From assembly GCA_045561235.1 (NCBI GenBank), contig JBJKYB010000002.1, positions 18,962 through 82,961 on the forward strand: 64,000 nt of DNA. The letters run 5' to 3'. The position numbers were made by a program, and so were the translations under genes. Every line of letters starts with the position of its first letter. The first letter of the stretch is position 1. The stretch comes from Gammaproteobacteria bacterium (lineage in GTDB: Bacteria; Pseudomonadota; Gammaproteobacteria; Poriferisulfidales; GCA-002705445). This document shows, in pieces, positions 1-64,000 of the stretch. The notes beneath the pieces are model-generated. The model was not told where the DNA came from. It did no database searches and saw nothing but the letters and a program-made list of their open reading frames with translations.

Positions 1-172
1 GAAAATGTGATTTGCCTAAACTTCTATCGCCCCAGATAAATATTTGATTATTTGAATTCGTAAATATTTTTTTTATATGATCTACTATTTGCATATTCTC
101 TAAATTCTCACCATAGAATTTATCGAATGTCTGTTTAATATTCTTTTGATATGGAAGTATTAGTTGATTCAT
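1..172 (-). CDS. hda: Hda/DnaA-family AAA+ protein, N-terminal fragment (runs off window start)
   Basis: Minus-strand frame open from ATG at 170-172 to position 1: MNQLILPYQKNIKQTFDKFYGENLENMQIVDHIKKIFTNSNNQIFIWGDRSLGKSHF. This aligns with the E. coli Hda N-terminus (QLSLPLYLP...TF..F.....IYLW..G.GRSH Walker A). Its ATG overlaps the pgsA TGA stop as ATGA. It is not in the ORF track because it is truncated. Confidence 0.55.
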   Translation of the reverse strand, partial: MNQLILPYQKNIKQTFDKFYGENLENMQIVDHIKKIFTNSNNQIFIWGDRSLGKSHF

Positions 173-726
173 ATATTAGATGTCAATTTTATATTCTTAA
201 TTAAAATAACGTTTTTATAATTGTAAATATACTCAAGCGCACTAGCTATTGTTGTTAAAATAACTACGTTTATAATGTCCTGAATATAGGCAATATCTAA
301 ATAACTGTTTAAAAAAAGCATACAGCAAATTACTAAAAGTATTTGCATAAAAGTATTAACTTTACTTAGAAAGATTGGGCACATTTCCTGATAATTTTTA
401 TGTTTATTTTTTATTATAATACCAGTTAAAATTATGAAATCTCTTACTATAGATAATATTAAAAGATAATATGGTAATATATTTATGCTGCATAAAATCA
501 AGAATGCAGTATTTATCATGACCTTATCGGCTATTGCGTCTAAGTATGCCCCAATTAAGGACTCGCAATTAAAATATCTTGCTAATGCTCCATCTACGCA
601 ATCTGTGAGACCCATTATAATGAAAATATACATAGCAATGTCGTATTGCTGGTTCAATACATAAAAAGAAAATATAGGTATAAATAAAATCCTTAATCCG
701 CTTATAATATTTGGTATATTATTCAT
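169..726 (-). CDS. pgsA: CDP-diacylglycerol--glycerol-3-phosphate 3-phosphatidyltransferase (CDP-alcohol phosphatidyltransferase family)
   Basis: 185 aa multi-TM protein with the CDP-OH_P_transf motif DCVDGALAR...G..LDAIADK; size matches PgsA. Confidence 0.7.
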   Translation of the reverse strand: MNNIPNIISGLRILFIPIFSFYVLNQQYDIAMYIFIIMGLTDCVDGALARYFNCESLIGAYLDAIADKVMINTAFLILCSINILPYYLLILSIVRDFIILTGIIIKNKHKNYQEMCPIFLSKVNTFMQILLVICCMLFLNSYLDIAYIQDIINVVILTTIASALEYIYNYKNVILIKNIKLTSNI

Positions 727-777
727 AAATGTATTTTGACATAATTATAAGATAAATTAACTGATATTGAGATCATA

Positions 778-1833
778 ATGCCAAAAAAAAATAATATTAA
801 AAATCAAAAAGTTACCTATAAAAACTCAGGCGTATCCATTGAAAATGCTGATAAATTAATTAATAAAATTAAACCTATAGCAAAAAAAACGTTTAATAAA
901 AATGTTATTGGAAATATTGGTGGGTTTGGAGCTTTATATGATATATCGCGCTTAAATTATAAAAAACCAGTTTTAGTATCTGGAACTGACGGTGTAGGCA
1001 CAAAATTAAAACTTGCTGTAAAGCTTGAAAAACTAAATTCAATTGGTATAGACCTTGTTGCTATGTGTGTCAATGACATAATTTCTCAAGGAGCTAAACC
1101 TTTATTCTTTCTTGACTACTACTCAACAAGTAATCTAGAAGTTGAAAAAAGTTTCCAAATAATTAAAGGTATAGCCAAAGGATGTGAGATAAGTGGCACA
1201 TCTCTTATAGGTGGTGAAACTGCAGAAATGCCAAAAGTTTATAAAAAAGGCGATTTTGACATTGCCGGCTTTTGTGTAGGAGTAATTGAAAAAAAGGATT
1301 TATTACCAAAAAAAAATATTAACGCAGGTGACTGTGTTATTGGTATTAAATCAAGTGGATTTCATTCGAATGGCTATTCATTATTAAATAATTTAATTTC
1401 TAAAAATAAAATTAATATTAATGAAACTGTAGGAAAAAAAAATATTGGTACTGAATTAATTAAGCCAACTAAAATTTATACTGATATTCTTAATATTAAA
1501 TCATTTAAAAAAATTAAAGCAATAGCTAATATAACAGGTGGTGGATTAACAGAAAATATACCAAGAGTTCTTCCAGAAAATAAAAGTGCTCGACTAGATT
1601 TTAATAAAATTACAATGAATAAAATTTTTCAATATATTCAAAAAAAGGGAAATGTCGATAATACAGAGATGCTTAGAGTTTTTAATTGTGGTGTTGGAAT
1701 GATATTAATTGTAAAACGTAACGATGCTGATTTAATTATAAACGAATTAAAAAAAATTAAATTAAATTCTAGTATTATTGGAGATATAATCAATAAAAGT
1801 GGAAAATCTATTGTAACTTATCTGAATATTTAA
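778..1833 (+). CDS. purM: phosphoribosylformylglycinamidine cyclo-ligase (AIR synthetase)
   Basis: 351 aa, near-colinear with E. coli PurM (GGFGAL...VSGTDGVGTKL...GIDLVAMCVNDI...GGETAEMP...NCGVGM). Confidence 0.95.
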   Translation: MPKKNNIKNQKVTYKNSGVSIENADKLINKIKPIAKKTFNKNVIGNIGGFGALYDISRLNYKKPVLVSGTDGVGTKLKLAVKLEKLNSIGIDLVAMCVNDIISQGAKPLFFLDYYSTSNLEVEKSFQIIKGIAKGCEISGTSLIGGETAEMPKVYKKGDFDIAGFCVGVIEKKDLLPKKNINAGDCVIGIKSSGFHSNGYSLLNNLISKNKININETVGKKNIGTELIKPTKIYTDILNIKSFKKIKAIANITGGGLTENIPRVLPENKSARLDFNKITMNKIFQYIQKKGNVDNTEMLRVFNCGVGMILIVKRNDADLIINELKKIKLNSSIIGDIINKSGKSIVTYLNI

Positions 1834-1835
1834 TC

Positions 1836-2471
1836 ATGATTACTATAAGTATATTATTTTCTGGCAGAGGTACAAATGCTAATTCAATAATTGATTATGT
1901 TTTAAATAATAAATTAAATCTAAAAATTAAAATTATTGTATGTAATAATAAAAATGCTATAGGAATTAAAATGCTTAATGATTATAATTTTCAAAAAAAA
2001 ATTCTAGATATGAGTTCTTATGCCGATAAAAATAAATACAATATTGAATTACATAATATCCTAGACCCAAAAAAAAATGAATACCTTATATTATGTGGAT
2101 ATATGAGTAAAATACCTAATCATTTAATAAAAGCTTATAATGGTAATATCATTAATATTCATCCTTCACTATTACCAAAATATAAAGGGCTAAATACACA
2201 TGAAAAGGTTATAAATAATGGAGATGAAATTCATGGTTGCTCTACTCATTTTGTAACATGTAATATTGATGAAGGCCCAATAATAGCCCAATATCGTCTA
2301 CCAGTTGACAAAAATGACACCGCATTATCAATTTCAAAGAAACTATTGCCCTTAGAGCATAAACTGTATTATGAAACACTAAAAATGATTGAAGAAAAAA
2401 GAATTTATCTACGTGACAATAAAGTTATATTTGATGGCGAATTTTTAAATGAACCAATAATGCTCAATTAG
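1836..2471 (+). CDS. purN: phosphoribosylglycinamide formyltransferase
   Basis: 211 aa immediately downstream of purM; GAR transformylase motifs (NIHPSLLP, HGCSTHFV..DEGPII). Confidence 0.9.
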   Translation: MITISILFSGRGTNANSIIDYVLNNKLNLKIKIIVCNNKNAIGIKMLNDYNFQKKILDMSSYADKNKYNIELHNILDPKKNEYLILCGYMSKIPNHLIKAYNGNIINIHPSLLPKYKGLNTHEKVINNGDEIHGCSTHFVTCNIDEGPIIAQYRLPVDKNDTALSISKKLLPLEHKLYYETLKMIEEKRIYLRDNKVIFDGEFLNEPIMLN

Positions 2472-3283
2472 AGCTTTTTATGCTCTAGACACGGAAAGTT
2501 CTTTCTTAGCGTTGACTGAGACTTTAAATCAATAGCTGAGACTATAATTCCGGAGCTACCGTCTATAATACTTAAAGTTTCCCCCCAGGGATTAATAATC
2601 GTTGAATGTCCGTATGTTTCTCTGCCGCTGACATGATAACCGCCCTGTGCACTTGCAGCAAAATAAACTAAATTTTCAATTGCTCTAGATTTTATTAGGT
2701 ACTCCCAATGCGCTTTACCTGTAAAAGCAGTGAAAGCAGCAGGCATACATACGAGATCTACTCCTTGATTTGATAAATGCCTAAATAATTCAGGAAATCT
2801 TAAATCGTAACATATTGCTAAACCAATTTTACAAAAAGGAGTATCAACAGCAACTATAGAGTCACCATTAAGATATATATCAGATTCATTATATTTTTCA
2901 TCTGATTCAACCAAATTTACATCAAATAAATGAATCTTATTATATGACGAGATTATATTTCCATTATTATCAAAAATGATACAGGTTGAATAAACTTTTT
3001 CTTTATTATGAGATTTTATTGGTATTGTTCCAGCAATTATCCATATATCGTTTTTTTCTGCAGTATTACTTATAAACTCTTGAATTTTTCCACTACCAAA
3101 ATCTTCTTTAATATCTAAATAATCTGAATCCTTAGCTGCCATCATTGCAAAATTTTCTGGTAAAACAACTATATCTGCCCCAGATTCTTTTGATTCTTCA
3201 ATATATTTTCCAACCTCAAGTAAATTTGCATCTATATTTGGTCCAGATGCAATCTGAACGCATGATACTTTAAAATTGTTCAT
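2468..3283 (-). CDS. carbon-nitrogen hydrolase family protein (Nit-like amidohydrolase)
   Basis: 271 aa with the CN-hydrolase catalytic triad context (VVLPENF .. K .. LAICYDLRFPE, cysteine nucleophile). It is co-oriented with the YhdP-like gene and overlaps it, as in many beta/gamma proteobacteria. Confidence 0.75.
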   Translation of the reverse strand: MNNFKVSCVQIASGPNIDANLLEVGKYIEESKESGADIVVLPENFAMMAAKDSDYLDIKEDFGSGKIQEFISNTAEKNDIWIIAGTIPIKSHNKEKVYSTCIIFDNNGNIISSYNKIHLFDVNLVESDEKYNESDIYLNGDSIVAVDTPFCKIGLAICYDLRFPELFRHLSNQGVDLVCMPAAFTAFTGKAHWEYLIKSRAIENLVYFAASAQGGYHVSGRETYGHSTIINPWGETLSIIDGSSGIIVSAIDLKSQSTLRKNFPCLEHKKL

Positions 3284-6200
3284 TCAAATAATTCCTCAAC
3301 ACTGTCTAAAGGATCGGTTTTTTTATCCATAATTTTGATTTTAGGATTATCCCAAGATCCTGTAACTTTATATTTAATTTTAATTAAATCATTAATATCT
3401 TTTCCAAAAGCTTTTGCTAGTTTATCAGCAGCAAAAGTAGCAGCAGCAGTTATTGGTCCTCCTAATAAAGCAATAGCTGGAAGTGTCTCGCCAAACTCGG
3501 GGCTTGCAACCACATGCATATCATATGTTTCATTTACAATATCTGTTGTTCCTATGGCAAGCATTTCAGCAGATGGTCCCTTAATAAAAAGATTTGTTGT
3601 AAATATGCTTCCATTATCAATTCTAAAATCACCATCTAAAGTATTAAAATAAAATCCATTTTTTGTAACGTCATCAAAATCTAAAGATAATCTTTTCGCA
3701 AGAAGATCAATATTAAATAATCCAAAAATCCTAGTTACTCTATTACCGACTTTCTTTATTCTTCCATCTTTCATATTTGTAGAAAACTTTCCATAGATAT
3801 TTTTTAACTTAAAATCAAACAAACTACCACGCCAGGAAATATCGAAAATACTATCAATAGAAGAATCTCTTATGCTATGACTAAAATTCCAATAGTTAAG
3901 CAAATTTTGTAAATTTTCACTTTTCAAATTTATTAAAAAGGAACTTATGTTATTATTTTCAATATTGCCAGAAGCTTTAATATTGACTTTATCTGAAGAT
4001 ACAATGATTTTCTCAAAAGAAAACGAATTGTCTGAGGAAGAACCAATAATAGAGAGATCATCTAATATAACTTTATTTAAAGAAAGCTTTTTTATCTTTA
4101 TATTTACTTTATTTAAATATGAAAAAAGATTTATATCATTACTATTTGTATTAATATCTTTCCAATCATTAATATTTATTTTACTTATAGAGCCATGCAA
4201 ATTAAATTTTTGGATTGGCATATTTCGTTTATTACCAGAAAAATCAATATATCCAACAAAGGAATTAAGAGATTTAATTTCAGAGAGCATACCATTATAG
4301 CTTATAGATATATCTCTAAAAGTTTCCTGATCAAATATTGTAGATATTTTTGTACTAACCTTATTATTCTCTGATTTTCTAAAAGGTTCAGGTAAATTTA
4401 CTGACGTACCTTCAAGATTTGAAAATGCAACTATGCCTATATTTTTACTTGGACTAGAAAATCCAGGAAAAGATATTTCATACCTCCATAGTGCGTTTCC
4501 AGTCAATAATTTTTTTGCATTTAGATTTTTTATATAGTCTTTAAAATTAATTTTCTGTTTTCCAAAAATAATAAAGTTTTTATTTGAATCAGTTTTTAAT
4601 TTAAAATTTATTTTTTGACTATTATAAAACCCTTTCAGGCTTTCATTTCTTTCTGTATAGAAATTGTTATCTTTAAATTTTATTTTACCATTTAAATTTG
4701 AAATTTTATTTGATTTGTTATAATCATAATTAATGTCTATTAAATTAATATTGCTCTCATAAAAATTTTTATTACCATTAAAAGCTAGTATTATATCAAA
4801 ATCAGTTAATGCTTTTCCTGAAATTTTTTCAATAATTTTGTTATTAATATCAGATAATTTTGCTTTATTTGAATAAGTAATTAGATCTTTCAAAGGACCA
4901 TCTAAATTTACATTTATTAAAAGTTCTGCATTTTCAACATCTTTTATGTGTAAGCTTGGATTACGTACATTTGTTTCTAATACCTTAAAATTTTCCGAAA
5001 TAAAAAAAGCACTTCTCTTATTGAAATATGCTTTTCCATTAATATTCTTAAATGGAATCCAATTTGTTTTATAGTCCATATGCAAATTTTCAATTGGGAA
5101 AACAGCAAAAGATATTCCTGAATAATCATCGTAAAATGGGTAACTTGAAAGACTCCCATTTATAGCGATATAACCATTTTTTGTTTTTCCTTCCTTAAAA
5201 GCATTACTGAAGTAATTTGCCGTTTTCGCTTTCACAAAATTTTTAGGCAAATAGTCTGTTATGTAACTCATATCAATATATTTTAACGAGGAGAAAAAAT
5301 TTATAGAATTATTTTCAGAACTTACATTACCGGAAACTATAAAATCAATTTGCTTATTTACAAGCTTAATTTTTTCAAATACAACATCTAAATTATTATA
5401 ATTTTTTAGTGATATTTTGCCATTTATTAAATCAAACTGTAAAGTATTGTTTAGAATATCATCATTAGAAATTTTAATGTTTTTTGAACTTACATCAACA
5501 TATGCCTGAGAATTATCAAACATTACAAAACCTGAAAAATTTTCAACGTAATTTTCTTTATAAAAAAAATTAGAGTTTAAAAAATCACCTTCAAAATAGA
5601 TTTCATTCAAATTTTTTGCTATTGATAATTTAAATTTAGCCTTAGAAATAATTCCATTAAAATTAAAACTGTTACCATCAAAAAAACTGTAATCATTAAA
5701 AAAATTATTTGTATTAATGTTCAATTTATGTACGTACGTGAATATAGTACGATTTAAAAAATCATAAGAACCCGATATATTACTAAATTTGTATAAATTA
5801 TTATTATTTGATAAAGAAGAAAATTCTATAATCTCAAAATTTAGTTTTTTCTTAATATTCCCAGAAAATGCTAACTTTAAACTTATATCCTTTACAATAT
5901 TTTCATTTATAATAAAGTTTGATTTTTTTATAGTCTTAATCGAGAAATTGCTTTCTTCAAAATCTCCCTGTCGATATTTTCCATTAGATTTTATTAAAAG
6001 TTTTGAATCTTTAATTTTAATATTATATTTTTTTAATAATTTTTTAAACTCATAATTAAACTCTCCTTTAGCTTCAATTTTATAATCTATATTTTTAAGC
6101 ATATTATTATCAAATAATATATTTTTTACTTTTATGTTAATTTTCTTATTATTGTCAAACTCAGATGAAAAATTAATATTATTTTTTTGAATAAAAATAT

Positions 6201-6669
6201 TTGTATTTTTAAAATTATATTTTTTTTCTTGGTACAATAAATTGAATTTTGAATTTGCAATAATTATATTATCTACCATAAATTTCATATTATTTTTATT
6301 AGTATTTAATATTGCTAAAAGACTTATTAACTCGCCTGTATAATTTATTTTCTCTACATAAACTGATTTTAAAATTGGTTTAAAAAAAATAACTGACTTA
6401 TATATGTTTACTAAAATCTCAATATTTTCTGGATACTTTAATTTTTGCCCCTTATCTTTATTTGAAATTTCAACTTTTATAGACGGATACAATCCTTTCC
6501 AGTTTGTTTTTACATTTTTAACTGTAACATGTGAAATATTTTGTTCATTTATATAATCTTGAAGGAAATTTATATTGTTGTTGAGGTAAATTACAAATAG
6601 TCTCGATACTGTTAAACTTATTAACAAATAAGCTATTAAAAAAAGTATTGAATACCTTAAAATCTTCAT
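3280..6669 (-). CDS. YhdP/AsmA-like family large envelope protein (DUF3971-type)
   Basis: 1129 aa with a single N-terminal TM anchor (MKILRYSILFLIAYLLISL). The long beta-rich body and conserved C-terminal segment (GPSAEMLAIGTTDIVNETYDMHVVASPEFGETLPAIALLGGP...KYKVTGSWDNPKI) are typical of the YhdP family. There is a 4-bp ATGA overlap with the nit-like gene. Confidence 0.55.
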   Translation of the reverse strand: MKILRYSILFLIAYLLISLTVSRLFVIYLNNNINFLQDYINEQNISHVTVKNVKTNWKGLYPSIKVEISNKDKGQKLKYPENIEILVNIYKSVIFFKPILKSVYVEKINYTGELISLLAILNTNKNNMKFMVDNIIIANSKFNLLYQEKKYNFKNTNIFIQKNNINFSSEFDNNKKINIKVKNILFDNNMLKNIDYKIEAKGEFNYEFKKLLKKYNIKIKDSKLLIKSNGKYRQGDFEESNFSIKTIKKSNFIINENIVKDISLKLAFSGNIKKKLNFEIIEFSSLSNNNNLYKFSNISGSYDFLNRTIFTYVHKLNINTNNFFNDYSFFDGNSFNFNGIISKAKFKLSIAKNLNEIYFEGDFLNSNFFYKENYVENFSGFVMFDNSQAYVDVSSKNIKISNDDILNNTLQFDLINGKISLKNYNNLDVVFEKIKLVNKQIDFIVSGNVSSENNSINFFSSLKYIDMSYITDYLPKNFVKAKTANYFSNAFKEGKTKNGYIAINGSLSSYPFYDDYSGISFAVFPIENLHMDYKTNWIPFKNINGKAYFNKRSAFFISENFKVLETNVRNPSLHIKDVENAELLINVNLDGPLKDLITYSNKAKLSDINNKIIEKISGKALTDFDIILAFNGNKNFYESNINLIDINYDYNKSNKISNLNGKIKFKDNNFYTERNESLKGFYNSQKINFKLKTDSNKNFIIFGKQKINFKDYIKNLNAKKLLTGNALWRYEISFPGFSSPSKNIGIVAFSNLEGTSVNLPEPFRKSENNKVSTKISTIFDQETFRDISISYNGMLSEIKSLNSFVGYIDFSGNKRNMPIQKFNLHGSISKININDWKDINTNSNDINLFSYLNKVNIKIKKLSLNKVILDDLSIIGSSSDNSFSFEKIIVSSDKVNIKASGNIENNNISSFLINLKSENLQNLLNYWNFSHSIRDSSIDSIFDISWRGSLFDFKLKNIYGKFSTNMKDGRIKKVGNRVTRIFGLFNIDLLAKRLSLDFDDVTKNGFYFNTLDGDFRIDNGSIFTTNLFIKGPSAEMLAIGTTDIVNETYDMHVVASPEFGETLPAIALLGGPITAAATFAADKLAKAFGKDINDLIKIKYKVTGSWDNPKIKIMDKKTDPLDSVEELFE

Positions 6670-6670
6670 G

Positions 6671-7132
6671 TTACGACCTGTGGTATGGATGATTATTCAT
6701 TATACATATTGATCTATATATTTGCTCCATAAGTATAACCTTAGCTAGTACATGTGGAAACGTTAAATTGGACAACGAAATCACCTGATCTGCTTTTTCT
6801 AGAATAGCCTTAGAAAGCCCATTAGGACCGCCAATAAAAAAATATAAATTTGAAAAACTTTCTTCCCAATGCTTAATTTTTTCTGAGAATTCTATGGAAT
6901 TGCATAATTTTCCAGATTCGTCTAAAGCGATCATTATTGAATTTGGCTTTATCAAAGAAATAGCTTTATTGTATTCCTTTTTATAATTATTTTTATTTGT
7001 TTTCTCAGTCCTGAAATTTATATTTATTAATTCAATTTCAAAAAAGTTCTTAATTAGTTTTTCATATTTCTCTACAAAAAGAGTTTCATATTTTTCCTTC
7101 TTATTACAAATTGTAATAATAAAAATTTTCAT
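6671..7132 (-). CDS. rlmH: 23S rRNA (pseudouridine1915-N3)-methyltransferase, SPOUT family
   Basis: 153 aa; RlmH motifs (LDE.G...S.EF...I..W...G...FFIGGP.GL, C-terminal HPYHR) in the conserved nadD-rsfS-rlmH context. Confidence 0.85.
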   Translation of the reverse strand: MKIFIITICNKKEKYETLFVEKYEKLIKNFFEIELININFRTEKTNKNNYKKEYNKAISLIKPNSIMIALDESGKLCNSIEFSEKIKHWEESFSNLYFFIGGPNGLSKAILEKADQVISLSNLTFPHVLAKVILMEQIYRSICIMNNHPYHRS

Positions 7133-7138
7133 GGATTT

Positions 7139-7519
7139 TTAAGCTGAAGTAATTTCAGACTTACAATTTTTTTCGTCAGACCATAGTTTTTCTAAACCAT
7201 AAAATTCTCTAGTCTCTTGCAGCATTATATTTATTACAATATCATATAAGTCTATTAGAACCCATTCACTATCTATTTCGATACCTTTAATATTTTTACC
7301 GTAACCATTTTTTTTAAGATTTTCGGTAATTTCATTTGATATTGCTTTAATATGTATCGAAGATGTCCCAGTGCCGATTAGAAGTAAGTCAGTGAAATTT
7401 GATTTTTTTTTCATATCTATACAAACTAAATCTAGGATTTTCAAATCTTCAAGTGAATCCATAACTATACTTTTAATTGCACTATATTGTGAATTACTCA
7501 TATTTTTTATAAAGCTCAT
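7139..7519 (-). CDS. rsfS: ribosomal silencing factor RsfS (Iojap family)
   Basis: About 120 aa Iojap-like protein between nadD and rlmH. The annotated start overlaps nadD by 26 bp; the true start may be the internal Met at about 7501. Confidence 0.75.
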   Translation of the reverse strand: MSFIKNMSNSQYSAIKSIVMDSLEDLKILDLVCIDMKKKSNFTDLLLIGTGTSSIHIKAISNEITENLKKNGYGKNIKGIEIDSEWVLIDLYDIVINIMLQETREFYGLEKLWSDEKNCKSEITSA

Positions 7520-8132
7520 TCCTTTTTATATATGACATAATTGATCCAGGAATTTTTTTAATTGGATCTTCGCCTTTGCCTATTATATCTCTAATTAAAC
7601 TTGAGGATACATCTATTGGAGCAATATCATGAAAGAAAATTCCATGCTTTTTATTTTTTATAAAATCAAACTTATTTTTTGAAATTCTATTTTGAATGTA
7701 AATGTCCATACTATTTAATTTATTTAAGTTATATCCAGGCCTGTTCATAACTAAAATATTAACTTTATTTAAAATTTCTTTATAATTATACCAAGATTCT
7801 ATTTTTAGAAACACATCCAATCCTATTATTAAACAAAATTTATCTTTTTTATGTCTTTCTTTGAGAATATTAATTGTATCATATGTATATGACACACCTT
7901 TTCTTCTAATTTCTAGGTCTTCTGCAACAAAATTGTTAGAGTTCGATGCAGCTATTATAGATACCATATTCATTCTGTGTTTAGGATTTGCATAAAACAC
8001 TTTTCCAACTGCTGATTTATATGTTGGAATTAGCTTAATTTCAGATAAATTGAATTGCTCGGAAACCTCAATTAAAGGGTTAATATGTCCAAAATGTATT
8101 GGATCAAAACTTCCACCTAGTACACCTATCAT
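7494..8132 (-). CDS. nadD: nicotinate-nucleotide adenylyltransferase
   Basis: 212 aa; N-terminal (G)GSFDPIH.GH nucleotidyltransferase motif with NadD length and context. Confidence 0.9.
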   Translation of the reverse strand: MIGVLGGSFDPIHFGHINPLIEVSEQFNLSEIKLIPTYKSAVGKVFYANPKHRMNMVSIIAASNSNNFVAEDLEIRRKGVSYTYDTINILKERHKKDKFCLIIGLDVFLKIESWYNYKEILNKVNILVMNRPGYNLNKLNSMDIYIQNRISKNKFDFIKNKKHGIFFHDIAPIDVSSSLIRDIIGKGEDPIKKIPGSIMSYIKRNELYKKYE

Positions 8133-8217
8133 ATAAACTAATTTAAATAATTATTTTTTATTAGTGTACATTATGATAAAACAAAATAAAATAAACAATT
8201 CGAAGAAATAAAAATTT

Positions 8218-9630
8218 ATGAAAGATCATTTAATATTTTTAACTGGAAAGCTAGCGAAGATATCACTTGAGAAAGTTCTATCAGATATTAGCTCCAAAAA
8301 TAAATTCACTTATGAAGTTATGGATATAGGTGTTAATGTTGCTGCTTTGGCAACAATAAATATTATTATTAAAAAAATAAATTTATCAGATGTCACAAAA
8401 GCAACAAAAATTATTATCCCGGGTAGATGCAGAGGTGAAATAAAAGATCTAGAAGCTCATTTTAAGAAAAAATTCATTAGAGGTCCAGAAGAACTAAAAG
8501 ACATTCCAAGCTTTTTAGGTTTACAAGGAAAAGATCTTGATCTAAGTAAATATGATACAAAAATAATTGGAGAAATTACCGAGGCTCCAAATATGTCTAT
8601 TGATGAGATTATTATTCAGGCAAATATTTATAAAGCTGATGGCGCAGATATTATCGATATTGGGTGTTTACCAAGTACAAAGTTTCCACATTTGACCGAA
8701 ACAGTTCAGGAATTAAAAAAACAAAAATTTATGGTTAGTATAGACTCTCTTGATGAAAAAAATTTAATCACAGGAGCTAAAGCTGGTGCAGATTTTTTAC
8801 TAAGCCTTCAAGAAAAATCTATCTGGATAATGGATGAAGTAAATTCTTTACCTGTGATTATTCCAGACTTTCCAAAAGAAGAAAAAAGATTTTACAAGTT
8901 AATTGAAAAATTATTAAAAAATGATAAAGAATTTATTGCTGATTCAATCCTAGAGCCAATAAATTTTGGTTTTACTGATTCCATAGTAAGGTATCATAGA
9001 TTTAGAAAAGAATTTCCGAATGTAGAAATAATGATGGGTATTGGAAATTTAACTGAGCTAACACATGCAGATACAGCTGGAATGAATGCTCTCCTTTTTG
9101 GTATTGCTTCAGAGCTGGAAATTAATTATGCATTATGCACACAGGTAAGTGAACATTGTAATAGGGCCATAATAGAAGGAAATTTTGCTAGAAGAATTAT
9201 GCGTTCCACGAAAACTTATAGTATGCCTCCAAAGGATATTTCTAATAAACTGCTTAGCCTACATGAAAGAAAGCCATTTCCATATTCAACTGAAGAACTT
9301 AAAGAAATGTGGAGTAATGTAAAAGATAAAAATTATAGGATTTATGTAAATCAGGATGGTATACATGTTTTTAATAACAAAAATTTCTATACAGAAAAGG
9401 ATGCTGCAGAGTTTTATCAATATCTTGATATAAAAAATGATGACGGACATGCATATTACCTAGGTATGGAATTAGCAAGAGCTGAAATAGCATTTCAGCT
9501 TGGCAAAAGATACGATCAAGACGAAATACTAAAATGGGGCTGTTCTGTAGAAATATCAGATGATGATATAATGAAATTTAAAACTGCAGGCCACACTATG
9601 AGAAAATTAAAAAAAGAAAAAATGGATTAA
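8218..9630 (+). CDS. dihydropteroate-synthase-like pterin-binding protein, probably tetrahydromethanopterin biosynthesis (MJ0301-type)
   Basis: 470 aa. The central region carries the pterin-binding/DHPS signature (GADIIDIG..PST...) flanked by extra N- and C-terminal domains, as in archaeal/methylotroph H4MPT-linked DHPS-like proteins. It is adjacent to an MfnB-like gene. Confidence 0.55.
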   Translation: MKDHLIFLTGKLAKISLEKVLSDISSKNKFTYEVMDIGVNVAALATINIIIKKINLSDVTKATKIIIPGRCRGEIKDLEAHFKKKFIRGPEELKDIPSFLGLQGKDLDLSKYDTKIIGEITEAPNMSIDEIIIQANIYKADGADIIDIGCLPSTKFPHLTETVQELKKQKFMVSIDSLDEKNLITGAKAGADFLLSLQEKSIWIMDEVNSLPVIIPDFPKEEKRFYKLIEKLLKNDKEFIADSILEPINFGFTDSIVRYHRFRKEFPNVEIMMGIGNLTELTHADTAGMNALLFGIASELEINYALCTQVSEHCNRAIIEGNFARRIMRSTKTYSMPPKDISNKLLSLHERKPFPYSTEELKEMWSNVKDKNYRIYVNQDGIHVFNNKNFYTEKDAAEFYQYLDIKNDDGHAYYLGMELARAEIAFQLGKRYDQDEILKWGCSVEISDDDIMKFKTAGHTMRKLKKEKMD

Positions 9631-9633
9631 ATC

Positions 9634-10203
9634 ATGACCTATGTCAGAGAGACTATAGTTACCACTAAAAATATTGATAACTCTATAAAAGTATCACCAC
9701 TTGGAATTTATATTGAAAATAGTATATTGAAAATAAAACCTTTCAAACCATCAATTTCTCTTGAAAATATCTTAAGAAATAAATCAGGTGTGATAAACTA
9801 TATAGATGATGTAAGAATATTTGCATCATGTATTACAAAAAAAAGTATTAATATTGACTTTGAAAAAGTTAACTTTATTGATTGCTCAAGAATTAATGGT
9901 GCTATATCTCATACAGAATTTGTAGTCGAACATATTGAAGATGATGATAAAAGGCCAACTATAACATGCAAACCTGTTAATGAAGAGGTTCATAAAATAT
10001 TTTATGGGCTAAATAGAGCAAAATCAGCAGTTTTAGAGCTTTGTATTCTCGCATCTAGATTAGGCATAATTGAGGATAAAAAAATTCAAGATGAAATTGA
10101 ATATTTAAAGATCGCAATAGACAAAACAGCTGGTAAAAATGAGCTCGAAGCTTGGACTTGGTTAAATAATTATATAAATACATACAGAGAAAAAATAAAA
10201 TAA
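9634..10203 (+). CDS. hypothetical protein, possibly DUF447-like small protein associated with H4MPT/MFR cofactor gene clusters
   Basis: 189 aa, starting 4 bp after the DHPS-like gene and sharing an ATGA-type junction with the MfnB-like gene. I recognise no strong motif; the assignment is by context and size only. Confidence 0.3.
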   Translation: MTYVRETIVTTKNIDNSIKVSPLGIYIENSILKIKPFKPSISLENILRNKSGVINYIDDVRIFASCITKKSINIDFEKVNFIDCSRINGAISHTEFVVEHIEDDDKRPTITCKPVNEEVHKIFYGLNRAKSAVLELCILASRLGIIEDKKIQDEIEYLKIAIDKTAGKNELEAWTWLNNYINTYREKIK

Positions 10204-10895
10204 TGTTAAAAATACTTGCTAGTATTCAAAATATATCAGAAGCGAAAATTTTAATAAATTCAGATATTGATATTATAGATCTTAAGGATCCATCAAAAGG
10301 CGCTTTGGGTAAATTAAATATTAATGATATTATTAATATAATAAATTTTATTGATAAAAAAAAACTTACAAGTTCTACTATTGGTGATTTACCAAATGAC
10401 AAGAAATTAATTTCTAAAAGTGTAGATGAGTTAAGTATTCTTAATATTGATTTTATTAAAATTGGAGTCTATGAAAGAAGTTATATTAATACAATAGCTG
10501 AAGTTAATTCATGTAAGAAACTTATAGCAGTTTTTTTTGCAGATCTATTCTTGCCTAAAGAAAAAGATTTATTATTCTTAAAAGAATCTGGCTTTTCTGG
10601 TGTAATGATAGATACTTCTAATAAGAAATTAGGAAATCTCTTCGATCATGCGTCTTTCTCTGAAATAAATAGTTTCATATCAAATGCAAAAAAACTTAAT
10701 TTATTGACTGGAATTGCAGGCTCAATTAACGAATCGCATATAAATCAAATTTCAAAAATTAATCCAAACTATATGGGTTTTAGAGGAGCTCTTTGTGAAA
10801 ATAAATTAATTAGAAATTCAACTATATCTGCCAAGAATGTTAAAAATATTATTCATCAAGTTAAAATTTCAAGAGAAATTTCTATGAGCGCTTGA
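10203..10895 (+). CDS. mfnB: MfnB-like (5-formylfuran-3-yl)methyl phosphate synthase family protein (methanofuran/methylofuran biosynthesis)
   Basis: 230 aa. The N-terminus MLKILASIQNISEAKILINSDIDIIDLKDPSKGALGK matches the MJ1099/MfnB family signature (...ADIIDVKNP.EGSLGA). The size also fits. Confidence 0.6.
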   Translation: MLKILASIQNISEAKILINSDIDIIDLKDPSKGALGKLNINDIINIINFIDKKKLTSSTIGDLPNDKKLISKSVDELSILNIDFIKIGVYERSYINTIAEVNSCKKLIAVFFADLFLPKEKDLLFLKESGFSGVMIDTSNKKLGNLFDHASFSEINSFISNAKKLNLLTGIAGSINESHINQISKINPNYMGFRGALCENKLIRNSTISAKNVKNIIHQVKISREISMSA

Positions 10896-12366
10896 ATGAA
10901 TTAAAATTAAAATAAATAGTGCTATATAAAAATACCGTAAAAAGAAAAAAATAAATAATGTCGTATCCATATTTGGACAGAGGCGTTTGACCATTCCTAG
11001 CATATATTTCTTTATTTATATAACCCCTTTCGTTGTATTTTATAAAATCTGCTATTGTTCCATCTGGTGTTATAATGGCAGATATTCCAGTATTTGTTGA
11101 CCTAATAGAATACCTTTGATTTTCCAAAGACCTCATAACTAAGGCATCTAAATGCTGATAAGGAGCAAGCGAATTATCACCAAACCAACCATCGTTTGAG
11201 ACATTTAAAATGAAATCTGTATCTTTATCAATAATAAGTGACTCAAATGAAAATATGCTTTCGTAACAAATTAATGAGTGTGCAGTATAGTTACTAATTT
11301 TTAATGAACTCCTTGTATCACCATTTTTAATGTCATAGATATTTAAACCTAAAGATTCATAAATTCCTCCTAGTGCATTTTTAAAAGGCAGGAATTCACC
11401 AAATGGAACCAAATGCTTTTTATTATAGATGTTGTTAGCTTGAGCAGATACGTTAATAATAGAATTATAGATAAAATCACCATCTTTATAAAATGTTCCT
11501 GTTACTAAAGAAGAAGACTTTGGAATATCCTCAAGTATTTCTTTATAAAAACTATCTTTTAAATCATTATAAATAATTGGTAAAGGTGCTTCTGGCCAAA
11601 GAATAATATTGGGAGAAAATGGTGAAGAGGATAAAGTTAACTCTTTTAGGATTTTCATTCTGTTGATAATTTCTTCGTTACTATAAGAGAGTTTATTTTT
11701 TATATTTGGCTGAATTATAGATATTTTTATTATATCATCAGATTCAGTCGTCCAATTTTTTTTATATATACCAGATAAGCCTATTAAGATAAATGTTGCT
11801 AATGATACAAAAAAAACAGTATCTTTATTTTTAAAAATATTTATAAATATTATTGAGATAATAAAAATAATAAAAGTTAATCCGTGAACACCAAAAACAG
11901 GAAAGAAATTTTCTAAAGGTGTATTAATTGCAGCTTGCCCAAAATTTAACCAAGAATATCCAGTAAATAAGTTTGATCTAAAAATTTCAAAAATAGTAAT
12001 AAGTATTGCCATAACTATTAAGGAATAATTTTTTTTAATATTTATTTTTTTATTCAATAAAGAAGTTATTGCCACTGGCACTATAAAAAAAAATGATAAA
12101 TAAAACGTAAATGTAATTACTAGTAAAATTGTTAAGAAATAATTTACATCCGCATAGTATGTGATTACGTTGTTTAGCCAATAGGTTCCAACAGAAAAAT
12201 AACCTAGAGAAAAAAATAAAGATTTTAATATTGTGGATTTTATTTCCTCAAGATCTATTAACAATAAAAATAAAACAATACTAAAAATTGAAAATATACT
12301 TATATTATAAGGTGAGAAAGATAATGTATATAAACCTCCCAATATAAAGCATGTAAAATATTTCAT
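10882..12366 (-). CDS. lnt: apolipoprotein N-acyltransferase
   Basis: 494 aa with N-terminal multi-TM region plus C-terminal CN-hydrolase domain (WPE..P, VPFGEFLPF), in the conserved ybeZ-ybeY-corC-lnt context. Confidence 0.9.
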   Translation of the reverse strand: MKYFTCFILGGLYTLSFSPYNISIFSIFSIVLFLLLIDLEEIKSTILKSLFFSLGYFSVGTYWLNNVITYYADVNYFLTILLVITFTFYLSFFFIVPVAITSLLNKKINIKKNYSLIVMAILITIFEIFRSNLFTGYSWLNFGQAAINTPLENFFPVFGVHGLTFIIFIISIIFINIFKNKDTVFFVSLATFILIGLSGIYKKNWTTESDDIIKISIIQPNIKNKLSYSNEEIINRMKILKELTLSSSPFSPNIILWPEAPLPIIYNDLKDSFYKEILEDIPKSSSLVTGTFYKDGDFIYNSIINVSAQANNIYNKKHLVPFGEFLPFKNALGGIYESLGLNIYDIKNGDTRSSLKISNYTAHSLICYESIFSFESLIIDKDTDFILNVSNDGWFGDNSLAPYQHLDALVMRSLENQRYSIRSTNTGISAIITPDGTIADFIKYNERGYINKEIYARNGQTPLSKYGYDIIYFFLFTVFLYSTIYFNFNSFKRS

Positions 12367-12378
12367 TAGTTAAACCTG

Positions 12379-13185
12379 TTATTCTTTGATTTCAACTTGA
12401 ATACTATGAATTCTTCTTTGGTCTGAGATCTTTATTTGAAACTTGAAATTATCAAATGATATTTCATCATGTGTTTTCGGCAAACCTTTAAAATTATTAA
12501 TTAGAAGTCCGCTAATTGTATCAAATTTTTCATTTTTGTAATTACTGTTGAAAAATTCATTAAATTCTGTAATTGGTGTTGATCCAGACACCATATATAT
12601 AGATTTTTTAATCTTTTTTATATTATTATTCGACTTTAAAGTATCATGTTCGTCTATAATATCACCAACAATTTGTTCTAAAACATCTTCTATAGTAATT
12701 AATCCAGAAACACCACCGTATTCATCCACAACAACGGCCAAATGGTTTCTACCAGATTTAAATTCACTCAATAAAACATTTAATTTTTTTGTTTCTGGAA
12801 TAATAACGCTTGGTCTTATTATATCTTCAATATTAAAATTATTATTATCTTTTTTTAAATATTTTAATAAATCCTTTGCTAATAATATACCAACTATCTC
12901 GTCTTTATTTTCTAATATAACAGGGAATCTTGAATGAGATGAATTGATTATTAAGGGAAGTATTTCTTCTATGGTTGAATTTTTTTTAATTATAACCATA
13001 TTTGATCTTGGAATCATAATATCTTTTACTCGCGTCTCCTGTACTTTAAAAACTCCAAGTAACATTGAGAGAAGCTCCATATTGATATACTTTTTTTTAT
13101 GATACCTACGTAATTGGGAAATAATTTTCTTTTTATTTAAATTACTTTCGTAAAATTCTGTAATCAATTTTTTTATTAATTTCAT
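12379..13185 (-). CDS. corC: CBS-domain Mg2+/Co2+ efflux-associated protein (CorC/YbeX)
   Basis: 268 aa with tandem CBS pair plus CorC_HlyC C-terminal domain; position after ybeY as in E. coli. Confidence 0.85.
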   Translation of the reverse strand: MKLIKKLITEFYESNLNKKKIISQLRRYHKKKYINMELLSMLLGVFKVQETRVKDIMIPRSNMVIIKKNSTIEEILPLIINSSHSRFPVILENKDEIVGILLAKDLLKYLKKDNNNFNIEDIIRPSVIIPETKKLNVLLSEFKSGRNHLAVVVDEYGGVSGLITIEDVLEQIVGDIIDEHDTLKSNNNIKKIKKSIYMVSGSTPITEFNEFFNSNYKNEKFDTISGLLINNFKGLPKTHDEISFDNFKFQIKISDQRRIHSIQVEIKE

Positions 13186-13188
13186 AAT

Positions 13189-13632
13189 TTATATTTCATA
13201 AGGTTTAAAAATATTAAATTTTTTTAAAAAACTAATCTCCATATCTTCCATCTTTTTTCTTTCTACAATATTATTATGATCATAACCAAGTAAATGAAGT
13301 AAGCTGTGAATTGTTAGGTGTGCCCATCTATCTAATTTTCTTTTATTATACAAAGAAGAGTCATTATTTATTTTATTTGCACACATTACAACATCTCCTA
13401 ATATAATTTTATTATCTAAATTGAAATCTTCCGCAGGAAAAGCTAAAGTATCTGAAACTTTATCTATTTTTTTATATAACTTGTTAAAGCCTTTCATCTC
13501 ATCTGGAGTAATTATTTTGATATTTATTTCCGCATTATCTTTATAATTAACTACGTTTATCCAATCGCTGAAGTATTTTTGCTCAGGAACAAACTCATTT
13601 TTAATATTGTTAATAAGGTGACATTCAATCAT
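13189..13632 (-). CDS. ybeY: rRNA maturation endoribonuclease YbeY
   Basis: 147 aa; zinc-binding H..H....H motif (HSLLHLLGYDH). Confidence 0.9.
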   Translation of the reverse strand: MIECHLINNIKNEFVPEQKYFSDWINVVNYKDNAEINIKIITPDEMKGFNKLYKKIDKVSDTLAFPAEDFNLDNKIILGDVVMCANKINNDSSLYNKRKLDRWAHLTIHSLLHLLGYDHNNIVERKKMEDMEISFLKKFNIFKPYEI

Positions 13633-14585
13633 GAGGATTTTTTTTCATAAGCATTTATTATTTTTTTTACAATTGGGTGCCTCATTACGTCTTCTTCAGT
13701 AAATTTACATATGCTAATCCCAGGAATTTCCTTCAAAAGAGGCAAGACATGAACAAGGCCTGAAAAAGCATTAGGAAGATCAATTTGAGTAATATCACCT
13801 GTAATAACTGCTTTAGATTCTCTGCCCAAACGTGTTAAAAACATCTTCATCTGTTCTTTTGTGCTATTTTGAGCTTCATCTAAAATAATAAAGGAATTAT
13901 TAAGAGTTCTTCCTCTCATATAGGCTAGTGGAGCAACTTCTATAACATTTTGTTCAATAAATTTATTAAGTAGACTTGATCCCATTATTGAATTTAAAGC
14001 ATCATACATTGGTCTTAAGTAAGGATCGATTTTTTGTGATAAATCACCCGGTAAAAAACCTAAATTTTCACCAGCCTCAACCGCAGGGCGTACCAAAATA
14101 ATTTTCTTTATAAGACCAAGCTCATAACAGTGTAATGCAGCACCTATAGCTAAAAATGTTTTACCAGAGCCAGCGGAACCTACAGAAAAGACTACATCAT
14201 TTTTTAATATTGAATTATAAAAATTCAATTGATTAGGCTTTTCAATATTGATTTTATAATTTTTGAATTGAAAACAAGTTGAATTACTATTTTTTATGCC
14301 ATTTAGAGGTATTTTGCTTTTTAAGACATCTGGTTCCTGCAAAAAATTTCTAAGTTCAGTAATAGATATATTATCTTTTTCTGTTTTCAGATATAAATCC
14401 TTGATAAAATTAGATGCAAGACTAATGTTCTTTTTTACACCAATTAAGTTAAATAAATTCCCTCTTTGATTAATTTCAACATCAAATCTCAATTCGATTT
14501 CTTTTAAGTTCGTATTGAGTGGACCACATAAATTTAATAATCTGTTATTATCGACTGGCTCTAGTATGATCTGTATTTTTTCCAT
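13629..14585 (-). CDS. ybeZ: PhoH-like ATPase (YbeZ)
   Basis: 318 aa; Walker A GSAGSGKT and Walker B ILDEAQN; conserved miaB-ybeZ-ybeY context. Confidence 0.9.
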   Translation of the reverse strand: MEKIQIILEPVDNNRLLNLCGPLNTNLKEIELRFDVEINQRGNLFNLIGVKKNISLASNFIKDLYLKTEKDNISITELRNFLQEPDVLKSKIPLNGIKNSNSTCFQFKNYKINIEKPNQLNFYNSILKNDVVFSVGSAGSGKTFLAIGAALHCYELGLIKKIILVRPAVEAGENLGFLPGDLSQKIDPYLRPMYDALNSIMGSSLLNKFIEQNVIEVAPLAYMRGRTLNNSFIILDEAQNSTKEQMKMFLTRLGRESKAVITGDITQIDLPNAFSGLVHVLPLLKEIPGISICKFTEEDVMRHPIVKKIINAYEKKSS

Positions 14586-14592
14586 ATATTAG

Positions 14593-15921
14593 CTATATAT
14601 TTATAATTTCCCCTTTAAGAGATCTATTACTTAATTCAGTAATTTTAACATCAATAATTTTACCAATTAAATTTTTGTTTCCTGGAACTGAGATTAATTT
14701 ATTATTTCTTGTTCTTCCTAACACCATATTATTATATTTTGAAGATATCGATTCAACTAAAATCTCCTCTTTACAGCCAACTATTAATTTTGATTTATTT
14801 TTTGATAACTTGTTTATAGTTTGCTTCAGAAAATTAAGTCTTTCTTTTTTCTCTTCCATACTAACATCATCCTTTAGCATAGAAGCTGGAGTTCCTGGTC
14901 TTTTGCTATATATAAAACTATATGATTGATCAAATTTTAAATCTTTTATCACATCAATAGTTTTTAAGAAGTCTTCTTCAGTTTCTCCAGGAAATCCAAC
15001 AATAAAATCGGAAGAAAAAGTAATGTCTGGTCGAGCTTCTAAAAGTTTTCTTATCACTGACTTATACTCTAATACTGTATAGCCTCTTTTCATAGCTGAT
15101 AATATTCTATCAGAACCGCTCTGAATTGGTAAGTGTAAGTGACTTACTAATTGTGGTATTTTTTTATATGCTTGATATATTTGCTCATCAAAATTATTTG
15201 GATGCGAAGTAGTATACCTTATTCTTTTAATTTTTTTATTTCTGGCAATATAAAATAGTAATAATCCAAAATTAACAATATTTCCATCTTCATCTTTATA
15301 AAAATATGCATTTACATTTTGACCAAGCAAAGTTATTTCTTTAGTACCATTATCGGTAAGGCTATCAATTTCTCTTAAAATATCTTTTAATGGCCTGCTA
15401 ACTTCAGTCCCTCTTGTATAGGGCACAACACAATAAGAACAATATTTACTGCATCCCTCCATTATTGTGACAAACTCAGAAAACTTTGATTCTGTGGAAG
15501 TTGGAAGATTATCAAATTTTTCAATTAAAGGAAAATCAACATCAACTATTGTGTTCTTTGAGCTCAATGATTCTTTATAAATTTTTGGAAGTCGATGAAT
15601 AGTTTGTGGGCCAATAACCATATCTACATAGGGAGCTCTTTTTGAAATATTGTCACTTTCCTGCGATGCAACGCAGCCCGTGACACCAATAACAAGCCCT
15701 GGTTTATTATTTTTTAATTTTCTCCATTTTCCTAATAAAGAAAATACTTTTTCCTGAGCTTTTTCTCTGATTGAACATGTGTTTACAATTAAGATGTCAG
15801 CGTCCTCTTTAACACGTGTGAATTCAAACTTCATTTCGTTAGAAAGTAAATCTTTCATTTTATCACTGTCATATTCATTCATTTGACAGCCCTGCGTTTC
15901 GATATAATATTTTTTTTTCAT
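14593..15921 (-). CDS. miaB: tRNA-i6A37 methylthiotransferase (radical SAM)
   Basis: 442 aa; MTTase N-domain cysteines, radical SAM CxxxCxxC (CSKYCSYC) and TRAM domain. Confidence 0.95.
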   Translation of the reverse strand: MKKKYYIETQGCQMNEYDSDKMKDLLSNEMKFEFTRVKEDADILIVNTCSIREKAQEKVFSLLGKWRKLKNNKPGLVIGVTGCVASQESDNISKRAPYVDMVIGPQTIHRLPKIYKESLSSKNTIVDVDFPLIEKFDNLPTSTESKFSEFVTIMEGCSKYCSYCVVPYTRGTEVSRPLKDILREIDSLTDNGTKEITLLGQNVNAYFYKDEDGNIVNFGLLLFYIARNKKIKRIRYTTSHPNNFDEQIYQAYKKIPQLVSHLHLPIQSGSDRILSAMKRGYTVLEYKSVIRKLLEARPDITFSSDFIVGFPGETEEDFLKTIDVIKDLKFDQSYSFIYSKRPGTPASMLKDDVSMEEKKERLNFLKQTINKLSKNKSKLIVGCKEEILVESISSKYNNMVLGRTRNNKLISVPGNKNLIGKIIDVKITELSNRSLKGEIINI

Positions 15922-16949
15922 TAATTTTTATTTTGTTCTAGACCTGCACCAATTTTAATTAGATAAAACAATAAAGGCAAGTAAGCTACTATAGTAATAA
16001 CAATATGATAACTCATGTAGGTATTAGATAACAATGCCAATGGAAAAACCCAAACCATATTTATTATAATCATCCACTTTATTGTAAATAAATGAGAATT
16101 TTTTTTTATCGTAATTATATGAAACGCATGAGTCAAATGAGGATGTGCAATATTCCTTTTTGTTACTATTCTAACTAACAATGTATAACTTGCATCTGCA
16201 ATAAAAATTGAAAGTAAAATCAACCATGTATAAATACTCAAAATTGATTCTGAAGCACTAAAAAAAATATAAAAAGCTATTATGCATCCAAGTGAAACAC
16301 TTCCAGTATCTCCCATGAAGATTTTTGCAGGATACCAATTTCTTATCAAGAAACCAAGGTTCGCAGCACCAAGCCCAGCCAAGTACATATAAGTAAAGCT
16401 GTTGGGATTATTATTATATGCTAATAATGATGCTGCCAATGATATGAAAATACATTCAAGAGATGCATAACCATCAATACCGTCCATAAAGTTATATAAA
16501 TTCATCAACCACATTGATAAAATTACTGAAAGAATAATAATTAGTAATGCTGATTGTCTTGTGTATGAATCAACATCAAAAAACATATCATTATTTACTT
16601 GAAAATAATAAATGATAAGTGATGCCGTAAAAAATTGAGTAAAAAGTCTTAACAATATATTTACATTTTTGAAATCATCAATTAAGCAGATTGTGATTAT
16701 TGGAGATATAACAATTATTAAAATTAAAAAAATATCAGAATCAATAGTAACAAATATGCTTAAAAGATAAATAAAAATCAAGTACGAAAATAAAATTGCC
16801 AGCCCCCCTGATGTTGGTACTGGTTTTTTATGGCTACTCCTAACATTCGGCTTATCTATAAATATAGAATATTTTAAAAATAATTTCTCCAAAAATAATG
16901 TAAAAGCAAAAGATATTAAGATGGTTATTAATAATAAAGTTAGTAGCAT
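15921..16949 (-). CDS. glycosyltransferase family 4 polyprenyl-phosphate sugar-1-phosphate transferase (WecA/MraY-like)
   Basis: 342 aa polytopic membrane protein with the signature NLYNFMDGIDG and DDxxN motifs of the MraY/WecA superfamily. Confidence 0.75.
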   Translation of the reverse strand: MLLTLLLITILISFAFTLFLEKLFLKYSIFIDKPNVRSSHKKPVPTSGGLAILFSYLIFIYLLSIFVTIDSDIFLILIIVISPIITICLIDDFKNVNILLRLFTQFFTASLIIYYFQVNNDMFFDVDSYTRQSALLIIILSVILSMWLMNLYNFMDGIDGYASLECIFISLAASLLAYNNNPNSFTYMYLAGLGAANLGFLIRNWYPAKIFMGDTGSVSLGCIIAFYIFFSASESILSIYTWLILLSIFIADASYTLLVRIVTKRNIAHPHLTHAFHIITIKKNSHLFTIKWMIIINMVWVFPLALLSNTYMSYHIVITIVAYLPLLFYLIKIGAGLEQNKN

Positions 16950-16974
16950 TTAAAATTTAAATTTTAATACATTA

Positions 16975-17415
16975 TTAAAATGGAATATCATCTTCAAAAT
17001 CATCTGAGTTTGAACTTTGTGAAGTATTATTTTTATCCTGGTTCATATCATCTGAAAATTGATTATTTCCTTGGTTAGATGATCCAGAACCACTTATAAA
17101 ATTAAAAGATTCACCTATTATATCTGTTGAAAATCTTTCAATACCATCTTTTTCATATTTACTTGTTTGCAATCTACCCTCTATATAGAGTTGTTGTCCT
17201 TTCTTTAAATACTGATCTATAACCTCTGCACTTCTACCAAAAAATACTACCCTGTGCCATTCGGTTTTTTCTTTTTTCTCCCCAGACCCTTTGTCGGTCC
17301 AATTCATGGATGTAGCTATACTTAATCTACAAGAAGTTACGCCTGAAGGAGATGATCTTAATTCTGGGTCGGCACCCAAATTTCCTAAAATTATAACTTT
17401 ATTTACGCCAGCCAT
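16975..17415 (-). CDS. ssb: single-stranded DNA-binding protein
   Basis: 146 aa; OB-fold N-terminus (MAGVNKVIILGNLGADPELR), Gly/Asn/Gln-rich linker and acidic C-terminal tail DDIPF. It is divergent from uvrA as in E. coli. Confidence 0.95.
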   Translation of the reverse strand: MAGVNKVIILGNLGADPELRSSPSGVTSCRLSIATSMNWTDKGSGEKKEKTEWHRVVFFGRSAEVIDQYLKKGQQLYIEGRLQTSKYEKDGIERFSTDIIGESFNFISGSGSSNQGNNQFSDDMNQDKNNTSQSSNSDDFEDDIPF

Positions 17416-17529
17416 TCAAAATCTCCTATAATTTATTATACATTATTCATATATTTGAAATTAATACTATACCTTTTAATTTAGTAGATATATTCTAGTT
17501 AGTTGGTCTTACAATAATATCATATGTAA

Positions 17530-20340
17530 ATGCAGAATATAGTAATTAAGGGCGCAAGAAGCCATAATTTAAAAAATATTGATATAACCATACCAAGAGA
17601 CAAGTTAATAGTAATAACTGGTTTGTCAGGTTCTGGTAAATCTACATTAGCATTCGACACTATCTTTGCTGAGGGCCAAAGAAGGTATGTTGAATCATTG
17701 TCTGCATATGCAAGACAATTTCTCACTAGAATGGAAAGACCTGAAGTTGATCATATAGAAGGCTTGTCTCCTGCAATATCGATAGAGCAAAAAACGACTT
17801 CGCATAATCCTAGATCAACTGTCGGAACAATTACGGAAATTCATGATTATTTAAGATTACTTTTTGCAAGAGCTGGGGAACCTAGATGTCCAATACATGG
17901 GGATAGTTTAGAAGGCAAATCAGCTTCAGAAATTGTAGAGGACATCTACGAAAAATATGATGATAATGAGTCATTAATAATACTTACACCCTTGGTTAAC
18001 AATAGAAAAGGAGAACACAAAAATATCATAGAAGATGTTAAAGCGAGAGGATTTGTAAGACTCAGAATAAATAATGTTATTTATAATATTTCAGAGCTTC
18101 CGAAAATAGATCCAAAAAAAAATAATACAATAGAACTAGTTTTGGATCGCTTAAAATGTAATAAAACATCAAAAATAAGATTAACAGAATCAATAGAAAC
18201 AGCTTTAAATTTTAAAAATGATACAGTTATCATTCACTCGCATGACCAAAAAAAAGATAAAAGCTATTCATCAAAATTTGCATGTCCAAAATGTGGGTAT
18301 AGTATAAAAGAATTAGAGCCAAGGCTTTTTTCATTTAATAGCCCAGTAGGTGCTTGTAAAGCATGTGATGGACTTGGTGTTAATCAATTTTTTGATGAAA
18401 ATAAGATCGTAAATAAAGATCTTAGTTTAGCCTCAGGATCTATAAAAGGCTGGGATAAAAGAAATGAGTTCTACTATCAAATTATTAAGTCCCTTTCTGA
18501 GCATTACAAATTTAATACAGATATACCATTTTCATCCTTAAGTAAAAAAATACAAAAAATTATTTTATATGGTACTGGAAACGAAGAAATAAAATTTATT
18601 TATTATAATAATAATGGAAAAAAAATTACTAAAATGCAAAGTTTTGAAGGTATTATTAGTAATTTTGAAAGAAGGTATAATAATACAGAATCGAATTTTG
18701 TAAGAGAAGAATTAAATAAATATCTTTCGAAGCAGGTTTGTGACGAATGTAACGGCACCAGATTGTGTGAAGACGCAAGAAACGTTTTTATTAATGATAA
18801 AAATATTACTGGTATCTCTTCTATGCCTATTGATGAATGTTTGAAGTTTTTTAAAAATATTTCTTTATCTGGTAAAAGAAAGAAAATTGCTGATAAACTT
18901 ATTACTGAAATATCCTCAAGATTAAGTTTTTTAAATAATGTGGGTTTAAATTATTTAAGCCTTGAAAGAAGCGCAGAAACTCTATCAGGAGGAGAAAACC
19001 AAAGAATTAGATTAGCTAGTCAAATTGGAGCAGGATTAGTTGGTGTTACTTACATTTTAGATGAGCCTTCTATTGGACTTCATCAGCGTGATAATGACAA
19101 ATTAATTGAAACTTTATATAAATTAAGAGATTTGGGAAATACTGTTATTGTTGTAGAACATGATGAATGTACCATTAGAGCAGCAGATTATGTGATAGAT
19201 ATAGGTCCAAGGGCAGGCGCGTACGGAGGTGAGATTATTGCAGAGGGTTCTCCTAAAGAAGTAGAAAAAAATAAAAATTCGATAACTGGATTATATTTGT
19301 CTGGTGAGAAAAAAATTTCAACTCCAGTTAAAAGGCTAAAGCCAAATTCTAAAAATTTAAGAATATCCAATGCATCCTCAAATAATTTAAAAAATATAAA
19401 TGTTGATATACCAATAGGACTATTAACATGTGTAACAGGTGTATCAGGATCAGGAAAATCAACTCTAATTAATGAAACACTCTTTAAATATCTAAGTAAT
19501 AAAATTAATAAAAATACTAATTATTATGGTGATGTTGAAACCATAGAAGGATGGGAGCAATTTGATAAGATAATTGAAATTAATCAAAGTCCCATAGGAA
19601 GAACACCAAGATCAAATCCAGCAACATATACTGGTCTTTTTACTTTAATCAGAGATTTATTTGCAGCGACACAAGAATCTAGGTCCAGAGGATATAGCCC
19701 CGGAAGATTTAGCTTTAATGTTAAAGGAGGAAGATGCGAATCATGTCATGGAGATGGCGTTATAAAAGTTGAAATGCACTTTTTGCCAGATATATATGTT
19801 CAATGCGATATTTGTAAAGGCAAAAGATACAATAATGCAACCTTGGAAATATTATATAAAAATAAAAATATTTCAGAAGTATTAGATATGACGGTGGAAG
19901 AGGCGTATCAATTTTTTGATAGCGTCCCTACTATAAAGAGAAAATTAAAAACGCTAATTGATGTTGGTCTTTCATACATAAAAGTTGGGCAAAATGCTAC
20001 AACACTTTCAGGTGGTGAAGCACAAAGAGTAAAACTTGCCAAAGAACTTTCAAAAAAAGATACAGGTAAAACTATATATATATTTGATGAACCAACTACA
20101 GGTCTTCATCTTCATGATGTTGATCAACTATTAAAAATTATTTATAAATTGAGAGATAAAGGAAATACGATAATTATTATTGAACACAATCTAGATGTAA
20201 TAAAAACAGCTGACTGGATAATTGACATGGGTCCAGAAGGCGGGATAAGAGGTGGCGATATTATTGCTCAAGGAACGCCAGAAACAATTTCAAAAAACAA
20301 AAATTCGTTTACAGGAAAATACTTAAAAAGTATATTATGA
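17530..20340 (+). CDS. uvrA: excinuclease ABC subunit A
   Basis: 936 aa; two ABC ATPase modules ([18 protein letters not shown]), zinc-finger cysteines and LSGGE signatures. Confidence 0.97.
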
Positions 20341-20715
20341 TTCTTCTATAACTTCCTCTTTTTTGTCTACTAATTGAACAATAGCCATTGGGGCTTTATC
20401 ACCTGCTCTGTAACCGCATTTTAATACTCTAAGGTAGCCACCTGGTCTTTCTTTAAATCTTGGACCTAATTCATTAAAAAGCTTGGCCACAGCTTCTTTT
20501 GATCTTATGCGAGAAAAAACTATTCTTCTTTTTGCAACTGTATCAACTTTAGAGATAGTGATTAAGCGCTCGACAAAACCTCTTAGCTCTTTAGCTTTTG
20601 GTACTGTTGTTTTTATTTCCTCGTGCTCAATCAAAGAGGCCATCATATTTTTAAACATGGCAGCTCTATGTGATGAAGTTCTATTAAATTTTCTTCCAGA
20701 ATATTTATGTCTCAA
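20335..20715 (-). CDS. rplQ: 50S ribosomal protein L17
   Basis: 126 aa; [17 protein letters not shown]... is classic L17. It is the last gene of the alpha operon. Confidence 0.95.
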
Positions 20716-20724
20716 TTTTATCTC

Positions 20725-21726
20725 CTAAAACTTCTTCATCTGGTTGTCTTGGTCATTTAGGTTGCTTGGTGGCCAATTATCTAATTTCATTCCTAGACTC
20801 AAACCATATGTGCCTAGAATATCTTTAATTTCTGTGAGAGATTTTTTACCAAGATTTGGCGTTTTGAGTAATTCATTCTCACTACGTTGTATTAAATCTC
20901 CAATGTAATATACGTTTTCAGCTTTTAAACAATTTGCTGATCTTACTGTTAACTCTAAGTCATCTACGGGCCTTAATAGATTTGGATCAATTTCAGCCTC
21001 TACTTCTTTTTGTTCTGTTTCTTCAATTGCTTTAAGATCAACAAATACTGAAACCTGATCATGAAGAATTGTCGCAGCTTCTCTTATACATGCTTCTGGA
21101 TCAATGGTACCATCTGTTTCTAACTCAATAATCAACTTATCTAAATCTGTTCTTTGCTCTACCCTTGCAGAATCTACTTTATAAGAAACTTTTTTTATTG
21201 GGCTATAGCTTGCATCAACTAATAAAGAGCCCATTTTTCTATTTGTGTCATTTAACCTTTGTCCTGCAGATGAATAGCCAATACCTTCACTTACTTCAAT
21301 TTCCATGTTTAATTTTGATCCTTGTGTTGTAATATTTGCTATAACATGATCAGGATTTACTATTTCTATGTCACTTTTTAATTCAATATCTCCCGCAGTA
21401 ACTGGACCAATACCGCTCTTGGATAAGCTCAAAGTTGCAGATGAGTTTCCGTTCATCTTAAATGAAATATCTTTTAAATTTAACATTATATCTATAACAT
21501 CCTCTTGAATTCCTTCAATCGTACTGTATTCATGCTGCACCCCATCAATTGAAACTTCAGTTACAGATGATCCTACTATTGAAGATAGCATTATTCTTCT
21601 TAGTGCACTTCCCAAAGTATGTCCAAAGCCTCTCTCTAAGGGCTCAAGCGTTACCTTAGTTGTATTTAAAGCTACATCCTCAATATTAACTATTCTTGGT
21701 TTTAATAAATTATTATAATTTGACAC
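20725..21726 (-). CDS. rpoA: DNA-directed RNA polymerase subunit alpha
   Basis: 333 aa; alpha NTD/CTD conserved throughout. Confidence 0.97.
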
Positions 21727-21741
21727 AATATAATACCTCTT

Positions 21742-22365
21742 CTATTTAGAATATAATTCAACTACTAACGATTCATTTATATCTGAAGGTAAATCCATTC
21801 TTTCAGGTATAGACTTAAAAATTCCTTCCATTTTTTTACTATCTACAGTGATCCACGGTGAAATTGCGCCTAACTGATCACTCATTGCCAGTGCATCTTT
21901 GATTCTTATTTGATTCTTTGACTTTTCTTTAATAGATATCACATCATCAACTGATACCTGATAGGATGCAATATTAACTGTCATACCGTTTACTAAAACT
22001 GATTTATGACTAACAAGCTGTCTTGATTCTGCCCTTGTTACACCGAATCCCATTCTATAAACAACATTATCTAATCTTCTTTCTAAAATTTTTAGAAGAT
22101 TTTCTCCTGTTGAGCCATTTTGTCTAGCAGCTCTTTTATAATATAATCTGAATTGCTTCTCAAGCACACCATAAATTCTTTTAAGTTTTTGTTTTTCTCT
22201 TAATTGAAGACCATAATCAGAAAGTCTAGGTTTTTTATCAGCATGGTGTCCAGGCTGAGAATCAATTTTACATTTTGAATCAAGCGCCCTACTTTTACTT
22301 TTAAGCAAAAGGTCAACTCCTTCTCTTCTCATCAATTTACATTTTGGTCCGATATATCTTGCCAC
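21742..22365 (-). CDS. rpsD: 30S ribosomal protein S4
   Basis: 207 aa; [15 protein letters not shown]. Confidence 0.95.
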
Positions 22366-22368
22366 TTC

Positions 22369-22758
22369 TTACACTCTCCTTTTTTTTGGTGGTCTGCACC
22401 CATTATGGGGTATTGGAGTAACATCATTTATATCTGTAATTTTGTAGCCAATGTTATTTAAAGCTCTAACTGCCGACTCTCTTCCAGGCCCCGGTCCTTT
22501 CACTAAAACCACTAAATTTTTTAAACCATATTCTTTAGCTAAATTTCCAGCTTTCTCAGCAGCAACTTGAGCTGCAAATGGAGTACTTTTTCGAGAACCT
22601 CTAAATCCTGATCCACCAGCAGTTGCCCAACATAAGGTATTTCCTTGTCTATCTGTAATAGTAACTATTGTATTATTAAAAGTTGAATTAATTACAGCTA
22701 TTCCGTCAGATACAACTTTTTTAGTTTTCTTTTTAGTTTTTAAATTTGCCTTTGCCAT
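22369..22758 (-). CDS. rpsK: 30S ribosomal protein S11
   Basis: 129 aa; S11 signature. Confidence 0.95.
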
Positions 22759-22771
22759 AAATAAATCCTAT

Positions 22772-23128
22772 TTATTTTCGTATTGCTTTTCTAGGGCCTT
22801 TCCTAGTTCTTGAATTATTTTTTGTTTTCTGTCCTCTTAACGGGAGTCCTTTTCTATGTCTAATTCCTCTGTAAGTCCCGAGATCCATAAGTCTTTTTAT
22901 GTTTAAAGTTACCTCTCTTCTAAGGTCACCTTCAATATTATATTTCGCAACCTGCGTTCTTAATGTTTCTAATTCTGCTTCTGTTAATTCTTTAATTTTT
23001 GCAGACGGTTTAATATTAGAAACTTTGCAAATGTCTTTAGCTCTTGTTGCACCAATACCATAAATCCCCTGCAAAGCAATTACAGTATGCTTATTATCTG
23101 ATACATTTATACCTGCTATTCTAGCCAT
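22772..23128 (-). CDS. rpsM: 30S ribosomal protein S13
   Basis: 118 aa; MARIAGINV. Confidence 0.95.
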
Positions 23129-23186
23129 AAAATTTCTCGAAAAATGTTCTGTATTCTAACAATATGGTTAATTTCTTCAATCATTA

Positions 23187-23300
23187 TTATCCCTGCCTTT
23201 GTTTATGTCTTGGATTTATACATATAACTCTGATCACCCTATTTCTTCTTATGATCTTGCAATTACGACATATTTTTTTAACTGATGCCCTTACTTTCAT
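23187..23300 (-). CDS. rpmJ: 50S ribosomal protein L36
   Basis: Small ORF absent from the track, translated by hand on the minus strand: [37 protein letters not shown]. Its ATG overlaps the secY TGA (ATGA). Coordinates are +/-1. Confidence 0.85.
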
Positions 23301-24571
23301 CTTTTATAACCTTGTAAATTTGATTTTTTCATTAAACTTCCATATTGATAATTCATCATATGTGACTGTAACTGGCCTATGAAATCCATAATAACTACTA
23401 CAATAATTAGCAAGGAAGTACCACCAAAATAAAATGGAACATTAAGACCGATTATTAAAAATTCTGGAAGTAAACATACTAAAGTTATGTAGATTGCCCC
23501 AACAGCTGTCAATCTAGTCAAAACATTATCTATATACCTAGAAGTTTGTTCTCCAGGGCGCACGCCAGGAATAGATGCTCCTGATTTTTTTAGATTATCA
23601 GAAGTTTCTCTTGAATCATAAACTAAAGCTGTATAAAAAAAGCAAAAGAAAATTATTGCGGCAGCATAAAATGTCACATATAAAGGCTGTCCAGGTGCTA
23701 AAGTTGAAGAAATGTCCTTTAACCAACTCATACTATCTGCCGAACCTGCCCACTGACCAAGTGTTGATGGAAATAATATTATACTTGAGGCAAAAATTGG
23801 GGGAATTACACCAGCCATATTCAATTTTAGTGGTAAATAGCTTGACTGAGCTTGAACCATTTTTCTTCCCTGTTGCCTTCTTGCATAATTTACAGTTATT
23901 TTTCTTTGTCCGCGCTCTATAAAAACTACGAAAGCAGTTACTGCAATAGCTAAAACTAAGATCATAACAACTAATGCAGAATTTAATTCCCCAGTACTTG
24001 CTAATTCTAAGGTTCCGCCGACAGCAGTCGGTAATCCTGAAACGATACTAATAAAAATGATTATTGATATTCCGTTTCCTATTCCTTTTTCTGATATTTG
24101 TTCGCCAAGCCACATCAAAAACATTGTTCCAGTTACAAGAGTAACTATTGTTGAAAAAACAAAGCCTGACCCACTATATAAGGCTATTCCTTGTGATTGC
24201 AATGCAACAGCAACTCCACCTGCTTGTAGTGTCGATAAACCTAGAGTTCCAAAGCGCGTATATTGCGTTATCTTTTTTCTACCAGACTCCCCTTGTTTCT
24301 TAATTTCTTTTAAAGCTGGCATGGTTGCAGACATTAATTGCATAATAATTGAAGCCGATATATACGGCATAATTCCAAGAGCAAGGATACTAAAACGTTC
24401 AAGTGCTCCCCCAGAAAACATATTAAACATATCTATAATTGTTCCACTTTGTTGTTCGAAAAACGAAGCCAAGGCTGCAGGATTTATTCCAGGAACAGGT
24501 ATATACGTTCCGATTCTATACACTAGAATTGCACCAAAAACAAAAAATAGTCTTTTTCTTAGTTCTTCCAT
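23297..24571 (-). CDS. secY: preprotein translocase subunit SecY
   Basis: 424 aa, 10 TM, SecY signature. Confidence 0.97.
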
Positions 24572-24578
24572 AATAATA

Positions 24579-25004
24579 TTATTTTATTTTACCACCTAAA
24601 TCTTCAATAACTTTTCTAGCCCCTTTTGTTACGCTAATCCCATTTAAGTTAATTTTATTTTTTAATTGCCCAGAAAGAAAAACCTTTACATCTTTTGCTT
24701 TTTGCGAAATTATTCTTTTTTCTTTCAAAGTCTCAATTGTAATATTTTCATTCCCTTCAAATTCTAATTCACCTAGTCTTACTCTAGCAGTGCTATTCTT
24801 TCTTGACGTAAAACCAACTTTAGGTAATCTTCTTTGTAAAGGCATTTGACCACCCTCAAATCCAGTTTTATGATATCCTCCAGCTCGTGACTTCTGCCCT
24901 TTATGCCCTCTGCCAGAGGTTTTGCCATTCCCTGAACCAATACCTCGTCCAACCCTTTTTGGGTTTTTCTTTTTTACTTCGGGCGCTATTGTGTTAAGTT
25001 CCAT
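24579..25004 (-). CDS. rplO: 50S ribosomal protein L15
   Basis: 141 aa; Gly/Arg-rich L15 N-terminus. Confidence 0.95.
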
Positions 25005-25006
25005 GA

Positions 25007-25183
25007 TTATTTCTCAATTTTTAATAAATAATTAATTTTGTTAATCATTCCCCAATTTTCAGGAGTATCATTTACTTCAATTGTTTTATGTATTTTTTTA
25101 ATACCAAGCCCTCTAGCACATGCTTGATGAGCCTTTAACCTTCCGGACAAGCTTTTAATTAAAGTGACTTTAATCTTTGGCAT
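25007..25183 (-). CDS. rpmD: 50S ribosomal protein L30
   Basis: 58 aa ORF missing from the track, translated by hand: [58 protein letters not shown]. It overlaps the rpsE 3' end by 14 bp. Confidence 0.8.
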
Positions 25184-25697
25184 TTTCTACACCCAATATA
25201 TGCTCTAGTTTTTTACCACGTTTGTTTGAGACATACTGTGGAGACTGAACAGATCTTAATCCATTTATAGTTGCTTTTACTATATTAATTGGATTTGTAG
25301 TTCCAATACATTTTGCCAAGACATTATTGATACCTACAACTTCAAATACTGCTCTCATTGCTCCACCAGCAATTATTCCTGTACCTTCTGATGCAGGTTG
25401 CATGTAGACTCTAGCGGCACCGTGAGTTCCAACTAACGGGTAATGTAAAGTGCTATTAATTATTGAAACTTTTGTCATATCTTTTCTTGCCTTTTCCATT
25501 GCTTTTTGAATTGCTAGCGGCACTTCTTTAGCTTTACCGTAGCCATATCCTATTCTACCATTCCCATCGCCGACAACAGTTAGAGCAGTAAAGCCAAACT
25601 GCCTACCACCTTTAACAACTTTCGCAACTCTGTTAACTTTTACAAGTTTTTCTAATAATTCTTCACTACCTTGGTATTTATCTATATTTGTCGACAT
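25170..25697 (-). CDS. rpsE: 30S ribosomal protein S5
   Basis: 175 aa; S5 dsRBD and C-terminal domain. Confidence 0.95.
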
Positions 25698-25708
25698 TTT
25701 TCTCTCTA

Positions 25709-26059
25709 TTAAAATTTTAATCCACTATTTCTTGCAGACTCAGCAAGCGCTTTTATTCTTCCGTGATAATTGAAGCCACTTCTATCAAATGCAACTTCGG
25801 TTACATTTTTTTCAATTGCTCTCTCTGCTATTATCTTTCCTATGATTTTTGCAGTTTCAATATTTCCTGTATGAACCTTATCTTTAACAATACTTTTTTC
25901 TAATGTGCTAGCAGACGCTATAATATCTCCTTTAGGAGAAAATAGTTGTGCATAAGTATGCATAGTTGTTTTAAACACTGAAAGTCTGTGTTTCTCTCCA
26001 GGTCTAATCTTTGCCCTAATTTTTCTTGCAGACTTAAGCCTTGCTAATTTATTTTTCAT
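25709..26059 (-). CDS. rplR: 50S ribosomal protein L18
   Basis: 116 aa; ...FDRSGF.YHGR..AL....R..GL.F. Confidence 0.95.
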
Positions 26060-26061
26060 CT

Positions 26062-26586
26062 TTATTTCTTTTTCGCCTCTTTTCTAATTATATTTTCATC
26101 GCTATATTTCACACCCTTCCCTTTATATGGCTCTGGTGGCCTAAAAGCTCTGATTTCTGAAGATACTTGGCCAACTCTTTGCTTATTAATACCTTTTACT
26201 ATAATTTCTGTCGGCGAAGGTGTAGTAATATCAATTTCGCTTTCATACTCATAAATAACAGGATGAGAAAATCCTAAAGCTAAATGCAACTGTTTATTTT
26301 TAACTTCGGCTTTATATCCAACACCAACTAAATTTAGCTTTCTTTCATAACCCTCACTGACGCCTACAATATTATTATTTATAAGTGACCTCATCGTCCC
26401 AGCCATAGCGCTATTTTTTTCATTTATTTCAAACGTAATAGAACTATCGTTTTTATTTATTTTTACACTTTCATGCAAATCCATTGTCATTTCGCCCTTT
26501 GGGCCTTTGAATGAAATCAAACGATCTTTAATAGTGACATCTACACCATTTGGAATTTCAACAGGTTGTTTCGCTATTCTTGACAA
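26062..26586 (-). CDS. rplF: 50S ribosomal protein L6
   Basis: 174 aa; MSRIAKQPVEIP. Confidence 0.95.
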   Translation of the reverse strand: MSRIAKQPVEIPNGVDVTIKDRLISFKGPKGEMTMDLHESVKINKNDSSITFEINEKNSAMAGTMRSLINNNIVGVSEGYERKLNLVGVGYKAEVKNKQLHLALGFSHPVIYEYESEIDITTPSPTEIIVKGINKQRVGQVSSEIRAFRPPEPYKGKGVKYSDENIIRKEAKKK

Positions 26587-26590
26587 TTTA

Positions 26591-26989
26591 TTACTCCACA
26601 GTACATATTATTTCACCACCAAAATTTAGCTTTCTTGCAGTATCAGCTGTCATTACTCCTTTAGAAGTTGAAACTATTGCTACACCAAGACCATTCAATA
26701 CTTTTGGAAGATCACTTTTGCTTTTATATATTCTTAAACTTGGTTTACTTATTCTTTTAATATTGTTAATAACTGGTTTTCCTTGAAAATATTTTAATTT
26801 TATTTTTAATCTTTTTTTATTATTTTCTATTTCTTTTACCTCATAATCTAATATATATCCCTCATCTTTTAATACCGAAAGAATCGATTCCTTTGTTTTT
26901 GACATATTTGTACAAACAAATGTCTTTTTAACCATTTGCCCGTTTCTTATAATTGTAAGCATTGCTGCTATTGGATCACTCATGCTCAT
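26591..26989 (-). CDS. rpsH: 30S ribosomal protein S8
   Basis: 132 aa; [17 protein letters not shown]. Confidence 0.95.
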
Positions 26990-27002
26990 AAAATTTTCTC
27001 CG

Positions 27003-27308
27003 CTACCAGCTAGCCTTAACTAGACCTGGAATATCTCCTCTCATTGCTGCCTCTCTAACTTTAATTCTTCCTAAACCAAATTTTCTATAAAACCCTTTGG
27101 GCCTTCCCGTTATAGCACACCTATTTGTTACTCTACTTGCACTTGAATCACGTGGTAGTTTTTGAAGTTTCTCTGATGCCGCTAGCTTCTCTTCTATTGA
27201 TGCACCTTGACTATTTAAAATATCTTTTAAAGCTTTTCTTTTTTTAAATAATTTTTTACTTAATTTTATTCTTTTCTTTTCTCTCTCTACCATTGATGCT
27301 TTTGCCAT
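27003..27308 (-). CDS. rpsN: 30S ribosomal protein S14
   Basis: 101 aa long-form S14. Confidence 0.95.
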
Positions 27309-27310
27309 AT

Positions 27311-27853
27311 CTATCTCCTAAAAGGGAAGTTAAATTCTTCAAGTAGTAATTTAGCCTCTTCATCATTTTTTGCAGAAGTTGTGATGGCTATATCTAGGCC
27401 TCTGATACTATCTATCTTCTCATAATCAATCTCAGGAAATATAATTTGCTCTTTAATTCCTAGTGTATAATTTCCTCTTCCGTCAAATGCCTTTTTGGAG
27501 AAACCTCTGAAATCTCTGATCCTAGGTATTGCAACAGTTATTAAGCGGTCTAGAAACTCATACATTCTATCTTTTCTTAAAGTAACTTTGCAGCCAATTG
27601 GCATTCCTTCTCTTAAACTAAAAGCAGCTATAGATTTTTTAGCCTTTGTTACTATTGGCTTTTGTCCAGTTATTTTTTCTATATCTCCAGCTGCCTGCTC
27701 AACAACCTTCTTGTCTTTAACAGCTTCGCCAAGTCCAACGTTAATTGTTATTTTTTTTATTGACGGAATTTCCATTGAGGATTTATATTTCATTTTTTCT
27801 TGCAATGAAATTTTTATTTCTTCGTCATATATTTTTTTTAGTCTACTACTCAT
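27311..27853 (-). CDS. rplE: 50S ribosomal protein L5
   Basis: 180 aa. Confidence 0.95.
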
Positions 27854-28167
27854 AAGTCAATTTGTTCTCCAGTAGATTTAAACACTCTTACTTTTTTATC
27901 GTTTTTCAACTTAAGAACTCCTACTCTATCTGGTTTTTTTGTTTTTGAATTATAGATCATTACGTTCGATGCATGAATTGGCATCTCTTTTTCAACAACG
28001 CCTCCAGTCTCATTTTTATTTGGATTTGGTTTAACATGCTTCTTAGCTAAATTAATTCCGTCAACTAGAATACGTTCTTCACTTACAATTTGTGACACTA
28101 CTCCTAACTTTCCTTTATCTTTGCCAGAAATTATATAAACTTGATCTCCCTTTTTTAATCTATTCAT
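27850..28167 (-). CDS. rplX: 50S ribosomal protein L24
   Basis: 105 aa; KKGDQV.II.GKDKGK. Confidence 0.95.
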
Positions 28168-28178
28168 AATTTCCTTTC

Positions 28179-28547
28179 CTATAAAACTTCCGGAGCTAAT
28201 GAAATAATTTTCATAAATTTTTCGTTTCTCAATTCTCTAGTTACTGGACCAAATATTCTTGTTCCAATTGGCTGTAATTGTGCATTTAACAATACTGCTG
28301 CATTGGTATCAAATTTTATCAAAGAGCCATCATTTCTTCTTACTCCCTTTGCAGTTCTAACGACAACTGCATTTAAAACTTCACCTTTTTTTACTTTTCC
28401 TCTTGGTATAGCACTTTGGACACTGATTTTTATTACATCACCAATTTTTGCATATCTTCTTTTAGATCCACCAAGCACTTTTATGCACTGGATCTTTTTT
28501 GCTCCACTATTATCTGCTGCCGTCAGTACTGTTTGAACTTGAATCAT
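28179..28547 (-). CDS. rplN: 50S ribosomal protein L14
   Basis: The track ORF (to 28586) is extended at the N-terminus. The true start is the MIQVQT... Met at about 28547 (122 aa), which abuts rpsQ. Confidence 0.93.
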
Positions 28548-28810
28548 TAATTCTCCTTGCTTCCTAAAATATCGATAAGTTTCCATGATTTATCCTTAGA
28601 AATAGGTCTAACCTCTGCGATAGTTACTATATCTCCCATCTTACATTTATTATCTTCATCATGAATCTTATATTTAATTGATTTTTTGACATATTTCCCA
28701 TATTTTGGGTGCTTGACTTTTCTTTCAAAAAGAACAACTGCAGTTTTATCCATTTTGTCACTCACCACTGTTCCAGTAAGTGTTTTAATTTTATTATTAT
28801 GTTCCATCAC
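28547..28810 (-). CDS. rpsQ: 30S ribosomal protein S17
   Basis: 87 aa. Confidence 0.95.
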
Positions 28811-28997
28811 TCAACCTTTTCTCATTAATAATAGTTTTTATCAAGGCAATATTTTTTTTTGACTGTCTTACCATTCTATGTGTAGGTAACTGACCAGTAG
28901 TTAATTGCATTTTAAGCTTGAAGTATTCCAAGCTAGTTTCATCTAATAGCTTGATTAATTCTTCAACTGACTTTTCTCTTATTTCTTTTGCAATCAT
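28797..28997 (-). CDS. rpmC: 50S ribosomal protein L29
   Basis: 66 aa. Confidence 0.93.
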
Positions 28998-29006
28998 TAT
29001 GTTTAC

Positions 29007-29420
29007 CTACATTATTGTTCTAATAACAAACTGTGTTTGAAATGGAAGTTTCGCAGCTGCTAGTTTAAATGCTTGCCTTGCAACATTTTCTTCAACACCT
29101 TCCATTTCATAAAGTACTTTTCCAGGTTGAATTTTTGCAACCCAATACTCTACGTTTCCTTTACCTTTGCCTTGTCTAACCTCAAGAGGTTTCTTGGTTA
29201 TAGGTACATCTGGAAATACTCTAATCCAAACTTTTCCACCTCTTTTTATATGTCTTGTCATTGCTCTTCTCGCTGACTCTATTTGCCTAGCAGTCAATCT
29301 TCCTCTACTAGTTGCTTTTAATCCAAACTCACCAAAACTTACTTTTGACCCTCTCAAAGCTAAGCCTCTATTTTTACCTTTTTGTTGCTTACGGTATTTT
29401 GTTTTTTTTGGTTGAAGCAT
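29007..29420 (-). CDS. rplP: 50S ribosomal protein L16
   Basis: 137 aa; [15 protein letters not shown]. Confidence 0.95.
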
Positions 29421-29424
29421 TTAC

Positions 29425-30087
29425 TTATTTTCCTTTATCTTGAGTTGATTCATCCTCTGTTTCGCCACTATAAATCCATGTCTTAATACCTATAATTCCA
29501 TATGTTGTCATCGCTTCAGCAAAACCATAATCAATTTTTGCTTTTAGGGTGTGTAGCGGAACTCTCCCTTCTCTATACCATTCTGATCTTGCAATTTCAG
29601 CTCCATTTAATCTTCCTGCAATGTTAACTTTAATTCCTAAAACTCCAAGCCTCATAGAATTTTGTACTGCTCTTTTCATTGCCCTTCTATACATTATTCT
29701 TCTTTCAAGCTGCGATGCTATTCCTTCAGCGACGAGTTGGGCATCAACTTCTGGCTTTCTGATTTCTTCAATATTTATTTTCACGTTGTTTAAATTTAAA
29801 TCCATCATAGATGCTACTTTTTTTCTTAATACTTCAACGTCTTCACCTTTTTTACCTATTACTATCCCAGGCCTTGCTGTGTGTATAGTTATTTCTGCTG
29901 CTTTTGTAGGTCTTTCAATCGTTATTTTGCTGACAGATGCCTGAGAAAGTTTCTTCTTTAAAAAATCTTTAACCATTAAATCTTTCAATAAAAAATCAGG
30001 ATATTCTTTACCTTCAGCATACCATTTAGATGTATGCTCAGTTGAAACTCCTAATCTAAAACCTATTGGATGTACTTTTTGTCCCAT
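29425..30087 (-). CDS. rpsC: 30S ribosomal protein S3
   Basis: 220 aa; [13 protein letters not shown]. Confidence 0.95.
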
Positions 30088-30092
30088 AATAT

Positions 30093-30425
30093 TTACTCGT
30101 CTGATAAACCTATTGTAATATGACTTGATCTCTTCAAAATTCTATTTGCGCTACCTTTGGCTCTAGCCCTAAATCTTTTAAGCGTTGGCCCAACATTTAC
30201 AAAAACAGTTTTGACCGTTAATGTATCTATATCTGCACCATTATTATGTTCAGCATTTGCTATTGCAGATTCTAAAACTTTTTTTACAATTCCAGAACTT
30301 TTCTGTTTGCTATAATTTAATATATCTAAAGCATCTGATACTTTTTTTCCTCTTATTGTATCGACTATTAGTCTACATTTTTGAGGAGACACTCTTATGT
30401 ATTTTAAATTTGCTTTAACTTCCAT
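30093..30425 (-). CDS. rplV: 50S ribosomal protein L22
   Basis: 110 aa. Confidence 0.95.
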
Positions 30426-30697
30426 TATTTTGCCTTCCTATCTCCAGAATGTCCTTTAAATGTTCTTGTTATTGAAAACTCACCTAATTTATGGCCTACC
30501 ATATTTTCTGATATTAATACTGGTATATGTTGTCTACCATTGTGCACAGCTATGGTCAAACCAACCATTTCAGGAACTACCATTGATCTCCTAGACCAAG
30601 TTTTTATTGGCTTTTTATTATTATTTTTTACAGCATCATCAACTTTTTTCATTAAATGATGATCTATAAATGGTCCTTTTTTTAGTGATCGTGACAT
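30425..30697 (-). CDS. rpsS: 30S ribosomal protein S19
   Basis: 90 aa; [10 protein letters not shown]. Confidence 0.95.
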
Positions 30698-30710
30698 TAT
30701 ATTTCTTTAC

Positions 30711-31532
30711 CTATTTTTTCTTTTTAATAATTAAATGATCTGTTCTTTTGTTAGATCTTGTTTTAAAACCTTTTGTCGGCGTTCCCCATGGTGATACTGG
30801 ATGTCTCCCCCCAGAGGTCTTGCCCTCTCCGCCACCATGCGGATGATCAACCGGATTCATAGCAACTCCTCTAACTGTTGGCCTTACACCTCTCCATCTT
30901 TTGGCCCCGGCTTTACCAAGTTTCGCTAAATTATGTTCTGGATTTGAAACTTCACCGATTGTGGCCACACATTCCTGAGGAATCTTTCTCATTTGGCCAG
31001 AACGAAGCCTAATTAATGCATATGGTCCATCCTTTGCAACTAGTTGCACAGATGCACCAGCACTTCTTGCAATTTGCGCGCCTTTGTTTGGTTTCATTTC
31101 TACGCAATGAATACTAGTACCTAGTGGAATTTGACTTAATGGCATGCAGTTACCAATTTTAATAGGGACATTTTTTCCAGATTGAATTTCATCTCCAACT
31201 TTTAACTTATTAGGTGCGATTATATATCTTCTCTCTCCATCGCTGTATAAAACCAACATTATATGCGCTGACCTATTTGGGTCATATTCTAGTCTTTCAA
31301 TCTTGCCTAAAACATCATGTTTATTTCTCTTGAAATCAATAACCCTATATTTTTGCTTGTGTCCACCACCAACATGTCTAGTTGTGATTTTACCACTATT
31401 ATTTCTTCCGCCTGTTTTAGACTTCTTCTCAAGAAGTTTAGAATATGGCTTACCTTTATGCAGACCTTCTGTCTTAACACTAACTGTAAATCTTTTTCCT
31501 GGGGAAGTAGGTTTTTGTAATATTGTAGCCAT
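30711..31532 (-). CDS. rplB: 50S ribosomal protein L2
   Basis: 273 aa. Confidence 0.97.
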
Positions 31533-31534
31533 AT

Positions 31535-31831
31535 TTAGCTAGCTCCTCCTAAATCAATATCCTGTCCTTCTCTCAATGTGACGTAAGCTTTTTTATAATT
31601 TTTTCTTCTACCAAGTGTTCTTCCAAAAACCTTTTTCTTGCCTTTGACAGTTAGTATATTTACTTTAATAACCTCTACATCAAACAATTTTTCAATTGCT
31701 TCCTTGACATCATTCTTTGAAGCATTTGAAGCTACCTTAAAGGTTTGTTGTTTTACATTATCGGCTATCATCACAGATTTTTCTGAAACGTGAGGCATTA
31801 ATATAACTTTTGATAATCTATTAGTGTCCAT
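31535..31831 (-). CDS. rplW: 50S ribosomal protein L23
   Basis: The track ORF is extended at the N-terminus into rplD. The likely start is [11 protein letters not shown] (about 98 aa), immediately after the rplD stop. Confidence 0.9.
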
Positions 31832-31832
31832 A

Positions 31833-32441
31833 CTATGCTCCAAATCTTTTTTCAAAACTCTTAAGAGCTTCTTTAACAATAAGAATTTTTTTGTAAGATA
31901 ACATAAGAGGAGGATCTAAATAATCAACTGTAGCTATACCTACATCCTTAATATTTCTTGCTGATAAAAAAAGTTTTTCGTCAATCTCATTTGTAATTAT
32001 TAAAACGGAAGAAAGATCATACTGTTGAAGAATTTTGTTCATTTCTTTAGTTTTGATATCTTTTAAGTCAATTTTTTCTATTGCGACCACTCTATTTGTT
32101 CTAAGAAGTTCGGACATTATAGATTTCATTGCAACGTTATACATTTTTTTATTAATTTTTTCTGAGAAATTTCTTTTTCCAGAAGCAAATGTTACACCAC
32201 CACCTCTCCATATTGGGCCACGTGTTGTTCCTGCCCTAGCTCTACCAGTTCCTTTTTGTCTCCATGGTTTTTTACCGCCACCTCTTACCTCTGATCTATT
32301 CTTCTGAGAGCTATAGTTCTCTCTGCCATTTGAAAAATATGAGGTTATTACTTGATGAATTAAAGTTTTTTTATACTCAACGTCGAAGCAATTATCTGGT
32401 AATTGTACTATTACATTATTTGGTAAAATATTTATTTCCAT
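31833..32441 (-). CDS. rplD: 50S ribosomal protein L4
   Basis: 202 aa. Confidence 0.95.
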   Translation of the reverse strand: MEINILPNNVIVQLPDNCFDVEYKKTLIHQVITSYFSNGRENYSSQKNRSEVRGGGKKPWRQKGTGRARAGTTRGPIWRGGGVTFASGKRNFSEKINKKMYNVAMKSIMSELLRTNRVVAIEKIDLKDIKTKEMNKILQQYDLSSVLIITNEIDEKLFLSARNIKDVGIATVDYLDPPLMLSYKKILIVKEALKSFEKRFGA

Positions 32442-33088
32442 TAGTCTTTACCTTTTTTTCTTTTTGCTGATTGGGTTACTTCTACTATTCTGCCTTTAAA
32501 TCCTGGAACAGCGCCCTTAACTAAAATTATTTTTTTATCTGCATCAATTTTTACTATTTGAAGATTTTTTCTAGTAACCATTACATCTCCCATTTGACCA
32601 GCCATTTTTTTTCCTTTGAAAACTCTGCCTGGAAACTGACACTGCCCAGTAGAGCCTGGAGTTCGGTGAGAAATTGAATTACCATGTGTTGCGTCCTTAC
32701 CCTTAAAATTATGTCGTTTTATTGTCCCAGCAAAACCTTTACCTTTAGACCTTGAGCGAACATTAACATAAGCGCCTTCTTCAAAATGTGTTGCTTCAAA
32801 TTTTTGACCAACTTCAACTTCTGAAGTGTCGTCAACTCTAAATTCTTTAGTATTTCTTTGGGGTGGAAGATTATTTTTTTTAAAATGCCCTAATTGGGGT
32901 TTGTTTGTTTTTGATTCTTTTTGTTCTAAAGAAGAGATTTGAAGAGCGTTATAACCATGCGTATCCACATTCTTTATCATTGAAACCAAATTTGTTTCAA
33001 TTTTTAAGACTGTTACAGGAATAGATTGGCCATTCTCATTGAATACCCTAGTCATGCCGATTTTTTTGCCTAATAAGCCTATACTCAT
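32441..33088 (-). CDS. rplC: 50S ribosomal protein L3
   Basis: 215 aa; MSIGLLGKKIGMTR. Confidence 0.95.
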   Translation of the reverse strand: MSIGLLGKKIGMTRVFNENGQSIPVTVLKIETNLVSMIKNVDTHGYNALQISSLEQKESKTNKPQLGHFKKNNLPPQRNTKEFRVDDTSEVEVGQKFEATHFEEGAYVNVRSRSKGKGFAGTIKRHNFKGKDATHGNSISHRTPGSTGQCQFPGRVFKGKKMAGQMGDVMVTRKNLQIVKIDADKKIILVKGAVPGFKGRIVEVTQSAKRKKGKD

Positions 33089-33105
33089 TTAATTCTCTTC
33101 TAAAT

Positions 33106-33173
33106 GTAAAAATAAAAAAGCCTAGGCAATAAAAGCTATAACCTAGACTATCTAAGTAAGTTTGCTGATTATA
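33106..33173 (-). promoter_or_regulatory. structured rpsJ-rplC spacer: TATAAT box followed by hairpin plus T-tract (terminator/attenuator-like)
   Basis: Minus strand: TATAAT at 33168-33173, then AGUCUAGG...CCUAGGCU imperfect hairpin (33119-33149), then UUUUUUAUUUUU (33106-33118), then a purine-rich SD before the rplC ATG. Confidence 0.4.
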
Positions 33174-33197
33174 CACGAATAATTAGGGGATAAAAGC

Positions 33198-33530
33198 TTA
33201 ATTTAGCTTGATTTGAACGTCAACACCAGCAGCCAAATCTAACTTCATAAGCGCATCTACAGTCTTATCCGTAGGGTCTAAAATATCCATAATTCTCTTA
33301 TGAGTTCTGATTTCATACTGATCTCTAGCATCTTTATCTACATGCGGGGATACTAGAATTGTAAATCTCTCCATTTTAGTAGGTAAAGGTATTGGCCCTT
33401 TAACTCTTGCGCCTGTTCTTTTAGCGGTTTCTACTATTTCTACTGCAGATTGATCAATGAGCTTATGGTCAAAAGCTTTAAGCTTTATTCTAATATTTTG
33501 ATTTGCTGCACTGTCAGATTTCTTAACCAA
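33198..33530 (-). CDS. rpsJ: 30S ribosomal protein S10
   Basis: 110 aa; ...[16 protein letters not shown].. It starts 4 bp after the fusA stop and is separated from rplC by a 109-bp structured spacer. Confidence 0.95.
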
Positions 33531-33534
33531 TTTC

Positions 33535-35631
33535 TTATCCTGAATGTTTATTAATTATTTCGTCTGCAATATTTCTAGGTGCTTCCATATATTTAGAAAA
33601 CTCCATTGAATAAGTAGCTCTACCCTGGGTTGCTGATCTTAAATCAGTCGCATATCCAAACATCTCTTTAAGGGGAATTTCCCCTCTAATTACTTTACCA
33701 GCGGGGCTATCCTCCATTGCACCTATTATACCCCTTCTTCTATTTAAGTCACCAACAACATCACCCATGTAGTCTTCTGGGGTCACAACTTCAACCTTCA
33801 TAACTGGCTCTAGTAATGCAGGGCTAGCTTTCTTTGCGCCTTCTTTAAAACCCATTGAGCCTGCAATTTTAAAAGCCATTTCTGAAGAATCTACATCATG
33901 AAAAGTTCCGTCATATAATGTGACTTTAACATCTTCTACAGGGTAGCCTGCAATAACTCCATTTAACATTTGTTCTTGTATTCCCTTGTCAACAGCAGGA
34001 ATATATTCTCTTGGAATTGCTCCACCAACAATTTCATTTACAAACTCATATCCTTTTCCGGCTTCCTGAGGTTCAATTTTTAGATATACATGTCCATATT
34101 GACCTCTCCCACCACTTTGCCTAACAAATTTACTTTCTTGATCAACAGGCTTTCTAATACATTCTCTATAAGCTACTTGAGGAGCGCCTACGTTTGCTTC
34201 AACACTAAATTCTCTTTTCATTCTGTCAACAATAATTTCTAAATGTAATTCACCCATACCTGAGATAATTGTTTGTCCAGATTCTTCGTCTGTTTTTACT
34301 CTAAAAGAGGGGTCTTCTTGGGCTAATTTTTGAAGAGCTATGCCCATTTTTTCTTGGTCAGCTTTTGTTTTAGGTTCCACAGCAACAGCTATTACTGGTT
34401 CTGGAAATTCCATTCTTTCCAATGTAACTAACTTTGATGGATCACAAAGAGTATCGCCAGTGGTTACATCTTTTAGACCAACTGCAGCAGCAATATCGCC
34501 AGCTCTAACTTCTTTAATTTCCTCTCTAGAATTTGAGTGCATTTGAAGTATTCTTCCAACTCTTTCTTTTTTTCCTTTCGTAGAATTTGTTACTGCAGAT
34601 CCTGCAGATAAAACTCCTGAATAAACTCTAAAAAAAGTTAAAGTTCCAACAAAAGGATCTGTTGCGATCTTAAAAGCTAACGCAGAAAATCCTTCATCAT
34701 CAGAAGCTTTTTTTTCTATTTCTTCTTCGCTTTCATTTATGCCTTTAATCGCAGGAATATCAATTGGAGACGGAAGATATCTTATTACACCATCTAACAT
34801 TGCCTGAACTCCCTTATTTTTAAATGCAGACCCACATAATGCGGGAACAATCTCATTAGATAATGTTCTAATTCTTAAACCTTCATGAATTTCATTGGGA
34901 GTCAAGTCTCCATCATTAAGATATTTGTCCATTAATTTCTCATTTGCTTCTGCGGCTGCTTCAACCATTTCCTCTCTGTATTTATCACAAGTTTCTTTAA
35001 GTTCTTCAGGAATATCCTTTTCTTCATAAGTTGTTCCCATATCATTTTCATTCCAATAGATAGCTTTCATTTTAATAAGGTCTACAACTCCTTTAAAATT
35101 GTCTTCAGCGCCTATTGGAATTTGAATTGGTATAGCGTTTGAACCAAGTCTTTCTTTAATTTGATTAACTACTCTTAAAAAATCAGCTCCAGACCTATCC
35201 ATTTTGTTAACAAAAGCCATTCGTGGAACATTATACTTAGAAGCTTGCCTCCAAACCGTTTCTGATTGTGGCTCGACACCACCAACTGCACAAAAAACTG
35301 CGCAGGCACCATCTAAAACTTTTAAAGATCTTTCAACTTCGATCGTAAAATCAACATGCCCAGGGGTATCAATAATATTGATTCTGTGTTGGTCAAATGT
35401 TTTATCCATTCCTTGCCAAAAACAAGTTGTTGCAGCAGATGTAATTGTGATTCCTCTCTCCTGCTCTTGCTCCATCCAGTCCATTGTTGCTGCGCCATCG
35501 TGGACTTCGCCGATTTTATGGGAAAGGCCTGTATAAAATAACACACGTTCAGATGTGGTTGTTTTACCTGCATCAATATGTGCCATGATTCCTATATTAC
35601 GATATCTTTCTAAGGGAGTTTCTCTAGACAT
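33535..35631 (-). CDS. fusA: elongation factor G
   Basis: 698 aa; GTPase motifs [21 protein letters not shown]. Confidence 0.97.
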
Positions 35632-35644
35632 TATTTTTCCTTAA

Positions 35645-36118
35645 CTACCACCTAAAATGAGAAAATGCTTTATTTGCTTCAGCCATCTTCAATGTATCTT
35701 CTCTTTTCTTCATTGCTGCACCTTTATTTTCAGACGCATCATAAATTTCTGCTGCAAGCTTTCTCATCATAGATTTTTCGTTTCTTTTTCTTGCCGAATC
35801 GATCAACCATCTCATAGCAAGTGTATTTTGTCTTGAAGACTTGACCTCAACGGGTACTTGGTATGTTGCTCCACCAACTCTTCTTGATTTCACTTCTACT
35901 TGTGGACGAACATTCTCTAGAGCTTTATTTAAAATTTGCAAACCATCTTTTGAATTAGTTTTTTTTGCTAGCTCATCTAGCGCTTCATAGATTATGTTTT
36001 CAGCTACAGACTTTTTACCATGCATCATTAAAGCATTAATAAATTTCGCTAACTGGATATCTCCATATTTTGGGTCAGGCAATATCTCTCTTTTTGGCAC
36101 TTCTCTTCTTCTAGACAT
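35645..36118 (-). CDS. rpsG: 30S ribosomal protein S7
   Basis: 157 aa. Confidence 0.95.
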
Positions 36119-36123
36119 AATTC

Positions 36124-36507
36124 TTATTTACTTTTTTGTTTACTTTTTTTTGAACCATATTTTGATCTACCTTGTTTTCTATTCTCTACACCTTGTGTGT
36201 CTAAGCTTCCACGCACAATGTGGTATCTTACTCCGGGCAAATCTTTAACACGCCCTCCTCTAAGTAATACTACAGAGTGTTCCTGGAGATTATGACCTTC
36301 TCCACCAATATAGCTTGTTACCTCAAAACCATTAGTTAATTTTACCCTAGCAACTTTTCTTAAAGCTGAATTCGGTTTCTTAGGAGTGGTGGTATAAACT
36401 CTTGTGCAAACTCCACGTTTTTGAGGACATGACTCTAGTGCAGGCACAGTACTTTTTGCCTTTTTAGTTTTCCTTGGTTTCCTAACTAATTGGTTAATTG
36501 TTGTCAT
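36124..36507 (-). CDS. rpsL: 30S ribosomal protein S12
   Basis: 127 aa; [12 protein letters not shown]. Confidence 0.95.
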
Positions 36508-36540
36508 AATATATATATTCTAAAATTCATTTGCTTGCGG

Positions 36541-36569
36541 ATTGTAGGAATAGCTGGGCCTACTGTCAA
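36541..36569 (-). promoter_or_regulatory. sigma70-type promoter for rpsL-rpsG-fusA-rpsJ (str) operon
   Basis: Minus strand reads TTGACA-17 nt-TACAAT (-35 at 36564-36569, -10 at 36541-36546), beginning 4 nt after the rpoC stop and about 30 nt upstream of the rpsL ATG. Confidence 0.45.
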
Positions 36570-36572
36570 GGA

Positions 36573-39500
36573 TTATTCTATATTTGCACCTTTTTCATCT
36601 GAAACTACTTCTGACATTTCCTTTTGCATAATGTCTTCTTTTGATTCTGAAGCAACATCATCTAATGAAATATCATTTGAAATAGTTCCTCTCGATAATT
36701 TTCTTTCTTTGTGAAAATCTAACCCTGTACCGGCTGGTATAAGTCTTCCAACTACAACATTTTCTTTTAAACCTTTCAAACTATCACTTGCCCCTTTTAC
36801 AGCTGCTTCAGTTAATACTCGCGTTGTCTCTTGAAAAGATGCAGCAGATATAAATGATTCAGTAACTAACGATGCCTTTGTAATACCTAACAAAACAGGC
36901 TCGAATATAATTGGCTTTTTATTTTCTCCAAGTAGTTTTTTATTTTCCTCTAAGACATTTGATCTCTCTGCTTGTTCTCCAGATAGATAATCTGAATCAC
37001 CTGGTTTAAGGATTTCAACTTTTCTTAACATTTGCCTAACAATAACTTCAATATGTTTATCATTAATTTTTACGCCTTGTAACCTATATACATTTTGAAC
37101 TTCGGTTACTAAATAGTCGGCAAGTGCAGGAATACCAAGTAATCTTAGTATGTCGTGAGGTGTTAATTCTCCATCAACAACCACTTCGCCTTTCTCTATA
37201 CTTTCGCCTTCATAAATATTAATATTTCGATATTTCGGAATTAGTGTCTCAGTACTGTCACCATCTCCATTTGTAATTACTAACCTTAATTTTCCTTTTG
37301 TCTCTTTACCAAAGCTAACAACACCTGAAGATTCAGCTAATATTGCAGGTTCTTTTGGTTTTCTAGCTTCAAATAAATCTGCAACTCTTGGGAGTCCGCC
37401 AGTTATATCTTTTGTTTTAGTTACAGCTTGAGGAATTCTTGCAATAATGTCACCAGCTTCAACTTTATCTCCATCAGAAAGAGTAATAATAGCTCCATCA
37501 GGTAAATTATAATCTACATTTCCTTTTGAGTTTGAAAGCTGAATTATTGGCTTAATATCTTTTGCGCCTGTTCTATTTTTAGAATCTATTACAATTGTTG
37601 ATGTAAGACCGGTAATTTCGTCAGTTTTTTTGTTAACTGTAACTCCATCCTCAAAGTCAATAAGTTTTGCCTTACCCGCTTGTTCTGTGACTATTGGCCT
37701 TGTGTGTGGGTCCCAAGTTGCAATGGTTTGCCCAGGCTCAACCTTATCCCCCTCGCTTACACTTAATGTTGAACCATATGGAACTTTATAAAATTCTTTT
37801 TGCCTGCCATCTTCATCAACTACAGCAAGTTCAGCGGATCTTGTAATTGTTACATTTGTGCCGTCTTTTTTCTTAATAGTTTTAATCTTTTTGAATTTTA
37901 TTATTCCATTCGATTTAACCATAATGCTGTTCGTAGCAACTGAACCACTTGCCGCTCCACCAATATGAAAAGTTCTCATTGTTAATTGTGTTCCAGGCTC
38001 TCCAATTGATTGAGCTGCCATAACTCCTACTGATTCTCCAATATTTACAAGATGGCCTCTAGCGAGATCCCTACCGTAACACATTGAACAAACCCCATGC
38101 TTAAGTTCACAGGTAATTGCTGTTCTAACTTTTATCTCATCTATACCATTTACATCTAATTCTTGTGCAATCTTCTCATCAATAAGTGTTCCTGCTTTTA
38201 AAACATAATCTTTGTTAATTGGCGAGACTACATCATCAACAATCACTCTTCCCAACACTCTTTCAGAAAGCTGGACAGTTATATCTCCACCTTCAATAAT
38301 AGGTTTAATTAAAACACCTTCCTTTGTTCCGCAATCAACTTCTGAAACCACGAGATCTTGAGCGACATCTACTAACCTTCTAGTTAAGTATCCTGAATTA
38401 GCAGTTTTTAGAGCTGTATCTGCCAAACCCTTTCTTGCGCCATGTGTAGATATAAAATACTGTAATACATTTAATCCTTCTCGAAAGTTTGCTGTGATTG
38501 GGGTTTCTATTATTGAACCGTCAGGCTTTGCCATTAAACCTCTCATTCCAGCCAACTGTCTAATTTGAGCTGCAGAGCCTCTAGCACCAGAATCTGCCAT
38601 CATAAATATTGAGTTAAATGATGGTTGCTCAATCTCTTTACCATCAGAATTATTTTTTACATCCTTACCTAATTTATTCATCATAGCTTTGGCTACTTGA
38701 TCATTTGTTTTTGACCAAATATCTACAACTTTATTATATCTTTCGCCTCGAGTTACTAGTCCTGATTGATATTGCATTTCAATTTCTTTGACTTCAGATT
38801 CAGCCTCAGATAAGATTTTGCTTTTTGATTCAGGGATTATCATGTCATCTAAACAAAAAGAGACTCCTGATTTTGTAGCATACTCATATCCCATGTACAT
38901 CAATTGGTCTGCAAATATAACTGTCGCTTTTAAACCAAGGACTCTATAACAAGTATCAATAGCACTTGATATTGATTTTTTATCCATTGTTTTATTAACT
39001 AACTCAAAAGGTAATCCTTTCGGAAGAATTTTTGAAAATAATGCTCTACCAACAGTCGTTTCAATTCTTTTATTTACAATTTTATCTAAATTAGATTCAA
39101 CTAAATCCATCCTTACAGTGACTCTTGCATGAATATGCACATTTCCTGAATAATATGCTCGGGATACTTCATCAATATTTGAAAAAATCATACCCTCGCC
39201 TTGCACATTTATATCTTCCCTAGTTAAATAATATATTCCTAAAACTATATCTTGCGATGGGACAATAATTGGCTCACCATTAGCCGGGGATAAAATATTA
39301 TTTGTAGACATCATCAAGGATCTTGCTTCTAACTGAGCTTCTACAGACAAAGGCACATGAACCGCCATTTGATCTCCATCAAAGTCAGCATTAAATGCAG
39401 CACATACAAGAGGATGCAATTGTATAGCTTTTCCCTCAATTAGTATTGGCTCAAACGCTTGAATACCAAGTCTATGAAGAGTTGGCGCTCTATTCAACAA

Positions 39501-40763
39501 AACAGGATGCTCTCTAATAACCTCATCAAGAATATCCCAAACTTCAGCCCCCTCTTTTTCAACCAATTTCTTTGCAGCTTTTATAGTAGTTGCTAAACCT
39601 CTTGTATGAAGTTTACTAAATATAAATGGTTTAAATAATTCAAGTGCCATTTTTTTTGGTATTCCACATTGATGTAACATAAGGGTTGGGCCTGTTACAA
39701 TAACTGATCTTCCAGAGTAATCGACACGCTTTCCAAGTAAGTTTTGTCTAAATCTACCTTGTTTTCCTTTAATCAGTTCAGCTAAAGATTTTAAAGGTCT
39801 TTTATTGCTCCCTGTAATCGCTCTACCCCTTCTACCATTATCTAACAAAGCATCAACTGCTTCTTGAAGCATTCTTTTTTCATTTCTCACTATAATATCT
39901 GGAGCATTTAACTCTAATAATCTTCTTAGTCTATTATTTCTATTAATTACTCTTCTATATAAATCATTTAAATCTGACGTTGCAAATCTTCCGCCATCTA
40001 GAGGGACAAGAGGTCTTAAATCAGGTGGAAGAACAGGAAGTGCTCTCAAAATCATCCACTGAGGTTTGTTACCAGAACTAATAAAATACTCAACTAATTT
40101 TAATCTTTTTGTAAGTCTTTTTATTTTTGCTTCAGATTTTGTTGATGATAATTCTTCTCTTAATTTTTCTGTTTCTTGAGTTAAATCAAGATCGTCTAAC
40201 ATATCTAAAATTGCTTCTGCTCCCATTTTTGCTACGAACTCGTCACCATATTGTTCAATGGCTTCGTAATAGGTCTCATCAGAAAGTAACTGGCATTTTT
40301 CTAACTCAGTAAATCCTGGATCAATTACTACAAAAGCTTCGAAATATAAAATTCTCTCAATATCTCTTAATGTCATATCAAGCAGCAAACCAATTCTCGA
40401 TGGAAGTGATTTTAAAAACCATATGTGCGCTACAGGACATGCAAGCTCTATATGACCCATTCTCTCTCTTCTTACTTTTGTTAATGTAACCTCGACGCCA
40501 CATTTTTCACAAACAACACCTCTATGTTTTAGTCTTTTATATTTACCACATAAACATTCATAATCTTTAATAGGACCAAAAGTTTTTGCACAAAACAAAC
40601 CATCTCTTTCAGGTTTGAAAGTTCTATAATTAATAGTTTCAGGCTTCTTAACTTCTCCAAAGGACCATGACCTTATCATCTCTGGAGATGCTAGCCCCAC
40701 TTTAATTGCATCAAAGTCGTCGGTGTCTGTCTGTTGCTTAAAAAAACTTATTAAATCTTTCAT
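36573..40763 (-). CDS. rpoC: DNA-directed RNA polymerase subunit beta'
   Basis: 1396 aa; zinc finger CxxC..C..C and the catalytic NADFDGD motif. Confidence 0.98.
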
Positions 40764-43700
40764 TCGATTTCATCCTTTTCAAGTTCAATATTTATTCCCA
40801 ATGATTTAATTTCTTTCATCAATACATTAAAAGATTCTGGCATTCCAGCGTCAATGCTTTGTGAGTCATCTACAATATTTTTGTACATTTTATTTCTTCC
40901 GCTCACATCATCTGATTTAACTGTCAACATTTCTTGGAGAGTATATCCAGCTCCATACGCTTCTAGTGCCCAAACTTCCATTTCTCCAAATCTTTGTCCT
41001 CCAAATTGTGCTTTACCACCTAAAGGTTGTTGCGTTACCAAACTATATGGACCAGTGGATCTAGCATGCATCTTATCGTCAACGAGGTGATTTAACTTTA
41101 AAACATTCATATATCCTACTGTGGTTTCTCTATCAAAATATTCACCAGTTCTTCCATCTATTAATCTAGCTTGTCCTGATTCAGGCAAATCAGCTAGCTT
41201 TAGCATTTCTTTAATTTCACTTTCATGAGCTCCATCAAAAACTGGAGTTGCCATAGGAACTCCATTTCTCAAATTATTAGCAAGGTTTTTGATTTCATCG
41301 TCAGTAAAATTTTTTAGATTAGTTTTTTCACTAGCACCAACACTATAAACGGTCTCTAAAAAGGTCCTGATAGTTTTAACAGGTGTATCCGTATCAAGCA
41401 TTTTACCTATTTTAATTCCTAAGCCTTTCGCTGCCCATCCTAAATGTGTTTCTAAGACTTGACCAACATTCATTCTCGAAGGAACTCCCAAAGGATTTAA
41501 AACAACATCAACTGGAGTGCCATCCTCCATATGTGGCATATCTTCGACTGGTACTATCATGGATATAACGCCTTTATTTCCATGCCTACCAGCCATTTTG
41601 TCTCCAGGCTGAAGTCTTCTTTTGACAGCTAAATAAACTTTTATTATCTTTAAAACTCCAGGAAGTAGGTCCCCTCCAGCTGTAATCTTGGCTTCTTGCC
41701 TTTCTAACATCTCTTTTAAATTACTTTTTTGTTTATCTAATTGTTTCGATAATTTTTCTAACTTTATATTTATTTTTTCATCTCTTATTCTTATTTCTAA
41801 CCAATTACTTTTTTCAAGATTATTTAAATAATCTTCGGTAACTTTATCGCCCTTTTTAAGATTATTTGGACCGCCTTCAGAAACTTTATTTAAAATTAAA
41901 TTTTTTACTCTAAATAAAATATCGTCTTCATAAATTCTTAGCTGATCCGCAATATCTTTTTTTGCTAATTCAATTTGTTCTTCTTCAATATCAAGTGATC
42001 GCTGGTCTTTGTCAATACCATCGCGTGTATAAACTCTTACATCAATCACTGTTCCCTCAATGCCAGATGGTACTCTCAAAGAAGTATCTTTAACATCTGA
42101 AGCTTTTTCTCCAAATATTGCTCTTAATAATTTTTCTTCAGGAGAAAGTTGAGTTTCACCTTTCGGTGTAACTTTTCCAACAAGAATATCGTTTGGACTT
42201 ATTTCTGCTCCAACATAAACAATCCCAGATTCATCAAGTTTTCCTAACAAGCCTTCACTAACATTTGGAATATCAGCTGTGATTTCTTCTGCTCCGAGCT
42301 TTGTATCTCTAGTAATGCAAGTTAGCTCTTCTATATGTATTGTGGTGAATCTGTCTTCTTCTACAACTCTATCAGAAATTAATATAGAGTCCTCAAAATT
42401 GTAACCATTCCATGGCATGAATGCTATCAGCATATTTTGGCCAAGCGCAAGTTCACCCAGGTCTGTGGACGGGCCATCTGCCAAAACATCATTTTTTGCA
42501 ATTACATCACCTACTTTCACTAAAGGTCTTTGGTTGATACATGTATTTTGGTTTGATCTTGTATATTTTGTTAAGTTATAAATATCTACTCCAGCCTCAT
42601 CGGATGTAGTTTCAGTATCATTGACTCTTACAACTATTCTTCCAGCGTCAACACTATCAACTGTACCGCCCCTATTTGCAATTAATGCTGCATGAGAATC
42701 TTTTGCCACAGCTCTTTCCATACCAGTTCCTACTAAGGGCTTTTCAGCTATCAAGGTTGGCACTGCTTGTCTTTGCATATTTGACCCCATTAATGCCCTA
42801 TTAGCATCATCGTGTTCTAAAAATGGAATTATTGATGATGCAACTGAAACAATTTGCATTGGGGACACGTCTATATAATCAATTTTTTCAGGAGTAGACA
42901 TCATAAACTCGTTTAAATGCCTGCATGATACAAAATCATCTATAAACTTTCCTTTTTTATCCAGTTCTGCATTTGCTTGTGCAATAACGTATCTTGATTC
43001 GTCTATTGCAGATAAATACTCGATATCAGATGTAACTTTAGAGTTTACTACTTTTCTGTAAGGTGTTTCTAAAAAACCATATTTGTTTGTTCTTGAAAAC
43101 ACCGCCAAAGAGTTTATTAAGCCAATATTTGGACCTTCAGGAGTTTCTATAGGGCATACTCTTCCGTAGTGTGTTGGGTGAACATCCCTCACCTCAAATC
43201 CTGCTCTTTCTCTTGTCAAGCCTCCTGGGCCTAAGGCTGATATTCTTCGTTTATGAGTTATTTCAGATAAAGGATTATTTTGATCCATAAACTGCGACAA
43301 TTGGCTTGAGCCAAAGAATTCTTTGATTGCTGCCATAACAGGTTTTGCATTAATTAATTCCTGCGGCATTAAGCCTTCAGATTCAGCAATAGTAAGCCTT
43401 TCCTTTACTGCCCTCTCAACTCTTACTAAACCTACTCTATAAACATTTTCTATCATTTCGCCAACAGAGCGAACTCTTCTATTTCCTAAATGATCAATAT
43501 CATCAACAACTCCATTACCATTTCTAATATTAACAAGCTCTTTTATAACGTCTACAATATCATTTTTATTAAGTATACCTTCTGAACTATTTTCTTTGTC
43601 TAGACGGGCATTAAATTTCATTCTTCCTACCTCGGATAAATCATATCTGTCTTCAACGAAGAAAAGATTTGTAAAAAGATTTTGGGCAGCATCTTTAGTA

Positions 43701-44836
43701 GGTGGTTCGCCAGGCCTCATCATTTTATATATTTCTACCTGTGCTTCTAATTGATTTGTAGATGGATCGATCAATAGAGTATTGGATATATAAGGGCCAT
43801 TATCAATTTCATTTGTGAACAAAATTTGAAAACTTTCTAAATTAAGTTTTCTGATTTGATCAATATTTTCACTATCAATAGTAGTATTGAGAGGAACAAC
43901 TATTTCTCCAGTTTCATTATCTAAAATATCATGCCCAATAATTTTTCCATATAAATACTCCTCACTTATCGGAAGATATTCAATTTTAGCATCTTGTAAC
44001 ATTTTTACGTGTCGAGCATTAAAAATTTTTCCTTGTTGAATGATAACTTTATTTTTAATTTTTAGCTCATCAGTTGCAACTGTTCCTTTTAATCTCTCAG
44101 GAATTAATTTAAGCATGAATGAGTCTTTTTCAACTTTAATATCATCTTTTTCAAAGAACAAATCTATAATTTCTGTGGTTTCGTAACCTAAGGCTCTTAA
44201 AAGTATGGTTGCAGGAAGTTTTCTCTTTCTATCTATCCTAGCAAATAATGCATCTTTTGGGTCAAATTCAAAATCTAGCCATGAACCTCTGTATGGAATT
44301 ATCCTTGCAGAATATAATAATTTACCCGAAGAGTGCGTTTTACCTTTGTCGTGATCAAAGAAAACACCAGGAGATCTATGAAGCTGAGAAACTACTACCC
44401 TTTCAGTTCCATTAATTACAAAAGAACCTTTGTTCGTCATTAAAGGTATATCGCCCATAAAAACCTCTTGTTCTTTTATATCTTTCACTTTTTCAGGGTT
44501 ATCTCTTTCACAAATAACCAAACGCATTAAAACTTTTAGTGGTGCAGCATAAGTCAATCCTCTTAACTGACATTCTTGAACATTAAAAACTGGAGTACCC
44601 ACTGAATAATCTATATATTCTAATCTAACATGACCTGAGTGACTTACTATTGGGAAAACAGAGTGAAAAGCCTTATGTAAACCTGATAAGGATCTTACTT
44701 CATTATCTTCGCTTATGCTTAAAAACTCAGAGTATGAATCGGTCTGTATATCAAGCATTGGCGGTATATCAATAACTTGTTTTCTTTTACCAAAATTTTT
44801 TCTGATTCTCTTTTTTTCTGTATATGTGTATTCCAT
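40760..44836 (-). CDS. rpoB: DNA-directed RNA polymerase subunit beta
   Basis: 1358 aa; conserved rif cluster and catalytic regions; 4-bp overlap with rpoC. Confidence 0.98.
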
Positions 44837-44860
44837 TTTTACCCTTAAGTATTAATATTA

Positions 44861-44900
44861 AAAAAAAACAAAAAACTACCAGTAACAAAAAGTTACTAGT
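44861..44900 (-). promoter_or_regulatory. rplL-rpoB intergenic attenuator (hairpin plus U-run)
   Basis: Minus-strand ACUAGUAAC-UUUUU-GUUACUGGU hairpin (8 of 9 positions paired) followed by AGUUUUUUGUUUUUUUUU, 25-40 nt upstream of the rpoB ATG. It is the analogue of the E. coli rplJL-rpoBC attenuator. Confidence 0.55.
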
Positions 44901-44929
44901 ATTTAATAAATAAATTTTATAAAAAAATT

Positions 44930-45316
44930 TTAACTGAGCTCAACTGTTGCTCCAGCTTCCTCTAATTGTTTTTTAGCATCGTCTGCTTCCTTTTTGGAAA
45001 CACCTTCTTTTACAGTTACAGGAGCTCCCTCAACCATATCTTTAGCATCCTTTAATCCTAGTCCAGTAACAGCCCTAACAACTTTAATTACCGCGACTTT
45101 ATTGGAACCAAAGCTACTCATTTTAATGGTAAACTCAGATTGTTCTTCTGCTGCATCTGCAGGAGCCGCTCCAGCTGGAGCAGCAGCAGGTGCTGCAGCT
45201 GCCACAGAAGCCGCCGAAACTCCAAACTTTTCTTCCATAGCTTCTACTAGCTCAACAACATCCATAACACTCATATTAGAAATTGATTCTAATATATCTT
45301 CTTTTGATACTGCCAT
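44930..45316 (-). CDS. rplL: 50S ribosomal protein L7/L12
   Basis: 128 aa with Ala-rich hinge; the antisense ORF 44994..45329 is an artefact of this GC/Ala-rich stretch. Confidence 0.95.
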
Positions 45317-45352
45317 TTTTATCTCCTAAGTAAATACTTAAATAAATTTTTG

Positions 45353-45880
45353 TTAACTTTGTTCTAGCTTAATTTTATATGCTGAAAGTGTTCGTACTAA
45401 TTTAACATTTGGTGCAGCTAAAGTTTGTGTAAGTTTTTCTATTGGTAATTTCATAACAGCCATTAACATACTTATAGCCTGTTCTTTATTTGGTAGAGCA
45501 GCTATTTGACTTAATTTTTCAACATCAACTAACTCACCGTTTACTGCAACTACAACAGGTTTTAAAAGCTCATTATCTTTTTTAAAATCATTTACTAATT
45601 TAGCAGCTGAGCCCAGATCCTCTTTTGAAAATGCAAAGATTAATGGTCCTTTTAAAGAAGAATCCATGCATTCAAAATTTGTATCCTTTATTGCTATTCT
45701 AGCTAAACTATTCTTAACGACTTTAACATAAACTCCAAGATCTCTAGCATTATCCCTTAAGACCGAAAGCTCACTAACTGTTAATCCTCTATATTCTGCT
45801 GCTACAGCAGATTGAGCGGACGACGCAATTTCAGAAATTTCTTTAACAACGTCTTTTTTTTCACCAATGTTTAACGCCAC
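45353..45880 (-). CDS. rplJ: 50S ribosomal protein L10
   Basis: 175 aa; the first codon reads GTG at 45878-45880. Confidence 0.93.
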   Translation of the reverse strand: MALNIGEKKDVVKEISEIASSAQSAVAAEYRGLTVSELSVLRDNARDLGVYVKVVKNSLARIAIKDTNFECMDSSLKGPLIFAFSKEDLGSAAKLVNDFKKDNELLKPVVVAVNGELVDVEKLSQIAALPNKEQAISMLMAVMKLPIEKLTQTLAAPNVKLVRTLSAYKIKLEQS

Positions 45881-45994
45881 TTTATTACTCCAACTTGTGT
45901 ATACCTTTCAGTATATTTATCTACGTAGGCAATTAAGTATTTTCATACACCTACGGTCTTTGATAGTTGTTTTACTAAAACAACTTCACAAAGC
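45881..45994 (-). promoter_or_regulatory. rplJ 5' leader with stable stem-loops (candidate L10(L12)4 autoregulatory leader and/or internal promoter)
   Basis: 114-bp rplA-rplJ spacer. The minus strand contains a perfect 8-bp hairpin GUUGUUUU-AGU-AAAACAAC and a second 6-bp stem CGUAGG...CCUACG. It is the only long spacer inside the rplKAJL block. Confidence 0.4.
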
Positions 45995-46690
45995 CTATGT
46001 AAATGAAGCCTGATCTAACTCTAGACTTGGCCCCATAGAAGAAGATATTGATATCTTCTTTAAATATTTTCCCTTTGCAGAAGAAGGCTTCGCCTTAACT
46101 ATTTCTGCAATTAAAGCTCTCAAATTTTCAACTAACATTTCCTCTGTGAATTCTACCTTGCCTATGGAGCAATGTACAATACCACCTTTATCTGTTCTAA
46201 ACTGAACTTGTCCAGATTTTGCATTTTTAACAGCTTTTTCAACATCTTTAGAAACTGTTCCCACTTTAGGATTTGGCATAAGGCCTTTTGGCCCCAATAT
46301 CTGCCCTAATGGGCTAACTATTCTCATTGTGTCTGGAGTTGCTATAACTACATCATAATCAAAATCGCCTTTTTTTGCTAAATCGACTAATTCTTCCATG
46401 CCTACCATGTCTGCCCCAGCGGCCTTTGCTTTTTTTGCATCATCCCCATCACAAAAAACAGCAACCTTAACAGATTTTCCAGTACCATTTGGCAATACTA
46501 AAGAACCTCTGATATTCTGGTCCGATTTTTTTGTATCTATACCTAAATTTATACTAACATCTAAAGATTCTACAAATTTGACAGAGGATTTACCTTTAAG
46601 TATTTTTATAGCATCCAAATCCTGATAAACTTTATCTAAATCTAAATCTTTGTAGCATTCTTTCATTCTTTTTGTTTTTAACTGATTCAT
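45995..46690 (-). CDS. rplA: 50S ribosomal protein L1
   Basis: 231 aa. Confidence 0.95.
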
Positions 46691-46708
46691 ACAAATAAGT
46701 CTCGTTAA

Positions 46709-47149
46709 TTATTTTTCAACAGTGATACCCATACTTCTTGCGCTTCCAGATATAATTTTTACAGCTGCTTCCAGCGTATTTGCATTTAGATCTTCCATTT
46801 TTGCTTTAGCAATATCTTCAACCTGTTGCAAAGTTACTGAACCAACTTTTACAGAATTAGGTGTTCCGCTTCCTTTTTCAATCCCAGCGGCCTTACGCAA
46901 TAAAATTGCAGCAGGAGTAGTTTTTATAACAAAATCAAAACTTTTATCATTATAGACGGATATAATTACAGGGACTTTTAGACCTTTTTCAATTTTTTCT
47001 GTCTTACCATTAAATGATTTACAAAATTCTTGTATGTTTAAGCCGTGCTGGCCTAGCGCAGGTCCAACAGGCGGACTTGGATTAGCTTCGCCAGCTGGGA
47101 TTTGCAGTTTAATATATGCTTCTATTTCTTTTTTTCCTTTCTTTGCCAT
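46709..47149 (-). CDS. rplK: 50S ribosomal protein L11
   Basis: 146 aa. Confidence 0.95.
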
Positions 47150-47153
47150 TTTA

Positions 47154-47702
47154 CTATCCTTTTTCTACCTGTCCGAATTCTAACTCAACTGGAGTAGATC
47201 TGCCAAATATTTGAACCGCTACCTGCATTCTACTTTTTTCGTAATCAACTTCTTCAACAACACCATTGAAATCATTAAACGGTCCATCTATAACTCTTAC
47301 TACTTCACCAGGTTCAAATAATACTTTATGCTTGGGTTTTTCTACACCTTCTTGAATTCTATTCATAATATTGTGAGCTTCTCCGTCGGTAATTGGAGCA
47401 GGTTTATCAGATGATCCTCCAATGAATCCCATAACTTTTGGCGACTTTTTAACTAAATGCCATGTTTCATCGTTCATTTCCATTTGAACCAAAACATAAC
47501 CTGGGAAAAATTTTCTTTCACTCTTATGTTTTTGTCCATCCTTCATTTCAACAACTTCTTCTGTTGGAACTAAAATCTTCCCAAACTTATCACTCATTCC
47601 GTGCATCTCAATTCTTTCTAATAAAGATTTTTTTACTTGATTCTCATATCCAGAGTAAGCATGTATTACAAACCATTTTAACGACATATTCTCAACCACC
47701 AT
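47154..47702 (-). CDS. nusG: transcription termination/antitermination factor NusG
   Basis: 182 aa; NGN plus KOW (WFV.H..SG.E..V); the start could be the internal Met at about 47687. Confidence 0.93.
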
Positions 47703-47716
47703 GAACTAACATTATT

Positions 47717-48088
47717 TTATGCTAGTAATAATTTAATCCCCGCTCCAAGCAGCTTATCTAGTAACCATAAAAGTACAGACATAATAATAACGACAATAAA
47801 GACTATGATTGTTGTTTGTATTACTTCTGTTTTAGTTGACCAAATAACTTTCTTTAATTCAACTCTTGCATCATGTGTAAAGATTCTTAATGCTTTAACT
47901 TTTTCAGTATTAAAAAGTATTAAAATATCTAAAAGTACTACACCAATTAAACCTAAAACCCTATATATAAACGGATATTGATCAAAATAATAGAATGCAA
48001 ATAAGGCTGATGCAAATATTACTATAGATAATATCCATTTTACTAAATCATTTTTATTTGTGTCTATATCCAATTTGTTAGTAACCAT
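47717..48088 (-). CDS. secE: preprotein translocase subunit SecE
   Basis: The track ORF (to 48127) reads through tRNA-Trp (MGVRVPPGLPE is the tRNA in reverse). The real start is MVTNKLDID at about 48088 (123 aa). It has a single C-terminal TM with SecE signature. Confidence 0.85.
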   Translation of the reverse strand: MVTNKLDIDTNKNDLVKWILSIVIFASALFAFYYFDQYPFIYRVLGLIGVVLLDILILFNTEKVKALRIFTHDARVELKKVIWSTKTEVIQTTIIVFIVVIIMSVLLWLLDKLLGAGIKLLLA

Positions 48089-48097
48089 AATCTTTTC

Positions 48098-48173
48098 TGG
48101 CAGGCCAGGAGGGACTCGAACCCCCAACCTCCGGTTTTGGAGACCGATGCTCTACCAATTGAGCCACTGGCCT
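48098..48173 (-). tRNA. trpT: tRNA-Trp (anticodon CCA)
   Basis: Hand-folded cloverleaf: AGGCCAG acceptor, anticodon loop CUCCAAA, TPsiC arm GGGGTTCGAGTCCCTC, 3' CCA encoded. It lies 9 nt upstream of secE. Confidence 0.9.
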
Positions 48174-48175
48174 AT

Positions 48176-48216
48176 ATTTAAAAAACCAAAAAAGCGGGTA
48201 GAAAATCAACCCGCTT
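48176..48216 (-). terminator. rho-independent terminator downstream of tuf
   Basis: Minus-strand transcript forms AGCGGGU-UGAUUUUCU-ACCCGCU (7-bp GC-rich stem) followed by UUUUUUGGUUUUUU. Confidence 0.6.
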
Positions 48217-48239
48217 AATTTCTTTATTGTCAAAAAATA

Positions 48240-49430
48240 TTATTCAATAATTTTTGAAACAACTCCAGCACCAACTGTCCTTCCACCTTCACGTATTGCG
48301 AATTTTAGTCCTTGCTCCATTGCCACTGGCGCAATTAACTCAACAGTCATACTAACATTATCTCCAGGCATTACCATTTCTGTTCCAGAGGGAAGTGTTG
48401 CTGCACCTGTGACATCAGTTGTTCTAAAATAAAATTGAGGTCTATATCCATTAAAAAATGGAGTATGTCTTCCACCTTCATCCTTCGATAAAATATAAAC
48501 TTCACACTCATATTTTGTATGAGGTTTAATAGATCCTGGTTTACATAAAACTTGTCCTCTTTCTACTTCTTCTCTTTTTGTTCCTCTAAGAAGCACACCA
48601 ACATTGTCTCCGGCTTCACCTTGGTCAAGAAGCTTTCTAAACATCTCAACTCCAGTACATACAGATTTTTGTGTATCTTTAATTCCGCATATTTCAATTT
48701 CATCGTTTACGTTAATTATGCCTCTTTCGACTCTTCCTGTAACAACCGTACCCCTTCCTGAAATAGAAAAAACATCTTCAACTGGCATTAAGAAGTCACC
48801 GTCAGTAGCTCTCTCTGGCTGTGGAAAAAAGTCATCCATAGCTGCAACTATTTTTTCGATTGATGGTGCGCCAATATCAGATGTATCTCCTTCAAGTGCT
48901 TTCAATGCAGAACCACTTACAAAAGGAATATTATCACCATCGAACTCATAAGATGTTAATAATTCTCTAATTTCCATTTCTACTAACTCAGTTAATTCAG
49001 CGTCATCAACTTGATCAGCTTTGTTTAAATAAACAACAATATTTGGGACCCCAACTTGACGAGCTAAAAGAATATGCTCTTTTGTTTGAGGCATTGCTCC
49101 ATCCGCAGCACTTACCACTAAGATTGCTCCATCCATTTGCGCAGCACCCGTAATCATATTTTTTACGTAGTCAGCGTGTCCTGGGCAATCAACATGTGCG
49201 TAATGACGATTATCAGATTCGTATTCAACATGAGCAGTCGCTATAGTAATACCTCTTTCTCTTTCTTCAGGAGCATTATCAATATCACCATAATCCTTAA
49301 ATTCACCACCCATTTTTTCTGCCATAACTTTTGTAATAGCAGCAGTTAATGTAGTCTTTCCATGGTCAACATGACCAATTGTTCCCACATTCATATGTGG
49401 TTTATTTCTTTCAAATTTTGCTTTTGACAT
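48240..49430 (-). CDS. tuf: elongation factor Tu
   Basis: 396 aa; [21 protein letters not shown]; the only tuf copy in the window. Confidence 0.98.
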
Positions 49431-49467
49431 CTCTATCGCCCTCCGCGGCCTATAGTATTTTTATTCA

Positions 49468-49543
<76 letters not shown>

Positions 49544-49595
49544 GTGATTGTATACTGTTTTTAACAGGATTGCTCTAAATTTTTGCTAATTTTAT

Positions 49596-49669
<74 letters not shown>

Positions 49670-49780
49670 ATTAAAAAATTAGCTTAAAAATCACACAAAA
49701 CCCTAATAAAACAGCAAATTAAACCCAAATATCTCATAATTTTAATATTTTAACAGACATATTAAAATTATAGTAATTAA

Positions 49781-49865
49781 TGGTGGAGGGGGGAGGATTC
49801 GAACCTCCGAAGGCATAGCCAGCAGATTTACAGTCTGCCCTCGTTGACCGCTTGAGTACCCCTCC
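49781..49865 (-). tRNA. tyrU: tRNA-Tyr (anticodon GUA)
   Basis: 85 nt with long variable arm, anticodon loop CUGUAAA, 3' CCA encoded. The ORF 49742..49942 is an artefact overlapping it. Confidence 0.9.
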
Positions 49866-50007
49866 GTCAAGGCAAGAATTTTGAAGTACAGGTTGATAGT
49901 AGTCAACAAAAATATTGCTAAAACTTTTAAAATATCAATCAATTGTGTTTAAGCACTCTTGAAAAGCTAGTTTTGGAATTATGTATTAATATGCTAGGAT
50001 AATTTGT

Positions 50008-50406
50008 ATGAGCGATAATATGTTTACTAATGCTTCAAAATATTTCGATGTAGTTGAGAAAATAATACTGGTTATATTGTTATTTGCGACACTTACAGCA
50101 ATAGGTCAGGAAATCTCAAAAGTTATAGCTCTAGGCAAAGTAAATCTTGCTGACATTCTATTATTGTTTATTTTTCTTGAAGTCATTGGGATGATTAAAG
50201 AATATTACGTAACAAATAGAATAGCAATTTCACATCCAATCTTTATTGCAATTACAGCTTTAGCACGATTAATTATTTTACAACGAAAAGATTTTGATCC
50301 AGTAATCTTAATATATGAATCAGGTGCTATTTTAATACTTGCTTTAGCAATACTCGCTTTAAGGGCTAGAAAAAACGCTTTCTTTAGACCAGATAGACCA
50401 GATTAA
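50008..50406 (+). CDS. psiE: PsiE-family inner-membrane protein (phosphate-starvation-inducible protein E-like)
   Basis: 132 aa, 4 TM. Colinear similarity to E. coli PsiE (ADVLF../ADILLLF..; [34 protein letters not shown] vs HPIFIAITALARLIILQRKDFDPVILIYESGAILIL). Confidence 0.7.
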   Translation: MSDNMFTNASKYFDVVEKIILVILLFATLTAIGQEISKVIALGKVNLADILLLFIFLEVIGMIKEYYVTNRIAISHPIFIAITALARLIILQRKDFDPVILIYESGAILILALAILALRARKNAFFRPDRPD

Positions 50407-50445
50407 AAAGATATTGATTTTTTTCTAAAAAAAATAATTTAAAAG

Positions 50446-50919
50446 TTAATAATATCTATTTGGTAATGAGGAGTGGTGCATAACGATTTTCAAATCACCA
50501 TTTGACAGTCTTTTATAGACCCAGCTTTTATCTACTTTTACAATATCGCCGTTCTTGTTACTTAAAGTCACCCATCCCATCCATATTGCAATATCATTTT
50601 CTATAAAGATATCTGAAGTTTTGGAGTCAAATTTACTCCACGAGTTAATTCCAAAGCCATTATCCATTGGATATTTTGAATTATTTCCAACGAAATAAGA
50701 TAGAGCTCCCTCCAAACTCGAGCGAAATGTTTGACTACTCCCACTCATGGTCGGTTTAAATAAAATTGGACCGAGTTCAAAAGCATATAATTCCTGTAAA
50801 ATTTTCTTTGCAATTATAGTAGCTTCTTCAATACCTTTTTCATCATAAGTCTTAGAAATTAAAATTAAGCCATCGCCCCAAGCATTGCGTGCTTTATTCA
50901 TATCTTTTTTATTAATCAT
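50446..50919 (-). CDS. hypothetical protein, possibly NTF2-like (SnoaL/DUF4440-type) fold
   Basis: 157 aa soluble protein ending in a ...HHSS-like motif; no catalytic motif recognised. It is co-oriented 96 bp downstream of fprA. Confidence 0.3.
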   Translation of the reverse strand: MINKKDMNKARNAWGDGLILISKTYDEKGIEEATIIAKKILQELYAFELGPILFKPTMSGSSQTFRSSLEGALSYFVGNNSKYPMDNGFGINSWSKFDSKTSDIFIENDIAIWMGWVTLSNKNGDIVKVDKSWVYKRLSNGDLKIVMHHSSLPNRYY

Positions 50920-51015
50920 TATGCAATTACTCTTCTATTATTTTGTAGCTTTGCTTAGCTATATTAAATCTGTGAGACATTTTCATAAAAAGTTTTTGCA
51001 TGTTTTGAGATATTT

Positions 51016-52437
51016 TTAAGTTAGTAGACCAAGCATTTCTTCAGTATATGTAAACTTCTCTCTTGGCTTACCTTTTGGTTTTCCATTTTCAACTTCATGT
51101 TTATCAATAACTTCCCATTCAATAAAATTGATGTATCTTACTTTTTTTGCATTAAGAATTTCGTGTATTTTTTTACTACCAAGCTTTTCTTTTTTATCAT
51201 CTAATTTTTCTAAATCTGTCATAAGTTCTTCAATAGTTTCATTCGCGCAGGCTTTGTTCGTTCCAATAATTCCACTTGGGCCCCTTTTGATCCATCCAGC
51301 TGTATAAAGTTGTGGAACGACAACCTTAGTTTCATGATCTTCGGTAACCCTTCCTTTTTCATTTGGAATAACGCCCCAAGCATCATGAAAAGGTACTCCT
51401 TCTAAAGCTACTCCTCTATAACCAATACTTCTAAATAAAACGCCCGCCTTTAGTTCTTCAAATTCGCCAGTACCTCTTGCCGACTGTTTAAATGGCTCGC
51501 CTGATAGAGCGTTCTTTTCAAAAACAACTGTTTCTAACTTTTTTTTACCTTTTAACTCTACAGGACTTCTCAAAAATTGTATGTGACATTTACGAGGTTT
51601 CACATATGGTTTTGTCCATGGAAAACTTCTTGCCTTATGAGGACTTTTAGGCTCAGCATAACTTGCAAACAATTCGTATATTTTTTTTGCTGATCTACCT
51701 TTTCTATCAGCTAGTTCCTCTTCACTAGATTTATTTAAAATTGCTTCATCAGGATCAACAAAAGTATCACATTCTTGTAACTCACCAAATTCTTTCAGTT
51801 CTTTCGAAGTCATTGCCCCTTGTGCGGGACCTCTTCTTCCAACAATAAATATATTCTTTACTTTACTTGTTTCTAAAACATCAAGCGCATGTTGTGAAAT
51901 GTCAGTATATTTTAATTCATCAACTGTCTTTGAAAGTATTCTGGCAACATCAGCAGCAACATTACCTTGACCAATAATTACAGCATTTTCATGAGATAGA
52001 TCGAATTCCCTATCTCTATATTCTGGATGTCCGTTATACCATGCAACAAATTCCGTAGCTGTATGACTTCCTTTTAAATCCTCACCAGGTATGCCAAGTT
52101 TTCTATCAGTTTCCGCGCCCATAGTTATAATGACAGCATGGTGAGTTTCTTTTAGAGCATCTACAGTTATATCTTTACCAACACTTACATTTCCAAAGTA
52201 ATTAAATTCTTCGGGTTCTGCCATTACTGCAAATTTCTCAATACTTTTTTTAATTAAAGCATGATCAGGTGCAACTCCGGTTCTCACTAGCCCATAGGGC
52301 GCGCATAACTTTTCAAGTAAATTGACTTCTACTTTTAATTCCGAATTAATTAAAGCATCTGCCGCATAAAATCCGCTTGGGCCAGCACCAACAATTGCAA
52401 CTTTCAAGGGATTATCTGAACTTCCTAATTTGCTCAT
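51016..52437 (-). CDS. fprA: FprA/adrenodoxin-reductase-type NADPH:ferredoxin oxidoreductase (glutamate synthase small-subunit-like FAD/NAD(P) fold)
   Basis: 473 aa. The N-terminal FAD dinucleotide motif VAIVGAGPSGFYAA and a second NADP Rossmann motif (VIIGQGNVAADVARIL) give the architecture of Mycobacterium FprA / adrenodoxin reductase. It starts 21 bp after fdxA. Confidence 0.8.
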   Translation of the reverse strand: MSKLGSSDNPLKVAIVGAGPSGFYAADALINSELKVEVNLLEKLCAPYGLVRTGVAPDHALIKKSIEKFAVMAEPEEFNYFGNVSVGKDITVDALKETHHAVIITMGAETDRKLGIPGEDLKGSHTATEFVAWYNGHPEYRDREFDLSHENAVIIGQGNVAADVARILSKTVDELKYTDISQHALDVLETSKVKNIFIVGRRGPAQGAMTSKELKEFGELQECDTFVDPDEAILNKSSEEELADRKGRSAKKIYELFASYAEPKSPHKARSFPWTKPYVKPRKCHIQFLRSPVELKGKKKLETVVFEKNALSGEPFKQSARGTGEFEELKAGVLFRSIGYRGVALEGVPFHDAWGVIPNEKGRVTEDHETKVVVPQLYTAGWIKRGPSGIIGTNKACANETIEELMTDLEKLDDKKEKLGSKKIHEILNAKKVRYINFIEWEVIDKHEVENGKPKGKPREKFTYTEEMLGLLT

Positions 52438-52458
52438 TTTTTCACTCTTTATAAAAAA

Positions 52459-52764
52459 TTATAAACCTAATGCTTCTCTTTTGTCTTCTGCACCTTCAAG
52501 AGGTTCAAGAGTTTCAGTAATGTTTGGAGTTTCTTGCGATCTTTCTTCATTTATATCTACCCAATGTTCTTGACCATCAGGAAGATCATCCTCTTCAAAG
52601 ATTGCTTCTACTGGACATTCCGGAACACACGCGCTGCAATCAATACATACATCTGGATTTATATATAACATTTCGTCATCAACGTGAAATGCTTCAACAG
52701 GACAAACCGAAACACAATCGGTAAATCTACATCCTCTACAATTATCTGTCACTACTGTTGTCAT
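52459..52764 (-). CDS. fdxA: 7Fe ferredoxin ([3Fe-4S][4Fe-4S], Azotobacter FdI type)
   Basis: 101 aa; MTTVVTDNCRGCRFTDCVSVCPVEAFH...CIDCSACVPECPVEAIF, near-colinear with A. vinelandii FdI. Confidence 0.93.
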   Translation of the reverse strand: MTTVVTDNCRGCRFTDCVSVCPVEAFHVDDEMLYINPDVCIDCSACVPECPVEAIFEEDDLPDGQEHWVDINEERSQETPNITETLEPLEGAEDKREALGL

Positions 52765-52802
52765 AAAATAAATACTCCTAAAAACTTTACTTAATTATAT
52801 AC

Positions 52803-53609
52803 CTACGCAGAATAAACTAAAAGTTCTCCGCGATTCATTTCAATAGCATCTCCACTCCACCTATGGAATGAACCATTGATAATTTTATCCTCAATATTAA
52901 TTTTTGTATTTTCTTTTAAATACTTAAAGAAAATTTTTAAATATGTTGGGTTATATAAACAATCATATGAAAAAGTTGGTAATATTTCTAAATTGTCTAT
53001 ACATATAATAGAACCCCTTTTCATTCCTGCTCCAGTTCTGATACCCATTTCACCAAATATTAAAATGGTACCTGATACCATATTAACGCCCGCAAAATCT
53101 CCACAATTTCCACCAACTACCATAGTAGCGCCTGCCATAGCATGACCTAATTCATTTTTGACATTACCCTCAATAATAATTTCTCCCCCGGAAACACCTT
53201 TTGACGCACCTCTATATGCACTTGCAACGCAATGTCCAGCGTTTCCAGAAATATGAATTCTTCCCCCTGACATTTCTGGTGCAATCCAATCACCAGCATT
53301 ACCATTTACGTTTATAGATCCACCAGACATTGCTGAGCCTAAATGGGCACCCACATCTCCTTCGATATGCATCTCCCCTTCAGACATATTTGCTCCCAAA
53401 TATTTTATTCGGTTCATGTCTCCTTCGACTTGCAATAAATCTAATTTACTCTTTGAGACAGAAAAGAAATCAGCTATATTCACTTCTCTATTACCATGAA
53501 AAATTTTAGTTTTTTCAATTTCTTTTGCCTTTAAATTATTAATAACTCCAGGAGTTATACTCTCAGCTTCTAAAGGAACATCTGGTTTTGTGTGTAATTT
53601 TAATTTCAT
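52803..53609 (-). CDS. fhcC: formylmethanofuran dehydrogenase subunit C-like protein (FwdC/FhcC; GltB C-terminal GXGXG beta-helix domain)
   Basis: 268 aa of repeated G.GNAG.....M.GG.I.I.G motifs, typical of FwdC and glutamate synthase alpha-subunit domain 4. Confidence 0.85.
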   Translation of the reverse strand: MKLKLHTKPDVPLEAESITPGVINNLKAKEIEKTKIFHGNREVNIADFFSVSKSKLDLLQVEGDMNRIKYLGANMSEGEMHIEGDVGAHLGSAMSGGSINVNGNAGDWIAPEMSGGRIHISGNAGHCVASAYRGASKGVSGGEIIIEGNVKNELGHAMAGATMVVGGNCGDFAGVNMVSGTILIFGEMGIRTGAGMKRGSIICIDNLEILPTFSYDCLYNPTYLKIFFKYLKENTKINIEDKIINGSFHRWSGDAIEMNRGELLVYSA

Positions 53610-53623
53610 CGTACTAGTTTGAT

Positions 53624-54538
53624 TTAATCTACTAAATCCTTTAAATAAAATTTATATTTACCAAGTTTTCCGCCAAAATTTCCAGCAGTTATTTGAATAA
53701 CTCCTTCTTTGGCTGCAGCATGCATTCCTACTTTCATAGCTTTTGCAACTGCATTCTCATCTGCACCGTCTACGACAATTTCGTAACAAGTATGAACGCT
53801 TTCAGGCACAGCCGAATCTTTAACTACTCCTTTTAAAGTAGGACAATAAATATGGTTTGTCGAGGCAACTAGATCTTTGTATTTTGACCCAACTTTACTA
53901 CCACTTCTAACTACTCCTTTAGGAAATGGCATTATAACATTTTCAACTCTCTTCATAACTTTTACAGCATCGTAACAAGCATCTAGACATTCTTTTACAT
54001 TATCACCAAGAATATAAAAATTTCCACCGCCAACAGATTCTCTTACACCAAAGTTTTCGTGTATTATAAATTCTCCGTCAAAAACTGGAATTCTCCAGTA
54101 TCTTTTATTTTGAATTTTTTTCCCTATTTGATGACCATCACCAAAGTATCTTAATGCTCCACCAACATTTACAGTGTCTTCTGAATCGTAACCACTAAAA
54201 CATGCCGTTGTTGGACATGTCATTACACATTGTCCTATTCTTTCAATTAATCTTTTACCAAGACTCGCTTTATCCATTGTAAAAACTAAAATACTATAAC
54301 CTGGTCTGCCATCAGGGGTTTCCTCGGGAGTAAGCTTCATATCGATACCTGCTTCGCATTTGCAACCTATTACAGAAGTTGCCATTCCAGTCATGGCTCT
54401 TGCAGCACCTTCAGCCCAATAATCATTTTCTGCAGTGATAATTACTTTTGCCGACCACATTGAAAAAGCTTCTGCATATGTATCAACAATTTCTGTATTA
54501 TTAATTTTCATAAATGCTGTTCTTTTTCCTTGTTTCAA
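53624..54538 (-). CDS. fhcD: formylmethanofuran--tetrahydromethanopterin N-formyltransferase (Ftr/FhcD)
   Basis: The N-terminus ...MKINNTEIVDTYAEAFSMWSAKVIITAENDYWAEGAARAMTGMATSVIGCKCEAGID is colinear with archaeal Ftr (MEINGVEIEDTFAEAF...). The likely true start is the Met at about 54511 (295 aa), which avoids a 38-bp overlap with fhcA. Confidence 0.85.
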   Translation of the reverse strand: MKQGKRTAFMKINNTEIVDTYAEAFSMWSAKVIITAENDYWAEGAARAMTGMATSVIGCKCEAGIDMKLTPEETPDGRPGYSILVFTMDKASLGKRLIERIGQCVMTCPTTACFSGYDSEDTVNVGGALRYFGDGHQIGKKIQNKRYWRIPVFDGEFIIHENFGVRESVGGGNFYILGDNVKECLDACYDAVKVMKRVENVIMPFPKGVVRSGSKVGSKYKDLVASTNHIYCPTLKGVVKDSAVPESVHTCYEIVVDGADENAVAKAMKVGMHAAAKEGVIQITAGNFGGKLGKYKFYLKDLVD

Positions 54539-56168
54539 TTACTTTACCTGTGCCATGTAAATATTCATCCTGAACTGCATAATTACTATAGGAAACAGAA
54601 TAAAAATCATCAAAGAAAGGTTTTATAACTTTTTCTATTTCTCTATCAAAATCAGGTGCCACTCGTAAAACTTTTTTGTCAGTATAGTCACTGACAAATT
54701 CATGATCAGCGATCAACAATTGCCCAGCCTTCATAACGTATCTTGGAGCATTAAACATTTCTTCTTTATCCTCAAGCATGTCATATATTGTTATGTCTGC
54801 GTCCGCACCAACACCTAGATGACCTTTATCTTTTAATCCTAAACACTTTGCAGGGCCTGCCCTTGTAATGATACAAATTTCATTTAATGTATATTCCCTT
54901 TTCAACTCTCCCAAAATCGTACTATTCATTGCTTTTTGATTAACACTTTTCATTGCTACTTTTCTAAATTCATAATCCATTAATAATTTAATTACCAATG
55001 GATAATTTGCAAAAGAACCGCCATTTGGATGATCGGTAGACAAAACTATTCTCCAAGGATCTTTTGATAACAAGAATATTTCTAAACCAATAGCCCATTG
55101 AAGTGCATGAGTGTAAATCATACCCTGGTAATCGAAAGGTAAAATTCCACAGCCACTCTCACATTCAGTATCAGCATTCACCCATTTTTCTTTTTTATAA
55201 CCTCTGAGTAAATATGTTAAAGGCGCGTCAGCAGTCATAAACATTGCTTTACCAAACATTACTTGCCCAACATCGCAGGTTATATTTTGGTGGTCGTTTA
55301 CATAATCAGTAATTTCTTTTGAGGCTGATTTTGGTGGCTTGCCAAGTTCACCCGCGTAACTATTGAATTGAATATGAGCAACATGCAGTCTTCTATCCCC
55401 AGCAGTCTTCATACTTTCTAAGGTTGTATCAAAGTTTCCACTATGACCAAGATTATTACAATGAATATGCGGAGGATGAGGTAATCCTAGCTCATGTACA
55501 GCATCAATAAATGCTTCGATCACTTTTCTTGGTGCAATATCTGTCGCCTTACTATCTTCGTCGATATCTTTTACATTCAGATTTTTGTGACCTTTCCAGG
55601 GTTCATCTCCTCCTGGATTTACTAATTTCACAGTGTACGCTTTTGTTGCATTTAACCACCATGCAACTGCCTCTTTGAACTCAGCAAAACGCCCCTCTGC
55701 AATTAAACTTTGTAAAAAAAGATTATTTCCAAGTAAAACATAAAAACCGTTGTCAATGATTGGCGTGTCGTACATTTCTTCCAGCGCATGCCTTGCAGTC
55801 AATGGCGGGACAGCTGCTTCCATTGCAGTTGTGTATCCTAAAGTTGCATATCTATATCCAGTTGCGAAAGTTGAAGGAACAATTCCTCCAGTACCAGATT
55901 GTGTGTATGGGGTTTTAAAGTGCGGATCTAATCTATGATCCTCGGGCATTAATTTTCTTGCTAGATTAACTTTTGGTCCAGTAATATGACAATGAATATC
56001 TACACCGCCAGGCATAACTGCCATTCCTTTTGCATCGATAACCTTTGCCGCTTTGGAAACCTTTGAGACAATTTTTCCATCCTTTACGAGGATGTCACAA
56101 ACTTTTCCTTCGATTTCATTTGTAGGATCAAAAACTATGCCGTTTATGATACGAAATTCATTACTCAT
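54501..56168 (-). CDS. fhcA: formylmethanofuran dehydrogenase subunit A-like metal-dependent amidohydrolase (FwdA/FhcA)
   Basis: 555 aa amidohydrolase-superfamily protein (GGVDIHCH metal-binding motif near the N-terminus) with FwdA length and operon context. Confidence 0.85.
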   Translation of the reverse strand: MSNEFRIINGIVFDPTNEIEGKVCDILVKDGKIVSKVSKAAKVIDAKGMAVMPGGVDIHCHITGPKVNLARKLMPEDHRLDPHFKTPYTQSGTGGIVPSTFATGYRYATLGYTTAMEAAVPPLTARHALEEMYDTPIIDNGFYVLLGNNLFLQSLIAEGRFAEFKEAVAWWLNATKAYTVKLVNPGGDEPWKGHKNLNVKDIDEDSKATDIAPRKVIEAFIDAVHELGLPHPPHIHCNNLGHSGNFDTTLESMKTAGDRRLHVAHIQFNSYAGELGKPPKSASKEITDYVNDHQNITCDVGQVMFGKAMFMTADAPLTYLLRGYKKEKWVNADTECESGCGILPFDYQGMIYTHALQWAIGLEIFLLSKDPWRIVLSTDHPNGGSFANYPLVIKLLMDYEFRKVAMKSVNQKAMNSTILGELKREYTLNEICIITRAGPAKCLGLKDKGHLGVGADADITIYDMLEDKEEMFNAPRYVMKAGQLLIADHEFVSDYTDKKVLRVAPDFDREIEKVIKPFFDDFYSVSYSNYAVQDEYLHGTGKVIETRKKNSIYEN

Positions 56169-56220
56169 AATTAATTCAAACCTTTTTTAATTTTTATATT
56201 TATTAATTAGCTCAATGTAC

Positions 56221-57591
56221 TTACATATATTTTTTAGTTGCATAAGGTCTATTTGCTTTTTTAGACAACTCATTAACTTTTTTTCTAAGTTTTGTTAGCA
56301 CCTCTAGATCACTAGGAAATGGTGAATCAAATGCAGGTCTTAAACTAATTGGAACATCATCCATTCTATAAACTGTTCCACCGGTGTTAATTCCATAAGT
56401 ACTGGTTTGAATTGAAATATGCGCAGCTTCACTTGTCGGTGTGTTTTTTGTATCTATTGATATTAATTTACATTTGTCACTTGTAATATGATCAATTGCA
56501 GGCTTTGGAAAATTCGCAACTGGATCACTTGCAATTATTAAAGCTGCATCAGCTTCTTTTCTTGTTAAAGTATCAACAGTTGTAAATTCACCAGGATTAA
56601 ACCTTGGGTGCCCTCTGCTAAAATTAACTCCAAACGGATACCCAGTTTGCCAAGAAACAACGTTATCGGCACCTGTTACGTTACCATGTCCTCTTGCAGG
56701 TTTTGCTACAAAATGCGTAAATTCATTTAGATCTGTTGCTAAGGCCATTAATGCTCCAGAGTTAAAGTGTCTTCCTCTAGTCATTGTTAATCCCATTCCA
56801 AAAAATATAACTCCATAAGTACAGTTTTTCATTTTATTAAAAAGATCTTCAGCAACTTCTTTTTCGATACCACAAATTTCTTTACAATTATCTGGAATAG
56901 GAACACCTTTACATGCAGCCCTGAGTATCCATAAAAACTCAAAATCTTTTCCAGGTTTTACTTGTAAAAATATATCAGCTACTCCTGCTGTTTTTGTATG
57001 TCTCACATCACAAATTACAACTGTACGATCATCTTTTCCATTTGGAGTAAACATACCTTCTGGTGTAACAGCATATCTTGCGAAATGTCTTGGGTGCGCT
57101 TCAGCTGGATTACCACCCCAATACATTACAAAGTCAGCTCTATTTTTTACTTCTCCTAAAGTCATGCTGGGTTCACCAACACCTTGGAAAGCCATGCCGG
57201 ATGGACCGTGACATACAGAAGTTGTTGTATCAATAGTTCCACCACAATCGTCCATGATTGGAGCACATTGTCTTTGAGCTTCACATATTGTGTCACTCAT
57301 ACCATATAATATTGGAAACTTTGCATCCATTAACACTTTAGCCGCTTCATCAATTGCATCATCTAAAGGAACTTCTTTTCCATCTATTCTTGCTATTGGC
57401 TTATCTTCTATAACATGATTTAAAAACCAAGCCTTTCCAAGTATGCAAGCATCTTTAGCTTTTGTGATAACTTTTTTGTCCATATCAACAGTCAAAGTAA
57501 TATCATCACAACAGCATCCACAAAAAGTACAAGTTGCGTTCTCTACAATTTTCTCATTTACAATTTTATTATCTTTACTTACTGCACTCAT
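56221..57591 (-). CDS. fhcB: formylmethanofuran dehydrogenase subunit B-like molybdopterin-oxidoreductase-fold protein (FwdB/FhcB)
   Basis: 456 aa. An N-terminal Cys cluster (CTFCGCCCDD...C) resembles the MopB [4Fe-4S] motif. The internal TTTSVCHGPSG resembles the Cys/SeCys active-site motif (VUHGPS of FDH-H). Confidence 0.8.
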   Translation of the reverse strand: MSAVSKDNKIVNEKIVENATCTFCGCCCDDITLTVDMDKKVITKAKDACILGKAWFLNHVIEDKPIARIDGKEVPLDDAIDEAAKVLMDAKFPILYGMSDTICEAQRQCAPIMDDCGGTIDTTTSVCHGPSGMAFQGVGEPSMTLGEVKNRADFVMYWGGNPAEAHPRHFARYAVTPEGMFTPNGKDDRTVVICDVRHTKTAGVADIFLQVKPGKDFEFLWILRAACKGVPIPDNCKEICGIEKEVAEDLFNKMKNCTYGVIFFGMGLTMTRGRHFNSGALMALATDLNEFTHFVAKPARGHGNVTGADNVVSWQTGYPFGVNFSRGHPRFNPGEFTTVDTLTRKEADAALIIASDPVANFPKPAIDHITSDKCKLISIDTKNTPTSEAAHISIQTSTYGINTGGTVYRMDDVPISLRPAFDSPFPSDLEVLTKLRKKVNELSKKANRPYATKKYM

Positions 57592-57620
57592 AATATCTCC
57601 TTGATTGTCTCCTTAACTCA

Positions 57621-58013
57621 TTAAGCAACTTCAGTTTTAGGCGGTAAAGCAGTTTTCTTTTTTACGCCTTTTTTGACAAACTCTATATCTATTGTCATTC
57701 CTTTTGAGGCCGGCATGCCCGATGCACATGTTTCACCATCAAACAAACAACTTGATGGCGGGCCATATGGAATGAATGCATAACCTACAGGAATTTTTCC
57801 TTCTCTTAGAACTTTTAGTTGAACTTCAGTTTCACCGATGTGGTTACTAATTTTGACTATGTCAGCTGTTTCTAGTCCTAGCTCAGCTGCATCTTCGAAA
57901 CTAATTTCAAGCGTAGTTGTGACTCTAATGTACTCTTCCTTAAGCTTACCCTTATTCAGCCCTACTCCTTGTTTGGCGGAGCGGCCTGGTATAAGTATTA
58001 GTTGTCCTTTCAT
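57621..58013 (-). CDS. formylmethanofuran dehydrogenase subunit D-like protein (molybdopterin dinucleotide-binding / MopB C-terminal beta-barrel domain)
   Basis: 130 aa; colinear with archaeal FwdD (G.......G....V.I......G...V...V.......F.P.GP........D..T...GMP.SKG......E). It is the first gene of the operon, 29 bp upstream of fhcB. Confidence 0.65.
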   Translation of the reverse strand: MKGQLILIPGRSAKQGVGLNKGKLKEEYIRVTTTLEISFEDAAELGLETADIVKISNHIGETEVQLKVLREGKIPVGYAFIPYGPPSSCLFDGETCASGMPASKGMTIDIEFVKKGVKKKTALPPKTEVA

Positions 58014-58155
58014 TGCATCATTAAGTTTTTCCTAAGCCTCTTTTAAATACTCAAATATTGTTTACTACCTATATTAACGTATGCTTATTAAGATAACCTA
58101 TTATGGGTAATAAAACAACTATTTTATATTACTATAGTAGTATTTAAGCAGTATT

Positions 58156-58231
58156 TGGAGCCGCCTGTCAGAATCGAACTGACTACCTGCTGATTACAAA
58201 ACAACTGCTCTACCAAATGAGCTAAGGCGGC
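58156..58231 (-). tRNA. tRNA-Thr (anticodon UGU)
   Basis: 76 nt hand-folded cloverleaf with perfect 7-bp acceptor stem (GCCGCCT/AGGCGGC), D-arm GCTC-ATTTGGTA-GAGC, anticodon loop UUUGUAA, T-arm GTCAG-TTCGATT-CTGAC, CCA encoded. Confidence 0.85.
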
Positions 58232-58236
58232 AATTT

Positions 58237-58974
58237 TTACGCTTCAAATACTAAAATTCCTTCAAAAAGAAGAGATTCTACATGTATTATTGGGTAGTTA
58301 CAATTATCCAAAACGCTTTTAGAATTTCCTCCAGTTACATAAATTTCTGGAGTGACACCCCTTCCTTTAATCATCTTATCCAAAGTATTATTTATTGAAT
58401 GATATGCAGAAATTGTAGAACCATTTTCAATGCTAGATCTTGTGTTAGATGAAAAAATTCCTTCAATTAATTCTTCATTTGAAAAATCAAAATCTAGCAT
58501 TTCAAAAAATACGCTATCAATGAGTTTTTTACTAGGGAGAATAATACCTCCTATATGATTTTTGTTGAAGTCCAAATAGTCAATTGTTGTTGCTGTTCCT
58601 GCATCAATAACAATAATATCTTTATTTGTTTTTACAGATGCTCCTACTAAGTTTAAAGCTCTATCTACTCCTAAATTATTTAAATTATTTTTATATGCTA
58701 AGGAAATATATTGATTACAATCTTCCGAATTAATAAATTTAATAATTTCATTAATATCACTGGGCAGCTCGTTCATAATAAGTTGTAAATCAGCTTCCTT
58801 AAGAACATTACAACAAACTATTTTCTCGCAATTAAATTTTTTAACAATGGTGGCTAAATTATTCAGCTCAGATATATTTTCATAATTATTTTTTTGAACC
58901 GAAATAATGTTATTTTCTTTAATAAGAGCTAATTTGTAATTAGTATGTCCAAAATCAATTGCGCAAAAATTCAT
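58237..58974 (-). CDS. coaX: type III pantothenate kinase (Bvg accessory factor family)
   Basis: 245 aa; N-terminal AIDFGHTNYKLAL and internal VIDAGTATTID motifs of CoaX; downstream of birA as in many beta-proteobacteria. Confidence 0.85.
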   Translation of the reverse strand: MNFCAIDFGHTNYKLALIKENNIISVQKNNYENISELNNLATIVKKFNCEKIVCCNVLKEADLQLIMNELPSDINEIIKFINSEDCNQYISLAYKNNLNNLGVDRALNLVGASVKTNKDIIVIDAGTATTIDYLDFNKNHIGGIILPSKKLIDSVFFEMLDFDFSNEELIEGIFSSNTRSSIENGSTISAYHSINNTLDKMIKGRGVTPEIYVTGGNSKSVLDNCNYPIIHVESLLFEGILVFEA

Positions 58975-59857
58975 CTTTAATTATTTCAACCTCGTTAATA
59001 TTATATAAATGTATTTTATCATCGTGAGAGCAACATAATTGGCCTAAATTGTTTATGCCCATCAATTTTGTTTTTATTTTCTTATTGCCGACTTTTATAG
59101 TTTTCAGTCTATTATAATTATAATCTATATTATTCCAATCTTCAGAAAGTTTTTGGTAGTCACAATGTTGAAATTCAGATAAAGATTCTATTACCGCATT
59201 TAAAAGAATTGCTGATATTTTATTTCTATTACAGTGATCTATATTTTTCAAAGATAAAAGATCTGCAATATTTTGATTTATATTTTTTTTATTATCTTTG
59301 GAAACTTTAATATTTATACCAACACCAACAACTAAAAATATTGTTGAGTCCTTTTTATAAACAATGTCTATCAATATTCCCCCTAATTTTGATCCTTCAA
59401 AAACGAGATCATTAGGCCATTTGCATTTAATTCCTAAAAAGCCATTGTTGGATAAATTTTCCACCAATTTAATAGCTATATGATAATTCAACATATAAGG
59501 AATTTTTAAGGCTTTATCGTAATTCCATGCAACAGAAAAACAAACATTACTTTGTGCAGCAATCCATGATTTGTTTGATAGCCCTCTACCCTTGTATTGG
59601 TTTTCTGCAAAGCATGCATGTCCATTAGGGTAAATACAGTTTTTTTGCATCAAGACATTATTCGTAGAATCAACTTCTTCATATACCTGAATAACAGGAA
59701 CAAGCATTTTTGATTCTAATGAGAGAGAATCACGTATATAATATGGATTGAGTAAATCATCAGTATTTTTCATGGAAAAACCTACAGCTAAAAATTTTAT
59801 TACCAATATAATTGATAATGATAATAACACTAATAAATTTGGTGGGCGAGTAAACAC
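58955..59857 (-). CDS. birA: biotin--[acetyl-CoA-carboxylase] ligase (group I, no HTH)
   Basis: BirA signature KGRGLSNKSW (GRGRxGRxW-like) and biotin-protein-ligase catalytic domain. The first 28 codons of the track ORF are hydrophobic junk, so the probable start is MKNTDDLLNPYY at about 59773 (272 aa). Confidence 0.8.
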   Translation of the reverse strand: MFTRPPNLLVLLSLSIILVIKFLAVGFSMKNTDDLLNPYYIRDSLSLESKMLVPVIQVYEEVDSTNNVLMQKNCIYPNGHACFAENQYKGRGLSNKSWIAAQSNVCFSVAWNYDKALKIPYMLNYHIAIKLVENLSNNGFLGIKCKWPNDLVFEGSKLGGILIDIVYKKDSTIFLVVGVGINIKVSKDNKKNINQNIADLLSLKNIDHCNRNKISAILLNAVIESLSEFQHCDYQKLSEDWNNIDYNYNRLKTIKVGNKKIKTKLMGINNLGQLCCSHDDKIHLYNINEVEIIKDEFLRN

Positions 59858-61424
59858 TCGATTTCCACCTGAGCCAAATGGGTATCTTCATATAGGTCAT
59901 GCTAAATCAATTTGTTTAAATTTTGAAATTGCCAAAAGCTACGGTGGTAAATGTAATTTAAGATTTGATGATACAAATCCAGAAAAAGAAAATATAGAAT
60001 ATATTGATTCAATAAAAAATGATATTAAATGGCTCGGATATAAATGGGACTCGATACATTATGCCTCAGACTATTTTGAACAACTCTATACATTCGCACA
60101 AATGCTAATTAAGAATAACTATGCTTATGTTGATTCTTCTTCCCCAGAAATAATAAAAAAAGAAAGAGGAACACTTACAGAGCCAGGAATAAAAAGTAAA
60201 GATAGAGAAAGATTGCCTGATGAAAGTTTAAAAATATTTGAACAAATGAAACAAGGAAAATTCGATGATGGTGAATATGTTTTAAGGCTAAAAATAGACA
60301 TGTCCTCACCAAATATCAATATGAGAGATCCAGTGATATATAGAATAAAAAAAGTCGAGCACCACAGGACAAAAGATGAATGGTGTATTTATCCAATGTA
60401 CGATTTCACACATTGTATTTCCGATGCAATTGAAAATATCACACATTCTCTATGCACTTTAGAATTCGAAGATCACAGAGATCTATATGAATGGGTGATT
60501 GAGAAAATTAATCATGAAAATAAGCCGCAACAAATTGAATTTGCTAGATTAGCTTTAGAACATAATCTCATGAGTAAAAGAAAATTAAATGAACTTGTCG
60601 AAAAAAAATATGTCGAAGGTTGGGATGATCCGAGAATGCCAACGTTATCAGGTATGAAACGAAGAGGTTATACACCTAATGCAATTAAAGATTTCTGTAA
60701 TCGAATAGGAATTACAAAAAAAAATAGCGCAATTGAAATGGGTGTTTTAGAAAATACTATTAGAGAAGAGCTAAATCTTACTGCGAAAAGAGTTATGGGT
60801 GTTTTAGATCCTATAAAAGTAACATTAGTCAATTATCCAAAAGATGAAAGAGAAATAATAAAAGCAGCATACAATCCAAATGATATTAACTCTGGAGAAA
60901 GAAATATTAGTATCTCAAGAAATATCTTTATTGATAAAAACGATTTTATGGAATTCCCAGAAAAAAAATATTTTAGACTTGCGCCCGGAAAAGAAGTAAG
61001 ACTAAGACATGCATTTAATATCACATGTGAAAAATTAATTAAGGATAATAACGGCGAGATACTCGAATTAGAATGCACTTACGATCCAATTAGTAGAGAC
61101 ATGAGCAAAGGAAATAAAGTAAAAGGGATGATACATTGGGTTGATGCCAATAATTGTATAGATGCGCAGATTAATGTGTATGATAGACTTTTTTTAGATT
61201 CTGATCCAACGAGTGTAGACGATTTTAACGAGAATTCTTTAATGGTTAAAAAAGGTTCAAAATTAGAGAAGAATATTGACTTAAATAATAATGATGAAAG
61301 ATATCAATTTGAGAGGGTTGGATACTTTATAAAAGATAGTAAATCTTCAAACGATAAGATTAGTTATAATAAGATTGTCTCTTTGAAAGATTCTTGGAAA
61401 AAAATAAACAAAAAAGGAATTTAA
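59748..61424 (+). CDS. glnS: glutaminyl-tRNA synthetase
   Basis: 558 aa; TRFPPEPNGYLHIGHAKS (HIGH), VMSKR (KMSKS) and GlnRS-specific anticodon-binding beta-barrels. The start could be 59748 or the Met at 59772. Confidence 0.95.
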   Translation: MSKSSVFFMEKPTAKNFITNIIDNDNNTNKFGGRVNTRFPPEPNGYLHIGHAKSICLNFEIAKSYGGKCNLRFDDTNPEKENIEYIDSIKNDIKWLGYKWDSIHYASDYFEQLYTFAQMLIKNNYAYVDSSSPEIIKKERGTLTEPGIKSKDRERLPDESLKIFEQMKQGKFDDGEYVLRLKIDMSSPNINMRDPVIYRIKKVEHHRTKDEWCIYPMYDFTHCISDAIENITHSLCTLEFEDHRDLYEWVIEKINHENKPQQIEFARLALEHNLMSKRKLNELVEKKYVEGWDDPRMPTLSGMKRRGYTPNAIKDFCNRIGITKKNSAIEMGVLENTIREELNLTAKRVMGVLDPIKVTLVNYPKDEREIIKAAYNPNDINSGERNISISRNIFIDKNDFMEFPEKKYFRLAPGKEVRLRHAFNITCEKLIKDNNGEILELECTYDPISRDMSKGNKVKGMIHWVDANNCIDAQINVYDRLFLDSDPTSVDDFNENSLMVKKGSKLEKNIDLNNNDERYQFERVGYFIKDSKSSNDKISYNKIVSLKDSWKKINKKGI

Positions 61425-61790
61425 ATGAAAATAATTAGATGGGTTTTAGGAAGAATTATTTTAATTTTGGACTTCGCGACTAGGCCAAAAAAAATGAATA
61501 GAGATGCCGATGAACAAAAAAAATTAGACACACTTCTAAAGAATCATAGTATGTATCAATTTCATACCTGCCCTTTTTGTGTGAAAGTAAGAAGATATTT
61601 AAGAAAAAATTCATTAAATATTGAAATTAGAGATGCTAGAAATGATTTAAAGTATCGTGAGGAATTGAAGGAGTTCGGCGGAAAGATTCAAGTACCATGC
61701 TTACGCATAGAAAAATCTCAGGATGATATCAAATGGCTTTATGAGTCTGATGATATTATTAGCTATTTTGATAAGATGCTTCAATCTTAA
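61425..61790 (+). CDS. glutaredoxin-family thiol-disulfide oxidoreductase with N-terminal extension
   Basis: CPFC active site (YQFHTCPFCVKVRRYL) and C-terminal GG..VP motif of the glutaredoxin fold; it starts 1 nt after the glnS stop; the true start may be the Met at about 61548. Confidence 0.55.
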   Translation: MKIIRWVLGRIILILDFATRPKKMNRDADEQKKLDTLLKNHSMYQFHTCPFCVKVRRYLRKNSLNIEIRDARNDLKYREELKEFGGKIQVPCLRIEKSQDDIKWLYESDDIISYFDKMLQS

Positions 61791-61853
61791 GAACTAGACA
61801 TATAAATTAAAGATATGTAATCTAATTGAAATCTTAAACATACAGGAGCTATT

Positions 61854-62135
61854 ATGACGCAGGCAACAGCAAGACATATATTAGTTGAGACAGAAGAACA
61901 ATGCCTTAGCTTAAAAAAAGAAATTGAAGATGGGCTTGATTTTGCAGAAGCTGCAAAAATAAACTCCTCTTGCCCATCAGGCGGGAATGGTGGTGATCTT
62001 GGTTCATTTAGTCCAGGGCAAATGGTAAAAGAGTTTAATGATGTAGTTTTTACTGGAGAACTTAATAAAGTTCATGGGCCTGTTCAAACTCAATTTGGCT
62101 ATCATTTGATTGAAATAACAAGCAGAGAAGATTAG
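61854..62135 (+). CDS. ppiC: parvulin-type peptidyl-prolyl cis-trans isomerase C
   Basis: 93 aa, near-colinear with E. coli PpiC (HILV...CPSG..GGDLG.F..GQMV..F...VF......GP..TQFGYH.I). Confidence 0.93.
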   Translation: MTQATARHILVETEEQCLSLKKEIEDGLDFAEAAKINSSCPSGGNGGDLGSFSPGQMVKEFNDVVFTGELNKVHGPVQTQFGYHLIEITSRED

Positions 62136-62137
62136 TT

Positions 62138-62860
62138 TTAATATTTTTTATAAATACCTGTAAAAATATCAATATCTGATTCCACAAATATCTCATTTTC
62201 ATCAAATAAAAATATTTTTATGCCATCCTTTATAATTTTTTCTCTAGATAAAATATTATTCTGAAAGGTGTAATTTATTTCACTAAATCCATTTAGGTAA
62301 TGCCATGCATAACCTTGTAAAATATATGCATTATCGTTTTGCTTCTTAAATACAAGTTCAATATTTTTTTGTGGGTCAACCTTATTTTTTCTCCAATCCA
62401 CAGAGTCAATATGTCTGTATCTTATAAATTTTTTATTTATTTTTTTTTCCACTGAAATAAAGTCAGAAAAAATGAAACCTTCAATGTCTCCATGAGATAC
62501 TAAGTACCATTTTCCAAATCTATAATTATTTACAATCTCAACTTTATCGGAGTTCAAAAGCCTCAATCGAACACTAACGTTGGGCTTAAGAAAAAAAACT
62601 TTTTTTATTAAAACTTTATCATTTTTTTTAATTTTCTTTAATACTTCGCTATTTTTTGAGCTTATTAATGGGATATCTCTTAAATTTATATTATTTTTAT
62701 TAACGATACCGTGCGAATTAACTTCTTGATGATATGTAATCATATCTTTTGGTATATTTTCAAAGCAACTTTCATATATATTTTTACAGTTATATAAGTT
62801 TGCATGCGAGGTTAAGGTTACTAAGAACAATGTCAGAACCATTATGAGCAATCTAATCAT
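62138..62860 (-). CDS. hypothetical secreted protein (signal peptide; possible bacterial SH3-like domain)
   Basis: 240 aa; the N-terminal MIRLLIMVLTLFLVTLTSHA looks like a Sec signal; the rest is Lys/Asn-rich with no motif recognised. Confidence 0.3.
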   Translation of the reverse strand: MIRLLIMVLTLFLVTLTSHANLYNCKNIYESCFENIPKDMITYHQEVNSHGIVNKNNINLRDIPLISSKNSEVLKKIKKNDKVLIKKVFFLKPNVSVRLRLLNSDKVEIVNNYRFGKWYLVSHGDIEGFIFSDFISVEKKINKKFIRYRHIDSVDWRKNKVDPQKNIELVFKKQNDNAYILQGYAWHYLNGFSEINYTFQNNILSREKIIKDGIKIFLFDENEIFVESDIDIFTGIYKKY

Positions 62861-63626
62861 ATTCGATATCTTTCCATTGTCTAGTATATTTAAAAACTTC
62901 AGATTCTTTATTTAGTTTAAGATTAAAGTGATTTTCAACTGAACTTATAACGTCCTTATGATCAAATCTTAAAAAAGGATTAATTTTTAACTCATTTTCT
63001 AATACTGATGGAACAGAATACCCACCTTCTTTTAAAATTTTTTTAACCTCTTTCTCTCTTGCAATTAGATCTTGATTATTAGGATCTAACAGTTTAGCAA
63101 AACCAATATTATCCAAAGTGTATTCATGGGCACAATAAATTAAGGTTTCTTTTGGTAGTTTTTTTATTTTTGTTAGAGCTTTATGCATATCCTCATGCGT
63201 ACCTTCAAATAATCTGCCACACCCACATGAAAACAAGGTATCCCCACAAAAAAGTTTTTTATCAAAGTAATAAGCAATATGGCTATTTGTATGTCCTCTA
63301 ACGTCTAGCACTCTAAACTCCTCATTAAGTGAGTCTAATTTTATTATATCTTCACCCTTAACGATGTTATTCGTAGGGATTCTAGAATCCAAAGGGCCAA
63401 AAATATTTACCTTGGGAAATACATTTTTTAAATTAGATATTCCACCAATATGATCATTATGATGATGAGTAATTAAGATGTCTGTTAATTCTAAATTATT
63501 ATCCATCAGGGATTTTATTACTGGAGCGCTATCACCTGGATCAACAACAACTGCGCTTTTATTATTATCTTCGAACATCAGCCAAAAATAATTATCTGTA
63601 AATGCTGGAATTTGAATAATATTCAT
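62853..63626 (-). CDS. gloB: hydroxyacylglutathione hydrolase (glyoxalase II, metallo-beta-lactamase fold)
   Basis: 257 aa; THHHNDH.GG metal-binding motif and GloB-length C-terminal domain. Confidence 0.88.
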   Translation of the reverse strand: MNIIQIPAFTDNYFWLMFEDNNKSAVVVDPGDSAPVIKSLMDNNLELTDILITHHHNDHIGGISNLKNVFPKVNIFGPLDSRIPTNNIVKGEDIIKLDSLNEEFRVLDVRGHTNSHIAYYFDKKLFCGDTLFSCGCGRLFEGTHEDMHKALTKIKKLPKETLIYCAHEYTLDNIGFAKLLDPNNQDLIAREKEVKKILKEGGYSVPSVLENELKINPFLRFDHKDVISSVENHFNLKLNKESEVFKYTRQWKDIEYD

Positions 63627-63698
63627 AATTTTTATTTTACTTTGATATTAATTCTTATTATAAAGGGCGAATCTTAAAAAACTATATAAATATAAATA

Positions 63699-64000
63699 CT
63701 AATACTTTTTATAAAGGGATTTTAAATTTGAATCAATTTTTTCATATAATTGATTAATGCTTAACATTAATTTCTTGTTATCTTTTTCTCCAACAGGATC
63801 AGCTAACCCCCAATGAATCATATCCATTTTGTTTGGCCAAATTGGACATACTTCTTTTGCTGCGCTATCGCAAACTGTTATCAAGATATCAATTTTAGGA
63901 TATTCTTTTTCTAAAAAAACATCCCAGCTTTTAGAATGCAATTTTTCAACTGGATAACCAAGTTCCTTACAAAAGGTAAGCACGCCCTGGTTTATTTTTC
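63699..64000 (-). CDS. arsC: LMW-phosphatase-family arsenate reductase / protein-tyrosine phosphatase, C-terminal part (N-terminus lies beyond window end)
   Basis: ...VCDSAAKEVCPIWPNKMDMIHWGLADP matches thioredoxin-coupled ArsC/LMW-PTP C-terminal motifs; the frame is still open at position 64000. Confidence 0.6.
   Translation of the reverse strand, partial: KINQGVLTFCKELGYPVEKLHSKSWDVFLEKEYPKIDILITVCDSAAKEVCPIWPNKMDMIHWGLADPVGEKDNKKLMLSINQLYEKIDSNLKSLYKKY

Follow-up and report, generated by a model that had tools for sequence, protein, structure and literature searches.

Organization of the locus

The window, i.e., the whole 64-kb stretch of DNA that was analyzed, contains three co-oriented genes encoding a dihydropteroate synthase (DHPS)-like protein (protein 1), a DUF447 protein (protein 2), and an MfnB-family protein (protein 3). 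The original prediction described them as abutting genes beside nadD-rsfS-rlmH, and the open reading frames and their flanks were recovered exactly (Table 1). A 3-nt gap separates ORF1 from ORF2, whereas ORF2 and ORF3 overlap by 1 nt, with the start of the MfnB gene over the stop of the DUF447 gene. The 3' end of ORF3 overlaps by 14 nt the convergent lnt, which lies on the minus strand with corC, ybeY, and phoH. No intrinsic terminators were found in 7900-11200. Orthologs of the trio with the same order and flanks occur in other loci (L001-L007, L028, L081-L083) and dN is low, showing that these are real genes and not chance ORFs. An origin as a horizontal-transfer island was ruled out, since the GC content is like that of the flanks and the position between nadD and lnt is common to distant relatives.

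Table 1. Features of the locus and of the partner operon in window coordinates (protein domains in residues)
Feature	Position	Strand	Description
rlmH	6671-7132	-	Upstream of the trio
rsfS	7139-7519	-	Upstream of the trio
nadD	7494-8132	-	Upstream of the trio, divergent
Invariant block TAGTGTACATTATG(N)AAAACAAAATAAAATA	8162-8196	+	Between divergent nadD and the trio
ORF1, DHPS-like protein (protein 1)	8218-9630	+	470 aa
DUF6513 alpha/beta domain	aa 3-91 of protein 1		PF20123, 70.2 bits, above cutoff
DHPS-fold TIM barrel	~aa 115-375 of protein 1		GADIIDIG at residues 142-149
DUF4346	aa 383-435 of protein 1		PF14251 (PterinBD-DUF4346), 30.5 bits, above cutoff
ORF2, DUF447 protein (protein 2)	9634-10203	+	189 aa
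ORF3, MfnB-family protein (protein 3)	10203-10895	+	230 aa
FprA-like flavoprotein reductase	51016-52437	-	473 aa, after the ferredoxin
FdxA-type ferredoxin	52459-52764	-	Directly downstream of fwdC
fwdC/fhcC	52803-53609	-	
ftr/fhcD formyltransferase	53624-54538	-	
fwdA/fhcA amidohydrolase	54501-56168	-	
fwdB-type subunit B	56221-57591	-	
fwdD-like	57621-58013	-	

The invariant block upstream of the trio occurs once in the window. A -35-like TGTACA (8165-8170) and a -10-like TAAAAT (8187-8192) face the trio; nadD is faced by CATAAT on the other strand. An alignment of 8 sequences shows no difference in the block, and 10 related loci match it exactly, with synonymous sites saturated; its core, TAGTGTACATTATG, was found also in a more distant locus (L007). 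These motifs and their conservation indicate that it is probably an overlapping divergent promoter/operator region. A riboswitch or a leader in front of the trio was ruled out, since an Rfam scan gave no match even at E ≤ 1 and RNA folding revealed no stable fold (z-score +0.5).

The three proteins

In protein 1, the DUF6513 and DUF4346 domains surround the barrel, an architecture common to the homologs, and a conserved C-terminal tail is modeled with low confidence. This agrees with the pterin-binding protein with extra domains and a GADIIDIG core that had been predicted. There are 121 near-invariant residues across 80 homologs, and dN relative to the relatives is 0.07 to 0.12. The MJ0301-type model TIGR00284 matches aa 115-436 (model positions 153-495, E = 3.2e-54) with 184.3 bits, under the curated cutoff of 256.65. 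Since a PDB sequence search gave nothing meaningful and a PDB profile search gave only a marginal match to Sul3 (E = 0.037), the DHPS fold is taken from fold prediction. The AF2 model has a mean pLDDT of 75, reaching 83-98 over most of the barrel residues 121-240, and its top Foldseek matches in the PDB are nearly all DHPS/Sul enzymes (TMt 0.55-0.71, ~260 columns). From the published gene order, protein 1 is presumably the counterpart of Orf19 of M. extorquens. Its family relationships suggest that it could be the dihydropterin-CH2 transferase that uses 6-hydroxymethyl-dihydropterin diphosphate and beta-ribofuranosyl-aminobenzene-5'-phosphate (beta-RFAP) in the synthesis of dephospho-tetrahydromethanopterin (dephospho-H4MPT).

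Protein 2 had been described both as a small DUF447-like protein and as an ORF lacking any recognizable motif, perhaps a new one. The first description holds, as PF04289 (DUF447_N, 81.9 bits) and PF20766 (DUF447_C, 55.9 bits) both score above cutoff. The second does not: this is a full DUF447 protein and the standard middle gene in far more than 70 loci. It matches PDB 3b5m (E = 1e-14), and its AF2 model (pLDDT 97.7) gives TM-scores of 0.88 to 3B5M, 0.78-0.80 to the FMN-bound 2NR4 and 2IML, and 0.59 to the FMN-bound 2PTF. Hence, protein 2 has the fold of an FMN-type split barrel with a C-terminal helical domain, and it may bind FMN. Its nearest non-DUF447 structural neighbors are free flavin reductases. 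Fusions of DUF447 to beta-RFAP synthase form 9 clusters of 500-550 aa among the top 150, and all six of those tested were positive; a fusion to MfnB was found in a single cluster (P0370). In the published work on DUF447, MJ0301, and methanopterin biosynthesis we found no functional assignment for DUF447. By gene order, the protein is presumably Orf20.

The third gene was correctly predicted to belong to the MfnB family. Protein 3 scores 185.9 bits on PF04476 (4HFCP_synth; cutoff 22.4), with aa 4-216 aligned to positions 1-227 of 228, and matches PDB 4RC1 (MJ1099) with E = 1e-19. Its residues D26, K28, K86, D137, and K141 correspond to D25, K27, K85, D151, and K155 of MJ1099, and these five positions are invariant in 73 aligned sequences including MJ1099. 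Asp25, Lys27, Lys85, and Asp151 are reportedly the MfnB catalytic residues described by Wang et al. in Biochemistry in 2015. Lys155 is also a catalytic residue of MfnB (PMC11365854). The NCBIfam equivalogs score below cutoff on protein 3 (NF002575, 99 versus 304 bits; NF002573, 97 versus 341), and the best NCBIfam model is NF002576 (“hypothetical protein,” 191 versus 297). Such scores fit a divergent bacterial subgroup and do not remove the protein from the MfnB family. As the TIGR00284 and NCBIfam MfnB scores lie under the curated cutoffs, proteins 1 and 3 are members of their families at the family level, not at the equivalog level. [quoted passage not shown] The original prediction named M. 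extorquens orf19/orf20/orf21 for comparison; this must be corrected, because MfnB is Orf22 and Orf21 is MfnE (PMC8141765).

Conservation and genomic setting

The order DHPS-like-DUF447-MfnB was found in about 70 of 80 gammaproteobacterial loci, from Methylococcaceae, Thiotrichales, “Ca. Porisulfidus,” and marine metagenome-assembled genomes (MAGs). The trio is therefore a known and widely conserved gene set, correctly identified but largely ordinary. The gene afpA lies directly upstream of it in Methylococcales and in AT-rich metagenome groups, and in three AT-rich marine metagenome groups the trio is next to mptG-mtdB-mch-orf7-citG-fae islands. The dN of the trio genes (0.07-0.26, with dS saturated) does not exceed that of the neighboring housekeeping genes, so purifying selection acts on the trio no less strongly than on them.

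An operon encoding a formyltransferase and Fwd subunits occupies 52803-58013 on the minus strand, followed by a ferredoxin and a reductase that are probably the electron outlet of the Fwd-type enzyme. The order fwdD-B-A-ftr-C-fdx-reductase is kept in two other loci (L084 and L085), and a carbonic-anhydrase-like gene comes after this region. A Fwd/Fhc-like operon had been predicted 40 kb away; the operon is present, at 42-47 kb from the trio, but it is of the FwdB/FwdD type, with a redox-competent kind of subunit B, and not of the Fhc type. Subunit B matches archaeal FwdB (5T5I_B) with E = 4e-111 and FhcB of M. extorquens (6S6Y_B) with E = 6.5e-11. All of 120 homologs keep its [4Fe-4S] cysteines C21/C24/C28/C49, its C127-H128 pair, and its R300.

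The genes fae, mtdB, mch, mptG, afpA/dmrB, and mfnC-F were not found in the window or in the 10 kb past either end. An AT-biased scan of metagenome contigs for the Fae motif revealed many AT-rich fae islands, and all groups that could be classified (all but the short contigs L186, L189, L112, L092, and L200) carry their own trio. Since these trios are just 43-49% identical to the one described here, such groups represent other lineages. The relatives have contigs of ~1.1 Mb. The module had been called notable for a small, AT-rich genome. This is partly so: the streamlined OM43 lost the H4MPT/methylofuran genes (PMC5020050), but the streamlined TMED127 carries the same module (PMC12542740), as do the three AT-rich metagenome groups.

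Interpretation and alternatives

The trio very probably forms a translationally coupled operon and represents the gammaproteobacterial form of the “archaeal-like” cofactor module of methylotrophs, supplying the two carriers that H4MPT/methylofuran-linked C1 oxidation requires. This upholds the predicted archaeal-type C1-cofactor biosynthesis, with a pterin enzyme related to DHPS alongside DUF447 and MfnB. Neither of the two conditions that had been named as refuting the prediction holds: protein 1 does not group with FolP, and the MfnB catalytic lysines are kept (K28/K86, equivalent to K27/K85 of MJ1099). Protein 1, of the MJ0301/Orf19 type, would join dihydropterin to beta-RFAP, not to pABA, and this step would commit the pterin to (dephospho)tetrahydromethanopterin. 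The most likely role of DUF447 is a flavin-dependent conversion of either RFAP or the compound that protein 1 makes, and MfnB would condense two glyceraldehyde-3-phosphates to 4-HFC-P, which gives methylofuran its furan head. These products would be used by the FwdDBA-Ftr-FwdC enzyme, whose genes lie 42 kb away and which would move the formyl group from H4MPT to methylofuran. Since subunit B is FwdB-like, the enzyme would then probably oxidize the formyl group to CO2, and the electrons would pass to the adjacent ferredoxin and reductase.

The fusions of DUF447 to beta-RFAP synthase and MfnB suggest an FMN-dependent orphan step of methanopterin synthesis. The protein would thus contribute a flavin-dependent reaction to the making of H4MPT or, possibly, of methylofuran. 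We tentatively propose that DUF447 (Orf20) could be the missing FMN-dependent enzyme of H4MPT biosynthesis around the RFAP/DHPS-like steps, e.g., for the orphan ribofuranosyl-to-ribityl reduction of H2pterin-CH2-RFAP, because of its conserved position between the two other genes, the recurrent fusions to beta-RFAP synthase, and the FMN split-barrel fold. Alternatively, it could act with MfnB in the methylofuran branch, or as a general flavin reductase or chaperone outside methanopterin synthesis. The overlap of the DUF447 stop with the MfnB start, the fusion cluster P0370, and the structural proximity of free flavin reductases point in this direction. We regard it as unlikely, given that the fusions to beta-RFAP synthase, which belongs to the H4MPT branch, are far commoner than the single fusion to MfnB, and that MfnA-F, a set without DUF447, are described as the complete archaeal methanofuran pathway (PMC8141765).

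It is very improbable that protein 1 is a divergent FolP and that the cluster serves folate instead of methanopterin synthesis, even if the DHPS fold, the resemblance of GADIIDIG to the FolP beta2 region, and the weak Sul3 match could be read in this way. Pterin_bind (PF00809) reaches 16.3 bits on protein 1, below the gathering cutoff of 25.5, and hhalign with a genuine FolP (282 bits on PF00809) aligns only 86 columns (25% probability). Furthermore, GCLPSTKFPH stands in place of the GGESTRPG diphosphate loop of FolP, the loop reading DIGCLPSTKFPH in protein 1, which matches TIGR00284 (E = 3e-54, albeit under the curated cutoff) and whose linkage to DUF447 and MfnB is constant. In Methylococcales a canonical folP adjoins the DHPS-like gene; hence, the two coexist as distinct genes. 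Equally improbable is a decaying, non-functional remnant in a shrinking genome. The remaining pathway genes were not seen in the 64-kb window or its 10-kb extensions, and the DHPS-like ORF is split in L028. Still, frameshifts in L028 and L081-82 extend to many housekeeping genes, which points to assembly errors. Both the window and more than 10 related loci carry intact trio ORFs. With a dN of 0.07-0.12, the DHPS-like gene ranks with the best-conserved genes of the region, the promoter block does not vary, and the Fwd/Ftr operon is likewise intact. A further alternative is that module and Fwd-type enzyme run reductively, reducing or assimilating CO2 or formate as in methanogens, or that they only detoxify formaldehyde, without energy-yielding C1 oxidation. 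For this speak the subunit B, which has every residue of the CO2-reducing FwdB, the co-encoded FwdD, ferredoxin, and reductase, and the carbonic-anhydrase-like gene that follows. However, the organism appears aerobic and planktonic (an alternative oxidase and a photolyase are encoded nearby, and the lineage occurs in Tara surface metagenomes), its relatives have the Fwd operon adjoining fae-mch-mtdB, an oxidative formaldehyde module, and the characterized bacterial systems all run oxidatively (PMC6926001). This makes a reductive or detoxifying role rather improbable.

The oxidative cofactor module thus remains our preferred reading, and it allows the pipeline labels “dihydropteroate synthase,” “DUF447,” and “hypothetical protein” to be settled as one methanopterin/methylofuran module. 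The H4MPT/methylofuran system is costly, and planktonic Methylophilaceae discarded it during genome streamlining; it is kept in this free-living marine gammaproteobacterium, which is abundant and uncultured. C1 oxidation by way of H4MPT/methylofuran is therefore probably central to the life of the organism, whose relatives have contigs of ~1.1 Mb. It is the family, and not this copy, that is of biochemical value: fusions of DUF447 and the conserved gene order provide a testable candidate for an orphan step, in a pathway that is a target for methanogen inhibitors. If our proposal for DUF447 is true, a ~1.1-Mb genome would offer a near-minimal gene set for reading off the remaining orphan steps of H4MPT/methylofuran synthesis.

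Comparison with known systems

The closest described arrangement is the cluster orf19-orf20-afpA-orf21-orf22 of M. extorquens and Methylosinus (PMC3615186, PMC8141765), which has the same three families in the same relative order and orientation, near fhc/fwd, fae, mch, and mtdB. In contrast, the trio described here lacks afpA (a dmrB-like flavoprotein gene) and orf21 (mfnE), and it sits between nadD and lnt, not in a methylotrophy island. This position is common to “Ca. Porisulfidus” and “Chromatiales” MAGs (L020, L025, L048, L070). The alphaproteobacterial TMED127 was rejected as a candidate for the trio lineage on account of its different gene organization.

At the protein level, the archaeal MJ0301-type enzyme (TIGR00284; H2pterin-CH2-RFAP synthase, “MptH”) shares with protein 1 the DHPS-fold barrel and a C-terminal DUF4346-like region. 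It differs in the first 150 TIGR00284 positions, which are unmatched because the bacterial protein has DUF6513 there, and the score stays under the curated cutoff. The DUF447 structures of R. baltica (3B5M), M. mazei MM1853 (2NR4), A. fulgidus (2IML), and MTH_863 (2PTF) have the two-domain fold of protein 2, and the three archaeal ones have FMN bound; their identity to protein 2 is only 19-26%. MfnB of M. jannaschii (MJ1099, 4RC1) is homologous to protein 3 over its full length and of similar size (a 242-residue PDB chain versus 230 aa). Protein 3 is highly diverged from it and lacks the capping-loop residue R217 (a gap in 64 of 73 bacterial sequences). Furthermore, the product of protein 3 would feed methylofuran instead of methanofuran.

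The partner operon shares the A, C, and Ftr (FhcD) subunits with Fhc of M. extorquens (6S6Y) and has Ftr within the operon, as in bacterial fhc clusters. However, FhcB is devoid of the [4Fe-4S] domain, the Cys-His pair, and the Arg (PMC6926001), all of which subunit B keeps, as in archaeal Fwd (5T5I). The FwdD gene, which the Fhc type lacks and which was stated not to be present in Proteobacteria (Chistoserdova 2016, PMC5020050), is also present. Hence, the partner operon is of the Fwd type in its subunit B and FwdD features.

The trio and its place in a cofactor pathway

The three co-oriented, abutting genes for a dihydropteroate synthase (DHPS)-like protein, a DUF447 protein and MfnB lie exactly where originally predicted. 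Their reading as archaeal-type C1 cofactor biosynthesis is correct in substance, on the evidence of families, fold, residues and synteny, and we assign the trio to a known, widely conserved cofactor-biosynthesis module. A 3-nt gap separates the first two genes and the last two overlap by 1 nt, a spacing characteristic of translationally coupled genes in one operon. The flanking genes, nadD-rsfS-rlmH-yhdP on one side and lnt-corC-ybeY-phoH-miaB on the other, are all on the minus strand and have the same GC content as the trio (0.26-0.29). No tRNA, Rfam family or terminator was detected in the region.

Features of the window, with the profile evidence for each
Feature	Position	Strand	Basis
Conserved intergenic block	8162-8196		
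Protein 1, DHPS-like, 470 aa	8218-9630	+	ORF call
Protein 2, DUF447, 189 aa	9634-10203	+	ORF call
Protein 3, MfnB, 230 aa	10203-10895	+	ORF call
157-aa ORF	50446-50919	-	No Pfam match; NCBIfam "metal-independent carbonic anhydrase", 170 bits (under the cutoff of 350)
FdxA ferredoxin and FprA-like reductase, directly after the fwd operon	51016-52764	-	
Five-gene operon: FwdD-like, subunits B, A, Ftr/FhcD, C	52803-58013	-	NCBIfam
Subunit B			TIGR03129, 490 bits
Subunit A			TIGR03121, 685 bits
Ftr/FhcD			TIGR03119, 412 bits
Subunit C			TIGR03122, 251 bits
240-aa ORF	62138-62860	-	No Pfam or NCBIfam match

The three proteins

Protein 3 scores 186 bits on the 4-HFC-P synthase family (PF04476) and matches MJ1099 (PDB 4RC1) with an E value of 1e-19. 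The original prediction would have failed had the catalytic lysines of MfnB been missing. K28 and K86 are kept: D26, K28, K86, D137 and K141 correspond to D25, K27, K85, D151 and K155 of MJ1099 and are invariant in 73 sequences. Wang et al., in 2015, reportedly identified D25, K27, K85 and D151 of MJ1099 as catalytic. K155 is catalytic as well (PMC11365854). The protein falls below the NCBIfam MfnB equivalog cutoffs, which fits a divergent bacterial subgroup. Separately, the MfnB frame of six Methylobacter loci (L054, L061, L065, L071, L072 and L080) has about 355-440 codons, against 230 here, suggesting a C-terminal extension or a fusion.

Could protein 1 be a folate DHPS (FolP)? Pfam recognises DUF6513 at aa 3-91 and PterinBD-DUF4346 at aa 383-435. 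The Pterin_bind profile gives 16.3 bits, under the 25.5 cutoff, and when its profile was compared with that of a true FolP (L047:8543-9490, Methylotuvimicrobium, 282 bits on Pterin_bind), only 86 columns aligned, at 25% probability. These two results argue against FolP, and the grouping with folate enzymes that would have undermined the prediction was not found. The archaeal MJ0301-type "dihydropteroate synthase-like protein" family of NCBIfam (TIGR00284) matches aa 115-436 with an E value of 3e-54, at 184 against a curated cutoff of 256.65 and thus below it. Of the PDB sequence searches, one returned nothing meaningful and a profile search only a marginal hit to Sul3 (E 0.037). In the AlphaFold2 model (pLDDT 75, mostly above 85 in the N-terminal half of the barrel), nearly all top PDB neighbours are DHPS/Sul structures, with target-normalised TM-scores of 0.55-0.71 over about 260 columns at 11-18% identity. 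On all this evidence, protein 1 belongs to a separate family with the DHPS fold and is not a FolP. A canonical folP adjoins the homologue of protein 1 in Methylococcales genomes, and therefore both genes coexist there.

Protein 2 had been described as lacking any recognisable motif. This is wrong: it contains both DUF447_N (82 bits) and DUF447_C (56 bits), and matches PDB 3B5M from Rhodopirellula baltica (E 1e-14). Its model (pLDDT 97.7) has TM-scores of 0.88 to 3B5M, 0.78-0.80 to the FMN-bound archaeal structures 2NR4 and 2IML, and 0.59 to FMN-bound 2PTF. After the DUF447 structures, its next neighbours are split-barrel flavin reductases. Run exhaustively against 1.84 billion representatives, phmmer gave 741 clusters at E ≤ 1e-3. 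Nine proteins of 500-550 aa occur among the best 150, and all six tested are fusions of DUF447 with a GHMP-type domain (P0390, P0433, P0446, P0468, P0482 and P0496, from several 50%-identity clusters). NCBIfam identifies this domain as beta-RFAP synthase (MptG) in all four submitted, two of them above the TIGR00144 cutoff. One further cluster (P0370) fuses DUF447 to MfnB. We regard these fusions as Rosetta-stone evidence for a role in the pathway. The fusions agree with the FMN fold and with the constant place of the gene between mfnB and the gene for the DHPS-like protein: DUF447 probably catalyses a flavin-dependent reaction near RFAP synthase or the DHPS-like condensation. The literature searched gave no published functional assignment of DUF447, and the fusions make it a candidate for an orphan step in methanopterin synthesis, a role that can be tested.

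Conservation and regulation

In a scan of genome collections, the three genes are adjacent and co-oriented in about 70 of 80 loci, ranging over Methylococcaceae, Thiotrichales, Ca. Porisulfidus and many MAGs. The nearest relatives (80-99% identity in the DHPS-like protein) are Tara Oceans and Saanich Inlet MAGs and one GORG single-cell genome. These relatives have the entire neighbourhood from nadD through the trio to lnt in common (L001-L007 and L028). Since Ca. Porisulfidus and "Chromatiales" MAGs (L020, L025, L048 and L070) have the trio at this nadD/lnt insertion point too, in a less compact arrangement, the position of the trio is old and does not reflect a recent transfer. Against L001, L002, L004 and L005, trio dN is 0.07-0.26, no higher than for nadD, rsfS, rlmH, lnt and ybeY, with dS saturated; purifying selection acts on the genes.

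Between nadD and the trio lie 85 bp, of which an invariant block (TAGTGTACATTATG..AAAACAAAATAAAATA) takes up 32-35 nt. Despite saturated synonymous divergence, 8 aligned sequences carry the block unchanged, its pattern is exact in 10 related loci, and its core is kept in the more distant L007. It occurs once in the window and overlaps promoter-like hexamers on both strands; neither an Rfam family nor a stable RNA fold was found for it. It is probably a shared divergent promoter/operator.

Three long-read contigs from independent ENA samples (L081-L083; 1,103,785-1,109,269 bp) have the same context and an 84%-identical DHPS-like protein, with many genes split by apparent long-read frameshifts. 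The near-equal sizes of these contigs suggest that the complete genome measures about 1.1 Mb, which would rank with the smallest in free-living Gammaproteobacteria. An AT-biased scan of metagenome contigs for the Fae motif found at least three further AT-rich groups (24-34% GC; e.g., L174, L152 and L205, marine/environmental), with afpA-DHPSL-DUF447-MfnB (DHPSL, the DHPS-like gene) beside a compact mptG-mtdB-(ATP-grasp)-mch-orf7-citG-fae island. Their DHPS-like proteins are only 43-49% identical to the window copy, and these are therefore other lineages. H4MPT-linked C1 metabolism thus seems to occur commonly in AT-rich plankton that are probably streamlined. Neither the window nor the 10 kb beyond each of its ends yielded the rest of the pathway, including fae, mtdB, mch, mptG, afpA/dmrB and mfnC-F, and no copy on the metagenome contigs could be assigned to this lineage.

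The 240-aa ORF, between gloB and the rotamase/glutaredoxin region, is positionally conserved in L086-L088.

Comparison with known systems

The predicted user of the cofactor, anticipated as a "Fwd/Fhc-like" operon, is present but of Fwd rather than Fhc type. Subunit B matches archaeal FwdB (5T5I_B) over its full length (E 4e-111), against just 6.5e-11 for M. extorquens FhcB (6S6Y_B). It keeps C21-x2-C24-x3-C28...C49 ([4Fe-4S]), the C127-H128 pair and R300, invariant in 120 homologues. FhcB, in contrast, is without the Fe-S domain and does not conserve FwdB Cys118 (Ser62 there), His119 and Arg288, and Fhc has no FwdD (PMC6926001). The operon in the window has a separate FwdD-like gene. A 2016 review considered fwdD absent from Proteobacteria (PMC5020050); bacterial FwdB homologues as such were noted earlier (PMC10100899). 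The order fwdD-B-A-ftr-C, with genes for an FdxA-type ferredoxin and a flavoprotein reductase (about 460-470 aa) behind it, is shared with L084 and L085. From this Fwd-type layout we infer that formyl-methylofuran would be oxidised directly to CO2, its electrons passing to ferredoxin, rather than hydrolysed to formate. The 157-aa ORF just downstream of the reductase could be linked to this CO2 release. Directly after the same operon, the larger-genome relatives L084 (13884-15350) and L085 (13714-15362) encode a divergent extra copy of subunit B, which shares about 28-29% identity with the first, and then a second subunit A, whereas the streamlined lineage has one set here.

The alphaproteobacterial equivalent of the module is named orf19-orf20-afpA-orf21-orf22 (PMC3615186). 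Orf22 is MfnB, Orf21 MfnE and Orf9 MfnF (PMC8141765), so that the equation of MfnB with orf21 in the original prediction was off by one. The Methylococcales form of the module is afpA-DHPSL-DUF447-MfnB, next to a divergent folP; unlike there, afpA is missing from the trio locus in the window lineage. Modest extra interest lies in the Fwd-type partner enzyme, with its FwdD, ferredoxin and reductase, and in the retention of the module in a planktonic genome of about 1.1 Mb, in contrast to OM43, which lost its H4MPT/methylofuran module (PMC5020050).

What the first reader, a model, noticed from the sequence alone, without database searches (positions are those of the whole stretch)
51016..58013. 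Seven-gene Fwd/Fhc-like operon with co-operonic ferredoxin and NADPH:ferredoxin reductase
Seven minus-strand genes are packed with 21-52 bp spacers: fwdD-like, fwdB/fhcB-like, fwdA/fhcA-like, ftr/fhcD, fwdC/fhcC, a 7Fe ferredoxin (fdxA) and an FprA-type NADPH:ferredoxin oxidoreductase. The classical methylotroph formyltransferase/hydrolase complex (FhcABCD) is redox-inactive, releases formate, and to my knowledge has no FwdD subunit or dedicated ferredoxin. Here the A, B, C and Ftr homologues are joined by a D-like subunit and a ferredoxin/reductase pair. Archaeal Fwd uses a ferredoxin-type electron carrier in the same role. The architecture therefore suggests a genuine ferredoxin-linked formylmethanofuran dehydrogenase whose electrons are relayed to NADP(H) via FdxA and FprA. 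That would be a direct formyl-MFR to CO2 route that bypasses free formate and makes NADPH, in a bacterium with a streamlined AT-rich genome. I do not recall this operon arrangement being described.
Basis: partly seen in the sequence, partly recalled or inferred. Interest (0 to 1): 0.82.

Follow-up and report, generated by a model that had tools for sequence, protein, structure and literature searches.

The report
Bacterial formyl-methanofuran dehydrogenase wired to NADP
A tiny-genome marine bacterium, and at least 80 related species, carry an archaeal-type, metal-cofactor enzyme that probably burns formaldehyde-derived carbon straight to CO2 and passes the electrons through its own ferredoxin and reductase to make NADPH; I found no published description of this arrangement.

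Summary
The seven genes are real and in the stated order: fwdD, fwdB, fwdA, ftr, fwdC, fdxA, fprA. They lie on the minus strand at 51016-58013.

The B subunit is a true FwdB. It matches archaeal FwdB over its full length (E=4e-111). It keeps the four Fe-S cysteines, the catalytic Cys-His and the Arg. M. extorquens FhcB has lost all of these.

In 85 related loci these residues are invariant. A second, D-less FhcB-like paralogue sits beside the operon in 35 of those loci and has lost Cys/His/Arg in every case.

FdxA and FprA directly follow fwdC in 60 of 62 loci that are long enough to show it. They stay with the fwd genes through four different rearrangements. All seven genes are under strong purifying selection.

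The C subunit has the Fhc-type helix-loop-helix that docks Ftr. The complex therefore looks like a hybrid: Fwd redox chemistry on an Fhc-style Ftr-bearing architecture.

Most likely reaction: formyl-H4MPT is oxidised to CO2 without free formate, and the electrons reach NADP+ via FdxA and FprA.

Not tested: Mo/W cofactor biosynthesis genes, the metal used, and any enzyme activity. I found no published description. A 2016 review states that fwdD is absent from Proteobacteria.

The parts
57621..58013 (-). fwdD: the cap ('fourth domain') of the Mo/W-pterin site, 130 aa
   Evidence: PF01568 Molydop_binding. NF042908 FwdD at 55.7 bits, below its cut-off. PDB FwdD chains 2ki8, 8rja_D and 5t5i_D at E=6e-14 to 4e-7. 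Found just upstream of fwdB in 80 of 81 loci.
56221..57591 (-). fwdB: catalytic Mo/W-bisPGD and [4Fe-4S] subunit, 456 aa
   Evidence: TIGR03129 at 490 bits. Matches 5t5i_B over its full length at E=4e-111, against 6.5e-11 over a partial stretch for FhcB 6s6y_B. C21, C24, C28, C49, C127, H128 and R300 are invariant in 85 of 85 relatives.
54501..56168 (-). fwdA: binuclear-metal amidohydrolase that interconverts formyl-MFR and formate, 555 aa
   Evidence: TIGR03121 at 685 bits. Closer to archaeal FwdA (462-468 bits) than to FhcA (339 bits). Ligands H59, H61, K181, H236, H265 and D379 are invariant.
53624..54511 (-). ftr (fhcD-like): formyl-MFR:H4MPT formyltransferase, 295 aa from the ATG at 54511. 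The ORF extends to a TTG at 54538.
   Evidence: TIGR03119 at 412 bits; PF01913 plus PF02741. The 295-aa gene call on identical contigs overlaps fwdA by 11 nt.
52803..53609 (-). fwdC/fhcC: beta-helix scaffold with an Fhc-type C-terminal helix-loop-helix, the presumed Ftr dock
   Evidence: TIGR03122 at 251 bits. Aligns end to end with FhcC, but with a gap of about 15 aa against FwdC. AF2 model at pLDDT 95 has helices at 222-234 and 241-244. Best TM-score 0.89 and rmsd 2.5 A are to 6s6y_C.
52459..52764 (-). fdxA: Azotobacter FdI-type 7Fe ferredoxin, the presumed acceptor from the FwdB [4Fe-4S] cluster
   Evidence: PDB FdI chains at E=2e-29. NF045490 at 117 bits, below its 135-bit cut-off. All 8 Cys are invariant in 72 relatives. 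dN/dS is 0.005-0.024.
51016..52437 (-). fprA: adrenodoxin-reductase/FprA-type NADP(H):ferredoxin oxidoreductase, 473 aa
   Evidence: 1lqt FprA at E=1e-98 over the full length; bovine adrenodoxin reductase 1cjc at 6e-89. The GAGPSG (FAD) and GRRGP (NADP) motifs are invariant in 67 relatives.
50446..50919 (-). Metal-independent carbonic anhydrase-like gene, 96 bp downstream on the same strand. Its membership of the unit is uncertain.
   Evidence: NF047901 at 170 bits, below its cut-off. Pfam MICAH on identical contigs. Present only in the nearest relatives L001, L005, L007 and L086-L089. No terminator-like hairpin in the spacer.
58156..58231 (-). tRNA-Thr(TGT): upstream boundary of the inserted block
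   Evidence: ARAGORN and Rfam.
49468..49865 (-). tRNA-Tyr, tRNA-Gly and tRNA-Thr(GGT) ahead of tuf: downstream boundary. The operon sits inside a thrU-tyrU-glyT-thrT-tufB-type array.
   Evidence: ARAGORN. tuf and secE-nusG-rplK follow in the relative L081.
8218..10895 (+). Same pathway, elsewhere in the window: cofactor biosynthesis genes (MptH-like pterin-binding protein, DUF447 protein, and 4-HFC-P synthase MfnB for methanofuran)
   Evidence: TIGR00284 at 184 bits, below its cut-off. NF002576 and NF002573. PF20123, PF14251, PF04289 and PF04476.

Best explanation
The operon most likely encodes one cytoplasmic complex, FwdDBA-Ftr-FwdC, plus its electron outlet.

Proposed steps:
1. Ftr, docked on the Fhc-type C-terminal helix-loop-helix of the C subunit, moves the formyl group from formyl-H4MPT to methanofuran or methylofuran.
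2. FwdA, a binuclear-metal amidohydrolase, splits formyl-MFR to formate.
3. The formate is not released as it is in Fhc. It is oxidised to CO2 at a Cys-ligated Mo- or W-bis-pterin site in FwdB, capped by FwdD.
4. The two electrons leave through the FwdB [4Fe-4S] cluster to the 7Fe ferredoxin FdxA. FdxA stands in for the archaeal FwdG/FwdF.
5. FprA (FAD) passes them to NADP+.

Net reaction: formyl-H4MPT + NADP+ + H2O -> CO2 + H4MPT + NADPH + H+.

Shown here: subunit identities; conservation of every cofactor ligand; near-universal linkage of the seven genes; embedding in the H4MPT formaldehyde-oxidation island in relatives.

Inferred: the physical complex with Ftr, formate channelling, the ferredoxin docking, the direction of electron flow, and NADP+ as the sink.
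For: B subunit. It matches archaeal FwdB over its full length (5t5i_B, E=4e-111) but M. extorquens FhcB only partly (6.5e-11). The Fe-S cysteines, Cys127-His128 and Arg300 are invariant in 85 of 85 D-linked B proteins. The tandem paralogue B' has lost Cys/His/Arg in 35 of 35 loci. This is an internal control showing what relaxed selection does to a scaffold-only B subunit.

D subunit. FwdD is present in 80 of 81 loci. Hemmann 2019 calls this domain critical for capping and coordinating the pterin.

Other ligands. FwdA metal ligands, all FdxA cysteines, and the FprA FAD and NADP motifs are invariant.

Linkage of fdxA-fprA. They directly follow fwdC in 60 of 62 loci. In L077 they sit directly upstream of fwdD. 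Where the Fhc-type set is separated from the Fwd set (L032, L052, L056, L076), they stay with the Fwd set. In the window's lineage all seven genes moved together into a tRNA-tuf array, away from the H4MPT island.

Selection. dN/dS is 0.005-0.10 for all seven genes, against 0.18-0.26 for the flanking birA and coaX.

C subunit. It has the Fhc-type helix-loop-helix.

Pathway context. Relatives have fae, mch and mtdB next to the operon. Twelve relatives have a formaldehyde-producing methanethiol-oxidase cluster just upstream.

Thermodynamics. CO2/formyl-MFR is at about -0.53 V (PMC11656701). NADP+/NADPH is at -0.32 V (textbook value). The oxidative direction is therefore downhill by about 40 kJ/mol.

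Precedent. An archaeal Fwd is wired to an F420 reductase for CO2 release (PMC11493965).
Against: - No Mo/W cofactor biosynthesis or transport genes were seen. Only about 74 kb of this genome could be read, so this is untested rather than negative.
- No Moco riboswitch was found in the window at Rfam gathering scores.
- Electron transfer from FwdB to FdxA to FprA rests on gene linkage only.
- Archaeal Fwd enzymes are oxygen-sensitive, and this organism lives in oxic surface seawater (Tara contigs).
- The promoter and terminator scans carry no signal either way.
- The AF2 model of FwdB was poor (pLDDT 67) and gives no structural support.
- FwdD and FdxA score below the NCBIfam equivalog cut-offs.
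Confidence: 0.62

Rival explanations
1. The complex is a redox-active Fwd-type enzyme as above, but NADP+ is not the sink. In one version, FdxA is the product: a source of low-potential electrons for other enzymes, with FprA as an overflow valve. In another version, FprA and FdxA run from NADPH towards the enzyme, to reductively activate or repair the Mo/W centre in an oxic cell.
For: FprA-type reductases are best known running from NADPH to ferredoxin, as in M. tuberculosis FprA (PDB 1lqt match; PMC6208970 listed). The low-potential cluster of Azotobacter-type 7Fe ferredoxins is not easily matched to NADP(H) (own knowledge). Gene linkage cannot show direction.
Against: A stoichiometric oxidation needs a stoichiometric electron sink. 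A ~1.1-Mb genome is unlikely to keep a dedicated reductase only for repair. The reductase is as conserved as the catalytic subunits. Fd-to-NADP+ transfer is thermodynamically favourable with electrons entering at -0.53 V.
Confidence: 0.22
2. It is a redox-dead Fhc-like formyltransferase/hydrolase that releases formate. In this reading fwdD is a relic, and fdxA-fprA is an unrelated housekeeping pair that happens to lie next door.
For: NCBIfam and Pfam models do not separate Fwd from Fhc subunits. The C subunit and the in-operon ftr are Fhc-like. Fhc is the only characterised bacterial member (PMC6926001).
Against: All seven cofactor-related residues of B are invariant in 85 of 85 loci, while the true Fhc-type paralogue in the same genomes has lost the three active-site residues in 35 of 35. 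FwdD is retained in 80 of 81 loci. fdxA-fprA adjacency survives four different genome arrangements. dN/dS is very low for D, Fdx and Fpr.
Confidence: 0.04
3. It runs in the archaeal direction: NADPH, via FprA and FdxA, drives CO2 reduction to formyl-MFR for C1 assimilation.
For: Fwd is reversible. FprA normally oxidises NADPH. A carbonic anhydrase-like gene lies downstream in the nearest relatives.
Against: The reaction is uphill by about 0.21 V, or about 40 kJ/mol (potential from PMC11656701), and no bifurcating or energy-coupling partner is in the operon. The genomic context is formaldehyde oxidation: fae, mtdB, mch and methanethiol oxidase. The carbonic anhydrase is not conserved with the operon.
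Confidence: 0.03

Closest known systems
Archaeal tungsten/molybdenum formylmethanofuran dehydrogenase FwdABCDFG (M. wolfei, PDB 5T5I)
   Same: FwdB is split from FwdD. It has the N-terminal [4Fe-4S] motif and the catalytic Cys-His and Arg. The FwdA amidohydrolase ligands and the FwdC beta-helix are present. Matches are full-length: B at E=4e-111, A at 462 bits, C at 142 bits.
   Different: There is no FwdF polyferredoxin or FwdG; a 7Fe FdxA and an FprA reductase are encoded instead. Ftr is encoded inside the operon. The C subunit has the Fhc-type helix-loop-helix in place of the archaeal beta-hairpin. The host is an aerobic marine bacterium, and the expected direction is oxidative.
Formyltransferase/hydrolase complex FhcABCD of Methylorubrum extorquens (PDB 6S6Y; Hemmann et al. 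2019, PMC6926001)
   Same: It is bacterial and sits in the H4MPT formaldehyde-oxidation pathway. The gene order B-A-Ftr(D)-C matches. Ftr is co-encoded. The C-terminal helix-loop-helix of the C subunit is present, and the best structural match of the C model is FhcC (TM 0.89).
   Different: FhcB has Ser in place of the catalytic Cys, lacks His and Arg, lacks the Fe-S domain, and has no D subunit; it releases formate. Here all of these features are present and invariant. A separate Fhc-type set lies next to the operon in 35 relatives.
F420-reducing Fwd complex of Candidatus Ethanoperedens thermophilum (PDB 8RJA; Lemaire et al. 2024, PMC11493965)
   Same: It is an Fwd running towards CO2, with its electrons wired to a flavin-dependent reductase and a carrier near -0.34 V rather than to free low-potential ferredoxin. 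That gives a thermodynamic pull. B matches at E=7e-103.
   Different: It is archaeal and anaerobic, and its F420 reductase is bound through an Fe-S bridge. Here the module is a soluble-type 7Fe ferredoxin plus an adrenodoxin-reductase-family NADP(H) enzyme, and coupling is only inferred.
M. tuberculosis FprA with 7Fe ferredoxin FdxA, and A. vinelandii ferredoxin I
   Same: FprA matches 1lqt over its full length at E=1e-98, with the GRRGP NADP motif. FdxA matches FdI at E=2e-29, with all 8 Cys.
   Different: The known pair carries electrons from NADPH to P450s and other acceptors. Here the pair is dedicated to an Fwd operon and is expected to run towards NADP+.

Membership tests
Fwd/Fmd formylmethanofuran dehydrogenase | B subunit with an N-terminal CxxCxxxC...C [4Fe-4S] motif | tested here: met
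   C21, C24, C28 and C49 align with the M. wolfei FwdB motif and are invariant in 85 of 85 relatives.
Fwd/Fmd formylmethanofuran dehydrogenase | Catalytic Cys/Sec-His and Arg at the Mo/W site (M. wolfei Cys118, His119, Arg288) | tested here: met
   SVC127H128GPS and R300GHGNVTG align with the archaeal residues and are invariant in 85 of 85 relatives.
Fwd/Fmd formylmethanofuran dehydrogenase | Separate FwdD subunit (the MopB 'fourth domain') that caps the pterin | tested here: met
   PF01568. PDB FwdD chains at E=6e-14 to 4e-7. Present in 80 of 81 loci. It scores below the NCBIfam FwdD 'exception' cut-off (55.7 against 175 bits).
Fwd/Fmd formylmethanofuran dehydrogenase | FwdA amidohydrolase with binuclear metal ligands, and a FwdC beta-helix | tested here: met
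   TIGR03121 at 685 bits and TIGR03122 at 251 bits. H59, H61, K181, H236, H265 and D379 are invariant.
Fwd/Fmd formylmethanofuran dehydrogenase | FwdF polyferredoxin and/or FwdG 2[4Fe-4S] electron-transfer subunits | tested here: not met
   No such gene is in the operon. FdxA matches FwdG only weakly (E=1.5e-5) and is an Azotobacter FdI-type 7Fe protein.
Fwd/Fmd formylmethanofuran dehydrogenase | Bound Mo- or W-bis-pyranopterin guanine dinucleotide, and formyl-MFR dehydrogenase activity | not testable with these tools
   This needs metal analysis and enzyme assay. Cofactor biosynthesis genes could not be searched outside the roughly 74 kb that could be read.
Fhc formyltransferase/hydrolase complex | B subunit without Mo/W ligands, and no D subunit (scaffold only; formate released) | tested here: not met
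   The ligands and FwdD are present. The true Fhc-type B' of relatives lacks Cys/His/Arg in 35 of 35 loci.
Fhc formyltransferase/hydrolase complex | Ftr (FhcD) encoded in the operon and docked on a C-terminal helix-loop-helix of the C subunit | tested here: met
   ftr lies between A and C in 74 loci. The AF2 model has helices at 222-234 and 241-244. The alignment with FhcC is end to end. TM 0.89 to 6s6y_C. Physical docking itself is not testable here.
Fhc formyltransferase/hydrolase complex | Basic patch on FhcC that anchors polyglutamylated methylofuran as a prosthetic group | not tested
   The residue list is in the supplement of PMC6926001, which was not read. ATP-grasp and RimK-type ligase genes lie in the adjacent island of relatives.
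FprA / adrenodoxin-reductase family NADPH:ferredoxin oxidoreductase | Full-length two-domain fold with an FAD GxGxxG motif and an NADP 2'-phosphate Arg-Arg motif | tested here: met
   1lqt at E=1e-98 over residues 10-469. GAGPSG and GRRGP are invariant in 67 relatives.
7Fe ferredoxin (Azotobacter FdI type, FdxA) | Cysteine pattern for one [3Fe-4S] and one [4Fe-4S] cluster, plus the C-terminal extension (DUF3470) | tested here: met
   FdI chains at E=2e-29 over residues 4-94. PF11953 DUF3470. All 8 Cys are invariant in 72 relatives. NF045490 scores 117 against a 135-bit cut-off.

The most novel reading that the evidence does not exclude
This would be a previously uncharacterised enzyme class: an oxygen-exposed bacterial formyltransferase/formyl-methanofuran dehydrogenase supercomplex. 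It would channel formyl-H4MPT to CO2 with no free formate and reduce NADP+ through a dedicated 7Fe ferredoxin and FprA.

It would also be the living intermediate between archaeal Fwd and bacterial Fhc. In the evolutionary path drawn by Hemmann et al. 2019, Ftr docking has already happened but the dehydrogenase has not been lost.

It is present in at least 80 gammaproteobacterial species, including a ~1.1-Mb-genome plankton lineage found in Tara Oceans contigs. In that lineage it may be the only route from formaldehyde to CO2.
Probability: 0.45. Interest if true: 0.85.

Novelty: new variant of a known kind. Interest (0 to 1): 0.74.

Why it matters
Known formyl-methanofuran dehydrogenases are archaeal and anaerobic. 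The only characterised bacterial relative, Fhc, is redox-dead. A 2024 review of these enzymes lists polyferredoxin, heterodisulfide reductase and F420 reductase as electron modules, and only Fhc for bacteria (PMC11656701). A 2016 review states that fwdD is absent from Proteobacteria (PMC5020050).

If this operon works as proposed, four things follow.
- Aerobic marine bacteria oxidise formaldehyde-derived C1 units to CO2 in one channelled step that yields NADPH. That changes how C1, methanethiol and DMSP-derived carbon and reducing power are budgeted in plankton and sediments.
- The way Fhc evolved from Fwd becomes directly testable, because both forms sit side by side in 35 genomes.
- It offers a candidate Fwd from an oxic habitat, coupled to a pyridine nucleotide. 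That is of interest for CO2/formate biocatalysis.
- Annotation pipelines that use one name for both forms hide a real functional split. That split can be read from three residues and the presence of fwdD.

Tried and rejected
- Promoter and terminator scan of 49400-58400. Promoter-like sites were at chance level (34 found, 34.9 expected) and there was no minus-strand terminator, so it says nothing about the transcription unit. The fprA-CA spacer folds no better than shuffles (z=-1.2).
- Rfam scan of the whole window at gathering scores. It found only five tRNAs and no Moco or other riboswitch.
- AF2 model of FwdB from 43 close homologues. It was poor (pLDDT 67), and lowest in the cofactor loops. 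Foldseek gave TM about 0.47, so I used only the ranking (FwdB E~3e-30, FhcB ~6e-14) and made no structural claim.
- Naming the organism. An RpoB search gave only 'Gammaproteobacteria bacterium'. The nearest public records are filed as 'Thiothrix sp.' MAGs and SAGs, which I do not trust as a genus call.
- Mo/W cofactor genes. None are in the window or in 10 kb beyond its end.
- A ChrA-family transporter follows fprA in six relatives. I considered it as a Mo/W oxyanion importer but left this as a note only.
- Seven literature searches found no description of an FdxA/FprA-linked bacterial Fwd. Adam et al. 2019 (Nat Microbiol), the most relevant phylogenomic paper, is not in the library and was not read.
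- The two loci labelled Planctomycetota (L015) and Gemmatimonadota (L030), at 70-72% identity, are more likely binning errors than wide transfer. I did not pursue them.

Full report
**The observation**

Seven minus-strand ORFs occupy 51016-58013. Profile and structure-database searches identify them as follows.
- FwdD-like: PF01568; PDB FwdD chains down to E=6e-14.
- FwdB: TIGR03129, 490 bits.
- FwdA: TIGR03121, 685 bits.
- Ftr: TIGR03119, 412 bits.
- FwdC: TIGR03122, 251 bits.
- FdxA: an Azotobacter FdI-type 7Fe ferredoxin, E=2e-29.
- FprA: an FprA/adrenodoxin-reductase-type flavoenzyme; M. tuberculosis FprA 1lqt, E=1e-98, full length.

The spacers are 29, 52, 14, 38 and 21 bp. The likely ftr start (ATG at 54511, 295 aa, as called on identical contigs) overlaps fwdA by 11 nt. 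The window is AT-rich, with GC of 0.23-0.38.

**Is the B subunit a dehydrogenase or a scaffold?**

This is the central question. Hemmann et al. 2019 (PMC6926001) list what M. extorquens FhcB has lost relative to M. wolfei FwdB:
- the catalytic Cys118 (a Ser in FhcB), His119 and Arg288;
- the N-terminal [4Fe-4S] domain;
- the FwdD 'fourth domain' that caps the tungstopterin.

The window protein aligns over its full length with archaeal FwdB (5t5i_B, E=4e-111). It aligns with FhcB only over residues 249-430 (E=6.5e-11). It has C21-x2-C24-x3-C28...C49, then SVC127-H128-GPS, then R300-GHGNVTG. A separate FwdD is encoded 29 bp upstream.

The FwdA metal ligands are also intact, and FwdA is closer to archaeal FwdA (462-468 bits) than to FhcA (339 bits).

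**Comparative evidence**

A scan of one genome per species found at least 577 related stretches; the 80 best were kept. Nearly all are gammaproteobacterial MAGs or SAGs. The nearest are 92-98% identical and are filed as 'Thiothrix sp.' or 'Gammaproteobacteria bacterium'.

I mapped the window's proteins onto these loci. The order D-B-A-Ftr-C-Fdx-Fpr appears wherever the contig is long enough.
- FwdD lies just upstream of B in 80 of 81 loci.
- FdxA and FprA lie just downstream of C in 60 of 62 loci.
- One exception, L077, has fdxA-fprA directly upstream of fwdD.
- The other, L054, has the same downstream layout as L077 but its contig ends 370 bp upstream of fwdD.

In 35 loci the seven genes are followed on the same strand by a second set, B'-A'-Ftr'-C', with no D. 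Identities to the window proteins are 23-28% for B', 43-46% for A', 49-54% for Ftr' and 29-39% for C'.

Across 85 D-linked B proteins, all seven key residues are invariant. Across the 35 B' proteins, the catalytic Cys is A/G/S, the His is L/A/M and the Arg is G/A/S. So the same genomes carry both a ligand-complete Fwd-type set and a ligand-less Fhc-type set. That is a natural control: it shows the ligands are kept by selection, not by inertia.

**Are fdxA and fprA part of the unit?**

Adjacency survives four different arrangements.
1. Between the Fwd set and the Fhc set.
2. With the Fwd set when the Fhc-type B' lies about 8 kb away on the other strand (L032, L052, L056, L076).
3. Moved to the front of the operon (L077).
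4. In the window's lineage, all seven genes transplanted together, away from the H4MPT island, into a tRNA-Thr | tRNA-Tyr-Gly-Thr-tuf array.

All eight FdxA cysteines and the FprA FAD (GAGPSG) and NADP (GRRGP) motifs are invariant. Against four relatives (L003, L005, L007, L008), dN/dS is 0.007-0.12 for the seven genes and 0.18-0.26 for the flanking birA and coaX. FdxA is the most constrained. dS is saturated, so these ratios are rough. Independent transcription cannot be excluded from sequence, because the scans were uninformative.

**Pathway context**

In most relatives the operon abuts a divergent island with fae, mch, mtdB and cofactor-biosynthesis genes. In twelve relatives it lies directly downstream of a methanethiol-oxidase-type cluster (SBP56/MtoX, SCO1, MauG-like, peroxiredoxins), which is a formaldehyde source.

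The window has none of fae, mch or mtdB in its 64 kb. It does carry an MptH-like gene, a DUF447 gene and the methanofuran gene mfnB at 8218-10895.

Contigs of this lineage reach 1.10-1.15 Mb. The window's exact FwdB occurs on Tara Oceans contigs. This is therefore a streamlined pelagic bacterium that still pays for this pathway.

**A hybrid architecture**

The C subunit aligns end to end with FhcC (13-265 against 13-262), but with a gap of about 15 residues against archaeal FwdC. The gap falls where FhcC has the helix-loop-helix (residues 216-246) that docks FhcD/Ftr.

An AF2 model at pLDDT 95 shows helices at 222-234 and 241-244. Its best structural match is FhcC (TM 0.89, rmsd 2.5 A), against TM 0.84 and rmsd 3.6 A for FwdC. 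Together with the in-operon ftr, this suggests Ftr is a subunit, as in Fhc.

The complex therefore combines Fwd redox chemistry with Fhc architecture. In the three-step path from Fwd to Fhc proposed by Hemmann et al., this is the state in which Ftr has associated but the dehydrogenase has not been lost.

**Mechanism**

Most likely:
1. Ftr moves the formyl group from H4MPT to methanofuran or methylofuran.
2. FwdA liberates formate.
3. FwdB/D oxidises it to CO2.
4. Electrons pass from the FwdB [4Fe-4S] cluster to FdxA, then to FprA, then to NADP+.

The CO2/formyl-MFR couple lies near -0.53 V (PMC11656701) and NADP+/NADPH at -0.32 V, so the oxidative direction is favoured by about 40 kJ/mol. The reverse direction is implausible without an energy-coupling partner.

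The closest functional precedent is the archaeal Fwd wired to an F420 reductase (PMC11493965).

Steps that are inferred rather than shown: the physical complex, channelling, ferredoxin docking, the NADP+ sink, the metal used and oxygen tolerance.

**Novelty**

Pipelines already label these genes 'formylmethanofuran dehydrogenase subunit B/C', so the genes themselves are not unseen. What I could not find is any description of the following:
- a ligand-complete Fwd with FwdD in Proteobacteria;
- its FdxA/FprA module;
- its coexistence with Fhc.

[quoted passage not shown] A 2023 MopB survey notes bacterial FwdB homologues only as products of gene transfer. The 2024 review of these enzymes lists no such bacterial form. 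I rate it a new variant of a known kind.

**Limits**

- Mo/W cofactor biosynthesis and transport could not be checked.
- The FwdB structure model failed.
- All electron-transfer claims rest on linkage and conservation.

Noticed in passing
window 49468-49865 and 58156-58231 (tRNAs), flanking 50008-58013: The fwd operon, the carbonic-anhydrase-like gene and a psiE-like gene sit between tRNA-Thr(TGT) and tRNA-Tyr/Gly/Thr(GGT)-tuf-tRNA-Trp-secE. They are therefore inserted inside an array that has the E. coli thrU-tyrU-glyT-thrT-tufB layout. In larger-genome relatives the operon lies in the H4MPT island instead.
   Followed up: partly
window 50446-50919 (-): A metal-independent carbonic anhydrase-like gene (NF047901, 170 bits, lacking the first ~50 profile positions; Pfam MICAH on identical contigs) lies 96 bp downstream of fprA on the same strand. 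It is present only in the closest relatives. A link to the CO2 produced by Fwd is possible but unsupported.
   Followed up: partly
window 8218-10895 (+): Three co-oriented genes: an MptH-like pterin-binding protein (DUF6513 plus PterinBD), a DUF447 protein, and 4-HFC-P synthase (MfnB). These are H4MPT and methanofuran cofactor biosynthesis genes, about 40 kb from the operon.
   Followed up: partly
L032 2338-8504; also L042, L052, L056, L059, L065, L066, L069, L072, L074, L075, L076: A methanethiol-oxidase-type cluster (SBP56/MtoX, SCO1/SenC, MauG-like dihaem peroxidase, two peroxiredoxins, pterin-4a-carbinolamine dehydratase) lies directly upstream of fwdD on the same strand in twelve relatives. 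This links a formaldehyde-producing organosulfur step to the operon.
   Followed up: partly
L032 16741-18090; also L052, L056, L066, L075, L076: A ChrA-family (chromate/oxyanion) transporter gene follows fprA in six relatives. Whether it imports molybdate or tungstate is unknown.
   Followed up: no
L018 16632-17882 and the B' genes of 34 other loci: The Fhc-type B' paralogue keeps the N-terminal CxxCxxxC...C motif in 35 of 35 loci (the fourth Cys in 32 of 35), although it has lost the Mo/W-site residues. M. extorquens FhcB has lost the whole Fe-S domain. The gammaproteobacterial FhcB is therefore a less reduced form and may still bind a cluster.
   Followed up: partly
L015 and L030: Two loci with the same seven-gene operon at 70-72% FwdB identity are filed under Planctomycetota and Gemmatimonadota MAGs. 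This is more likely a mis-binned gammaproteobacterial contig than wide horizontal transfer.
   Followed up: no
window 1-20000 versus 20000-58000: GC is about 0.23-0.30 in the first 20 kb and after 58 kb. It is 0.32-0.38 across the ribosomal-protein/rpoBC block and the fwd operon, with strongly negative GC skew throughout the minus-strand block.
   Followed up: no
L086 1-3893 (beyond the window's high end): ppk2, ppk1, ppx and a low-molecular-weight phosphatase lie just past the window end. Together with the psiE-like gene at window 50008-50406, this points to phosphate-stress genes around the locus.
   Followed up: no

Follow-up and report, generated by a model that had tools for sequence, protein, structure and literature searches.

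A predicted redox-type formylmethanofuran dehydrogenase operon with a conserved fdxA-fprA pair in marine Gammaproteobacteria: a probable NADP+-reducing module

The window, the whole stretch of 64,000 nucleotides of gammaproteobacterial DNA analysed here, carries a predicted minus-strand operon of seven genes in the order fwdD-fwdB-fwdA-ftr-fwdC-fdxA-fprA, as read from the open reading frame list and profile matches (Table 1). A preliminary description had placed fdxA 38 bp after the gene for subunit C and fprA 21 bp after fdxA on one strand, and had named their products as a 7Fe ferredoxin of the Azotobacter type and a reductase of the FprA/adrenodoxin reductase type. These coordinates were found to be exact, the strand being minus, and both identities were borne out by matches to A. 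vinelandii ferredoxin I and to the structures 1LQT and 1CJC. On these matches, fdxA and fprA are real genes and not chance open reading frames.

Table 1. Positions of the operon genes, their junctions and other features in the window
Feature	Positions	Strand	Description
fwdD	57621-58013	-	First operon gene; small molybdopterin-dinucleotide-binding 'fourth domain' subunit
fwdB	56221-57591	-	Catalytic W/Mo-pterin subunit, predicted redox-competent type
fwdA	54501-56168	-	Amidohydrolase subunit, formyl-methanofuran forming/cleaving; TIGR03121 685 bits (cutoff 393)
ftr (fhcD)	53624-54538	-	Formylmethanofuran:H4MPT formyltransferase; NF002554 430 bits, TIGR03119 412 bits, both over cutoff
fwdC	52803-53609	-	Beta-helix GXGXG subunit, 'fhcC' of the preliminary description; TIGR03122 251 bits (cutoff 131); Pfam GXGXG match
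fwdC-fdxA junction	52765-52802	-	38 bp; AGGAG ribosome-binding site 10 nt before ATG (sequence read)
fdxA	52459-52764	-	101 aa; 7Fe ferredoxin, Azotobacter FdI type
fdxA-fprA junction	52438-52458	-	21 bp; purine-rich ribosome-binding site AAGAGTGA (sequence read)
fprA	51016-52437	-	473 aa; FAD-dependent NADPH:ferredoxin oxidoreductase, FprA/adrenodoxin reductase family
MICAH homologue (metal-independent carbonic anhydrase)	50446-50919	-	96 bp downstream of fprA; NF047901 170 bits (cutoff 350)
Cofactor-biosynthesis genes: DUF6513/pterin-binding protein, DUF447 protein, MfnB	8218-10895	+	Pfam matches

The genes upstream of the pair had been labelled fhc in the preliminary description. This labelling was not upheld, the set being fwdD-fwdB-fwdA-ftr-fwdC of a redox Fwd. 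An Fhc hydrolase identity of the complex was rejected on the retention of the Cys, His, Arg and Fe-S motif of FwdB and the presence of FwdD; the Cys/His/Arg residues, the Fe-S domain and FwdD have been named as the features lost in Fhc (PMC6926001). FwdB gave a full-length match of 375 bits to M. wolfeii FwdB (5T5I_B), against 45 bits for M. extorquens FhcB (6S6Y_B). Invariant in the relatives are its N-terminal [4Fe-4S] motif, CxxCxxxC...C (C21, C24, C28, C49), and Cys127-His128, which lie in an 'SVCHGPS' sequence aligned to the 'SVCHGPS' of 5T5I_B (M. wolfeii Cys118/His119). Arg300, in 'PARGHGNVTG', aligns with the catalytic Arg288 of M. wolfeii in the sequence 'PMRGHYNVTG' of 5T5I_B and is likewise invariant in the relatives. 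Paralogous FhcB proteins encoded in related loci are without these residues: the Cys-His pair is missing and the Arg is replaced. The fwdD product scored 40.6 bits against PF01568 (cutoff 26.8) and 55.7 bits against the NCBIfam FwdD family, under its cutoff of 175; five of its six PDB matches are FwdD chains (2KI8, 8RJA_D, 9SFI_S, 5T5I_D and 7BKB_J), and the sixth and weakest, 9SW6_K, is deposited as subunit C of Fmd. With 462-468 bits against archaeal FwdA chains and 339 bits against M. extorquens FhcA, FwdA is by alignment score nearer to archaeal FwdA than to FhcA. The upstream complex is predicted to be active as a redox-type Fwd, the dehydrogenase features of FwdB all being present.

For ftr, 54511 is the likely start, with a product of 295 aa; identical metagenome contigs have this gene call (locus L001: 7927-8814). 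The gene is placed between fwdA and fwdC, with the Fhc-type order B-A-D-C kept, and in its predicted organisation the seven-gene module is a hybrid of Fwd-type subunits and an Fhc-like integrated formyltransferase. Genes for the polyferredoxins FwdF and FwdG were found nowhere in 49400-58400 by the open reading frame list, Pfam or NCBIfam. Since redox-type FwdB features and FwdD are present, the complex would need an electron acceptor. FdxA is the sole Fe-S carrier encoded in the cluster and is proposed as the only candidate acceptor there, because neither FwdF/FwdG nor any other Fe-S carrier is encoded with it.

FdxA aligned with the A. vinelandii 7Fe ferredoxin I over residues 4-94 (E=2e-29; PDB 2FD2/1AXQ, about 1e-29). 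The cluster cysteines C9, C17, C21, C40, C43, C46 and C50 are all in register with those of ferredoxin I, and the C9/C12/C17/C21-P and C40/C43/C46/C50-P groups align with it residue for residue. One [3Fe-4S] and one [4Fe-4S] cluster are predicted from the pattern CxxCxxxxCxxxCP ... CxxCxxCxxxCP. The C-terminal extension DUF3470 (PF11953) was detected at 24.5 bits (cutoff 23.2). The best family was NF045490, FdxA_Protbact, at 117.3 bits, short of the equivalog cutoff of 135, and FdxA is probably a divergent, specialised paralogue of the proteobacterial housekeeping FdxA with the same fold and motif. Weak similarity to FwdG was also seen (5T5I_G, E=1.5e-5, 28 bits).

FprA matched end to end, over residues 10-472, both M. 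tuberculosis FprA (1LQT) at 334 bits (E=1e-98) and bovine adrenodoxin reductase (1CJC) at 302 bits (E=6e-89). The N-terminal FAD motif 'VGAGPSG' occupies residues 16-22. Arg201-Arg202 of a GRRGP motif align at the NADP 2'-phosphate site and are invariant in eight relatives; in M. tuberculosis FprA the Arg-Arg pair of the NADP(H) site is Arg199/Arg200. Identity as a plant-type FNR or E. coli Fpr was rejected, with matches to Pyr_redox_2 and NAD_binding_8 only and no FAD_binding_6/NAD_binding_1 fold. Enzymes of the FprA family prefer NADPH (PMC6208970).

A consensus scan found no minus-strand terminator-like sites in 49400-58400. Promoter-like matches were no more numerous than chance would give (34, against 34.9 expected from shuffles), and a 10/12 match at 52487-52458 that ends at the fdxA-fprA junction is of a kind no commoner than in shuffles; the scan bears on co-transcription solely through the absence of terminators. 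An Rfam scan of 49400-58600 with E up to 1 returned tRNAs only, with no Moco/Tuco riboswitch to hint at Mo or W, and no flanking direct repeats were found in a repeat search around the island. The MICAH homologue, for which PF27546 is annotated on identical contigs, also follows fprA in loci L014 and L016; other clades are without it, the linkage being limited to the window's own clade, and a role as an accessory handling the CO2 product is possible. In the same window, MfnB was identified by its Pfam match as 4-HFC-P synthase of methanofuran biosynthesis, and the three biosynthesis genes show, at the level of gene content, that the host can make methanofuran and H4MPT, the cofactors which the enzyme needs.

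Relatives were surveyed from two anchors. The FprA-anchored survey covered species-representative genomes, 71 of them informative, with FprA identities of 55-95%; the best 80 genome matches were all MAGs or SAGs, and no cultured carrier was found among them. The full ordered module fwdD-B-A-ftr-fwdC-fdxA-fprA is present in 67 of the 71 informative genomes, and fdxA adjoins fprA in every locus with upstream DNA present (78/78). From the FwdB anchor, 23 metagenome loci were informative with FwdB at least 66% identical, and both genes are present in all but one of them (22/23). In high-GC loci only homology-mapped genes were counted; naive open reading frame calling gave spurious opposite-strand frames there. 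The synteny check proposed in the preliminary description thus found the linkage kept in relatives, and this conserved linkage is an observation, as are the gene identities and the catalytic residues.

The module has varied surroundings: it is flanked by a tRNA operon in the window, by radA in L008 and, in both L010 and L013, by divergent H4MPT genes; downstream of it, relatives have fhc, fds or unrelated genes. Rearranged versions (L121, L136, L140 and L147) still have the module genes close by, and FprA and the Fwd subunits are correlated in their pairwise distances (r=0.80-0.90). In relatives the median gap is 68 bp for fwdC-fdxA and 54 bp for fdxA-fprA; the latter reaches 100-400 bp in many relatives, so separate promoters have room there. 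Two loci have fdxA without fprA (L143 and L153). In three of the 71 genomes the fdxA-fprA pair persists without an adjacent fwd (L080, L084 and L086; also L012), its neighbour being fds or fhc, or fds at a distance of about 5 kb; the pair therefore may have, or take on, another C1-related partner. Lineage labels of the carriers include the sulfur oxidisers Thiotrichaceae, Ca. Porisulfidus and Acidiferrobacterales.

None of the ten fwd clusters with FwdB less than 66% identical carries the pair, and fdxA-fprA is therefore a non-universal partner of bacterial Fwd. In some of the pair-less Fwd clusters, FwdD and a complete NADPH diflavin reductase of the CysJ type are fused (L151, L169, L170 and L184), and others have an adjoining NfnAB-like flavoprotein (L155, L167 and L168). 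The FwdD-CysJ fusions comprise more than 80 protein clusters, whose source labels, where named, are Methylococcales and allies, or broader Gammaproteobacteria/Pseudomonadota. Sister lineages thus replace fdxA-fprA by other NAD(P)H-linked modules, which are independent analogues. A non-redox FhcB paralogue coexists in many related loci; it is followed by fdsGBA (NAD-formate dehydrogenase) with no fdx or fpr, which, on gene content, is an internal control for the pairing of redox Fwd with fdxA-fprA.

The seven genes probably work together as a single module, a formylmethanofuran dehydrogenase system that reduces NADP+ in an aerobic marine gammaproteobacterium. We infer that they are co-transcribed, that electrons pass between the partners, and in which direction they flow. 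In the proposed mechanism, Ftr would take the formyl group of formyl-H4MPT and pass it to methanofuran, FwdA would cleave formyl-methanofuran by hydrolysis within the complex, and the W/Mo-pterin site of FwdB (Cys127) would convert formate to CO2. Two electrons would then leave FwdB by its N-terminal [4Fe-4S] cluster and reach the 7Fe FdxA, which would stand in for the archaeal FwdG/FwdF polyferredoxins, and FprA, through its FAD, would oxidise FdxA and reduce NADP+. The net conversion would be of formyl-H4MPT to CO2 and NADPH, without free formate or a separate formate dehydrogenase, and FdxA and FprA may act either as bound subunits or as diffusible partners. That the pair serves as the acceptor chain of the complex had been suggested in the preliminary description. 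Besides the linkage, this idea is strengthened by the features of a working dehydrogenase in FwdB and the preceding FwdD, and by the sister lineages that swap the pair for NAD(P)H-linked modules, including the FwdD-CysJ fusion; the fhc label did not stand and the reverse role suggested with it is implausible, so that the earlier interpretation is supported in part.

The Azotobacter-type [3Fe-4S] cluster has a potential near -420 mV, and that of the NADP+/NADPH couple is about -320 mV. A value of about -530 mV is given for the CO2/formyl-MFR couple (PMC11656701). Oxidative electron flow through the module would run downhill, with the Azotobacter-type potential standing in for FdxA. NADPH-driven CO2 reduction by the module is thermodynamically implausible because -530 mV for CO2/formyl-MFR must be set against -320 mV for NADP+/NADPH, and the earlier suggestion that the pair provides low-potential electrons for CO2 reduction in reverse is disfavoured on this comparison.

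A reductive role, in which electrons would run from NADPH through FprA and FdxA to Fwd and CO2 would be converted to formyl-methanofuran, to be used in C1 assimilation or CO2 fixation, is the least probable of the readings considered and a highly improbable one. It would accord with the reversibility of Fwd enzymes, the archaeal ones of which work reductively, with the sulfur-oxidiser labels of several carriers, and with the carbonic-anhydrase-like gene after fprA in the window clade, which could supply CO2. Over the interval of potentials given above, however, it would be uphill by about +40 kJ/mol for two electrons, no bifurcating protein of the Hdr, Nfn or Etf type was found in the module by Pfam or NCBIfam, and the neighbours are oxidative, namely formaldehyde-oxidation genes (mch, mtdB-like) and Fhc with NAD-formate dehydrogenase. 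It is very improbable, too, that fdxA-fprA is a general pair, serving Fe-S/redox homeostasis or P450-type supply, which happens to lie last in the fwd operon and plays no part in its function. Although ferredoxins of the 7Fe FdxA kind are common in Proteobacteria as housekeeping proteins, reductases of the FprA type show promiscuity in vitro (PMC6208970) and the pair occurs in three to four genomes with no adjacent fwd cluster, the linkage survives across the FprA identity range of 55-95%, several contexts and rearrangements, and the FprA distances agree with the distances among Fwd subunits. FdxA falls under the equivalog cutoff of the housekeeping family, the open reading frame list and profile searches found no P450, isc or suf genes nearby, and the non-redox Fhc paralogue never occurs with such a pair, redox Fwd elsewhere having different NAD(P)H modules.

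Somewhat more room, though still an unlikely reading, is left for FdxA as partner of FwdB with FprA in another role: rather than mainly draining electrons to NADP+, FprA would use NADPH to poise or re-reduce FdxA for reductive activation or repair of the O2-sensitive W/Mo-Fe-S enzyme, or FdxA reduced by Fwd would chiefly feed further ferredoxin-dependent enzymes while FprA acted as a buffer valve. Enzymes of the FprA/adrenodoxin reductase type have been characterised in the direction from NADPH to ferredoxin (PMC6208970), the pair persists beside fds or fhc without fwd (L012, L080 and L084), and the position of phage fwdB beside Fe-S assembly or ferredoxin genes hints that turnover of, or damage to, FwdB is limiting. 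Against this, enzyme turnover at -530 mV calls for a sink that takes up electrons stoichiometrically, and the module encodes no other; the FwdD-CysJ fusions of sister lineages connect Fwd straight to a site for NADP(H), a wiring that speaks for catalytic coupling and not for occasional activation.

The predicted NADP+-reducing module resembles several known systems in part. As in archaeal FwdABCDFG of M. wolfeii (5T5I), FwdA, FwdB, FwdC and FwdD are encoded by separate genes, and FwdB has the same catalytic Cys-His pair, Arg and [4Fe-4S] motif, with FwdA matching at 462 bits; unlike that system, the window lacks FwdF and FwdG, has a 7Fe ferredoxin and an FAD-containing NADPH:ferredoxin reductase instead, and differs in an ftr inside the operon, an aerobic bacterial host and an expected oxidative direction. 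The ethane oxidiser Ca. Ethanoperedens thermophilum has an F420-reducing formylmethanofuran dehydrogenase (PMC11493965; reviewed in PMC11656701). It shares with the proposed module the Fwd/Fmd core, the CO2-forming direction and a reductase of its own that acts on a cofactor of higher potential and so gives a thermodynamic pull, but it is an archaeal system reducing F420 through an electronically connected reductase, whereas the module in the window is bacterial, is known from its genes and would reduce NADP+ via FdxA and FprA. FhcABCD of Methylorubrum extorquens (6S6Y) has the same order, B-A-D(ftr)-C, and the same place in H4MPT-dependent formaldehyde oxidation; its FhcB, however, has lost Cys118, His119, Arg288 and the Fe-S domain, FwdD is lost as well, and formate is released (PMC6926001), whereas the window keeps all of these features. 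M. tuberculosis FprA with its 7Fe/3Fe ferredoxins and bovine adrenodoxin reductase with adrenodoxin belong to the same flavoenzyme family, matched along the full length, with conserved FAD/NADP motifs and a small ferredoxin partner, but there electrons of NADPH are delivered to P450s, whereas the pair in the window lies in a C1-oxidation operon and the flow is proposed to be from ferredoxin to NADP+. Lastly, FdsABG, the soluble NAD+-dependent Mo-formate dehydrogenase that acts after Fhc in methylotrophs and whose genes lie beside the module in many related loci, likewise takes C1 units through the last oxidation to CO2 and reduces a pyridine nucleotide; it uses free formate and reaches NAD+ via built-in NuoE/F-like subunits, whereas the module would bypass formate and yield NADPH.

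As given in textbooks, the bacterial H4MPT pathway finishes with the non-redox Fhc hydrolase, formate being released. According to a review, fwdD homologues are absent from Proteobacteria (PMC5020050), and a 2024 survey of the electron modules of formylmethanofuran dehydrogenases listed polyferredoxins, Hdr supercomplexes and an F420 reductase, with no NAD(P)-linked bacterial form (PMC11656701). No description of a bacterial Fwd linked to FdxA/FprA or CysJ was found in the searchable literature, a scope outside which subscription-only papers lie. The gene content of the seven-gene unit suggests a previously undescribed route from C1 units to CO2 and NADPH. If this is correct, the unit would represent a fourth electron-module type for CO2-converting formylmethanofuran dehydrogenases, would let abundant marine bacteria finish C1 oxidation with a step that avoids formate and yields NADPH, and would be a simple, soluble NADP-coupled CO2/formyl-carrier system of interest for biocatalysis. 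There is also an annotation trap: the subunits of Fwd and Fhc go by the same names, and 'assimilatory sulfite reductase flavoprotein' is the label given to the FwdD-CysJ fusions.

A wider proposal, to which we give about an even chance, is that aerobic Gammaproteobacteria (streamlined ocean plankton and sponge symbionts, and methanotrophs with a different module) run a W/Mo Fwd that was re-plumbed to NADP+ at least twice independently, by FdxA and FprA in trans and by FwdD-CysJ in cis. It would convert formyl-methanofuran to CO2 and NADPH, in parallel to or instead of the route from Fhc through formate to formate dehydrogenase, and fwdB would serve T4-like phages as an auxiliary metabolic gene.

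Catalytic fwdB was observed in T4-like phages of the planktonic clade. These copies come from metagenomes and IMG/VR only, and no FwdB homologue was found in cultured phages among the INPHARED phage genomes. The extra fwdB adjoins Fe-S assembly or ferredoxin genes, and 'SVCHGPS' is kept in the phage FwdB copies.

The genes upstream of the ferredoxin-reductase pair had been labelled fhc, the name used for the non-redox formyltransferase/hydrolase (Fhc) of methylotrophs. Features that distinguish Fhc from archaeal Fwd, the redox formylmethanofuran dehydrogenase, were listed by Hemmann et al. (PMC6926001): in FhcB of methylotrophs Cys118, His119, Arg288 and the N-terminal [4Fe-4S] domain have been lost, and the hydrolase has no FwdD. 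Every one of these features is retained in the window. FwdB carries the motifs SVCHGPS, RGHGNVTG and CxxCxxxC...C and aligns over its full length with M. wolfeii FwdB (375 bits; M. extorquens FhcB gives 45 bits), FwdA is nearer archaeal FwdA (462-468 bits) than FhcA (339 bits), and the PDB matches of FwdD are FwdD chains with one weak exception, 9SW6_K, whose deposit names it subunit C. The fhc label was abandoned in favour of Fwd on the FwdB residues, the FwdB score and the presence of FwdD, and an Fhc hydrolase was ruled out by the retained Cys-His, Arg, [4Fe-4S] motif and FwdD. Because all features lost in Fhc are present, the complex is predicted to be redox-active; it should catalyse oxidation or reduction at a W/Mo-pterin site and require an electron partner. 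Chistoserdova stated that Proteobacteria have no fwdD homologues (PMC5020050); homologues of FwdB in bacteria were recorded in a superfamily survey that did not discuss their partners (PMC10100899).

The preliminary description had placed fdxA 38 bp after the subunit-C gene and fprA 21 bp after fdxA, on the strand of the upstream genes. Both gaps proved exact, all the relevant genes lie on the minus strand, and each gap, when read, contained only a ribosome-binding site. A consensus scan of 49400-58400 found no minus-strand terminator-like site, promoter-like matches in this interval were at chance level only, and an Rfam scan found no riboswitch in the cluster region; these scans are compatible with one transcript without proving it. 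The protein assignments were also borne out. The alignment of FdxA to Azotobacter vinelandii ferredoxin I (E about 1e-29) is residue for residue, with all cluster cysteines aligned and the C-terminal extension present, as expected of a 7Fe Azotobacter-type ferredoxin. Both M. tuberculosis FprA (334 bits) and bovine adrenodoxin reductase (302 bits) match the FprA of the window from end to end, and it retains the FAD motif and the Arg-Arg pair of GRRGP. FdxA is the only Fe-S carrier encoded in the cluster, and family searches found neither FwdF nor FwdG polyferredoxin there.

Positions of the module, its surroundings and related features (L numbers denote homologous loci from genome or metagenome scans; other positions are in the window)
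Feature	Position	Strand	Remark
tRNA-Thr(tgt)	58156-58231	-	first in 5'->3' order
fwdD	57621-58013	-	first operon gene
fwdB	56221-57591	-	
fwdA	54501-56168	-	
ftr	53624-54538	-	
fwdC	52803-53609	-	
fdxA	52459-52764	-	
fprA	51016-52437	-	
Carbonic-anhydrase-like gene (MICAH homologue)	50446-50919	-	
psiE	50008-50406	+	convergent
tRNA-Tyr, tRNA-Gly, tRNA-Thr, then tufB	from 49865 downwards		
DUF6513/pterin-binding protein, DUF447 protein, MfnB (4-HFC-P synthase)	8218-10895	+	adjacent genes
FwdD-CysJ fusion	L151:7511-9715	-	720-760 aa class
FwdD-CysJ fusion	L170:2753-4981	-	720-760 aa class
FwdD-CysJ fusion	L169:1559-3751	-	720-760 aa class
FwdD-CysJ fusion	L184:8001-10172		720-760 aa class
NfnAB-like flavoprotein	L155:11395-14946	-	convergent to fwdC, directly after
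NfnAB-like flavoprotein	L167:14875-18426	-	convergent to fwdC, directly after
NfnAB-like flavoprotein	L168		convergent to fwdC, directly after
Phage fwdB	L100:5170-6516		between small and large terminase genes, 2Fe-2S ferredoxin gene adjoining
Phage fwdB	L104:1067-2365		near IscA- and IscU-like genes (ORF sequence inspection, not family search)

Linkage in relatives was examined with an FprA alignment as query against one genome per species, the module genes being mapped by tblastn. This gave 80 loci, of which 71 had enough upstream DNA to be informative. The complete ordered module fwdD-B-A-ftr-fwdC-fdxA-fprA was found in 67 of the 71; one locus was missing detectable fwdD alone, and three had no fwd at all. 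Wherever upstream DNA was present, fdxA adjoined fprA (78/78). In the reverse test, metagenomes were scanned with a FwdB alignment: both fdxA and fprA were present in 22/23 informative loci with FwdB at least 66% identical to that of the window, versus 0/10 below that identity. The linkage thus marks a large subclade of bacterial Fwd clusters, not all of them. Many marine metagenome contigs, from TARA and elsewhere, encode proteins identical to FprA in unchanged gene order; among named genomes the nearest are marine SAGs and MAGs that bear the label 'Thiothrix sp.' or Gammaproteobacteria. The module lies inside a tRNA operon in the window and after radA in L008; in L010 and L013 it diverges from mch, mtdB-like and ATP-grasp genes. 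Relatives have fhc, fds or unrelated genes after it, and in rearranged versions (L121, L136, L140, L147) its genes stay near each other. Pairwise distances of FprA and the Fwd subunits correlate (r=0.80-0.90).

In many related loci fprA is followed directly by a second, paralogous set. This set has no FwdD, its B subunit reads SDGAIRN and AGNDGG where Cys-His and Arg would stand, and it is Fhc-like; fdsGBA, encoding NAD-dependent formate dehydrogenase, comes after it. Formate dehydrogenase accompanies the non-redox paralogue; the redox paralogue has a ferredoxin and a ferredoxin:NADP reductase as its companions. The FhcB paralogues at L010:11694-12965 and L013:11530-12828 are without the Cys-His and Arg of the pterin site and retain the N-terminal CxxCxxxC...C [4Fe-4S] motif, unlike M. 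extorquens FhcB, in which this domain is wholly absent.

The [3Fe-4S] cluster of Azotobacter-type 7Fe ferredoxins lies near -420 mV, and NADP+/NADPH at -320 mV. The CO2+MFR/formyl-MFR couple (MFR, methanofuran) lies at about -530 mV (PMC11656701). Electrons would thus run from FwdB to FdxA, FprA and NADP+, each step downhill, with about -40 kJ/mol overall. Judged from the genes and these potentials, the module probably oxidises formyl-H4MPT to CO2 with formation of NADPH. The oxidative direction is favoured because the reverse is uphill without a bifurcating module. The pair had also been proposed to supply low-potential electrons for CO2 reduction; NADPH-driven reduction through FprA, FdxA and Fwd would be uphill by about 40 kJ/mol (-530 versus -320 mV), no bifurcating module is present, and this is the least probable of the readings. 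What stands of the earlier proposal is a probable acceptor chain for Fwd, supported by the redox-type FwdB and the conserved linkage; the fhc label does not stand, and the CO2-reducing role is unlikely.

Some loci depart from the linkage, and these are the chief evidence against the proposed chain. Four (L012, L080, L084, L086) keep fdxA-fprA with no nearby fwd cluster: the pair is directly upstream of NAD-formate dehydrogenase genes in L012 (9607-15876) and L080, is flanked by H4MPT genes and an fhc cluster in L084, and is about 5 kb from a downstream fds cluster on the opposite strand in L086. Such loci may have lost or relocated fwd recently, or fdxA-fprA may have a second partner. Two others (L143, L153) have fdxA only, and some relatives have a longer gap between fdxA and fprA. 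That the pair is a functionally unrelated housekeeping unit is very unlikely, if slightly less so than NADPH-driven CO2 reduction; a role of FprA in activation, poising or distribution is unlikely, though it deserves somewhat more weight than either.

Independent analogues, putative NADP-linked partners of another kind, accompany Fwd clusters that are without fdxA-fprA. In L151, L169, L170 and L184, a complete CysJ-type NADPH diflavin reductase (TIGR01931, 688-704 bits, above cutoff; PDB 6EFV, 436 bits) forms one fusion protein with FwdD, encoded divergently from fwdB-A-ftr-fwdC. The architecture occurs in >80 protein clusters (P0121-P0202), labelled 'assimilatory sulfite reductase flavoprotein' in databases, with named sources in Methylococcales, Methylococcaceae, Crenotrichaceae, Methylohalobius, or broader Gammaproteobacteria/Pseudomonadota. 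These predicted fusions are direct genomic evidence of a bacterial Fwd exchanging electrons with NADP(H). A GltD/PyrK-like, NfnAB-like fusion flavoprotein of 1183 aa beside the Fwd clusters of a high-GC lineage, also without fdxA-fprA, is possibly an NAD(P)-linked partner of a third type.

Four known systems come closest. Archaeal FwdABCDFG shares the catalytic core and differs in the electron module; Fhc shares the operon layout with ftr and is non-redox. In Ca. Ethanoperedens the F420-reducing Fmd is built on the same principle: Fwd runs oxidatively and is served by its own cofactor reductase (PMC11493965). M. tuberculosis FprA and its ferredoxins belong to the same reductase family and work in the opposite physiological direction to that proposed here. 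The searchable literature yielded no account of an Fwd linked to FdxA/FprA or to CysJ.

Methanofuran/H4MPT cofactor biosynthesis genes sit about 40 kb from the fwd operon. The fwd-fdxA-fprA-MICAH-psiE island (roughly 8 kb, 49468-58231) lies between tRNA-Thr(tgt) and tRNA-Tyr/Gly/Thr-tufB, with birA-coaX upstream. In the classical gammaproteobacterial (E. coli) arrangement thrU-tyrU-glyT-thrT-tufB are contiguous in one operon, and the island lies between genes of this set. The island's G+C is 0.35-0.36, versus 0.23-0.31 in most non-ribosomal-gene stretches of the window, and a repeat search found no flanking repeats. The metal-independent carbonic anhydrase homologue (MICAH; PF27546; NCBIfam 170 bits, below cutoff) lies 96 bp beyond fprA in the same orientation and could hydrate Fwd-produced CO2; its linkage to fprA is confined to the window's own clade (L014, L016). 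There is strain-level variation here: several FprA-identical contigs have two extra genes between the MICAH gene and psiE (L001:12077-13761), which the window (50406-50446) and L005 are without. One product has an IAT_beta/intimin-type beta domain and is 296 aa long; the other has 264 aa.

Stand-alone fwdB was also found on T4-like marine myovirus contigs. All catalytic residues are kept, and identity to the FwdB of the window is 86-90% in full alignment and 87-92% in the best tblastn segment. Further copies are at L098, L101-L103 and L105 and on ten IMG/VR contigs (L174-L183); none was found in cultured phage genomes. A survey that covered 24 viral genes of methane metabolism mentions fwdF, not fwdB, in its main text, and phage fwdB appears to be an unreported auxiliary metabolic gene. 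Its carriage agrees with the view that FwdB is of value to these hosts and is perhaps limited by turnover.

Follow-up and report, generated by a model that had tools for sequence, protein, structure and literature searches.

What kind of enzyme is the B subunit of the formylmethanofuran dehydrogenase family that is encoded in the 64-kb window analyzed here, a stretch of DNA from a marine gammaproteobacterium: a redox catalyst, or a scaffold? In the accepted picture, drawn from Methylorubrum extorquens, the archaeal CO2-fixing enzyme became in bacteria a cofactor-less hydrolase that releases formate, and formate is what the textbook bacterial methylotrophs release. The original prediction had argued from two motifs that the present protein could be redox-active. 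As described below, it is probably a FwdB-type subunit, predicted to bind its cofactor and to be redox-active, and not an FhcB-type scaffold, a conclusion drawn from a trio of catalytic residues, an adjacent fwdD gene, the fold of the AlphaFold2 model and a conserved pair of genes for electron carriers, fdx and fpr.

The B subunit and its predicted active site

The gene and the codons of its candidate functional residues are located as follows.

56221..57591, minus strand: fwdB, 456-aa predicted catalytic-type MopB subunit (ATG start; full-length match to 5t5i_B)
57508..57531, minus strand: codons of Cys21, Cys24 and Cys28 (CTFCGCCC), candidate [4Fe-4S] ligands
57445-57447, minus strand: codon of Cys49, fourth candidate [4Fe-4S] ligand
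57208..57213, minus strand: codons of Cys127-His128 (TGT CAC), candidate W/Mo ligand and catalytic His
56692..56694, minus strand: codon of Arg300, candidate catalytic Arg, aligned to Arg288 of 5t5i_B

Read on the plus strand, 56221..57591 is broken by stops in every frame; the gene is that of the minus strand. A phmmer search against the PDB matched residues 15-442 of its product to FwdB of M. wolfeii (5t5i_B) with E = 4.2e-111, so the resemblance to FwdB is not due to chance. The N-terminus reads ENATC21TFC24GC26C27C28DD, followed by Cys49 (DAC49ILG), exactly the arrangement first reported, and in the phmmer alignment CTFCGCCCDD falls on CPFCGTLCDD of 5t5i_B, a spacing that bears out the suggested MopB-like [4Fe-4S] ligand set. 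The second motif, TTTSVC127H128GPSG, was likewise correctly placed near residue 125, its cysteine being residue 127 and not 126 as first numbered. SVCHGPS is aligned to SVCHGPS of 5t5i_B, with Cys127-His128 at Cys118-His119 (chain numbering), in support of the proposed equivalence to the metal-binding cysteine of formate dehydrogenases and FwdB, and PARGHGN lies opposite PMRGHYN, which places Arg300 at Arg288. Every catalytic feature that can be defined by sequence is present.

The two motifs do not carry the same weight. Cys21, Cys24, Cys28 and Cys49 are invariant in the three alignments that we made, and the four-Cys set was found in 119 of 127 family representatives, including non-catalytic FhcB; it is kept in the classical FhcB of Thiodictyon, Azospirillum and Azoarcus. 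Because non-catalytic FhcB keeps it, the N-terminal set is not diagnostic of redox activity. The Cys-His-Arg trio, on the other hand, occurs in only 20 of the 127 representatives (scored by alignment columns, a simple regex being too strict), and of the 13 columns that mark the catalytic class the query shares 12. The argument that both motifs speak for redox activity thus holds for the Cys-His pair and fails for the N-terminal cysteines, as classical FhcB proteins share the latter and lack the Cys-His pair and the arginine. In M. extorquens FhcB, Ser62 replaces Cys118, His119 and Arg288 are not conserved, and the N-terminal Fe-S domain is missing (PMC6926001), in agreement with the earlier statement that this protein lacks a redox cofactor. 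Its loops clash with the pterin, and the absence of FwdD is one reason for its inability to hold it (PMC6926001).

Overall similarity follows the same division, with 40-44% identity of the query to archaeal FwdB versus 22-26% to proteobacterial FhcB; the match to M. extorquens FhcB (6s6y_B, E 6.5e-11) covers the C-terminal part only. An AlphaFold2 model built from a 110-sequence alignment (pLDDT 95.8) superimposed on the FwdB B chains of 5t5i, 5t61, 8rja and 7bkb with TM 0.94-0.96 and rmsd 1.5-1.8 Å, versus TM 0.81-0.83 and rmsd 3.7-4.0 Å for 6s6y_B, scores to be read with the knowledge that FwdB structures were already known to AlphaFold and that the model is silent on cofactor occupancy. An earlier model from 10 close homologues (pLDDT 59) was discarded. 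The query lacks the FhcB-type insertion (alignment columns 201-216) and has the ASDP segment. A stand-alone formate dehydrogenase of the FdhF/FDH-H type was also considered and rejected: the similarity to 1aa6 and 1kqf is weak and local (E about 1e-8 to 1e-9 over ~100 active-site residues), formate dehydrogenases reach a TM of 0.35-0.5 against the model (normalised to target), and domain IV is here a separate gene.

The operon and its relation to fhc clusters

On the minus strand, fwdB belongs to a co-directional and tightly spaced series of seven genes in the order fwdD-fwdB-fwdA-ftr-fwdC-fdx-fpr. The six other members are the following.

57621..58013, minus strand: fwdD, 130-aa subunit equivalent to the molybdopterin-dinucleotide-binding domain IV, at the head of the operon (PF01568, E 2.8e-10)
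54501..56168, minus strand: fwdA, 555-aa amidohydrolase subunit, site of formyl-methanofuran hydrolysis/condensation (Pfam Amidohydro_3, E 8.5e-45)
53624..54538, minus strand: ftr (fhcD-like), formylmethanofuran:H4MPT formyltransferase (Pfam FTR and FTR_C, E ~1e-60)
52803..53609, minus strand: fwdC, 268-aa GXGXG beta-helix subunit (PF01493)
52459..52764, minus strand: fdx, 101-aa 7Fe ferredoxin ([3Fe-4S][4Fe-4S]), Azotobacter FdI type (Pfam Fer4, DUF3470)
51016..52437, minus strand: fpr, 473-aa NADPH:ferredoxin oxidoreductase of the FprA/adrenodoxin-reductase type, at the end of the conserved module

The fwdD gene lies 29 nt upstream of fwdB, and its product matches 2ki8_A (E 6e-14), 8rja_D (E 9e-12) and 5t5i_D (E 4e-7) in the PDB. 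FwdA matches FwdA chains with E 1e-137 to 1e-139 and FhcA with E 5e-100, and its metal-site residues (H59, H61, K181, H231/234/236, H262/265 and D379) are invariant. Ftr is similar to 6s6y_D (E 3e-87) and 1ftr_A (E 2e-84); its listed TTG start implies a 38-nt overlap with fwdA, and translation more likely begins at the ATG at 54511. FwdC matches both FwdC and FhcC chains (E 1e-38 to 1e-45). A promoter/terminator scan found no terminator-like site on the coding strand within the operon, and its counts did not exceed those in shuffles. Upstream of fwdD we found no Moco/Wco riboswitch, only a tRNA-Thr gene.

With the archaeal FwdABCD(FG) complexes of M. wolfeii (5T5I), Ca. Ethanoperedens (8RJA) and M. 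hungatei (7BKB) the system shares the four-Cys motif, the Cys-His metal-site motif and the catalytic Arg of FwdB (TM about 0.95), a separate FwdD domain IV, an amidohydrolase FwdA with its metal ligands and a beta-helix FwdC. It differs from them in its aerobic-type marine gammaproteobacterial host and in having ftr placed between fwdA and fwdC, a layout also seen in the fhc clusters of bacteria. The order B-A-ftr(D)-C is also that of FhcABCD of M. extorquens (6S6Y), a likeness of layout and not of membership that extends to the closeness of Ftr to FhcD, to the N-terminal cysteines that most FhcB proteins keep and, as we propose, to a role in the H4MPT/methanofuran formaldehyde-oxidation pathway. 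Unlike Fhc, the present system has the catalytic Cys, His and Arg together with fwdD, fdx and fpr.

Conservation was followed in a set of 80 gammaproteobacterial species loci, which range from 29 to 67% in GC and down to about 55% in protein identity. The seven-gene order is kept in nearly all of the loci long enough to show it, and the flanking genes vary. The Cys-His-Arg trio is invariant in all 80 and in the 120 homologues among the matches listed (68-98% identity), every one of which also has CxxCxxxCDD and SVCHGP[ST]; fwdD stands upstream of fwdB in 79 of the 80. At least 569 reference species have relatives of the query, whose 90%-identity cluster comprises 688 members, Tara Oceans sequences among them. 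The bearer of the operon is an abundant uncultured marine bacterium.

In about 32 of the 80 loci a complete classical fhcBADC cluster follows the Fwd module in tandem (L084 shows the full arrangement of both clusters), which makes Fwd and Fhc distinct paralogous systems. The FhcB paralogues of these tandems lack Cys, His and Arg alike: classical FhcB and the tandem copies have A/S/Q/H in place of Cys, L/M/A/S in place of His and G/A/S in place of Arg. Classical fhc clusters examined (L081-L083 among them) have neither fwdD nor fdx nor fpr. At this locus, the streamlined marine lineage of the window has the Fwd-type module only, with no tandem fhc.

The comparison bears on the reading in which the B subunit is a classical non-redox FhcB scaffold whose catalytic residues are inherited and functionless. 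Such a reading can draw on Fhc being the sole biochemically characterised bacterial relative (PMC6926001), on the B-A-ftr-C order common to fhc clusters and on annotation pipelines giving one name to both types. It is nevertheless extremely improbable given the invariance of the trio, its loss from FhcB paralogues in the same genomes, the retention of FwdD, an identity of 44% to archaeal FwdB against 22-26% to proteobacterial FhcB, and a model much closer to FwdB than to FhcB.

Electron carriers and the direction of flow

The catalytic reading places the seven genes in one Fwd system that would oxidise formyl-H4MPT to CO2, FwdB not being a cofactor-less scaffold, and we consider it likely. The bacterium would then probably oxidise C1 units directly to CO2 without releasing formate. 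In the proposed route, Ftr, perhaps a physical member of the complex, would take the formyl group off H4MPT and pass it to methanofuran, and formyl-methanofuran would be hydrolysed at the binuclear metal site of FwdA. The formate would be channelled internally to FwdB/FwdD and oxidised to CO2 at a putative tungsto- or molybdo-bis-pterin centre with Cys127 as ligand and with His128 and Arg300. Electrons would leave through the [4Fe-4S] cluster of FwdB to the 7Fe ferredoxin, and from there pass through the FprA-type flavoprotein to NADP+.

No gene for a polyferredoxin of the FwdF/FwdG type was found in the operon or its flanks, so the electron exit differs from that of all characterised Fwd systems; the 7Fe ferredoxin and the FprA-type reductase stand in place of FwdF/G polyferredoxin, Hdr and F420-reductase. 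The fdx product aligns with Azotobacter ferredoxin I chains over the whole Cys pattern (PDB, E 2e-29), and that of fpr has full-length matches to M. tuberculosis FprA (1lqt_A, E 1e-98) and adrenodoxin reductase (1cjc_A, E 6e-89). Among the 56 loci that reach at least 2 kb beyond fwdC, tblastn placed fdx directly behind it with two exceptions, and fpr follows fdx in 60 of the 80 loci, the absences being mostly contig ends. Of the two exceptions, L049 lacks both genes after fwdC, and L066 has both upstream and not downstream.

It is conceivable that FwdBD is catalytic but that the bulk of its electrons bypasses Fdx and FprA for an acceptor such as another ferredoxin or the respiratory chain. The pair might then serve to activate the metal centre reductively or to protect it, or might belong to an unrelated ferredoxin-dependent process. 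The pair is connected to FwdB here through gene linkage, L049 and L066 depart from the arrangement, and in the Fwd enzymes characterised so far the electron module is a polyferredoxin, Hdr or F420 one (PMC11656701). We judge this unlikely, however, as these two are the only exceptions among the 56 loci, and the linkage holds over the whole span of GC content and protein identity sampled and despite changing neighbours; the gaps are 38 nt (fwdC-fdx) and 21 nt (fdx-fpr) on one strand that is free of terminator-like sites, and the fdx-fpr pair never occurs in the classical fhc clusters examined.

A second alternative concerns direction. In M. tuberculosis FprA-type enzymes electrons normally pass from NADPH to ferredoxin, and the M. 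tuberculosis FprA/7Fe ferredoxin and Azotobacter FdI systems deliver NADPH electrons to P450s or other acceptors. Ferredoxin reduced by NADPH might drive CO2 to formyl-methanofuran and formyl-H4MPT for assimilation, reductively as in methanogens, and the catalytic features are all those of the CO2-reducing archaeal enzyme. The NADP+/NADPH couple lies at about -320 mV. The CO2/formyl-MFR couple, with E0' about -530 mV (quoted in PMC11656701), is roughly 200 mV below NADPH, so it is the oxidative direction that runs downhill. The operon has no bifurcating or energy-coupling module, and in relatives it adjoins fae, mch and a gene for an Mpt_N (PF09176) dehydrogenase, a neighbourhood that is the formaldehyde-oxidation layout of methylotrophs. 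Reductive operation is therefore very unlikely. Unlike in the known FprA/ferredoxin systems, the pair is here operon-linked to a low-potential C1 dehydrogenase, from which we infer that electrons most plausibly flow in reverse, toward NADP+.

Cofactor genes and significance of the Fwd module

Elsewhere in the window, unlinked to the operon, lies a group of genes that bears on the cofactors of the oxidative route.

8218..10895, plus strand: genes for a DHPS-like (dihydropteroate-synthase-like) protein, a DUF447 protein and MfnB (NCBIfam TIGR00284 and PRK02227; Pfam DUF6513, DUF447 and 4HFCP_synth, E 1e-54)

MfnB, identified by its 4HFCP_synth match, is the 4-HFC-P synthase of methanofuran biosynthesis, and its presence points to synthesis of this cofactor by the organism; the DHPS-like and DUF447 genes may, from their family context, have an H4MPT-related role. 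Two negative results here count against the catalytic reading. Searches with the proteins of relatives found no homologues of fae, mch, mtdB or H4MPT-biosynthesis genes in the 64-kb window, which also holds no rRNA gene. Genes for Moco biosynthesis or W/Mo transport were absent from the left 20 kb of the window, and such families were absent from the neighbours conserved across the 80 loci; as a rule these genes are unlinked to those of the enzymes.

A 2016 article gives fwdD as absent from Proteobacteria (PMC5020050), and the searchable literature, outside which most subscription journals lie, yielded no description of a proteobacterial FwdD or of an FprA-coupled Fwd. A large gammaproteobacterial clade with a predicted intact catalytic module and an NADP-linked electron chain contradicts the accepted picture. 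The functional split has been hidden because both types are annotated "formylmethanofuran dehydrogenase subunit B"; Fwd can be told from Fhc by three residues together with the presence of fwdD.

The co-occurrence of Fwd with fhcBADC in many larger-genome Gammaproteobacteria is suggestive of a fork in the pathway, with formate released on the Fhc side and full oxidation with a gain of NADPH on the Fwd side. We see roughly even chances for a broader proposal, that of a widespread, oxygen-compatible bacterial FwdABCD-Ftr complex wired through a dedicated 7Fe ferredoxin and FprA to NADP+ and taking formyl-H4MPT straight to CO2 with no free formate, which would be intermediate between archaeal Fwd and the degenerate Fhc, with Ftr recruited and the dehydrogenase kept, and would have replaced the route of Fhc plus formate dehydrogenase in streamlined ocean plankton. 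If the module is active, it would be of biotechnological interest as an NADP-coupled, perhaps oxygen-tolerant CO2/formyl-methanofuran catalyst, and it would be a natural system in which to test the evolutionary path proposed from Fwd to Fhc. Models of how marine C1 oxidation ends, with methanol, formaldehyde and methylated compounds as its sources, would then have to change.

Homology of the FwdB-family protein to catalytic FwdB

The open reading frame at 56221-57591 (minus strand) is real and encodes a 456 aa protein (the query), identical to NCBI entry MFL2548828.1, [quoted passage not shown]; at 90% identity it falls in a cluster of 688 members that includes Tara Oceans sequences. A phmmer search of all PDB chains matched it to FwdB of Methanothermobacter wolfeii (5t5i_B; E = 4.2e-111, residues 15-442), with similar scores for four further archaeal FwdB structures. 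Judged from sequence, this likeness is homology, chance being excluded. The iron-sulfur motif CTFCGCCCDD and downstream cysteine of the original prediction are present (ENATC21TFC24GCCC28DD and Cys49) and fall on FwdB cysteines, CTFCGCCCDD aligning with CPFCGTLCDD of 5t5i_B. The proposed VCHGPS motif was also found (TTTSVC127H128GPS, residues 122-131), although its cysteine is residue 127 and not 126; SVCHGPS aligns with SVCHGPS, placing Cys127 on the metal-ligating Cys118 and His128 on His119 (chain numbering), as had been supposed for the cysteine. PARGHGN, with Arg300, aligns with PMRGHYN, the segment holding Arg288. The codons of the four N-terminal cysteines lie within 57445-57531.

The statement of the original prediction that FhcB of Methylorubrum extorquens lacks a redox cofactor is borne out by Hemmann et al. 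2019 (PMC6926001): Ser62 replaces Cys118, His119 and Arg288 are unconserved, the protein has no N-terminal Fe-S domain, three of its loops collide with the pterin site, and the complex has no FwdD. This protein (6s6y_B) matched only the C-terminal part of the query (E = 6.5e-11). An AlphaFold model from a 110-sequence alignment (pLDDT 95.8, pTM 0.92), which is silent on cofactor occupancy, was compared with the PDB by Foldseek, with target-normalised TM values of 0.94-0.96 (rmsd 1.5-1.8 Å) for the catalytic FwdB chains 8rja_B, 5t5i, 5t61, 5t5m and 7bkb_H, and 0.81-0.83 (3.7-4.0 Å) for FhcB 6s6y. A model from 10 close sequences was discarded (pLDDT 59).

Residues separating catalytic from scaffold-type proteins

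FhcB proteins from the classical fhc clusters of Azospirillum (alpha-), Azoarcus (beta-) and Ca. Thiodictyon (a gammaproteobacterium) are 22-26% identical to the query, against 44% for M. wolfeii FwdB. Each of them has all four N-terminal cysteines, and Ala-Leu-(Ala/Ser/Gly) in the Cys127/His128/Arg300 columns. A full-library HMMER search returned 2423 clusters (50% identity) at E ≤ 1e-3 and 592 at E ≤ 1e-30; among ~127 full-length family representatives, 119 keep the four cysteines and only 20, the query clade and M. wolfeii included, keep the Cys-His-Arg trio. The query has 12 of the 13 alignment columns conserved specifically in the latter class.

Because the cysteines are so widely kept, classical FhcB included, they are no evidence for redox activity; on these alignments the informative feature is the trio, which the query has. 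The argument for redox activity from both motifs thus survives for Cys-His, which classical FhcB does not share, but not for the N-terminal cysteines, which it does. That the query is a functionless scaffold is scarcely credible: it agrees with catalytic FwdB in each sequence- and fold-based test and has both the trio and the FwdD whose loss and absence define FhcB. Since clearly non-catalytic FhcB keep the four-cysteine motif, an Fe-S cluster may still be bound by many "scaffold" FhcBs. Within the family, the M. extorquens protein, which is truncated and the sole FhcB with a structure, is an atypical case.

Distant representatives of ~570-606 aa (P0121, P0123, P0126, P0127, P0136, P0145, P0208) have a FwdD-like N-terminal domain fused to FwdB, and most of these fusions keep Cys-His-Arg. 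In public annotation, catalytic-type proteins like the query and degenerate FhcB are both called "formylmethanofuran dehydrogenase subunit B", so the name is uninformative on redox competence.

The operon, its setting and its conservation

Seven genes run in the same direction here, with the query gene in second place; a cofactor gene cluster lies 45 kb away.

57621-58013, minus: fwdD, PF01568, matching FwdD chains in the PDB
56221-57591, minus: fwdB, the query, by FwdB homology and model
54501-56168, minus: fwdA, closer to archaeal FwdA (E ~1e-138) than to FhcA (5e-100)
53624-54538, minus: ftr, FTR and FTR_C domains
52803-53609, minus: fwdC, GXGXG domain
52459-52764, minus: fdx, 7Fe ferredoxin in which every cysteine of the Azotobacter FdI pattern is present (E 2e-29)
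51016-52437, minus: fpr, 473-aa flavoprotein aligning full-length with M. tuberculosis FprA (E 1e-98) and with adrenodoxin reductase
8218-10895, plus: cofactor genes, dihydropteroate-synthase-like/DUF6513, DUF447 protein and MfnB (4-HFC-P synthase)

The gaps are, in order, 29, 52, -38, 14, 38 and 21 nt (the third about -11 if ftr starts at ATG 54511), and no terminator-like sites were found on the coding strand within the fwdD-fpr block. The FwdA metal-site residues His/Lys/His/His/Asp are invariant. MfnB indicates that the host makes methanofuran, and the other two cofactor genes are read as H4MPT-related from family context; fae, mch and mtdB were not found within the 64-kb window.

A 157-aa ORF without Pfam match (50446-50919, minus) lies directly 3' of fpr, occurs in only three of the closest loci (L001, L005, L007; tblastn) and may or may not be an operon member. 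The seven genes, this ORF and psiE are bounded by tRNA-Thr(tgt) and tRNA-Tyr(gta)-tRNA-Gly(tcc)-tRNA-Thr(ggt)-tuf (tRNA regions 49468-49865 and 58156-58231), so that the block sits within the thrU-tyrU-glyT-thrT-tufB arrangement of E. coli. In larger-genome relatives the module adjoins H4MPT pathway genes rather than this arrangement, so it has been moved in the streamlined lineage.

Relatives occur in at least 569 species (one genome scanned per species). The best 80 of those species' loci, all from uncultured gammaproteobacterial MAGs or SAGs, have 29 to 67% GC, a few carrying implausible phylum labels. Such copies of the entire gene cluster, ~70% identical and from MAGs assigned to Planctomycetota, Gemmatimonadota, Chloroflexi, Mycobacterium or Enterobacteriaceae (L013, L027, L065, L076, L011/L025/L028 and others), are probably mis-binned or mislabelled contigs, not true cross-phylum occurrences. 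The query-type copy keeps Cys-His-Arg in 80/80 loci, and gene order is kept for fwdD in 79, fwdA 79, ftr 72, fwdC 68, fdx 62 and fpr 60, nearly all absences being contig ends; flanking genes are common only to the nine closest relatives. By tblastn, L049 is the only locus missing both fdx and fpr despite enough sequence, and L066 has them upstream. It is unlikely that Fdx and FprA have no more than an accessory role.

Proposed function and coexistence with Fhc

The best-supported reading of the module is oxidation of formyl-H4MPT to CO2. Ftr would pass the formyl group to methanofuran, FwdA would hydrolyse formyl-methanofuran, and a putative FwdBD unit would oxidise the formate at a W/Mo-pterin centre, electrons flowing from the predicted FwdB [4Fe-4S] cluster through the 7Fe ferredoxin and FprA to NADP+. 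The NADP+/NADPH potential is ~ -320 mV. That of CO2/formyl-MFR is ~ -530 mV (PMC11656701). The difference argues for the oxidative direction, which fits the methylotroph-type neighbourhood; a reductive, CO2-fixing system, for which electrons would have to run against these potentials, is very improbable.

Characterised Fwd enzymes use polyferredoxin, Hdr and F420 reductase electron modules (PMC11656701), none of which is in the window's system, and unlike them the operon has the Fhc layout with ftr embedded. Wells et al. 2023 only counted 149 bacterial "FwdB" hits, ascribed to transfer from Archaea, and the 2024 FMD review mentions for bacteria only "distant bacterial" Fhc (PMC11656701). The literature searched, its coverage excluding most subscription journals, yielded no description of the seven-gene operon.

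A second FwdB-family gene directly follows fpr in ~32 of the ~50 loci extending far enough, and is not found in the 64 kb of the window. In this copy the four N-terminal cysteines are retained and the Cys-His-Arg trio is lost; it is 33-38% identical to Thiodictyon FhcB and 23-27% to the query. In these tandem loci (L084, L012, L017-L024, L030-L037, L039, L042, L043, L046, L050, L054, L068-L072, L075, L077-L079), fwdDBA-ftr-fwdC-fdx-fpr is followed by a complete classical fhcB-A-D-C with its own formyltransferase. The order in L084 (9611-21362) is fwdD-fwdB-fwdA-ftr-fwdC-fdx-fpr, then fhcB-fhcA-fhcD-fhcC, with Mpt_N, MCH and Fae domain genes and H4MPT-biosynthesis genes divergently upstream. 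Since the second copy is FhcB-like and L084 has both, catalytic-type and scaffold-type modules are distinct, paralogous systems that occur together within single genomes; in the streamlined lineage of the window (~30% GC, ~1.1 Mb contigs), the catalytic-type module stands alone at the locus.
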